Assembly: GCF_000014265.1 (NCBI RefSeq)
Contig: NC_008312.1
Coordinates: forward strand, 2,850,001-2,882,000
Direction of reading: 5' to 3'
Length of the DNA: 32,000 nucleotides
Origin: Trichodesmium erythraeum IMS101
Lineage (GTDB): Bacteria > Cyanobacteriota > Cyanobacteriia > Cyanobacteriales > Microcoleaceae
Shown one piece after another: positions 1 to 32,000 of this stretch. The notes beneath the pieces are model-generated. The model was not told the DNA's origin, did not search any database, and saw nothing but the letters and a program-made list of their open reading frames with translations. The stretch's first letter is position 1, and each line of letters starts with the position of its first letter. The position numbers were made by a program, and so were the translations under genes.

Positions 1-10
1 TCTTCTGACT

Positions 11-36
11 TAGGGATGTTTTATAAAACATCCCTA
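11..36. repeat. Perfect 26-nt palindrome TAGGGATGTTTTATAAAACATCCCTA, founding member of a small dispersed hairpin-repeat family (REP/MITE-like)
   Basis: The 13+13 nt arms are perfectly self-complementary. Related copies (TAGGGA...TCCCTA/TCCTA) lie at 7691-7744, 10465-10491 and 13753-13778, all intergenic. Confidence 0.6.
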
Positions 37-69
37 CCTTATGTAATAAAGATTCTAATCTGCTTGGTA

Positions 70-1176
70 TTATATAGTTTGATTTTTAAGTATACTTCTA
101 GCAATTCTACAATCTTCATATATTTGAGCTTTCAGTAAATCTAGAGAAGCGAATTTTTGTTCAGGTCGCAAAAACTCTATCAAATTTACAGTTAAAGTTT
201 GACCATATAAATCTTGAGACATATCTAATAGGTGAACTTCAACAGTTGGATCTAAACTATTTAATGTAGGGCGGCAACCAACGTTCATTACTCCTAAATA
301 GGGGCTCTCAGCATGAAGTATTTCTTGAGGTTGTTTTTGTCGAGAAAGATAGACTTCCACAGCATAAACCCCAAAACGAGGCAAGAATTTTTGTGCTGCT
401 AGCTGAAGATTTGCTGTAGGAAATCCTAAAGTTCTACCTAGTTGTTGTCCATGCACCACTTCACCAATTAAACTGTAAGGACGACCTAATAAACGATTTG
501 ATTTATCTAGATCTCCTTTTTCTAAAGCTTGACGAATTATAGAACTACTAATACGCTCTCCATTTTCACTATGATATAGAGGTACAGTTGTTACATCTAT
601 ATCATAGTAACCAGCGATCGCCTGCAAATCTTTGGCCTTTCCTGCTCTTTTTTGTCCAAAACAAAAATCACACCCCACGCTTATTTGATGTACTTGTAAG
701 CCTTTTACTAAAATTTCTTCTACAAATTTATTAGGAGTTAGATCGGCCAAATTTCGATCAAATGGCAATAATACTACTTGTTCAACTCCGATATGTTTAA
801 ATATTGCCAATTTTTCTTCTAGTGGAGCTAACAATTTTTTTGGTTTTCCACTAAAAAACTCTTGTGGATGAGGATTAAAAGTAACAACAGTGGAATAAAT
901 TTTTTGCCTTAGGTAATCATCATTTTTTCCCAATTCATTTTCAAAATGCCATGATGATAATTTTGAATCTTGATGCCATAATTTAAGCTTTGTATCTTCA
1001 TCTACTTCTGTAGTTCTTGTCAATTCTGATGGACAAACAGAAAGTAACTTTGATCTACCCTTTAAGTTTAAAATTGGTTCTATTACTTGCCTATGTCCTT
1101 GATGTAAACCATCAAAGTTTCCTAAGGCAACTGCTGTTGGAGTTAGAGCTGTAGCTAAAGAAGAAGTTATCCACAC
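70..1176 (-). CDS. ribF: Bifunctional riboflavin kinase / FMN adenylyltransferase (FAD synthetase)
   Basis: 368-aa ORF with a GTG start. N-terminal nucleotidyltransferase motifs are GNFDGLHQGH and VVTFNPHP. The C-terminal riboflavin-kinase region has GFPTANL, GVYAV and LEFLRPEQKF-type motifs. An extra segment of about 45-50 aa sits between the GH motif and VVTFNPHP. Confidence 0.9.
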   Translation of the reverse strand: MWITSSLATALTPTAVALGNFDGLHQGHRQVIEPILNLKGRSKLLSVCPSELTRTTEVDEDTKLKLWHQDSKLSSWHFENELGKNDDYLRQKIYSTVVTFNPHPQEFFSGKPKKLLAPLEEKLAIFKHIGVEQVVLLPFDRNLADLTPNKFVEEILVKGLQVHQISVGCDFCFGQKRAGKAKDLQAIAGYYDIDVTTVPLYHSENGERISSSIIRQALEKGDLDKSNRLLGRPYSLIGEVVHGQQLGRTLGFPTANLQLAAQKFLPRFGVYAVEVYLSRQKQPQEILHAESPYLGVMNVGCRPTLNSLDPTVEVHLLDMSQDLYGQTLTVNLIEFLRPEQKFASLDLLKAQIYEDCRIARSILKNQTI

Positions 1177-1265
1177 ACTTTATATTTGTATTAATTTACT
1201 CACCTTTTACCAGATCTAATCTGATTTTTTATAAGTTTTTTGTTAGTTTACTTACAAAATTTCAA

Positions 1266-2183
1266 TTAAGCAGAAATTTTAAGTTCTTTTACAACGGTCT
1301 TTACTTCTAAGTTTTCTTCCTGATCATTATCCGGAGGAATTAATTGAATTGACAGACCTTCCCTTGCCATCAAACTATTAGGAAATTTTTCTGCTACTTT
1401 CTCCCCTACATTATCTAAAAAATCATCATTGTGCAAGGGGTCATGGTGAAAAATAACCAATTTTTTGACTTGAGCTGTTTTAGCAATTTTTATAGCTTCC
1501 TGCCAAGTGGAGTGGCCCCAACCTATTTTACTAGACTTTTTCGAGTAATATTCTTCATCTGTATAGGTTGCATCGTAGATTAAAACATCTGCATGACGAG
1601 CCAAAAATAAAACATTTTCATCCAAGCGATCTGGAAAATGTTCTGTGTCAGAAACATAAGCAGCGGAATAACCTTGCCAATTTACACGATATCCCACGGC
1701 TTCTCCTGGATGATTAAGTAAAGCATTTTCTATAAGTACATCATCAATTTTGATTGACCTACCTGTTTCCAGATCAAAAAATTTTAGTTCAGCACCCATA
1801 ATTTGCAGAGGGACCGGAAAATTAGGGTTAAGCATTTGGTCATTAAGTCTTTGTTGAATAGTAGCTCCATTAGGAGCTACTGGTCCATATATGTGGAAAC
1901 GATTATTTTTAACAAAGGCAGGTGCAAAAAAAGGAAAACCTTGAATATGATCCCAGTGTGTATGAGTAAATAACATATGGGCATCTACTGGCATGTGAGA
2001 TATAAGGGACTGACCTAAAACTCGTAGGCCAGTACCACCATCAAAGATGAGGCGATGTCCACCAACTCGCATTTCTAAACAAGGTGTGTTTCCTCCATAT
2101 CTTACCGTTTCTGTACCAGGGCAGGCAATACTGCCTCTGACGCCCCAAAATATAATTGTGAATTGATTTTGTTTAAGCAACAT
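1266..2183 (-). CDS. MBL-fold (metallo-beta-lactamase superfamily) hydrolase
   Basis: Has the HTHWDH zinc-binding motif and further downstream H/D residues (e.g. FHHDP) typical of the fold. The ORF track starts at a TTG (2243), but the ATG at 2183 (MLLKQNQFTIIFWGVRGS...) is the more plausible start. Confidence 0.8.
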   Translation of the reverse strand: MLLKQNQFTIIFWGVRGSIACPGTETVRYGGNTPCLEMRVGGHRLIFDGGTGLRVLGQSLISHMPVDAHMLFTHTHWDHIQGFPFFAPAFVKNNRFHIYGPVAPNGATIQQRLNDQMLNPNFPVPLQIMGAELKFFDLETGRSIKIDDVLIENALLNHPGEAVGYRVNWQGYSAAYVSDTEHFPDRLDENVLFLARHADVLIYDATYTDEEYYSKKSSKIGWGHSTWQEAIKIAKTAQVKKLVIFHHDPLHNDDFLDNVGEKVAEKFPNSLMAREGLSIQLIPPDNDQEENLEVKTVVKELKISA

Positions 2184-2832
2184 GAATTTTATGCCAGAAT
2201 TTATTCCGTTAAACCATAGATGAGTCAAGTTTTTTTTACTCAAATTAAAATGGCTTTGCTTTGGGAATAAATATATAGATTCCTATCATATTATAATTGT
2301 AATCTATAATTTACTATCATTGACATACTCTACGACCTAAAAGTGTTGCTATTCGTAGGTTTCCATAGTTCCTGGGCTAGTTGAAGTTTGATAAGGGTGG
2401 ACATCTTAGGTAACTCTCAATAATTGTCATCTTTTTTTTATTGATTTTTATGATGTGGAATAGTTTAGGTTCACAATGGGAATATTAATATTAGTTGGAA
2501 AGGAAAATAACCTAGAAATAATTATAAAAATATTCTGTCAACAACACTATTTCTCATAACATTAAATCAAATTCAACATGATTTATTAATAATAATAAAT
2601 CCAAAAAGCTATAATTAAGTGATATAATAATTATTTAAGTTTTTATACAGGCTTAGTTGTAAGTTTAACGTGCTAAAATAACTTTTTATTTATCTTTACA
2701 AGAATACTTTATACATATATATTTCTGAATCAACCCCATAGAATTTCCCAATCTGTTAGTGGATCATATGGAGTTTCTTAGCAAGCTGCAAGAGGTAACA
2801 ACAATAGTCAACTAATAAACCAAAGTGTTCAT

Positions 2833-3090
2833 TTGACTGAGCAGCAGAAAACTCTTGCAGAAGCAGCGACAGAAATTCAAAGGCTTCTTAAGCAGCTAGA
2901 AGTTAGCGATCCTAATGCTACTGAAGTTGAGATAGTAGCTTATGTTAATGATGAGACGACTCCCAGTCTTAAACGTCGAGCTGTTGCTGCCTTGAAATCT
3001 GGTAGTGAGGCTGCAATTGAAGAGTTTTTGGACAATCCTTATATTAATGTGGGGAAAGCTATTGTTAAAAGTTGGATTAAACCTGAATAA
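2833..3090 (+). CDS. Small (85 aa) helical hypothetical protein of a type common in filamentous cyanobacteria
   Basis: Clean ORF with a TTG start and alanine/glutamate-rich, helix-like composition (LAEAATEIQRLLKQLE...). From memory it resembles small proteins often found beside conflict-system or pentapeptide genes in Nostocales and Oscillatoriales. No function is assignable. Confidence 0.5.
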   Translation: MTEQQKTLAEAATEIQRLLKQLEVSDPNATEVEIVAYVNDETTPSLKRRAVAALKSGSEAAIEEFLDNPYINVGKAIVKSWIKPE

Positions 3091-3325
3091 ATTTCTCAAG
3101 CAGCACTTTACAGGACAACTTATTAAAGTTTTTAATTTAAGAGCTGATTTTTAAACTTATGAAACTCCAAAAAAGGAGGATTTCAAATACATCTAAACGA
3201 AAATTCGACTGAATATGGTAAAAGCTTTTTCGTTTAAAGAAATTAAGTATCTCTAGATTGAGTAAATAAATTAGCTCCAAAGTTTTTTTTCGTAATTTCT
3301 ACTCAGTTAAACAAGTATTGTATTT

Positions 3326-5104
3326 ATGAGCACAGACCCGAACAAGGACCCAACTATTGAGGACCCATGGGGAAAAGATTCTGGAACTGAAAATGGTCTA
3401 GATAATCTAGGTAAGAGTGGTCAAGAGCAAGGCAAAAACCCAGAGGAGCTATCTGATCAAAACCCAACAGAATCTGATGATGGACTTAGAATAGAACAAA
3501 ACGTTAAAGATAATCAAGGGGCTGTTTTCCAATAAACTGCATCAGGCAATAATAACACTCAAGAACAGAGCCAAAATTAGCAAGCTGCTGTGAGCAAAAA
3601 TGCAGGAAGGGAAACTAGAACAACTCAACAAACTACAGATGGTAATAACAACAACCAAAACTATGTTGAAATTTTTGTTCAAAATCAATATTCCCAATAT
3701 AAGGATGAAAAAAAAGATGGCTTTAGCCAGAATTAATCCAATGTAAACCAAGAAGTAATTGATCCAATAAAACCTTTACCTCCAAAGTCAAAAAGTCTTC
3801 CTGATGTCGGAATTGATGATTTATCTGATTATTCCCAGAAATTACAAGAAGACTATTTGGTTGTTGTTACTTGTTCAGATAATAAAACTGCATATTCAGT
3901 TGCCTATAGTTTGACTGAGAAAATTTCAGTCTCAAACAAGAGGTTGTTTACAGGAGGGCTAGGAGCTTCTAAAAAATTAGATTACGCAATAAATATAGAT
4001 AACATTGTTATTAATTCAGCTATTGGAAAAGAGTCAAGCTTGATTCTTGTAGACAGCTATGAAGCACAAACTTTTTTAGATTCTCTGGCTGTAGAATTTT
4101 CTACGGCAGAGCAGATCAAACAACAGTTAAGAAATAGTCAAAGATTTTGCATCTGTATAGCTCAATCAAAAGTATTAAAAAGTACACTAGAAAGGAAACA
4201 GATTAAATCTCTGTCATTCCCGCACTTGGAAGTTCCGTTTGTAGAGTCAAAAGCTACAAATGAAAATATAGACCAACAGATAGGTATCTATGAAAAAGAA
4301 GATGGTGCTGCACTACATGAGAAAGTAGACGTTCTACGCAAGACTGTACTATATGTAGCAAGATTCTTTCAAGGTTTAAGTATCAGTGATTTTGAGCGCA
4401 TTGTTTGTTTTTTACTAGGAGAACAAACAACTCTAATTGAGGAGAAAAATAAAGTTGAAACTCCTGTGAATTCTGACTCAACAGTTTCATTAACAATTAG
4501 AGATATTATCATGCCTAAAGTTTACGTTTTAGAGAATGTGATTAAAAGAATTAGTGAAAATGAAGCTTCTCAAATAAAAAAACAAATAGAAAAATCAGAT
4601 ACCAAAAAGTTGGTGATTATTGATGAAAAAACTCAGACATTTTTTTAGATAGAATTACTTGAACGAGAGACTCCGTTAAATATTCAAGCGAAGAAGTTAA
4701 TTAAGGCGCAAGAGCAGATAACTCAAGATCAAAAGCTGCGTCTAGTTGAAACAAGTATATCTTTAGATGAAATTGAAACTGTTTAAAAAGAACTTGAGCT
4801 ACTCCGTGGACACCTTCAGGATCTAAGTAGTCAGTCTGGCAATGAGAAACGCAAAAATAAATATAGACAACAAGAAAAAGAATTAAAGCAGAAATTATCG
4901 GAACTTTTACAAACTAATAAAGAGAAAGCTCATAAGCTTACATCCCAACAATATTCTTTATTAGCTCCTAGCGTAAATGATGATGATGATGATGATTTTG
5001 ATGCTTTAGTTAATAAAGTAGAACTTGAACTACAAGCAAGTGAAAATACACAGAAAAAATTAACTCGCGACCAAGCTTCGCCTAGTGTTGATAATGATAA
5101 TTAA
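3326..5104 (+). pseudogene. About 590-codon reading frame interrupted by five in-frame stop codons and no frameshift, lying directly upstream of the ZorA-like gene
   Basis: All segments share one frame (start positions congruent to 2 mod 3). Internal stops are TAA 3533, TAG 3578, TAA 3734, TAG 4646 and TAA 4784, and the terminal TAA is at 5102. The last 105 codons (4787-5101) are open but contain no start codon, which argues that they were once part of a longer gene. The N-terminus is disordered and N/Q/D/E-rich, the centre is globular (LVVVTCSDNKTAYSVAYSL...), and the C-terminus is a coiled coil plus a DDDDDD tract. Confidence 0.6.
3857..4648 (+). CDS. Largest uninterrupted piece (263 aa from a TTG) of the interrupted frame; hypothetical protein if expressed independently
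   Basis: ORF track entry. The open frame actually begins at 3737, right after the TAA. I recognise no motif. Confidence 0.3.
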   Translation: MVVVTCSDNKTAYSVAYSLTEKISVSNKRLFTGGLGASKKLDYAINIDNIVINSAIGKESSLILVDSYEAQTFLDSLAVEFSTAEQIKQQLRNSQRFCICIAQSKVLKSTLERKQIKSLSFPHLEVPFVESKATNENIDQQIGIYEKEDGAALHEKVDVLRKTVLYVARFFQGLSISDFERIVCFLLGEQTTLIEEKNKVETPVNSDSTVSLTIRDIIMPKVYVLENVIKRISENEASQIKKQIEKSDTKKLVIIDEKTQTFF

Positions 5105-5132
5105 GTAATTGATATTTAGAGGAGTGTAGTCA

Positions 5133-6557
5133 ATGAAACAAATTTTAAGTAGATATAAAATTGCTAGTTCCTCTCCACAGAATCTAACTAAAAACCCTTT
5201 ATTTTGGCTTAACAGTCAGATAGATTTCATTTTTGTATTATTATTAGCAATATTAATTTTAATTGCCTTTTTTAGATATACATATTCTCAGGGTTCAACT
5301 ATATCAAATGTTTTCAATTTCTTGATCCACTGTTTAGGTATTTGGGGGGTTGTTGTTACTGCTATAGCTATAGCTACAGTAGAAATAAATAGAGCGATCG
5401 CGAATGAAACTAAAGAACAAGGTGAAGATGGTCTCCGAAAAAAAAGAAAAGTAGACCTAAGCAAATTAGAAGAAAATTATTTGCCAGCAAATATAACTGA
5501 ACCTACTTTAGCTATGACTCGCCTTTTTCGTCATGTTTGCAATGAAGCTAAAAACTTGAGGTTTGAGTCAAGTATTAATATTGTTGAGCCATATCGTGAT
5601 GAATCTCTTGACAGTCTTTTTACAATAACAAATATTCAGAAAATTGCCCTAAGAGCAGGAATTTTCGGAACATTTATAGGTTTACTCGAAGCAATAATTC
5701 AACTCAGTCAAATTGGTTCTGAAGTAACTCCCATAGAAGCTATAAAAAACCTTTCAGGAGCTTTATTTATATCATTTAGCACGACAATAGCAGGGTTAGA
5801 AGTTGCAATATTACTTGGATTTTTACTGATGATATTGCGTAAACGTCAAGAGAAATATTTTCGAGACATGGAAAGTTCTGTTGAAGTTATTCTCTTGCTA
5901 GCTCGAAATGCTGATAATGACGATCAATCAAGAATTTTAGGGGAATTAGCAAAAGTTGAAAGCGTTGTAGAGCAGCTAGGAAAAAGGTTTTACGAAAATA
6001 CTCAAGAGATTCAACGTAGTATTAGTGCTGTTCTAGAAAGAATTGGAGAACAAACCAATGAGATACAAAAAGGTATGGAACAAATTAAGCAAACTAAAGT
6101 AGATTTTGATAGATTTATTAATGAAATAAGTGAAGTTCAAAATAACTTTATTGAGGAAGTAAAAGAAATTTACAGTGAACTTTCTCTAAAAAGTTTTAGA
6201 GATGACATAAAAAACGGAATAGTATTTGCCGGGCAAACAATTTCTAGTAAACTTGATGAGACAGAAAATAGTATTCAACAACAGACAGAACACATTGATG
6301 CAGGTATTAATACTTTGTCAGAAACCAATGCCAAATTTGCAGATTTTTTACGACAACTTGACTCGTCTCAAGTCAACTTTATGAGAAATATAGAAAACTC
6401 TCAATATACATTTTCCATGTTAGAAGCCAATGCTAAACTACGAACTACAATTAATCAAGCAATTCAGCGTATGGAAGAAATTACATATACGATGAGGACA
6501 GTCAATAAATCTTTGAATAAACCACTCCTACAAAGAATTAAAAACATATTTAATTAG
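5133..6557 (+). CDS. MotA/TolQ/ExbB-family proton-channel protein with a long C-terminal coiled-coil tail (ZorA-like architecture)
   Basis: ATG preceded by GAGGAG. Four predicted TM helices lie at about aa 31-47, 62-83, 171-191 and 209-235. Family-typical motifs are GIFGTFIGLLEAI (TM3) and ALFISFSTTIAGLEVAILLGF (TM4). A cytoplasmic loop of about 90 aa separates TM2 and TM3, as in MotA. Residues 236-474 are a charged, heptad-like, helix-rich tail (E/K/Q/I-rich). Confidence 0.8.
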   Translation: MKQILSRYKIASSSPQNLTKNPLFWLNSQIDFIFVLLLAILILIAFFRYTYSQGSTISNVFNFLIHCLGIWGVVVTAIAIATVEINRAIANETKEQGEDGLRKKRKVDLSKLEENYLPANITEPTLAMTRLFRHVCNEAKNLRFESSINIVEPYRDESLDSLFTITNIQKIALRAGIFGTFIGLLEAIIQLSQIGSEVTPIEAIKNLSGALFISFSTTIAGLEVAILLGFLLMILRKRQEKYFRDMESSVEVILLLARNADNDDQSRILGELAKVESVVEQLGKRFYENTQEIQRSISAVLERIGEQTNEIQKGMEQIKQTKVDFDRFINEISEVQNNFIEEVKEIYSELSLKSFRDDIKNGIVFAGQTISSKLDETENSIQQQTEHIDAGINTLSETNAKFADFLRQLDSSQVNFMRNIENSQYTFSMLEANAKLRTTINQAIQRMEEITYTMRTVNKSLNKPLLQRIKNIFN

Positions 6558-6588
6558 ATAATAAATTAACCATAAATTAGAATTTTAT

Positions 6589-7356
6589 TTGAGGATGAAA
6601 AAACTTTGGAATTTTGTTAGTAATGAAGAAGATCCTTTCGGTCCAGGAGTCGATTTAATTGTTTCCTTACTTGCTATACTATTAGTAATGTTGGTGATTA
6701 CTGCTGGAGCTTATCAAGATATTAATACTAAATATCAGGAATCAGTAATATCTTTAGAATCTTCAGAAAATAGAGTTAAGCAATTAACAAAATCACTAGA
6801 TTTTGAAAAAGAAAAGAGTTCAGAATTATATAAAAAACTAACTGCTGAAACTTCTGCTAGAATTCCACAATTTCCTCCTAATATTGTTATTACTGCTGCA
6901 GAAGGATATGATTTTCCTTCAGGTAGTGCCGAGCTAACTGATGCTTTAAATAAATATATTCGTAATAAACTTCTTAAAAATATTGAGGAAAATATTCAAA
7001 AATATGACGTTAATACCGTAGTTGTAATTGGTCATACAGATGGACAACCTGTTGCAGATCCTGTCAGTAACCTTGACGGCTTAGTTGAAGAGGTTGCTAG
7101 TGGAAGTAAATCTATAAAAGAATTACAAGAAGGGTCTAATATAGATTTAGGAATTATGAGAGCATTAGCAGTCGTTAGAAAACTTCAAGACATTCAAAAG
7201 TCAGAGGGAAGACTTAAAGGTATTGACCCGTTGAAGGGTTTTCGCGCATATTCTTCGGGTCCATTAACCTTAAAAAATGGAGAATTTGCTCAACCTAATG
7301 AAAACCCTGATCAACAGAGGCGACGTATTGAGATTCGTTTTACTAATTCGGAGTAA
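6589..7356 (+). CDS. MotB/OmpA-like peptidoglycan-binding stator partner (ZorB-like)
   Basis: Starts 32 nt after the preceding gene. The start could be TTG 6589 or ATG 6595. A single N-terminal TM has an Asp at its cytoplasmic edge (GVDLIVSLLAILLVMLVITAG), as in MotB/ExbD/TolR/ZorB. The C-terminal OmpA-family domain reads FPSGSAEL ... VVVIGHTDGQPV ... NLDLGIMRALAV ... RRRIEIRF. Confidence 0.8.
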   Translation: MRMKKLWNFVSNEEDPFGPGVDLIVSLLAILLVMLVITAGAYQDINTKYQESVISLESSENRVKQLTKSLDFEKEKSSELYKKLTAETSARIPQFPPNIVITAAEGYDFPSGSAELTDALNKYIRNKLLKNIEENIQKYDVNTVVVIGHTDGQPVADPVSNLDGLVEEVASGSKSIKELQEGSNIDLGIMRALAVVRKLQDIQKSEGRLKGIDPLKGFRAYSSGPLTLKNGEFAQPNENPDQQRRRIEIRFTNSE

Positions 7357-7690
7357 CAAGCAAGCTATAATTTATACTAACCATGAGCAATATTTTTTAC
7401 TTTTTATTGAGTAGCAGACTCACCCGTAACCCTTTCGTTGGATAGGAAGTAGGGCAGAGAAATAAACATAAGAATAATTAACAGGTTTTTAGCTTTTTAT
7501 TATCAAAAATACTTAGAGATAGAGGCAATAAATTCAATAATATTTCAAGTCATATCAATTATGAAAAAAGAATGTAAAAAATAATTCAAATAACTACAAG
7601 TAATTAAAGCTTGTTGATTAAATATCAAAGCATTAACAGATAAAAATTTAAAGCTTTTTTATCGTCAAAAAAGCCTTCTATTGTTGGGAT

Positions 7691-7744
7691 TAGGGATGTG
7701 TACATTCCCGGTTATTCTTTAGGGATATTGCATATAACTTCCTA
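7691..7744. repeat. Two adjacent imperfect members of the TAGGGA...TCCC(TA) hairpin-repeat family
   Basis: The copies are TAGGGATGTGTACATTCCC (7691-7709) and TAGGGATATTGCATATAACTTCCTA (7720-7744), in the spacer between the convergent ZorB-like and PLD genes. Confidence 0.5.
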
Positions 7745-7815
7745 CCTATCCTCCTATTTCTCTACTCCTTCAAAAGACTGTTTTGGTAATACCTAATTAT
7801 AGTTTTTGATCTAAA

Positions 7816-9438
7816 TTACCAAGTTACCCGATCGCTTAATTTATCTAATATTTTAGGTCCAATACCAGATATCTGATCTAGATCTGCTAAAGATGTAAAA
7901 GGTTTATTTTTCCTAGCTTGAATAATGCGTTCTGCTAATTTTGGTCCGACTCCAGGAAGTGTTTCTAATTCTTCAGCAGTAGCAGTATTGAGATTAATTT
8001 TATTATTAGTATTTGTTAGGAAAATTTCAGTTTTTGTTAATCTATCACCACATTCTTGTTGTTGTTTTTCAACTTTTTTTATCAACCATGATGGTATACC
8101 CATAGTTGCTGTTTGATAAAGTCTTTGAAACTCACGTTCAAAATGAGCTGCTACTGTGGAACTTTCTATTACTAATAAAGTTTCATCATTGTTTTTATTA
8201 GCTGCTTCAGTCCAGTTGTGAGAACCAGTAATTACAATTGAATTATCAATAATTCCAAATTTGTGATGGAGGCGATCGCCAGGGGGTAAGTTAGGTACAC
8301 CTACTGTATATATAGGTTTTTTCCAAGTCTGATTATTAGTTTCATATTTACATTTATTTGGCAGAGCAATTCCCATTATATCTAACCCTTCACTATAGTA
8401 ACGATAGGCAAAACTACGGTCAATTAAACCTTGAATTAATACTCCTTGTAGAGATTTTTTTTCTAGGGTATTAACTAATAGTTGTGCTGAAAATATAAAT
8501 AGGGATAAATTAATAGATTTTTGTGCTTTTTCTAATGTTTGATTAATTAGACCATTTACACTTTTTTGCCAAGATAGACTCTTAGAAGTAGGAGAAAATT
8601 GTACTGCAACTTTTGTATCACCAACCAATACTTCTCTTGTCTGTCTAAATGGTTTTTTGATGCCAAATTTACTATCTAGTTTACCTCCAGGTCCGTCTCC
8701 CCATAAGAGATTAAATTCTTCTGTGAATAGTTCAGCTAATTCAACACTTTCTATTTTTAAGAGATTATTAGTATTTCCTTGACTCAGAGACTCCGAAAAA
8801 TCCCCATGAATACCACTGGTAGTAAAATTAGCCGAGGTGACAATGGTGGTTTTACCATCCACAACTAAAAATTTATGGTGCATCAAACCACTACCCTTAG
8901 AGCCATCAGCAGTATCATCGATCAAGGGAACTCCTGCATTGCTTAAAATTATTAGAGCATCCCTATGATTCACTTTATATTGACTAATGTCACCATCTAT
9001 GTTATTGCTAGAGATACTAATAAATTCATTGTAGCGATCGCGCTCCCGTTCAGGCAGTTGAGAGACTTCAGATGGACTTAAACTTTCCCAGGGAAGATTA
9101 TAGGTATTTTCAATAATAACTCGTACTTTGACCCCAGCTCGATACCTTTCGGCCAAAGCCTGAGTGATACTTGGTAAACTTAACTCTTGAACCGCCACAT
9201 ACACAGTAGAATTAGCATCAGCAATAGTATTAACAATTATTTCTTCAAGATTATCTCCTAGTCGGGTTTGCTGGCGTAGGACTTCAGTATAGCTTGAAGC
9301 TTGAGATTGATTAAAGTAACATTTAATTAGAGGTTCTTGTGGCAATGGGGATAGAGGAGGAACTAACTCTTGAGGTTTATTCAGACAAGCAGTTAGGTTC
9401 AAAGTTAATAGTAAAACATAGCTAAATCGCAGTTTCAA
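7816..9438 (-). CDS. Phospholipase-D-superfamily (HKD) nuclease-like lipoprotein with a C-terminal ComEA-type helix-hairpin-helix DNA-binding domain
   Basis: Two HKD motifs are present: HHKFLVVDGKTTIVTSANFT and HHKFGIIDNSIVITGSHNWT. The C-terminus, NLNTATAEELETLPGVGPKLAERII...LDQISGIGPKILDKL, is a tandem ComEA-like HhH. The ORF track extends to 9507. An internal TTG at 9438 gives MKLRFSYVLLLTLNLTAC, a textbook lipoprotein signal peptide with a lipobox (LTAC). Confidence 0.8.
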   Translation of the reverse strand: MKLRFSYVLLLTLNLTACLNKPQELVPPLSPLPQEPLIKCYFNQSQASSYTEVLRQQTRLGDNLEEIIVNTIADANSTVYVAVQELSLPSITQALAERYRAGVKVRVIIENTYNLPWESLSPSEVSQLPERERDRYNEFISISSNNIDGDISQYKVNHRDALIILSNAGVPLIDDTADGSKGSGLMHHKFLVVDGKTTIVTSANFTTSGIHGDFSESLSQGNTNNLLKIESVELAELFTEEFNLLWGDGPGGKLDSKFGIKKPFRQTREVLVGDTKVAVQFSPTSKSLSWQKSVNGLINQTLEKAQKSINLSLFIFSAQLLVNTLEKKSLQGVLIQGLIDRSFAYRYYSEGLDIMGIALPNKCKYETNNQTWKKPIYTVGVPNLPPGDRLHHKFGIIDNSIVITGSHNWTEAANKNNDETLLVIESSTVAAHFEREFQRLYQTATMGIPSWLIKKVEKQQQECGDRLTKTEIFLTNTNNKINLNTATAEELETLPGVGPKLAERIIQARKNKPFTSLADLDQISGIGPKILDKLSDRVTW

Positions 9439-10464
9439 AGAATAAAGTAGCACTAATATTAGGAAATCAAGTATTTTATTAAACAAAAATTGATGGTAAT
9501 TAAACAAGAAGTGATCATTAATAATTGCTTCTTGAAAAAGTTAGATGTATTGTAAAGTTATGGTTAGGGTTATAGCTAAAATATTTATTAATATTAATTT
9601 GACTAAAAGAGGGAGCCATAAAAAAATTAGTCTTGTGGCATAATAGCCAATAATTTGAAGTTATTATTATTAACTGCTTCTTTGGCTCTAAAGCATTATT
9701 GAATAGCTGAGGGCGATAGATTAAAATTATTGCCCAAATTAAGTTTTGTACTTTGGTTTACCAAAGCAAATCTTGTTTGTTTGAAAGATGAGTAAATGTT
9801 TAATTGCAACCCCTGATATTCTTCTTCGTTTACCACTCAAAATTATTGTGAACAGGTCGTCGTTCCAATAAACTTTCCCAAATTTACATAAGGATTATTA
9901 AATAAGCTTTGGAGCTAGCTTTGGTGTTTCACTCTGATGCTACTGAAAGTAGTCTATAACTTAATCTATGACTTAGGAACAAAATACTAAAGAAGCTCCA
10001 AATTATTCATATAGTTTTCCCTCATTATTCATACTGCTACAATATTTCTCAACTATGTATGTGTAAATTTAGATAACTATAGTGAATTTTTATTTAACTG
10101 TCAAGTTCCTTTCAAAACTTTTACTTGACTCTTTTTTTACATTTAATGACCAAGCATAGGCTGGTTCCCATGATGCTAGGTGTTTTTTCAAGGGTTCAAG
10201 TACCAATACATAATTGCTGGGACTGGACATTTTGTGACCTGCCTAATGTAGTGTACAGTTGGCCTCGTCAGTTGATTTAAACTTTTTACCCTGGGCACAC
10301 TAGCTTTTTAAATACAAGTAAGGGTTTTGATTAGATTTTTTGTTAATTTTTTGTAGAGATGTTTTTTGTATTGTTCATTCCATAATCTCTTAGTAAATAA
10401 TACCATTTATCAAAAACTTTTCGACATTTTCTTGTAGGAAAGTAAGAGAGTAGGGCAGTGGAAT

Positions 10465-10491
10465 TAGGGACATTGCATAAAAACATCCATA
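10465..10491. repeat. Imperfect member of the TAGGGA hairpin-repeat family
   Basis: TAGGGACATTGCATAAAAACATCCATA, to be compared with 11-36. Confidence 0.45.
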
Positions 10492-10912
10492 CAATATAAT
10501 AATAATTAACATTAACATTAACTTATCTTAAATTAATAAAAAAGTTATTCTCTATATTATATATTAATTATTTAACAACTGAAGTTTTACTTAACTAAAG
10601 TATTAATGCATGGTAATTGGTATCAGAATGAAGTGAAAAACTCAGAGCAACTTTGTAAGTAGTCTTTGATATTCACCTACGCCAAGCGCTTAATAGCTAG
10701 GGACAATGTCAATATATTTTGTTTTCATCTATGTTATGATGTTAAAGATTGTAAATAGCTATCAGCTTTTAGTACTTAACTATCAGCTTTTTTTTAAGCT
10801 TGGATTCAAATATAATATTCCTATAAATATGATGGTTGAGAAAGGGTTGAAAGACCCTTGGCTCACGTGAAAAATTATTCTTGAGGACTCAGAGAATTTG
10901 TAAACTCAGATT

Positions 10913-12524
10913 ATGAAAGCTAGATTTAAGTACTGTATATATCCAAATGGGGACAAAAATACCCAGGGGGCAAAGCTATTTGTTTTTGTCCATTTTGTCT
11001 TAAATGAGAGTCTAGATGGCTATCAACAAAAGTATAAATTAGGCTTAAAGAAACTATTATTATCTAAGTTACAAAAACTCTTTATGACTCAAGCTAAAAA
11101 AATTGAATATCAGGAGTGACTCTCATAAATTTCTAATATTCCTTTGCCAAAATATTTGAATTATTTGAGGTAGCCTTTATGAAATTCGGCATTATTCATA
11201 GGTAAATATGGTTTTTCTGATTTGCCGATAACCTAACTATTAACTGAAAAATATTTTAGATTTAGTAAAATAATGTTTTCATAGCAATATTTCATCAATG
11301 CCCAATTTTTTTATCTTACTTTTAGGTTGATAAAAAAATGCCTGTCTGTTCAGGCTTATAAATTTAAAAGCCAGAAATCACTAGGGGAACTGCAAGGTTA
11401 AGAAAAGGTGGGTTGAAATTTTGTTAACATCAACTTTCTAGCAAAATTAAAGTTATAAAAATCAAAATTATTTGTTGAGATAACTACCTAGTCTGCCTCG
11501 CTCTGTCAACTACATTAATTTTAATCTAAGAGATATTTTATTGGTTTTGTCGTAAAAATTAATCCATAATCTTTATTTAAAATCGATAATTATGTAGGTA
11601 TATATTTGGGCATAAAAACTTTTGCAATGTTGAAATGATGAGCAAAAATTAATTCGCTAAAACTATTGAAAAAAAGTAATTAATAACTAGCATATTTTTG
11701 AGGAAAAACATTTTCTGAAAATAACAACTTAGTCAGTAGTTGTCTAAAAATTAGTTAAGTTATCAATGGAAAATTACTAATTTTCAAGGTTAACTTAAAG
11801 ATACAACATATAGCTTTCTACAAAAATTATTAACTAGTATTATTTTGCACAAAAGTTAAGTGATTGTACTCTAAAAGTAAAGTATTATAATTAAACATAA
11901 TGAAAATATTTTTCTGGAATTTATTGCTGCCAATTCCCAATCCCCAATTCCCAATTGTCTGAAATTTTCCCATGATTTGGGTATTCACAAACAGAGACAT
12001 GATCTGAAATTTGAATGCTTCTAGAATGATGAAAAATTTTTACTTAGGGAAAAGTATGGTCGCAAGGGAAATCCCGACAAAACAGTAGATGATCCATGGT
12101 AGTTAAGTGAGATAGGTAGGCTACAATTAGGAACACTTCTAGAAGGTAAAATAGAAAAATATAATTGTGACTTTAGAATCATTGTATAGATGGTAAATAA
12201 CATCTCTTACTTTACTATTGTTGTGAAACTTAATGGTGGAAAGTTAGATCTTTCAAGTAAGAATGGTTTTGTCTTAACACTTGATGATGAATACGACTGC
12301 GATGAAAATATAGGGATAAATAAGCGATAAGTATATTGCTGACTCTTTCGGTATTTGGAGAAAAAAACGACGTGGAGATAAATGTAACCTACAACGTACC
12401 TATTCACCCATCTCTTGGGGGTGGGTCAGGTTCGGTGCAATATTCTATTAGACGTCAACTCCCGGAGGAGCTTGGGCTCGGTAGAATTCCTGTGCCTGTA
12501 GGCCAGGGAAGATGTCAAAACTAA
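10913..12524 (+). pseudogene. tnpB: Heavily decayed IS200/IS605-family TnpB (OrfB, RNA-guided nuclease) gene
   Basis: The N-terminus MKARFKYCIYPNGDKNTQGAKLFVFVHFVLNESL...QKLFMTQAKK matches the canonical TnpB start (M-K-A-F/Y-K-Y-R-I-YP...FG..R.V.N). It continues in frame through stops as E*LS*ISNIPLPKYL (cf. EWLSEVSSVPLQQSL). A RuvC-I motif remnant, VGIYLGIKTFA (11594-11626, D to Y), is in the same frame as the start. A RuvC-III-like remnant DCDENIGIN (12295-12321, cf. DRDxNAAxNI) lies in another frame. The final 62-codon tail ORF is 12336-12524. Confidence 0.75.
11930..11956. repeat. Short tandem heptamer repeat (STRR-like), CCAATTC/CCAATCC, about 3.5 copies
   Basis: The sequence reads ccaattcccaatccccaattcccaatt. 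Heptameric STRR repeats are a known feature of filamentous cyanobacteria. Confidence 0.6.
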
Positions 12525-12530
12525 CTTTGC
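12395..12530 (+). other. GC-rich (about 50% by hand count) structured 3' end of the TnpB remnant; candidate omega-RNA (reRNA) scaffold / IS right end
   Basis: Local hairpins include GAGC-ttgg-GCTC and CCTGtGCCtgtaGGCCAGG. This segment is far less AT-decayed than the rest of the pseudogene. In IS605-family elements the guide-RNA scaffold overlaps the tnpB 3' end and right end. The exact boundary is not determinable here. Confidence 0.4.
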
Positions 12531-12536
12531 TGTTTT

Positions 12537-12935
12537 ATGCCGAAAAGAAAAAGGACTTTTCCGTGTGGTCATAAAGGATATGGGAGAAAATGTCATCGCT
12601 GTGAACAAGAGAAAATGGTACAGCAAAGAGCTGAGGAAGAAATAGCGGAAAAGCGAGAAAAAAGGTTAGAGTGGGAAGCTTCCTTCGATTGTGATTTGAT
12701 AGATTTGAAGGGTCTACCAGACTATGTAGTGGTTAAAGCTAGAGCAATTATTTCTGGGTTAAACAATAATCAAAGCTATCGAGAATTTGGAGGTAAACGG
12801 CTGCGCCACAATCGTTTTATTGTGAGTATACCTGTTACTCGTAATTATAGAATGATTTGTCAAGATTATGGGAATTTTGTTGTGCCACAGAAGGTGATGT
12901 CCCATGAGGATTATAATATTTGTAAACCCAAGTAG
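12537..12935 (+). CDS. ParE/RelE-like toxin-fold protein with an N-terminal basic CxH...CxxC zinc-ribbon-like segment
   Basis: The N-terminus is MPKRKRTFPCGHKGYGRKCHRCEQ. The C-terminal part, GGKRLRHNRFIVSIPVTRNYRMICQDYGNFVVPQKVMSHEDYN, follows the RelE/ParE pattern (G..L....S.R....YR.I........V..V..H..Y). From memory, cyanobacterial homologues are annotated as ParE family toxin-like. No adjacent antitoxin-sized ORF is visible. Confidence 0.55.
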   Translation: MPKRKRTFPCGHKGYGRKCHRCEQEKMVQQRAEEEIAEKREKRLEWEASFDCDLIDLKGLPDYVVVKARAIISGLNNNQSYREFGGKRLRHNRFIVSIPVTRNYRMICQDYGNFVVPQKVMSHEDYNICKPK

Positions 12936-13752
12936 TTAGGGGGCAGGAAGTAGAGATAGTGAAACAAATAGTTCTAGTTCAAAAATTGGATAATTTATTT
13001 TTTGCTCCTTGCTGGCTTTTAGTCCCTCTACAAGGAAATCAAAAGATAAAAACTCAAGGTATTATTGCTAATGCTTTGAGTAAGAAGTTTACCTAGCTAA
13101 ACTAGATAGAGAGCATTACTTTAGATTTTGAATTTTGTATTTTGCGGATACTTTGGTTTTCAATTTTCTTATACAAAACTTCTGTTTTCTCCCTTTTACC
13201 TTCTTCTTTTAAGTCAAAATTTCTATATTCTTGAATAATTAAGATTCCTGTAATAAGGTGAGCACTTCAAAAAGTCAATTAGACTATAATATGCTAAATA
13301 CATTTTTGAGCAATTGAATCCTCAGAGATTAAAGGCAATACAACAAGATTAGAAGGTAATTAAAGAGTTTTTCAGATTTCTTTTTATTGAGACTAAATCC
13401 TTAAAGGTTTGAGTTGGATATACTTAGAGCTTATTCGTTAGTTGATGAATTACAGTAGTATTAGACTTTTAAATAGTTTTTAAAGAAAGTCTGGAATCAA
13501 GTTGTAATTCTTACTTTTGCTAATTTACTATAGTCACTATACCATGCTTTACTAGGAATAGGTTGACTACAAAAATAAAAAATTATAAGTATGCGTTGGA
13601 TGTTTTAAGTATGTTCAAATATTTAACTTATTTTATAAGTGATGAGATATTCTTTTTATTTAGGTACAGTTGTTTTTATTCTTTTCTATGCCTACAGAAC
13701 TAGATTGATTATACCATTGATCAAGGACTTTTCAACTAGGCTATCGAGAAGG

Positions 13753-13778
13753 TAGGGATTTTCCATACAACGTCCCTA
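13753..13778. repeat. Member of the TAGGGA...TCCCTA hairpin-repeat family
   Basis: TAGGGATTTTCCATACAACGTCCCTA, with the same 26-nt length and termini as 11-36. Confidence 0.5.
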
Positions 13779-14017
13779 AAATATAAAAATAATTAGTATT
13801 AGACCTATGGAAAAATAAAAATTTGAGAAGGATAGTAAAGGGTTTAAAAACTATTTGCGGGAGAGGTCTATTAATGAGAGCAAGTGGAGAGATTGAAGGT
13901 TATTCCCTTTGTGTTTATTACTAAGGGTTTCATAAATTGTACAGAAAGCTAGCATTAATGCATGCTACTCCCTAAAACCTAAGTCACTAAAACTTAAAAG
14001 AAAACAAAAGGAGAAAG

Positions 14018-15220
14018 ATGATGCAAATTTATCTGGACTATAGTGCGACAACACCAACAAGACCAGAGGCAATCACTACTATGCAGCAAGTTTTGACTCA
14101 ACAATGGGGTAATCCATCTAGCCTACATATGTGGGGCCAAAGATCGGCAACATTAGTGGAAAAGGCCAGAATTCAAGTAGCAGATCTTATTAATACAGTG
14201 CCAGAATCAATTATTTTTACTTCTGGGGGAACTGAAGCTGATAATATGGCGATAATGGGAGTAGCACTTTGCTATGGAAAACCTCAACATATAATTATTT
14301 CTAGTGTGGAACATTTTGCTATTTCAGAACCAGCAAGGGTATTAGAAAACTGGGGTTGGCAAGTGACCAGATTACCTGTGGATAGACAAGGAAGGTTAGA
14401 TCCTCAAGAACTACAAGCTGCATTACAACCAAATACAGTTTTAGTTTCAATAATTTATGGCCAAAGTGAAGTTGGGACTCTCCAACCTATTGCAGAATTG
14501 GGCAATATTTGTCGTGATCGTGGGGTTTTGTTTCATACTGATGCAGTTCAGGTGGTGGGACGTTTACCAATAGATTTACAAAAACTGCCAGTAGATTTGT
14601 TGTCTTTGTCTAGCCATAAAATTTATGGCCCTCAAGGTGTAGGGGCGCTTTATGTACGACAGGGTGTAAAGTTAGTCCCTTTATTGAGTGGTGGAGGTCA
14701 AGAGATGAAGTTACGTTCTGGTACTCAGGCAGTAGCAGCGATCGCTGGTTTTGGTGTGGCAGCAGAATTAGCTAATGAAGAGATAGCTACAGAAACGTCA
14801 AGGTTGAGTAGGTTACGCGATCGCTTCTTTGCGCATATGGTAGATAATCCTTATGTAATTTTTACTGGTGATCGATTGTACAGGTTACCTCATCATGTTA
14901 GTTTTTGTATAGTCCCTCCTGAGGTTGAAATGCCTAAGGGGAATAATCAGGTTACTGGTAAAACTCTCGTACGACAATTGAACTTAGCTGGAATTGGTAT
15001 TAGTACGGGTTCAGCTTGTCATAGTGGAAAAATAGCTCCGAGTCCGATATTACTAGCAATGGGGTATACAAAAGAGCATGCTATTAGGGGTGTCCGTTTC
15101 ACATTAGGAAGAGAAACAACGGAAGCTGATATTGATTGGACGGCTATAGTACTCAAGCAAATCTTGACAAGATTGATGCCTAATGTTAATTCTCAAAAAT
15201 TTTATTGTATATCTTTGTGA
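14018..15220 (+). CDS. Cysteine desulfurase (class V aminotransferase, NifS/IscS family)
   Basis: The motifs present are IYLDYSATTP, GGTEADN, the PLP-lysine motif SSHKIYGPQG and the active-site cysteine loop STGSACHSG. The ATG is preceded by AGGAGAAAG. Confidence 0.9.
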   Translation: MMQIYLDYSATTPTRPEAITTMQQVLTQQWGNPSSLHMWGQRSATLVEKARIQVADLINTVPESIIFTSGGTEADNMAIMGVALCYGKPQHIIISSVEHFAISEPARVLENWGWQVTRLPVDRQGRLDPQELQAALQPNTVLVSIIYGQSEVGTLQPIAELGNICRDRGVLFHTDAVQVVGRLPIDLQKLPVDLLSLSSHKIYGPQGVGALYVRQGVKLVPLLSGGGQEMKLRSGTQAVAAIAGFGVAAELANEEIATETSRLSRLRDRFFAHMVDNPYVIFTGDRLYRLPHHVSFCIVPPEVEMPKGNNQVTGKTLVRQLNLAGIGISTGSACHSGKIAPSPILLAMGYTKEHAIRGVRFTLGRETTEADIDWTAIVLKQILTRLMPNVNSQKFYCISL

Positions 15221-15758
15221 TAAGGGACATTAAATACTTTTTGATAATTGCTAAATCTTGATGAACTTTAATTTTCTGTACTTAAAGAGAATGTAAAAAA
15301 TTGGATATCATAAGGTCAGATCAAGTGTTTTGGTCTTAGCATTTAGCGCTTCAGCAATTAATAATCAATAACTGATACCAATTTTATTAACTTAGTTGAT
15401 ACTACTTGAATATAGGTGATTAAATATAGCTAAAATATGAAATAACTTCTTGATATTACTGAACTTGTCAAAGTTTTGATTCCTTTAAATATTAATCTAT
15501 GAAATCATGATTTTTAACTTCTGTGAAAAAGTATAATTCGGTAGGCATAAATAAACGTTTTACCAAAAAAATAAAAAACTATAAATAAATCATCAACTAG
15601 TTATCAAAGTTTTAAATCTCGATTCTTATTGTACTGATAATTAAATACACTTGCTTATTGCTAGATTTTAGGAATAGTAAGAAATTATAAAAATATTATA
15701 TAATTTTAGTGGTAATTCTAAACTAGAACTAAGATTAACACAGAAAATTAACTAATGA

Positions 15759-16631
15759 GTGGTAGTCTCAAATTTCGGAGTAGATAAATTGAAAAGTCAA
15801 CAACAAAGTTTACAAACATTAATATTAGCAATTGTGTTATCTTTAATATTGCTAATTGGCTTCAATTCTTTTGTAATTATTAACCCTGGTCAAGCTGGTG
15901 TTCTGAGTGTTTTAGGTAAAGCTAAAGATGGAGCTTTACTAGAAGGAATTCACTTTAAACCTCCCCTGATTTCTGAAGTTGATGTATATGATGTAACGGT
16001 GCAAAAGTTTGAAGTTCCTGGGCAAAGTTCGACAAAAGATTTACAACAATTATCCGCTAGTTTTGCCATTAACTTTCGCTTAGATCCACTGCTGGTAGTA
16101 AAAATTAGAAGAGAACAAGGTACTCTACAAAATTTGGTTGCTAAAGTAATTGCACCACAAACTCAAGAATCTTTTAAAATTGCTGCAGCTAGAAGAACTG
16201 TTGAAGAAGCTATTACAAAAAGGGAAGAATTAAAATCAGATTTTGATAATGCTTTAGGTTCTCGTTTGGATAAATATGGAATTATTGTGTTAGATACTAG
16301 CGTGATTGATTTAACTTTTTCTCCTGAATTTGCTAGGGCGGTTGAAGATAAGCAAATTGCTGAACAAAGAGCTCAAAGGGCAGTGTATATTGCGGAGGAA
16401 GCGGAACAAGAAGCTGAAGCGGAAATTAACCGCGCTAAGGGTAAGGCAGAAGCTCAAAAATTATTGGCCGAAACACTAAAAGCACAGGGTGGTCAGCTGG
16501 TTTTACAGAAAGAGGCTATAGAAGCTTGGAAAAAAGGTGGTTCTCAGATGCCTAAAGTTTTAGTTATGGGTAGTGAAAAATCCCAAGGAGTTCCTTTTAT
16601 TTTCAATCTTAGTCAAATGGATGAAAATTAA
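15759..16631 (+). CDS. SPFH/Band-7 prohibitin-family membrane protein
   Basis: An N-terminal TM is followed by an SPFH domain (INPGQAGVLSVLGK...IVLDTSVIDLTFSPEFARAVEDKQIAEQRAQRA) and an alanine/glutamate-rich coiled coil. The start is uncertain: GTG 15759, or TTG 15789, which has a GGAG 8 nt upstream. Confidence 0.85.
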   Translation: MVVSNFGVDKLKSQQQSLQTLILAIVLSLILLIGFNSFVIINPGQAGVLSVLGKAKDGALLEGIHFKPPLISEVDVYDVTVQKFEVPGQSSTKDLQQLSASFAINFRLDPLLVVKIRREQGTLQNLVAKVIAPQTQESFKIAAARRTVEEAITKREELKSDFDNALGSRLDKYGIIVLDTSVIDLTFSPEFARAVEDKQIAEQRAQRAVYIAEEAEQEAEAEINRAKGKAEAQKLLAETLKAQGGQLVLQKEAIEAWKKGGSQMPKVLVMGSEKSQGVPFIFNLSQMDEN

Positions 16632-17931
16632 TAGTTTATAATTAGGAGTAAGTGAGAAGGAAGGAGAAGGAAGTGTTCAGTTTGAATCAAATATTCAACT
16701 GAATACTATCCGATTTTTTAATATGTTTAATTATCTCAGTTTGAGGTCAATAAGAATGATGGTAGTGGTATATTTAATAATATTTGGGTTAAAATATTGG
16801 GATTAATTTCTGTATCAGCTATAGAAAACTCAGTTAATTGTACCTTTCTGATAAAAGAAATCTATGATTGCTAAATTGGTTCCAAATTGAAAATCCCACA
16901 GGGAATGCTTAGTAATAACCGATGGATAATTAATGCTACTCCAGCTCAAAAATTAGCTACACAAGGGGCAATAATTGAGAAGGTATGTATAAAATAATTT
17001 TAAGCTCTGGTCACAGCCTAAGTATCTGGTTTATGACGAATCACAGATATAATTTAAGTTTAATGGGTAAGGGAACGAATTTGCGCCTAACCCATCTTAT
17101 ACTAGGATTTAATTTTTGTTTAGAGATACCCTCATTAAGCCCCCGTTCTTGTAATTTTTTTACCTTTTAGAGTTGATAATATGTAACTTGTATAAGTTGC
17201 CAACTATTTTCTCAGCTTCAATTACTATTTAAGGGAAAATAACTTACATATCGCAAAGTTTTCACAGAAAAATCACAGGGTATGGGGGTTTTTCATTTCG
17301 GAAACAATCATACTAATTCTTGTACGTTAATACTATATTTAGTTAGTACTTCAGTTATTCAGTAATTTATAGTATATTTAGGATTTTAAGTAAAAAAACT
17401 ATTCTGGTTCAACGTGGGAATGGTCAGCTAGTTATAAAGATATTTGTTCTTTAGATAAATGAACTATTGAGAAAATATATAAATATGATGGATCTATGAT
17501 GTAGATCATTATTTTGTAAATATGTCAAATAATGGTTAGATAAACTGAATAAAATTAGTTGGCCATTATTTAGATAAAAGTTAGGCGATCGCTAATAAAC
17601 TGAAGAAGACAATGAATATTTGAGGTGTTTGAATTTCATTAAGCAATTAATATCCATAAGGATTATTTTTCACTGATATGATCATGATAAAACTGAAACT
17701 GTTGAAACTTTCTGAGCTAGTTCAGCTTTTTTTTGTGTTTTTTTGTGTTATGTTGATCAGAAAGTGAAAAATTTTCAAGGAAAAACCTGAGATTTATTAT
17801 TAAAACTTCTAGGATCTTGATGACTGGGAAAACTTAACATTTTTTACTTTTTCCTTTTTTTCTTCTTAACACCAAAGGTTAAGTATTCAAGCGGACATGA
17901 TATACAATAATAATAGAATTTGATAGAAATT

Positions 17932-19743
17932 ATGGATGAACAATTCTTAGGAGATAACTCCTCAATAATGTCTAACTTTTCAGAGCCTTCGGTTGAAATT
18001 TTTGACTTGTTAGGAGGTAGTAACTTTGATGAAGGAATAGGAATAACTACTGACAATGAAGGCAATATTTATATAACTGGTAGTACCACATCTACAGATT
18101 TTGAAGTGACTCCAAATGCGGTACAAAATAGCTTTGGTGGAGGTGATGAATTTCGGGATGGTGATGCTTTTGTTGCTAAATATTCCCCTGATGGAACTCA
18201 AGTTTATGCTACATATATAGGTGGAAGTGGTAGAGATTTTGGTACGGATATTGCTTTAGATACTATAACCGGAGATATTTACATTACGGGTAGTACTAAT
18301 TCTGTTGACTTTCCGACAGTAAATGCTTTGCAAAATACTTATGGGGGTGGTGATTTTTCTGGGGATGCTTTTGTGGTCAAACTATCTAATGATGGAAATA
18401 ATATTCTTTATTCTACTTATCTAGGTGGGCAAGATAACGATTATAGTAGTGCTATTGCTGTAGATAATAATGGGGATGCTTATATAACTGGAGAAACTGG
18501 TGCCCAACTCCGTTTTCCAATTCAACCTATTCCTGGAGTTGGTGATTTTCCAACTACAGAAAATGCTCTACAAAAGACTCTTGTTAATGAACTTAACCGA
18601 GATAGTTTTGTGAGTAAGATATCTACTGATGGAAATCAATTAATTTACTCAACTTTATTAGGTGGAAATGACACAGAAATAAGTCAGGATATTACTGTTG
18701 ACAATAATGGTAATGCTTATATTACTGGTCAAACTCGTTCCTTTGATTTTCCAACTGCAAATGCAGTACAAAATACGATAGGAGGAGATGGAGATGTATT
18801 TATTACTCAGCTTAATAGTGATGGTAGTGACCTGATTTTTTCTTCTTACTATGGTGCTGTAGATGGAGATATTGGTAATGGTATTGCTGTAGATGATATG
18901 GGTAGTATCTATATAGCTGGAAGTTCGGGTAGTCAAATTATGGGCGGTGATGCGGTAGTACCTGCAGTTGGTGAGTTTCCTATTGTTAATGCTTTGTACA
19001 ATACTTTTGGTGGGGGTGAAAGTGATGGAATATTGATTAAGATCAATACTGAGCGCTTAGTTACTTTTGGTGATAGTGAAAGTGATGAAATATTACTTAG
19101 GGAAATTGATTATCGTTCTGTTGAATATGCTACTTACTTAGGTACGGAAAATTTAGATTTTATTGAGAGTATTGATCTTGATGCTGCAGGAAATATTTAT
19201 ATTGTTAACAACAATAATCTTTTTAATACTGTTGTGAGTAAAATATCTAATGATGGTCAAGTTATAGAATATTCTATTCCCTTTCGGATAAATGACAATA
19301 TTGGGTTATTTGGTAATGATATTAAAGTAGATGAAGTTGGTAATGCTTATTTTGTCGGCTTGACTATTCCTAATACTGATTTAGATATAGATAATGAAGA
19401 TGCCTTTATTGGTAAAGTTACTGCCAGTACTTCCTCTCCTGATCTTCCGATCTTTGTTACTCCTCCTAATATTGGTGAGAGTTTCGACGAAAATCTTTAT
19501 TTAATAGAAAATCCTGGTGTGGCAAATGCTGTGGCAAACGGTTTTTTTGATAGTGGGTTTGAGCATTGGTTGGAGTTTGGTTTTTTGGAAGGGCGATCGC
19601 CTCAGTTGGCTTTTGATGAGCAATTTTATTTGGCTACTTACCCAGGAGTTGCTAGTGCTGTAGCAAATGGTGTTTTTATTAATGGTTTAGAACATTACGT
19701 TAAGTTTGGTGAAGCAGAAGGGCGTTTACCTATGAGGAGCTAA
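17932..19743 (+). CDS. SBBP (beta-propeller) repeat protein with two C-terminal copies of a YL..NPGVA.AVANG.F..G.EH...FG..EGR motif
   Basis: The unit D..GN(I/A)YITG.T.S.DFPT.NA.QN..GG..DAFV.K...DG....YSTYLGG repeats about 7-8 times. I see no N-terminal signal peptide. The ATG at 17932 lies inside an ORF that opens at TTG 17920. Confidence 0.8.
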   Translation: MDEQFLGDNSSIMSNFSEPSVEIFDLLGGSNFDEGIGITTDNEGNIYITGSTTSTDFEVTPNAVQNSFGGGDEFRDGDAFVAKYSPDGTQVYATYIGGSGRDFGTDIALDTITGDIYITGSTNSVDFPTVNALQNTYGGGDFSGDAFVVKLSNDGNNILYSTYLGGQDNDYSSAIAVDNNGDAYITGETGAQLRFPIQPIPGVGDFPTTENALQKTLVNELNRDSFVSKISTDGNQLIYSTLLGGNDTEISQDITVDNNGNAYITGQTRSFDFPTANAVQNTIGGDGDVFITQLNSDGSDLIFSSYYGAVDGDIGNGIAVDDMGSIYIAGSSGSQIMGGDAVVPAVGEFPIVNALYNTFGGGESDGILIKINTERLVTFGDSESDEILLREIDYRSVEYATYLGTENLDFIESIDLDAAGNIYIVNNNNLFNTVVSKISNDGQVIEYSIPFRINDNIGLFGNDIKVDEVGNAYFVGLTIPNTDLDIDNEDAFIGKVTASTSSPDLPIFVTPPNIGESFDENLYLIENPGVANAVANGFFDSGFEHWLEFGFLEGRSPQLAFDEQFYLATYPGVASAVANGVFINGLEHYVKFGEAEGRLPMRS

Positions 19744-20434
19744 TAAATTTTTAGTGTTCTATAGGGCTGCGTGCAAGTTAAAAGTTAACAGTCAATTTAC
19801 CCTCGTAATTTAGGGGTGGAAGTCAATATTTAAAAGTAATCTCTGAGTAAGTTTTTATTGTGGAAATGCTTTGCAAAGGACATTTGCTAATGTCTACGCT
19901 CTAAATGGGTAGTGCTATGCTATCGGGAACAAATGATTCAAATCAAATGTTTTTGAATGCCTCTTTTTAATACAGGGGCTAGGTTTTAGGAGCTAAGGAT
20001 TAGGGGAAAATGCAAAATTATTTCCCCATTCCTTTATTTTTCCTAGTTCTCTAGTCAATACCAGAAGCGATCGCTTATCGTCAACTAAATGTTATAATAT
20101 TTGACAATTTGAAAGTTTTTTTTCGTTGAACAGCTATCATGAAAATATAAACATCCTAAGCACATGATTAAAAAATAAATAAGGTCTTAATTCTGCCCTT
20201 TTCAAGCTGAACCATGATTATAAACTCCTAAAATACTTTAGAGAGAAATGGGGAGTTAACCCTAATCCCTCTCAGTAGGAGAATGGGGGTAGAAAAGCCT
20301 GTATTTATTGACGTTGACTCTCCCGACATCTCTATTTAATGGCAAATATTATAATTAATATATAATTTCTCTTTTTCATCAAGTTTTATGTTAAGCTTTT
20401 GGAAAAATGAAAAAAATGAACATCAGTATTGAAA

Positions 20435-20490
20435 GCCGGATACTAGAGGCTGTCGGTAGTGATAACTGATAACGGATAACTGAAATGACT
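20435..20490 (+). repeat. Copy of a dispersed element: GCC(A/G)G ... GAGG ... (T)AACTGA(T)AAC heptamer repeats ... AAATGAC
   Basis: The sequence is gccggatactagaggctgtcggtagtgataactgataacggataactgaaATGACT. The ATG of this copy is the start codon of the lipoprotein gene at 20485. Related copies lie at 23783-23836, 23884-23937 and 24729-24770. Confidence 0.55.
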
Positions 20491-20898
20491 GAGCCAAGAA
20501 AAATCAAGAGAAGCATTGTTATTACTCTAGTATTAATATCCTCAATTTCTTTAATAGCCTGCGCATCTCGTAGATACAGGCGCGAAGTCTATAGAAGTCT
20601 TGAAGACTGTTACAAAGAATGGGGAATTGTAGTTGAATGCGAACCAGTGACAGACGGAAGTTATTCATCTGAGTATTATTATGGTCCTTACTACTATCAG
20701 TCTGGGTATAGTGGTAGATACTTTTATCGAAATAGTAATAGTAGCTATCAACCTGTTCCTAGTAATGCAGGTATTCTCCAAAGTCCTTCGGGAAAGTCTA
20801 CAACTTCTGTTGGTACGGTTAATAGAGGTGGTTTTGGTAGTAGAGGTGGTAGAGGTAGTGGTAGCAGTTTGGGTGGTAGAGGCGGTGGCAAAGGTTGA
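20485..20898 (+). CDS. DUF1190/YgiB-like lipoprotein with a glycine-rich C-terminus
   Basis: Has a signal peptide with a lipobox (LISSISLIAC). The tail is Tyr/Gly/Ser-rich (GGFGSRGGRGSGSSLGGRGGGKG). It sits immediately upstream of a glutathionylspermidine-synthase-family gene, as ygiB does relative to ygiC in E. coli. Confidence 0.65.
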   Translation: MTEPRKIKRSIVITLVLISSISLIACASRRYRREVYRSLEDCYKEWGIVVECEPVTDGSYSSEYYYGPYYYQSGYSGRYFYRNSNSSYQPVPSNAGILQSPSGKSTTSVGTVNRGGFGSRGGRGSGSSLGGRGGGKG

Positions 20899-20935
20899 GC
20901 AAACCCCAAATTAAAATTTCAAAATAAAACAGCAA

Positions 20936-22063
20936 ATGAAACGCATAAATATTGAACCTCGTGCTAACTGGCAGCAGAAATGTGAAGCGGTTGGCTTTCA
21001 TTTTTATAATATGTACAGTCAACCATATTGGTATGAGTCGGCTTGTTATCATTTTAGCACTTCAGAAATAAATGAACTGGAAGTAGCAACCAATGCTTTA
21101 CAAGAATTGTATATTGAAGCAGCAGAGCTAATTATCCAAGAAGATCGTTTTTCCCAATTGTGTATTCCGCCAGAGTTTGTGGAGTTATGTCGCCAGTCTT
21201 GGGAACGGGATGATCCGAGTCTTTATGGTCGTTTTGACCTTGCTTATGATGGTATCAACCCACCGAAATTATTGGAATATAATGCTGATACTCCCACTGC
21301 TCTTTTGGAAACTAGTGTGGTACAGTGGACTTGGTTAGAAGAAATATTTCCTGAAGCGGATCAATTTAATTCTGTGCATGAAAAGTTATTGGCAAGTTTT
21401 TTGGAAATGAATGGTTTAGGGGGAGAGACTTTATATTTCAGTTGTGAAAGAGAAACTTTAGAAGATTTGGGAACGGTTGAATATTTGAGAGATTTGGCAA
21501 TTCAAGCAGGATTAAATACTCAACATATTTATATTGATGATATTGGTTGGAGTGAAGATTTAGAAATTTTTTGTGATTTGGATAATCAAATTATTCGTCA
21601 CTTATTCAAGTTGTATCCTTGGGAATGGATGATGGGAGAAAATTTCGGGAAATATCTATTATTAGAACCAATGAAAATGATTGAACCTGCCTGGAAATTA
21701 ATTTGGAGTAATAAAGCTATTCTGCCAATTTTGTGGGAATTTTTTCCCGATCATCCTAATTTATTGCCTGCCTATTTCGACTCTAGCAAATTATCTCATC
21801 CCTATCTGAGCAAGCCAGTTTTTTCTAGAGAAGGAGGAAATATTACTGTTTATTTTGGAGATAGAGAATATCAAACCGAAGGAATATATGAGAATGAGCC
21901 TGTAATTTATCAATCCTATTATCAACTGCCGAATTTTGATAGTTATTATCCTGTGGTTGGTGCTTGGGTTATTGGTGGAGAAGCTGCTGGTATTTGTCTG
22001 AGGGAAGACAAAGAAATTGTGACTCAAGATTTAAGTAGATTTGTACCTCATTATTTTACATGA
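20936..22063 (+). CDS. Glutathionylspermidine-synthase-family ATP-grasp protein (YgiC/YjfC-like)
   Basis: 375 aa. Family-typical motifs are YGRFDLAYDG..PKLLEYNADTPTALLE..VVQW.W and, at the C-terminus, SKPVFSREGGNI and GAWVIGGEAAGI. Confidence 0.85.
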   Translation: MKRINIEPRANWQQKCEAVGFHFYNMYSQPYWYESACYHFSTSEINELEVATNALQELYIEAAELIIQEDRFSQLCIPPEFVELCRQSWERDDPSLYGRFDLAYDGINPPKLLEYNADTPTALLETSVVQWTWLEEIFPEADQFNSVHEKLLASFLEMNGLGGETLYFSCERETLEDLGTVEYLRDLAIQAGLNTQHIYIDDIGWSEDLEIFCDLDNQIIRHLFKLYPWEWMMGENFGKYLLLEPMKMIEPAWKLIWSNKAILPILWEFFPDHPNLLPAYFDSSKLSHPYLSKPVFSREGGNITVYFGDREYQTEGIYENEPVIYQSYYQLPNFDSYYPVVGAWVIGGEAAGICLREDKEIVTQDLSRFVPHYFT

Positions 22064-22170
22064 ATTATCAAAAAGTAGTTGTTTGTTGTTGCACTCTCAA
22101 AAATTAACCTATTCGATGAGTGATTCTCTGAGCTTGGAACATGAGGTCATTCCCGACCTCTCCTACTCTC

Positions 22171-22872
22171 CTACATCAAGGGATCTGTTAACCCCAATTC
22201 CTGAAAAGCAGTCAACCGCAACTTACAAGAATCACATATCCCACAAGGTTTCTCTCCACCTGCATAACATGACCAAGTTTTTTCCCAAGGTACTCCTAAA
22301 CTATTCCCCAATTGAATAATCTCAGTTTTTTTCATCTCTATAAGTGGAGCTACAATAGCGATCGCTTCTCCCTCTCTCCCTTGTCTAGTACCTAGTCGAA
22401 AAACTTCTTGCATTGCTAGAATATAATCAGGACGACAGTCAGGATAACCGGAATAGTCTAAAGCATTCACCCCAATATAAACCCGACTTGCATTTACAAC
22501 CTCAGCGTAAGCCAGGGCAAAACTCAGAAAAATAGTATTCCGTGCTGGAACATAAGTAATAGGAATATTTTGTGACATTTCTTCAAGGTCGCGATCGCTA
22601 GGCAAATCAATTTGACTATCAGTTAATGCCGAACCTCCCCATGATCTTAAATCAAAACTAACAATATGATGTTCTATCACACCTACAGTATCGGCAATTT
22701 TTTTGGCTGAGTCTAACTCTCGAAGGTGGCGTTGTTGGTAGTCAAAGGAAATAGCATAACATTCACAACCATCTGCTTTTGCTTGATACAAAACTGTTGA
22801 GGAATCTAATCCTCCTGATAATAAAATAACTGCTTTCATTTTTCTATATAATTCATTTGGTATCTTGGTCAA
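22171..22872 (-). CDS. queC: 7-cyano-7-deazaguanine synthase
   Basis: Has the PP-loop motif AVILLSGGLDSST and the C-terminal zinc cluster CY...CGICDSCKLR. Length is 233 aa. Confidence 0.92.
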   Translation of the reverse strand: MTKIPNELYRKMKAVILLSGGLDSSTVLYQAKADGCECYAISFDYQQRHLRELDSAKKIADTVGVIEHHIVSFDLRSWGGSALTDSQIDLPSDRDLEEMSQNIPITYVPARNTIFLSFALAYAEVVNASRVYIGVNALDYSGYPDCRPDYILAMQEVFRLGTRQGREGEAIAIVAPLIEMKKTEIIQLGNSLGVPWEKTWSCYAGGEKPCGICDSCKLRLTAFQELGLTDPLM

Positions 22873-22908
22873 GATTAAGTTTTTTTGATAACTAGCTTAA
22901 TATCTATA

Positions 22909-23448
22909 TCAATCATAATTATCAGAGCCATCATAAAAATGAAGTCTGCCATAGCCAAGAAAATAACCATAAGGTTTTTCTCCTACAGGAAAAGCTGTTA
23001 CTCCAAATAAGTATACCCCCCCATATCTGGGAGTTCGCACTGGACGCAAGCCAATTGTAAAAGTTGTACCTGGAGGCACGGCCGGGTTAAAAAATACTGA
23101 GATAGTATTAGTTTTTTTGTCTATCCCTACTTCTTCAACTGTTAACTGTTGACCCTTATTCCGATGGGTTCCTTTAAAGGCAATTATTTTCTTTGAATTA
23201 TATCGAATATTGTCAGGGCCCTCAGTTTTGCTAATAGTTACCTGTTTTAGTGGTACTCCAGCATCAGGTAATAAGTTGAGAGTAAAGTAATAGGTAGCTC
23301 CCCAGACATAAGTCTCGCTTCGGGTAGTCACTGCTTTAACTAGGCGAGGTGGTTGAGCAAAATAAACAGTACCATCTTTTGTCTGAACTCCTAAACTAGG
23401 AGTGACAAAAAGTAATAAGGGGAAAAGCAAAAGGGAAAATTTTTTCAT
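22909..23448 (-). CDS. Secreted cyanobacteria-specific protein (DUF2808-like)
   Basis: The internal ATG at 23448 gives the signal peptide MKKFSLLLFPLLLFVTPSLG. The mature part, YFAQPPRLV...GGVYLFGVTAFPVGEKPYGYFLGYGRLHFY, matches my recollection of the DUF2808 family. The ORF track's longer start (23547) is less likely. Confidence 0.7.
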   Translation of the reverse strand: MKKFSLLLFPLLLFVTPSLGVQTKDGTVYFAQPPRLVKAVTTRSETYVWGATYYFTLNLLPDAGVPLKQVTISKTEGPDNIRYNSKKIIAFKGTHRNKGQQLTVEEVGIDKKTNTISVFFNPAVPPGTTFTIGLRPVRTPRYGGVYLFGVTAFPVGEKPYGYFLGYGRLHFYDGSDNYD

Positions 23449-23779
23449 AAGAAGAAAATTAGAGATTTTAATGGAAGCACTTGATAATTTCCTGTCTACT
23501 AAGATTTTTTTTGTAAAAATGTTGATTTTATACTTACTTAGTAACATGTAGGTGCATCTTTGCTAGCTATAGTAGTCTTAAGTCATTATGTAAATTCACT
23601 AGCCTTATTAAAAAATAACTCTTGATCCTTTTTTTTCTGCCTTTTAGCTGCCCATTTCTCTCACTCTTCAGATAGAATTGCGATCTATTTTGATAAAAGG
23701 ATAAGAAAATTCATAAAATGTCTTAACCCTTCTTTTTTAAGAGGATGTTAAGGGATGAAAAGAAATAATTATGTTTAGT

Positions 23780-23981
23780 ATTGCCAGCTTTTGGCTAAAG
23801 GAGGTCGTTACTGATAACCGATAACTAAAATGACCGCTGAATACTTACAGTAATAAATCTACTTTATACGATTTTCTGTTATTGCCAGCTTTTGGCTGAA
23901 GGAGGTCGTTACTGATAACTGATAACTAAAATGACTGCTGAATACTTACAGTAATAAATCTACTTTATACCATTTTCTGTA
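23780..23981. repeat. Two-copy tandem direct repeat with a 101-bp period and about 4 mismatches
   Basis: Copy A (23780-23880) and copy B (23881-23981) both begin attgccagcttttggct and end ...ctactttatacNattttctgt. Copy B contains the stop and last 7 codons of the 5-FCL gene on the minus strand. Copy A is a degenerate duplicate of that gene end. Each copy carries AAGGAGG, TGATAAC heptamers and a 7-codon mini-ORF, ATG ACT/C GCT GAA TAC TTA CAG TAA. Confidence 0.85.
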
Positions 23982-24526
23982 CAAACAAAATCAAGAGGTT
24001 TATCCCAGGAATCTATAGGTAAGTCTTGTAAATAAGCAAATTCAAATACAATGCCAATAGTAGGTTTTGATGCCCATTCTTGTTGACTTAGCATCCGGTC
24101 ATAAAAACCTCCACCATAGCCTAAACGATAACCATTAAGATTACAAGCCACAGCAGGAACTAAAATTAAATCTACTTTTGATGACTGTAATAATGGTGCA
24201 TTTACCTCTGGTTCTAGAAGACCATAAGCACCTTTTTGTAGAGGATTTTCTGGTTGCCAAATATGCCAAAATAGAGACTTTTTTTCGCAGCGTGGAAACC
24301 CCCAAGTTTTTTGAGAAAATTTTGTTTGTTCTCCAATATTTGTAAATAATAAACTTAGGTCTGGTTCCTGACGGAAACTAATATAAGCTAAAACTGTTTT
24401 AGCTTTTTGGAATAGGGAGAAATTTTGTAAGTAGTAACAGAGGCGATCGCTCTTTTCTTTCCATTCCATCTCAGCCATAGACTGACGTTTTTTTAATAGT
24501 GAGCTTCTTAATTCTTTTTTGATCAT
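23960..24526 (-). CDS. 5-formyltetrahydrofolate cyclo-ligase
   Basis: 188 aa. The N-terminus is KELRSSLLKKRQ. The motif ILVPAVACNLNGYRLGYGGGFYDR is diagnostic of the 5-FCL family. Confidence 0.88.
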   Translation of the reverse strand: MIKKELRSSLLKKRQSMAEMEWKEKSDRLCYYLQNFSLFQKAKTVLAYISFRQEPDLSLLFTNIGEQTKFSQKTWGFPRCEKKSLFWHIWQPENPLQKGAYGLLEPEVNAPLLQSSKVDLILVPAVACNLNGYRLGYGGGFYDRMLSQQEWASKPTIGIVFEFAYLQDLPIDSWDKPLDFVCTENGIK

Positions 24527-24728
24527 TAATCTACTAAAATTATAATTAGAAAAGTAAAATGAGTAAGTTATGATTTATTTAGACTTATACTCAAATTGTT
24601 CGATATTGTACTTTAAAATAAGGTATCAAGCCTTCCTTTTCAATGGGATGAAAAAAAAAATTCCGGTTTTTAAGCCTTTTGTTTCAGCTAGAGATAATGA
24701 TAACTATTTCCCTATGTGAGATGAAAAA

Positions 24729-24770
24729 GCCAGTTACTCGGGAGGAGGCTAACTGACAACTGAAATGGCC
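24729..24770 (+). repeat. Copy of the dispersed GGAGG + AACTGA-heptamer + ATG element
   Basis: The sequence is gccagttactcgggaggaggctaactgacaactgaaATGGCC, followed by a 4-codon mini-ORF (M A T K stop). It lies between the 5-FCL and scpB genes. Confidence 0.5.
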
Positions 24771-24784
24771 ACTAAATAACTGGA

Positions 24785-25306
24785 TTATTCTTCTTCATTT
24801 TCATTACCATTAGATAAAGAAAATAGATCGAGTGATAATTGTTGGGGGAGTTGATCAAGTTGGAAATATTGATGAAACTTATCTGTGACTTGTAACCAAT
24901 AGGAGCGAGATTCTTTTTGACGACGTTTACGGATAAAACCTAAACTTACAAGTTCAGGAACATGCTGATAAACTCCCGAGCCACGAATATCTACTAATTC
25001 TGATTGGGTAATTCCTCCTTTGAGAGCGATCGCTGCTAAAGTCCTTAGAGCGCCGACTCCTAATTCTGGTTCAATCAAACTTTCTATCAACTCTGTAAAA
25101 GTTGGTTTTAGTTGAAGACTATAGCCTTTTTCAGTTTCGACAACTTCTAAAGCAGTATGCCGATGGGCATATTCTGACATTAATTCGATTAGGGCATCCT
25201 TTATTTGGCCACGCTCGCACTTAGCAATTTCAGCAATTTCAGAAATGGAGAGGGCTTTTCCCTTGAGATATAAAATTGCCTCAATTTTACTAGAAAGACT
25301 ATACAT
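24785..25306 (-). CDS. scpB: Segregation and condensation protein B (SMC-ScpAB complex subunit)
   Basis: 173 aa with tandem winged-helix pattern: IEAILYLKGKALSISEIAEI ... ALRTLAAIALKGGITQSELVDIRG. Confidence 0.88.
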   Translation of the reverse strand: MYSLSSKIEAILYLKGKALSISEIAEIAKCERGQIKDALIELMSEYAHRHTALEVVETEKGYSLQLKPTFTELIESLIEPELGVGALRTLAAIALKGGITQSELVDIRGSGVYQHVPELVSLGFIRKRRQKESRSYWLQVTDKFHQYFQLDQLPQQLSLDLFSLSNGNENEEE

Positions 25307-25854
25307 TTAGTATCGTTAACTCTTACCATGATTGTATTATGGTCAGAAAACTTCCCCAAGAAAGGGTGAAATTATCTAACCTAATTTTTTCTATCATATA
25401 TTCTCTTTAATACCAATTTAATAAATGTTAGCTTTAAATGGGAATTTTTAATGATAAGTTATGCTTTTTAATCTAAAGTTTTTGATTTCATCTTCAGGAT
25501 CAAGTTTTCGATTTCTCTTCCTAATTTCTTCTCCAATAATTAAGGTTTAAAGCCTCGAATTTCAAAAATAAAAAAAATTTAGCTCATCCTGTTCTTAAAA
25601 ATAAGAGGTAATTATTAATTATTAAAATAAAATATTTATAACATTCTTTTTTTTTATAGTCATTGAAGCAAAAGGTACGAAAATTTCTAAATTATAAAAC
25701 TGAGTCATATATTATTTTTGTATTTTGGACTTTTAAATTGCGCGTAGGACTATAGGACACCATCAAATTATTAAGTATATAAAATATAGTCACAAGAAGA
25801 ATTTTAATTCTAACTTTTTGCTTCTAACATTTATTAAAATCTATTAGTAGGCAT

Positions 25855-25882
25855 TTGATTTTTGCAAATTTTATGATATAAT
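25855..25882 (+). promoter_or_regulatory. Candidate sigma-70-type promoter of rpmI-rplT (TTGATT - 16 nt - TATAAT)
   Basis: The -35-like TTGATT is at 25855-25860 and a perfect -10 TATAAT at 25877-25882, about 30 nt upstream of the rpmI ATG. This rests on sequence pattern only, and such matches arise easily in AT-rich DNA. Confidence 0.3.
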
Positions 25883-25913
25883 AACAGCTTGTGTGTAAAA
25901 TTAGTGCAAATCC

Positions 25914-26111
25914 ATGCCAAAACTAAAAACTCGCAAAGCAGCAGCTAGGCGCTTTAAAGCCACAGGCAGTGGCAAAATCAAACGTCGTAAAGCCTTCAAG
26001 AGTCATCTTTTGGAGCATAAAAGTTCTACTCGTAAGAACAATTTATCGAAAACAACTCTTGTCCATAAGACTAATGAAGAAAATGTACGTTTGATGATTC
26101 CATATTTATAA
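25914..26111 (+). CDS. rpmI: 50S ribosomal protein L35
   Basis: [33 protein letters not shown] is the canonical L35 N-terminus. Confidence 0.95.
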
Positions 26112-26140
26112 TATTTTTATAATATTTTAGGAGAAAAATT

Positions 26141-26497
26141 ATGCCGAGAGTCAAAAGAGGTAATGTTGCCCGTAAACGCCGAAAGAAAATACTGAAATTA
26201 GCTAAAGGGTTTAGAGGAGCACAATCTAGATTATTTAAAGTTGCTAACCAACGAGTGATGCAGGCGTTACGGAATGCCTATCGCGATCGCCGTAAACGGA
26301 AACGGGACTTTCGTCGTTTGTGGATTACCCGCATCAATGCTGCAGCTCGTCAACAAGGTATGACTTATAGTCAATTAATTTGCAATATGAAAAGAGCAAA
26401 TATTGCAATTAACCGTAAAATGTTAGCACAATTAGCTGTTTTAAATCCTGAAGCTTTTGCAAAAGTTTTGGAGCTGGCTAGTCTTGCCAAAAAATAA
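26141..26497 (+). CDS. rplT: 50S ribosomal protein L20
   Basis: [26 protein letters not shown]... is canonical L20. GGAGAAAA lies upstream of the ATG, and the gene starts 30 nt after rpmI. Confidence 0.95.
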
Positions 26498-26537
26498 TAG
26501 AAACTAGAGAGCTATTAGCAGTAGAAAAATAATTTAC

Positions 26538-26592
26538 AAAATTAGACATAATTAAATATTTATGGGAATATCACTAGATTTATGTCTAATTT
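26538..26592. repeat. Perfect 13-bp inverted repeat (AAATTAGACATAA ... TTATGTCTAATTT) with a 28-nt loop, just downstream of rplT
   Basis: The arms at 26538-26550 and 26580-26592 are exact reverse complements. It could be an operon terminator-like hairpin or the edge of the adjacent IS remnant. The stem is AT-rich and no clear U-tract follows. Confidence 0.45.
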
Positions 26593-26749
26593 ACGAACAG
26601 TATCTAAATCAGTATAACTCCTAGTCCTCAATTGTATGCTCACCTTAGGCATGAAGAAAGAATGCCATTGCCGAAAAATTGAGTTTAAAGCTTTGCCCAT
26701 AAATATACTATTTTTAGTTGTTTTTTTTGAATACATATGTTATTTAAAA

Positions 26750-27230
26750 ATGCAATTAATTAGTCCTAGGCGGGCAGTCCGAAACAAAAAAATGGAGGCA
26801 GCAGGCAAGGGTAACCTACCCCTTTAGTTCCCAACATAAGGAGCACGGAGCGCGTACTAAGTGCAAAACCTCAACACGCCTTTGAGTAATAAGACCCTAG
26901 AACCTCCCCAGTCCCTAAAAGTCGGGGAGGCTCTTAAACTAAGGGAACTGACAGATTTAGTACTCCTGGTTTTATTACTATTAGAGATAGAGAGTTGAAT
27001 GCTGCTGTCAACCTAAAAAATTATCTACCTCAGTAGCTTGAGTTTTAAGGACTTTTCAGCCCGCTCTTGAAGGTAAGCTACAGACTAGGTTCAGTGCTCT
27101 TCCGTAAAATAGAAACTGACCTGCCAAAGGCCTCAAGGGTAAGTATGGATAAGTTTAGTCAAACCGAGAGAGAATTTACTTAGTCCCACTGCTATTCCCC
27201 TTGACTAAAATAATCACAATAAACCACCAT
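26750..27230 (+). pseudogene. tnpB: Truncated C-terminal remnant of a second IS200/IS605-family TnpB gene plus its right-end / omega-RNA-like region
   Basis: The frame containing 26947-27024 reads TDRFSTPGFITIRDRELNAAVNLKNY, i.e. the RuvC-III motif DRDxNAAxNL, preceded by RTSPVPKSRGG (cf. TSQxCSxCG). Multiple stops are present. The region is visibly more GC-rich than its flanks and has hairpins such as CCTCCCC-13 nt-GGGGAGG (26904-26930). Confidence 0.65.
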
Positions 27231-27277
27231 TAGAATACATTACCAGCTAAAATTCAAATTAATCCTGGGTAAAGATT

Positions 27278-27805
27278 ATGGATAGCACTCTACCAGTTTT
27301 ATACTTATTAATACTGTTACTATTATTGTCTATAACATCTATATTTGTTATCCGTCAAATTACGAAGACAAGAAAAACAGAAAGTCAGCTTTCTAAATTG
27401 AAAGATAAACTGACAAAAGAACAGGGAACAGTAGATGAATATTATCAACTTGCCAGTATATATTTAGAAAAAAAATTATATGTTCAAGGAATTGAACTGT
27501 TGCAAAAAGCTCTGAGATTAAAAGACCCAGAAAATCTAGAAAATATGGCAAAAATTTATAATGCTCTTGGTTTTACATACTTCACTCAAGAGCAGTATGA
27601 TATTGCTATTAGGCAATATAAAGAAGCATTAAAGATAGATCCTAAATATGTGACAGCTTATAATAATTTGGGTCATGCTTATGAGAAAAAAAAATTAACT
27701 GCTCAAGCTTTAGAAGCCTATGAGTCAGCACTGCAATATGACTCCAAAAATGATACTGCGAAAAGACGTGCAGAATCTATGAGGAAACGTTTAACAACTT
27801 CTTGA
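27278..27805 (+). CDS. ycf37: Ycf37-like TPR protein with an N-terminal transmembrane helix (photosystem I assembly/stability factor family)
   Basis: 175 aa. The N-terminus is LPVLYLLILLLLLSITSIFVIRQITKTRKTES, followed by three TPR units (YYQLASIYLEKKLY..., YNALGFTYFTQEQYDIAIRQYKEALKIDPKY, YNNLGHAYEKKKLTAQALEAYESAL). This matches my recollection of cyanobacterial and plastid Ycf37. Confidence 0.7.
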   Translation: MDSTLPVLYLLILLLLLSITSIFVIRQITKTRKTESQLSKLKDKLTKEQGTVDEYYQLASIYLEKKLYVQGIELLQKALRLKDPENLENMAKIYNALGFTYFTQEQYDIAIRQYKEALKIDPKYVTAYNNLGHAYEKKKLTAQALEAYESALQYDSKNDTAKRRAESMRKRLTTS

Positions 27806-28438
27806 AGTCAGAATATGGCTCATAATTACTGGATATTTTTCTTGAGTCATTGGATATTTACTTATATAAAAAGGTTGAATAGTTACTGTATGTGGTAGTT
27901 CTTCATGGCTATATCTCCCTTTTTCTGTCTGGTGAGAACCCCTGAGAAAACTTCTTTAAGGAATATAAACTATTTTGGGGTTTCTGAATGATGGAATGAA
28001 TTTGAGGAACCGGAATATCTGCTAAAATGCAGGTAGTGGATCAACGACTGAATAGCAGGCCCCTGTATGTCCAGAGTTTTGGAATAAAACAAGATATTGA
28101 AAAGAGTTTTTTCTCTCTTTTTGTGTTTTCTTACCCCAAAGCTGTTTTGTTGATCCGTTTCATTATTTAAATTGATATTTTAGCTACAAATAATAATAAA
28201 AAACTATCAACAGTTTCAAAGCTAATTTTGCTAATTTTTATTATAGAGTTAATAGGAGATTAACTAGTTTATTTTTAGATACATATCTGGACGTGGATTT
28301 TTACAAGTTTCGATTCGGATGTGGTGAAGAACTAATGACAAAACCAAAAAAAATTGGCGACTTTAAGTTTTTAGTTCTTACTGTTAAGAGTGAGGTCAAA
28401 GATGATTAAAAGCTTCAAATATTCAGAGTATATTTTTT

Positions 28439-30205
28439 ATGGTAGCAGTTTCTAGCAATAACTATAACGATGAAAAATTTATCCCCTCTTTTGATGAATT
28501 TACTGGAGTTGTCTATTTTGAAAATATTAAGACGCAAGTAAGTTGCACAGGGGCTTTACTAGATAGTAATGGCCTTTATATTTTGACGGCTGCCCATTGC
28601 TTTAATAAGCAGAATGATTCGGCAAACTTAAATCCTAACCCTAATAATTATAAAGTCTTTTTTGAAGTTAATGGTACTCTTAAATCAAGACTTGTCGAAG
28701 AGATTTTTGTTCATCCTGAGTGGACATCTGATGAAAATAGTAATAACGATATTGCTATCATTAAACTCTCTAATGAAGCGCCTGATGTTGAGAGCTACGA
28801 TATATATCGTGATACTGATGAGGTGGATCAGGTTTTTACCCGTGTGGGTTACGGTTTCCCTGGAACTGGTAGAGACGGTCAGATTGATGATTCAGGAGAA
28901 GACCCCCCTGTCAAGCGTTTTGGACAAAATTATTATGATGCCTTGGGTGAGATTTTCAATGATTATGATTATGATACTCCAATAATAAAAGGTACACAGC
29001 TAGCCTTCGACTTTGATAATGGGAAACCAAGGAGGGATGCTTTTGGTCGTGAATACGGTTTGGATCAGTTGGGAGTGGATCAAGAGGTTAATTCTACAGC
29101 AGGAGATTCAGGGGGTCCGGCCTTTATTGATGGGAAAATAGCTGGGATCACATCCTATGGTTTTTCTTCAGGTATGTATGATACAGATGTAGATGATGAA
29201 AGTGGTAATTCTAATTTCGGAGAATACAGTGTTGATATCAGGGTTTCAGCTTATATAGAATTTATTACAGACATTACATCCTTATCACTTGAGGGAAGTA
29301 GGGGTGATGATACTATAAAAGGAGGTATTGGTAACGATACTATTAATGGAGCTTCTGGTCAAGATAGACTTTTGGGAAAATCTGGCAATGACTTCTTAGT
29401 AGGTAGCTTTGGTAATGATGCTTTGTTAGGGGAAGCAGGTGATGATATTCTAAAAGGCGGTGGGGGTCGCGATCGCTTGAACGGTGGTACTGGCAACGAT
29501 ACACTTACTGGTGATGGAGGTAATGACCGCCTCAACGGTAGTGGAGGTAATGACCGCCTCAACGGTAATACTGGCAACGATATACTTACTGGTGGTGGAG
29601 GTAATGACCGCCTCAACGGTGGTGGAGGTAATGACCGCCTCAACGGTAATACTGGCAACGATATACTTACTGGTGGTGGAGGTAATGACCGCCTCAATGG
29701 TGGTGGAGGTAATGACCGCCTCAATGGTAATAATGGCAACGATATACTTACTGGTGGTGGAGGTAATGACCGCCTCAACGGTGGTGGAGGTAATGACCGC
29801 CTCAACGGTGGTGCTGGAAATGATATACTTATTGGTGGTGGAGGTAATGACCGTTTTATCTTTAATAGTAATGAAAAATTTGACTCCAATGATTTTGGTA
29901 TTGATACTATCAAAAATTTTGAACCAGACCTCAGACCTGATGAAGATGGAAGCCAAGGTGACTTAATTGTTCTTGACAAGTCAAGCTTTACTGACCTTGG
30001 TAGTTCTACTCGTATTGGTTTCAGTGTTGATAGTGATTTTGAAATCGTTAATACTAATAATAGTATAGATGACTCTAATGCTTTTATTGTTTACAATGAA
30101 GAGTCTGGAAATCTATTCTACAAATCAGATGGTGAGTATACTAAGTTTGCTATTCTTAATGGTGCGCCCACTATTACTGAAGATAATTTCCAAATTATCA
30201 ATTAG
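28439..30205 (+). CDS. Trypsin-like (S1) serine protease fused to RTX (hemolysin-type Ca-binding) nonapeptide repeats; probable type I secretion substrate
   Basis: The catalytic triad contexts are LTAAHC (His), NNDIAIIKL (Asp) and GDSGGP (Ser). About 20 GGxGxDxL/I nonapeptides follow (aa 285-480), then a non-repeat C-terminal region typical of T1SS signals. There is no N-terminal signal peptide. Confidence 0.85.
   Translation: MVAVSSNNYNDEKFIPSFDEFTGVVYFENIKTQVSCTGALLDSNGLYILTAAHCFNKQNDSANLNPNPNNYKVFFEVNGTLKSRLVEEIFVHPEWTSDENSNNDIAIIKLSNEAPDVESYDIYRDTDEVDQVFTRVGYGFPGTGRDGQIDDSGEDPPVKRFGQNYYDALGEIFNDYDYDTPIIKGTQLAFDFDNGKPRRDAFGREYGLDQLGVDQEVNSTAGDSGGPAFIDGKIAGITSYGFSSGMYDTDVDDESGNSNFGEYSVDIRVSAYIEFITDITSLSLEGSRGDDTIKGGIGNDTINGASGQDRLLGKSGNDFLVGSFGNDALLGEAGDDILKGGGGRDRLNGGTGNDTLTGDGGNDRLNGSGGNDRLNGNTGNDILTGGGGNDRLNGGGGNDRLNGNTGNDILTGGGGNDRLNGGGGNDRLNGNNGNDILTGGGGNDRLNGGGGNDRLNGGAGNDILIGGGGNDRFIFNSNEKFDSNDFGIDTIKNFEPDLRPDEDGSQGDLIVLDKSSFTDLGSSTRIGFSVDSDFEIVNTNNSIDDSNAFIVYNEESGNLFYKSDGEYTKFAILNGAPTITEDNFQIIN
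29516..29866 (+). repeat. About 4.3 near-identical tandem copies of an 81-bp unit (three RTX nonapeptides: GGGNDRLNG GGGNDRLNG NTGNDILTG)
   Basis: The string ggaggtaatgaccgcc recurs at 29516, 29543, 29597, 29624, 29678, 29705, 29759, 29786 and 29840 (alternating 27/54-nt spacing, so an 81-nt period). Only a handful of substitutions separate the copies. Confidence 0.9.
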
Positions 30206-30309
30206 GAAGAAGATTTTAACTGAACAGTACAAAGTTCTTAGGAGAAAAAAATATTCCCTGCTAAAAGTTAGGGAATGGTGCATACTAGTTAATGATTCTA
30301 AATTGTTAC

Positions 30310-31085
30310 TAGCTAATTTCTGGGGATGCACATAACATATAGTCTAGAGTAAATCTTGACCAACTTATATCCAGTATTTAGTTTTCATGACACTTTTGAA
30401 TCGTTTGTTATGCTAATTTGGGGCATTCTTTTCTGTAGCCAACATCGGGTAGTTAGCAACTATCTCAATGCTGTGGGACTAACAAAAATTACTACACCCA
30501 AGCTTTACAGTAGCTGTATGGCTTGATAGCTAACAAATAATTATGCTTTCAAATGAGAGCACTCTTTCGGCAGCAGAAATTTTAACTGCTTACAGTTGGG
30601 ATCTTAAGATTGAAGTCACTTTCGGGAACTTAATTCAACTATTTTTTTGTACTTAGAGCCTAGACTATTTACTGCTCAGTGCCTCGTAAATTCTATTATT
30701 AGCTTACTTGAAACTGAATCCCTGGGAATTGAAATTAGTATTACAGGTCTTTTTTACTGCCTGGGAATTAATGATTATGAGAGTTGTCCCGGAGCGTTTT
30801 TTTACCTGTTGACGTGCTTGATAGTGTAATAAATCTCTAATATGTTCAATTATCTCTGATTCTCGCCACTGTTTATAATGCCAAAATACTGTGGTATGGA
30901 GTAAGGAGGTAATCTTTATTATGTTTGACCAATTACAACCATTCTTCAGTTAAGAGAGTACACCGTCTAATATTTGTGTTTTACTCCCTATGTATGGGGC
31001 AAGTTTTCTTTTTTTTTTGCAACAATGGTTCAATCATAACCTATTCTTTTTCTATTAAACTACTTGAATATACCATTTACCCACC
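30310..31085 (-). pseudogene. Decayed IS5-family DDE transposase gene
   Basis: Minus-strand translation of 30704-30910 is open and reads HTTVFWHYKQWRESEIIEHIRDLLHYQARQQVKKRSGTTLIIINSQAVKKT..., cf. the IS5 pattern W.TVY.YF..W...G....I...L....R...G....PS..IIDSQSVKT. Upstream, IEPLLQKKKENLPHT*...RLPPYS resembles the IS5 N-terminus (IEPLLP.KK..GRPR). Downstream fragments (KFPKV..., SIEIV, ...LDY...) are in the expected order, with stops and frameshifts. Confidence 0.65.
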
Positions 31086-31342
31086 TCTTGGTTAAGTAAT
31101 TAGCGTTGGCGGAGGATGGTGGTGGTAGCTAATATCGCTATTTAGTATAACCTTGGAACGAAAAGATACCTGTAGGGGTTCTATAAGATTCTACACTGAT
31201 AAAATGTTGCAAATAAGGGTTTTCTCTAAACTGTTTTTCCTTTACTTTGCGACTTGTACCTAATTCTTTTTGATTATTAATGCTTCCAGTGCCGTTATAG
31301 AACTATAGAAAGTGATTCCAAATCAGTTTATTCCAGCAGTTT

Positions 31343-31516
31343 TCACAAAAATAGACTACAGTTACAAAAATGAGCAAACTAGTTGCGCAATATTTTAGGA
31401 GTGATAGGAGCGATCAAAGTAGCGATCGCCTGTTCCAAATCTTTACGAGTTTTTGCTTGATTGTTTTTTAAATGGGCTTTAAGGCTTGACCAACATTGCT
31501 CAAATAGAATAGGGTT
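31343..31516 (-). pseudogene. C-terminal fragment of an IS630/Tc1-mariner-family transposase
   Basis: The minus-strand translation is NPILFEQCWSSLKAHLKNNQAKTRKDLEQAIATLIAPITPKILRN*FAHFCN, which matches the IS630 C-terminal pattern NPIE..W..LK..LR......T...L..AI...L..IT......WF.H. Similarity stops abruptly at 31516, so the fragment is truncated. Confidence 0.65.
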
Positions 31517-32000
31517 TCATAATCGCTTATTTGAGTTTTTCTATTTTCTATAATTGTCTTTTATCTTTATGAAAACTCCTATCAATGGTGTTTGTTTCAT
31601 TACTAAATTTGTACAGCAAAAACTTTACTGTTTTAAATGCTCTGTTATGGGGATGTACTATAAGGCTATAGATGACATAGAGGAAAGTCCTCTAATTTAG
31701 ACTAATGAGCAAATTGGGGCAGAAACAGATTTAAGGGGTCAGTTAAGGTTCAATGAAAGTGGCGATCGCATTAATGTGATGAAGTATCGTAAATGTTCAT
31801 AAATAGCCTTATTTTTAGTAGGATCGTGCTTAGGAGGAGATGGCAAATTAGCAAATTAATTGATATTTTTAGAATATTTTTCCAGCTTAATTATCAATAA
31901 TACGGTGTAATAATCTCTTGAATAAAAGATGATTAAGAGTGAAAATAAACTTTAGTATAAGTATCTTCTTTCTGATGATAAATATTATTTTAAAAAGTAG

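Follow-up and report, generated by a model that had tools for sequence, protein, structure and literature searches.

A ZorAB-related membrane pair in Trichodesmium as the probable remnant of an apparently undescribed Zorya-like gene cassette

We asked whether two adjacent genes of Trichodesmium, called A and B hereafter, form a new minimal or variant Zorya-type system, as a preliminary description of the locus had suggested. To our knowledge, Zorya is the only immune system based on a flagellar-stator-type rotary motor, and the route by which the motor signal reaches the cytosolic effectors is still an open question in the field. The window analysed here is a stretch of 32,000 nucleotides of Trichodesmium erythraeum IMS101, in which the pair and its downstream neighbour are arranged as follows.

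5133..6557, + strand: gene A, intact ORF of 474 aa, MotA/ExbB-superfamily, ZorA-like subunit
6589..7356, + strand: gene B, intact ZorB/MotB-like subunit of 253 or 255 aa (TTG start at 6589; gene callers use ATG at 6595, giving 253 aa)
7816..9507, - strand: convergent gene, protein with two PLDc_2 domains, HHH_3 and a lipobox

The MotA topology and signature helices attributed to gene A were recovered. The protein has four hydrophobic segments (aa 32-50, 57-85, 168-189 and 217-235) and a cytoplasmic insert of about 85 residues that separates TM2 from TM3 (aa 86-167). GIFGTFIGLL lies at aa 176-185 and TTIAGLEVAI at aa 217-226. Pfam MotA_ExbB (PF01618) matches the TM3-TM4 hairpin (aa 161-247) at 29.3 bits, above its gathering threshold of 22.9. 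In the family alignment, G176, G179 and G183 of the pore helices are invariant, and T180, S214, S216, S218 and E223 nearly so, in agreement with the GxxGT motif and the polar Thr/Ser ring of this superfamily. The charged helical tail of about 240 residues is also present: aa 237-474 comprise 238 residues, 29% of them charged, with one proline and a 3.5-residue hydrophobic periodicity far above that of shuffled sequences (power 19.3 vs 6.7 at their 99th percentile). According to this heptad periodicity the tail is a predicted coiled coil, and its matches in Pfam and the PDB are of coiled-coil type only. Tail and cytoplasmic insert are both kept across four phyla. Proteins named Trichodesmium sp. 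MAG_R01 are 96-97% identical, and contigs of MAG_R02 also match.

Gene B starts 31 or 37 nt after gene A, depending on the start codon chosen, and shows the MotB/ZorB layout ascribed to it, that is a short cytoplasmic N-terminus, one TM segment with Asp22 at its edge, a helical linker, a putative OmpA-like peptidoglycan-binding domain and the C-terminal end RRRIEIRF. Asp22 belongs to an invariant P19-G20-x-D22-L23 stretch (GPGxD22L motif, 13 sequences), and N184, R191 and A192 of the NxxLxxRA motif are invariant as well. The Pfam OmpA score itself is below gathering (PF00691, 15.9 bits against 27.2), and the PADLOC ZorB1 model gives 41.6 bits (E 2e-11). When the gene B family profile was compared with the PDB, the best match was the type I ZorB of Shewanella (8vvn_B, E 1.5e-3), followed by PomB, MotS and MotB domains.

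By sequence comparison, A-B is a membrane pair of the MotA/ExbB-MotB kind, and ZorA and ZorB are its closest known relatives. ZorA and ZorB are the best and almost the only named relatives of A and B in the PDB, PADLOC and NCBIfam, though far below the family cut-offs. ZorA chains (8vvn_C, 8qyd, 8qyh, 8qyy) are the only MotA-family chains of the PDB matched by A, and the A profile deprived of its tail again retrieves ZorA chains only (TM core E 0.049). In this profile comparison the GILGTF motif of the A family aligns with GIIGTF/GVIGTF of ZorA, and A and B share their best PDB entry, 8VVN, the Shewanella type I ZorAB. PADLOC ZorA models match 14 of the 16 A-family members, with a best family E-value of 8e-13; on the window protein ZorA3 gives 15.9 bits. 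The NCBIfam model antiphage_ZorA_1 scores 29.3 bits on A and does not reach its curated cut-off of 190, and other members of the family match ZorA_1, _2, _3, _4 and ZorA2 weakly. The tail had been described as much shorter than in type I ZorA. It is indeed shorter (238 vs about 500 aa), but in the type II ZorA of S. kujiense the rod in the cytoplasm, modelled over residues 110-378 (PMC11890865), has a similar length, which is thus not unusual for Zorya.

A 590-codon frame upstream of A had been taken as the co-directional partner of the pair. The analysis of this region led to a different picture, in which A-B is preceded by the remnants of three genes.

2728..3090, + strand: damaged small first gene of the cyanobacterial cassette, start codon lost, Gln-to-stop at 2779-2781
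3326..4513, + strand: X remnant, codons 1-397 of 829 kept and 398-829 deleted (tblastn with the L025 X protein, blastn against L025, ORF list)
4502..4648, + strand: Y start remnant, first ~43 codons, fused in frame to the X remnant and ending with TAG 4646-4648
4658..5104, + strand: Y end remnant, C-terminal coiled coil, codons 653-773

The frame 3326-5104 (frame 2) is not open. It contains in-frame stops at 3533, 3578, 3734, 4646 and 4784 and, according to tblastn and blastn, two large in-frame deletions relative to contig L025, a near-identical Trichodesmium contig on which the whole cassette is intact. These stops and deletions rule it out as a gene; it is the wreck of two genes. The X remnant is interrupted by nonsense codons at 3533-3535, 3578-3580 and 3734-3736, codons 44-652 of Y are deleted in the window, and the Y end remnant carries a further nonsense codon (4784-4786) with no usable start codon downstream of it. 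In the damaged small gene, an 85-aa TTG-initiated ORF remains at 2833-3090; its intact length is 122-156 aa, and homologues are found in the same position in L005, L006, L007, L025, L029 and L030. Altogether, the small gene, X and Y were destroyed in this Trichodesmium lineage by two in-frame deletions (~1.3 and 1.8 kb) and five Gln-to-stop mutations. We considered a stop-codon reassignment, as all stops fall at Gln positions. It was rejected because A, B and the neighbouring genes end normally at TAA/TAG, because large deletions accompany the stops, and because nonsense codons arise most often by a change of CAA/CAG to TAA/TAG. An NCBIfam search with the X/Y remnant (3857-4645) gave nothing useful.

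The genes of which only remnants are left in the window are conserved elsewhere. Of 19 related loci from four phyla whose upstream sequence extends over at least 5 kb, 18 have X and Y immediately before A-B on the same strand. The pair does have conserved partners, and these are unrelated to ZorC-G: no PADLOC model matches X or Y and no Zor model matches CHAT, and ZorC, D, E, F and G are absent from the cassette. The gene order is X-Y-A-B, preceded by a CHAT protease gene or, in cyanobacteria, by the gene of the small protein, and the hosts are cyanobacteria, Acidobacteriota, Gemmatimonadales and Aminicenantes. Intact five-gene cassettes were found in Microcystis, with LE19-131.1A (JAPZSS010000302) as an example, on one JGI metagenome contig and on one Trichodesmium-type contig. 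CHAT adjoins X in 9 of the 19 loci and accounts for 16 of the 125 ORFs of the flanks; apart from repeat families, no other Pfam family is enriched there. In the cyanobacterial cassettes no adjacent protease or nuclease and no recognisable toxic effector was seen. As the literature on Zorya variants, on ZorA with CHAT or SPFH, and on Trichodesmium defence yielded no description of such a cassette, this set of four to five genes appears to be undescribed, and it is probably a new Zorya-like system. The idea of a new minimal or variant Zorya-type system can thus be divided: "variant" probably holds, with ZorA and ZorB nearest and X and Y conserved, and "minimal" does not, the upstream partners having decayed to pseudogenes. 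Because the small gene, X and Y are pseudogenes in the window, its A-B pair is better described as an orphaned membrane module than as a minimal two-gene system.

Pfam, PADLOC and PDB sequence searches with X and Y gave nothing useful, and only fold comparison was informative. X (~800 aa) is predicted to adopt a STAND-like fold, as in SAMD9 and Avs4, without a Walker A motif; its model has a pLDDT of 68 overall and of 75-95 in most folded parts. The top Foldseek matches are SAMD9, Avs4 and AVAST5, together with ORC/Cdc6 and Apaf-1. The modelled likeness to Avs4, AVAST5 and SAMD9 comprises an alpha/beta nucleotide-binding-like domain, a winged-helix-like region and C-terminal helical repeats (Foldseek E 7e-7 to 5e-4), and the TM-scores to STAND structures stay at 0.12-0.17, low values that reflect a different arrangement of the domains. 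In contrast to STAND NTPases, X has no GxxxxGK[ST] motif: the P-loop position, which follows strand 1, reads TCSDxS in 31 of 31 aligned sequences, with neither a Gly-rich loop nor a Lys. A Walker-B-like hhhhD is kept, and X has no recognisable effector domain.

Y (~780 aa) is predicted to consist of four tandem SPFH-like modules followed by a coiled coil (AF2 model, pLDDT 82). The top 29 Foldseek matches in the PDB are all SPFH proteins or FliL, with a probability of ~1.0 to stomatin, flotillin, prohibitin and HflK/C and TM-scores of 0.67-0.73 to isolated SPFH domains. The Pfam Band_7 score of Y is below its cut-off (19.6 against 23.6), and PF01145 is precomputed on two Y homologues. In Tolypothrix and Gemmatimonadales, Y has more modules (1248-1309 aa). 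In SPFH proteins the fold and the C-terminal coiled coil, both of which Y seems to share, drive the assembly of rings or cages. However, Y differs from them by its four tandem modules and by the absence of a TM or hairpin anchor, as no hydrophobic segment was seen in Y sequences when hydropathy was judged by eye.

How close is this cassette to Zorya? Common to both are the order A then B, a channel subunit of the MotA/ExbB type that ends in a long coiled-coil tail, a second subunit with one TM segment, the Asp that is essential in ZorB and an OmpA-like peptidoglycan-binding domain, which is putative in B, and the grouping of the motor pair with soluble partners in one operon. On the other hand, the partners are encoded upstream of A-B instead of downstream, and they are a STAND-like protein devoid of Walker A, a protein with four SPFH-like modules and a coiled coil, and, in many cases, a CHAT protease, not a nuclease. 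In addition, the four hydrophobic segments of A give it an N-in topology like that of MotA, while the segments numbered in the ZorA papers are TM1-TM3, and the sequence similarity of A-B lies far under the family cut-offs. MotAB and PomAB resemble the pair in their 4-TM subunit with a TM2-TM3 cytoplasmic insert and in their B subunit with an Asp and an OmpA-like domain, putative in gene B, and FliL, among the structural matches of Y, suggests an SPFH-fold accessory protein in both cases. However, A has no sequence match to MotA or PomA, MotA is without a long coiled-coil tail, and FliL is periplasmic with one domain while Y appears cytoplasmic with four modules. No flagellar genes were found near the related loci, and non-flagellated cyanobacteria are among the cassette hosts.

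Several observations point to an accessory element. The family is uncommon, with 160 representatives (E<=1e-30) among 1.84 billion. The L007 cassette interrupts a CHAT-NACHT-TPR gene, and its GC content of 32-37% contrasts with the 50-57% of its flanks. Independent decay has occurred repeatedly: gene A of MAG_R02 has a nonsense codon at 407, Okeania has an X-Y fusion and a gene A without TM1-2, and the L026 and L016 cassettes have also decayed on their own. The flanks include HigBA, HATPase_c_3 with a methyltransferase, CHAT-TPR and MADS-like matches; besides CHAT and TPR, the scans of the flanks gave a few MADS, kinase-like and other matches to defence models, in only a handful of the 125 flanking ORFs, which is below a statistical claim for a defence-island context. 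Searches of viral contigs and plasmids gave no relatives of the cassette. The reading that we consider likely is that the cassette is an accessory Zorya-like conflict or defence system, that the window copy no longer functions as a system, and that its A-B has been orphaned recently.

If A-B is built like ZorAB and other 5:2 motors, five A subunits would surround two B subunits in the inner membrane, B being anchored to peptidoglycan by its OmpA-like domain. The proton path would run past Asp22 of B and through a polar ring formed by TM3 and TM4 of A (T180, S214/S216/S218, E223), and the flow would turn A together with its tail bundle, which at full extension would be ~33 nm long. Where the cassette is intact, the tail may relay a signal of envelope perturbation to Y in the cytosol; with its four modules and terminal coiled coil, Y may assemble into a ring or cage of the SPFH type. 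The signal may also reach X, a putative STAND-shaped scaffold unable to bind NTP canonically, and in Acidobacteriota X and Y could control the CHAT caspase-like protease as the effector. We tentatively raise the possibility that X-Y-A-B, with or without CHAT, is a fourth, mechanistically distinct form of Zorya-like immunity in which a 5:2 proton motor acts through its tail on an SPFH-type cage and a nucleotide-independent STAND-like scaffold, and from there on a caspase-like protease. If this is true, a stator motor, an SPFH protein and a STAND-like scaffold with a caspase-like protease, not seen together before, are joined in one system, and the outputs of such motors would widen from nucleases to proteases. 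A distant relative of ZorAB with wholly different partners would also be an independent natural experiment on motor-effector coupling. The Trichodesmium locus itself offers an accessory cassette that is decaying now, with strains that carry intact, half-dead and nearly dead versions and can be compared.

It seems unlikely that A-B still works alone in this Trichodesmium lineage, as a minimal Zorya-type sensor or as a peptidoglycan-anchored proton channel with another use or unlinked partners. The two reading frames are uninterrupted and do not differ among 11 contigs from different samples, gene B is under purifying selection (dN/dS 0.17-0.19; 0.19 against L025), and the branch of the window itself shows two synonymous and no non-synonymous changes in gene A, so that A-B alone may have kept some function. 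Consistent with it, window-specific substitutions amount to 1.6% in A-B vs 4.5% in the neighbouring X remnant, and the independent lineage L016 has kept A-B with the Y tail only. However, the locus has diverged in a mosaic way, with a dS of 0.024 in A, 0.115 in B and 0.18 in the PLD gene, so that the X remnant cannot serve as a clean neutral reference, and this use of it was dropped. Moreover, pairwise comparison gives A a dN/dS of 0.43-0.72, albeit from no more than 7-8 synonymous changes, A itself is being lost in the sister lineages (MAG_R02 and Okeania), and the related loci, with one exception, have retained X and Y. In Zorya, defence is lost on deletion of any component (PMC11946911).

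We give somewhat less credit to the proposal that the intact cassette is a machine for membrane or envelope homeostasis, in which Y would be an SPFH scaffold associated with a PMF-powered, peptidoglycan-anchored motor, as in the FliL-stator, HflK/C-FtsH and flotillin-Psp pairs. In published work FliL associates with flagellar stator units, and the presence of FliL among the matches of the four SPFH-like modules is in line with this proposal, as are the cyanobacterial cassettes devoid of a recognisable toxic effector and the link between SPFH proteins and membrane-stress systems in the literature. However, the distribution of the cassette is patchy and rare, with horizontal transfer and repeated decay, the predicted fold of X is antiviral-STAND-like, the CHAT protease is frequently linked, and Y seems to have no membrane anchor, unlike FliL, HflK/C and stomatin. 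We retain the accessory Zorya-like conflict or defence system as the preferred reading.

It is highly improbable, as the preliminary description had also held, that A-B is a plain paralogue of TolQR, ExbBD or a gliding or flagellar stator to which a C-terminal extension was added by chance. Pfam MotA_ExbB is the sole family above its gathering score, and in one source the protein carries the name "biopolymer transport protein ExbB/TolQ". However, five NCBIfam models of ZorA match among the 16 A-family members at E<=1e-3 and none of TolQ, ExbB, MotA or PomA, no TolQ/ExbB/MotA-type PDB chain is matched by the A profile at E<=10, TolR and ExbD gave no NCBIfam or PDB match either, no TonB, TolA, Pal or gliding genes occur in 20 neighbourhoods of related loci, and the tail and the cytoplasmic insert are conserved across four phyla. 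The annotation matters at this locus because the "ExbB/TolQ" protein and the unnamed OmpA-like protein are orphan survivors here.

Rfam, tRNA and promoter/terminator scans of the window found nothing. As had been noted, nothing co-directional follows the pair, with no + strand ORF of at least 80 aa between gene B and position 12537. The convergent gene does encode the exported PLD/HhH protein recognised earlier. It was rejected as an effector of the system, since it adjoins the pair only in Trichodesmium and not in Okeania or at any other locus; its synteny is likewise confined to Trichodesmium.

Gene A and gene B, adjoining and on the same strand, are the conserved end of a cassette whose other members have decayed in this copy. 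Both reading frames of the Zorya-like stator pair proposed in the preliminary description were recovered where it had put them:

5133-6557, plus strand: A, 474 aa, ZorA-like protein of the MotA/ExbB superfamily
6589-7356, plus strand: B, ZorB/MotB-like protein; gene callers prefer a start at ATG 6595

A exceeds the gathering score of Pfam MotA_ExbB (29.3 bits for 22.9) and has four hydrophobic segments (aa 32-50, 57-85, 168-189 and 217-235), with about 85 cytoplasmic residues (aa 86-167) inserted between the second and the third. Its tail of 238 aa contains 29% charged residues and one proline. Averaged over the family alignment, the tail shows a hydrophobic periodicity of 3.5 residues, with a power of 19.3 against 6.7 for the 99th percentile of shuffles. 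The motif P-G-x-D22-L, on the cytoplasmic side at the edge of the single transmembrane segment of B, is invariant. Beyond this segment come a helical linker and a domain in which GH, N184 and R191-A192 do not vary; B proteins from cyanobacteria end in RRRIEIRF. The DNA comes from Trichodesmium: proteins with 96-97% identity to A carry the name Trichodesmium sp. MAG_R01, and there are matching contigs from MAG_R02.

We then asked which genes accompany the pair. With one genome per species, the scan gave 20 loci, found in cyanobacteria (Trichodesmium, Okeania, a Synechococcales MAG and Tolypothrix), in Acidobacteriota (Pyrinomonadaceae, Blastocatellia, Thermoanaerobaculia and Paludibaculum) and, for the remainder, in Gemmatimonadales and Aminicenantes. 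Of the 19 loci that extend 5 kb or more upstream, 18 have two large genes directly before A-B on the same strand: X, of about 780-915 aa, and Y, of about 730-820 aa (maximum 1309 aa). A CHAT protease gene adjoins X in 9 of 19 loci, and CHAT is, repeat families apart, the sole Pfam family over-represented among the flanking ORFs (16/125); the cassettes of cyanobacteria start instead with a small gene of 122-156 aa. Intact five-gene cassettes are present in Microcystis (L030), in a JGI metagenome contig (L029) and in a Trichodesmium-type contig (L025) whose A-B is 96% identical to that of the window. In four Thermoanaerobaculia loci (L012, L016, L018, L019), a conserved gene of 305-325 aa with a weak match to Nal1_C (serine-protease-like) lies directly 3' of B on the same strand. 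Nearby, on the strand opposite to B (on the same strand in locus L014), lie a sigma-70-like gene and the gene of a CHAT-TPR protein, about 1085 aa long, that carries a zinc finger of the anti-sigma type.

The upstream 590-codon frame (3326-5104), previously taken as the partner of the pair, is not open, as it contains in-frame stops at 3533, 3578, 3734, 4646 and 4784. With the intact L025 cassette as reference, the start codon of the small gene is gone and a stop has arisen at 2779. Of X, codons 1-397 survive, interrupted by three nonsense codons, and 398-829 are missing; of Y, codons 3-43 and 653-773 survive, the second stretch interrupted by one nonsense codon, and 44-652 are missing. Because both deletions (about 1.3 kb in X and 1.8 kb in Y, at 4500-4513 and 4637-4658) are in frame, the remains read as one frame of 593 codons. 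The nonsense codons relative to the intact allele are as follows:

2779-2781: small gene, nonsense codon
3533-3535: X, nonsense codon
3578-3580: X, nonsense codon
3734-3736: X, nonsense codon
4784-4786: Y, nonsense codon

All five stand where L025 has Gln codons, and C>T is the most frequent window-specific substitution in the small-gene/X region (17/80). These changes fit C-to-T transitions at CAA/CAG codons, the genome being AT-rich (the window has about 33% GC). Decay has taken other courses elsewhere: the Okeania locus (L006) carries an analogous in-frame X-Y fusion, still open over 1256 aa, and an A without TM1-2; MAG_R02 has a nonsense codon within A itself, at position 407; Y is split in a further locus (L026); and one Thermoanaerobaculia locus (L016) keeps A-B with just the Y tail. 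The window copy is an example of a partly dead cassette, useful nonetheless because the intact-to-decayed series between strains is unusually clear.

Whether A-B still works alone in the window's lineage was considered in the light of sequence divergence. Both ORFs are intact and present on 11 contigs, A has no amino-acid change specific to the window, and dN/dS is 0.17-0.19 for B and 0.43-0.72 for A, the latter resting on just 7-8 synonymous changes. The selection signal is ambiguous. Relative to the L025 haplotype, dS is 0.024 for A, 0.115 for B and 0.18 for the convergent PLD gene downstream (7816-9507), a strong contrast between adjoining genes that points to a mosaic origin of the locus or to recombination inside it. 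The X remnant has a higher substitution density than A-B, and this mosaic makes it unreliable as a neutral reference. A pair still working alone in this lineage seems to us unlikely.

Searches of X and Y against Pfam, PADLOC and PDB sequences gave no useful match, nor did the X/Y remnant of the window against NCBIfam. The AlphaFold2 model of Y (pLDDT 82) comprises four tandem alpha/beta modules and about 100 residues of long helices, without a membrane anchor. Its top 29 Foldseek matches in the PDB are all SPFH proteins (flotillin, stomatin, prohibitin, erlin, HflK/C) or FliL, with a TM-score of about 0.7 to isolated SPFH domains. In Tolypothrix (L008, 6256-10002) and one Gemmatimonadales genome (L013, 6042-9971), Y reaches 1248-1309 aa through extra SPFH-like modules, so the module number varies. 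In the model of X (pLDDT 68 overall, 75-95 across most folded parts), a disordered N-terminus, which bears a CxxC...CxxC ribbon in Acidobacteriota, leads into a Rossmann-like alpha/beta domain; a winged-helix-like region comes next, and after it a large helical domain. In structure X comes closest to SAMD9, Avs4 and AVAST5, with ORC/Cdc6 and Apaf-1 following. X thus shares the architecture of antiviral STAND proteins. At the P-loop position, though, every aligned sequence has TCSDxS, and therefore the Walker A motif that defines STAND proteins is missing.

Several observations count for an accessory, conflict-type system: the rare and patchy distribution of the cassette, its repeated decay, the shape of X, the CHAT linkage and flanks that include HigBA, an HATPase_c_3 gene with a methyltransferase, CHAT-TPR and MADS-like genes. 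So does the Synechococcales MAG (L007), in which a cassette of 32-37% GC, with flanks of 50-57%, splits a CHAT-NACHT-TPR gene into an upstream piece (3056-4408) with Walker A (GMGGLGKS) and a downstream piece (12263-14368) with Walker B (LLIVLDD). No target-site duplication of at least 8 nt was found there, and a chimeric assembly may be the source of this arrangement. Against the conflict-type reading count the lack of a statistical link to defence islands, the failure to identify an effector in the cyanobacterial cassettes and the absence of relatives from the viral contigs and plasmids searched. The fold of Y would also suit an SPFH-based machine for envelope homeostasis rather than immunity, which we regard as distinctly improbable.

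What kind of motor, then, is A-B? No member of the A family (16 tested) matched the NCBIfam TolQ, ExbB, MotA or PomA models at E<=1e-3. Five different NCBIfam ZorA models match the family, all far under their own cut-offs, while PADLOC ZorA3 matches 14/16 members (best 8e-13), ZorA1 13/16, and ZorB1 matches the window B at 2e-11. Against all PDB sequences, the only MotA-type chains matched by the A profile are ZorA (8vvn_C, 8qyd_A). The tail-less profile gave just three matches at E<=10, all ZorA chains and over the TM3-loop-TM4 hairpin. The B profile matches best 8vvn_B, from the Shewanella type I ZorAB (8VVN; PMC11890865), then the peptidoglycan-binding domains of PomB, MotS and MotB. These matches indicate that A-B is a distant relative of ZorAB. 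No curated threshold places it within ZorAB, and it forms a separate family inside the superfamily, discrete and rare (of 1.84 billion cluster representatives, 160 match at E<=1e-30 and 243 at the looser limit of E<=1e-10). That the pair is an ordinary stator of the Tol, Ton or motility type is hardly credible, since every test run speaks against it.

Gene content, order, conservation, folds and decay in the window are direct results; for the mechanism we reason by analogy with ZorAB (PMC11946911) and other 5:2 motors. Most likely, an A5B2 motor relays an envelope signal through its tail to Y and X. The complex would assemble in the inner membrane, with B as the peptidoglycan anchor, and protons passing Asp22 of B and a polar ring of A would rotate A and its bundled tail. 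The tail would then hand the envelope-perturbation signal to cytosolic Y and X, which in Acidobacteriota may control the CHAT protease. A full-text literature search found no description of the X-Y-A-B cassette, and neither X nor Y is represented by a model in PADLOC v2. We classify the cassette as a putative Zorya-like motor system with new partners.

Other features of the window are the following:

7816-9507, minus strand: convergent lipoprotein gene, lipobox LTAC, two PLDc_2 domains and a C-terminal ComEA-like HhH domain
12537-12935, plus strand: 132-aa protein, N-terminal zinc-binding DUF7682 and ParE-like toxin domain (Pfam E 5e-28)
17920-19743, plus strand: 607-aa repeat protein with repeated DAFV.K...G...YSTYLGG units
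28439-30205, plus strand: 588-aa repeat protein, by eye a trypsin-like N-terminal part, then many GGxGNDxL (RTX-type) nonapeptide repeats

The lipoprotein gives scores for NucT and DrmC; its synteny with the cassette is confined to Trichodesmium, and it is possibly a competence or extracellular nuclease. No antitoxin ORF of at least 70 aa was seen beside the ParE-like gene. The preceding 3 kb or so (9508-12536) has no ORF of at least 70 aa; a 68-aa fragment at about 10913-11119, from the gene calls of L001, weakly matches HTH_OrfB_IS605, and the region looks like a decayed IS200/IS605-type element. Long spurious ORFs run antisense to the RTX-type gene.
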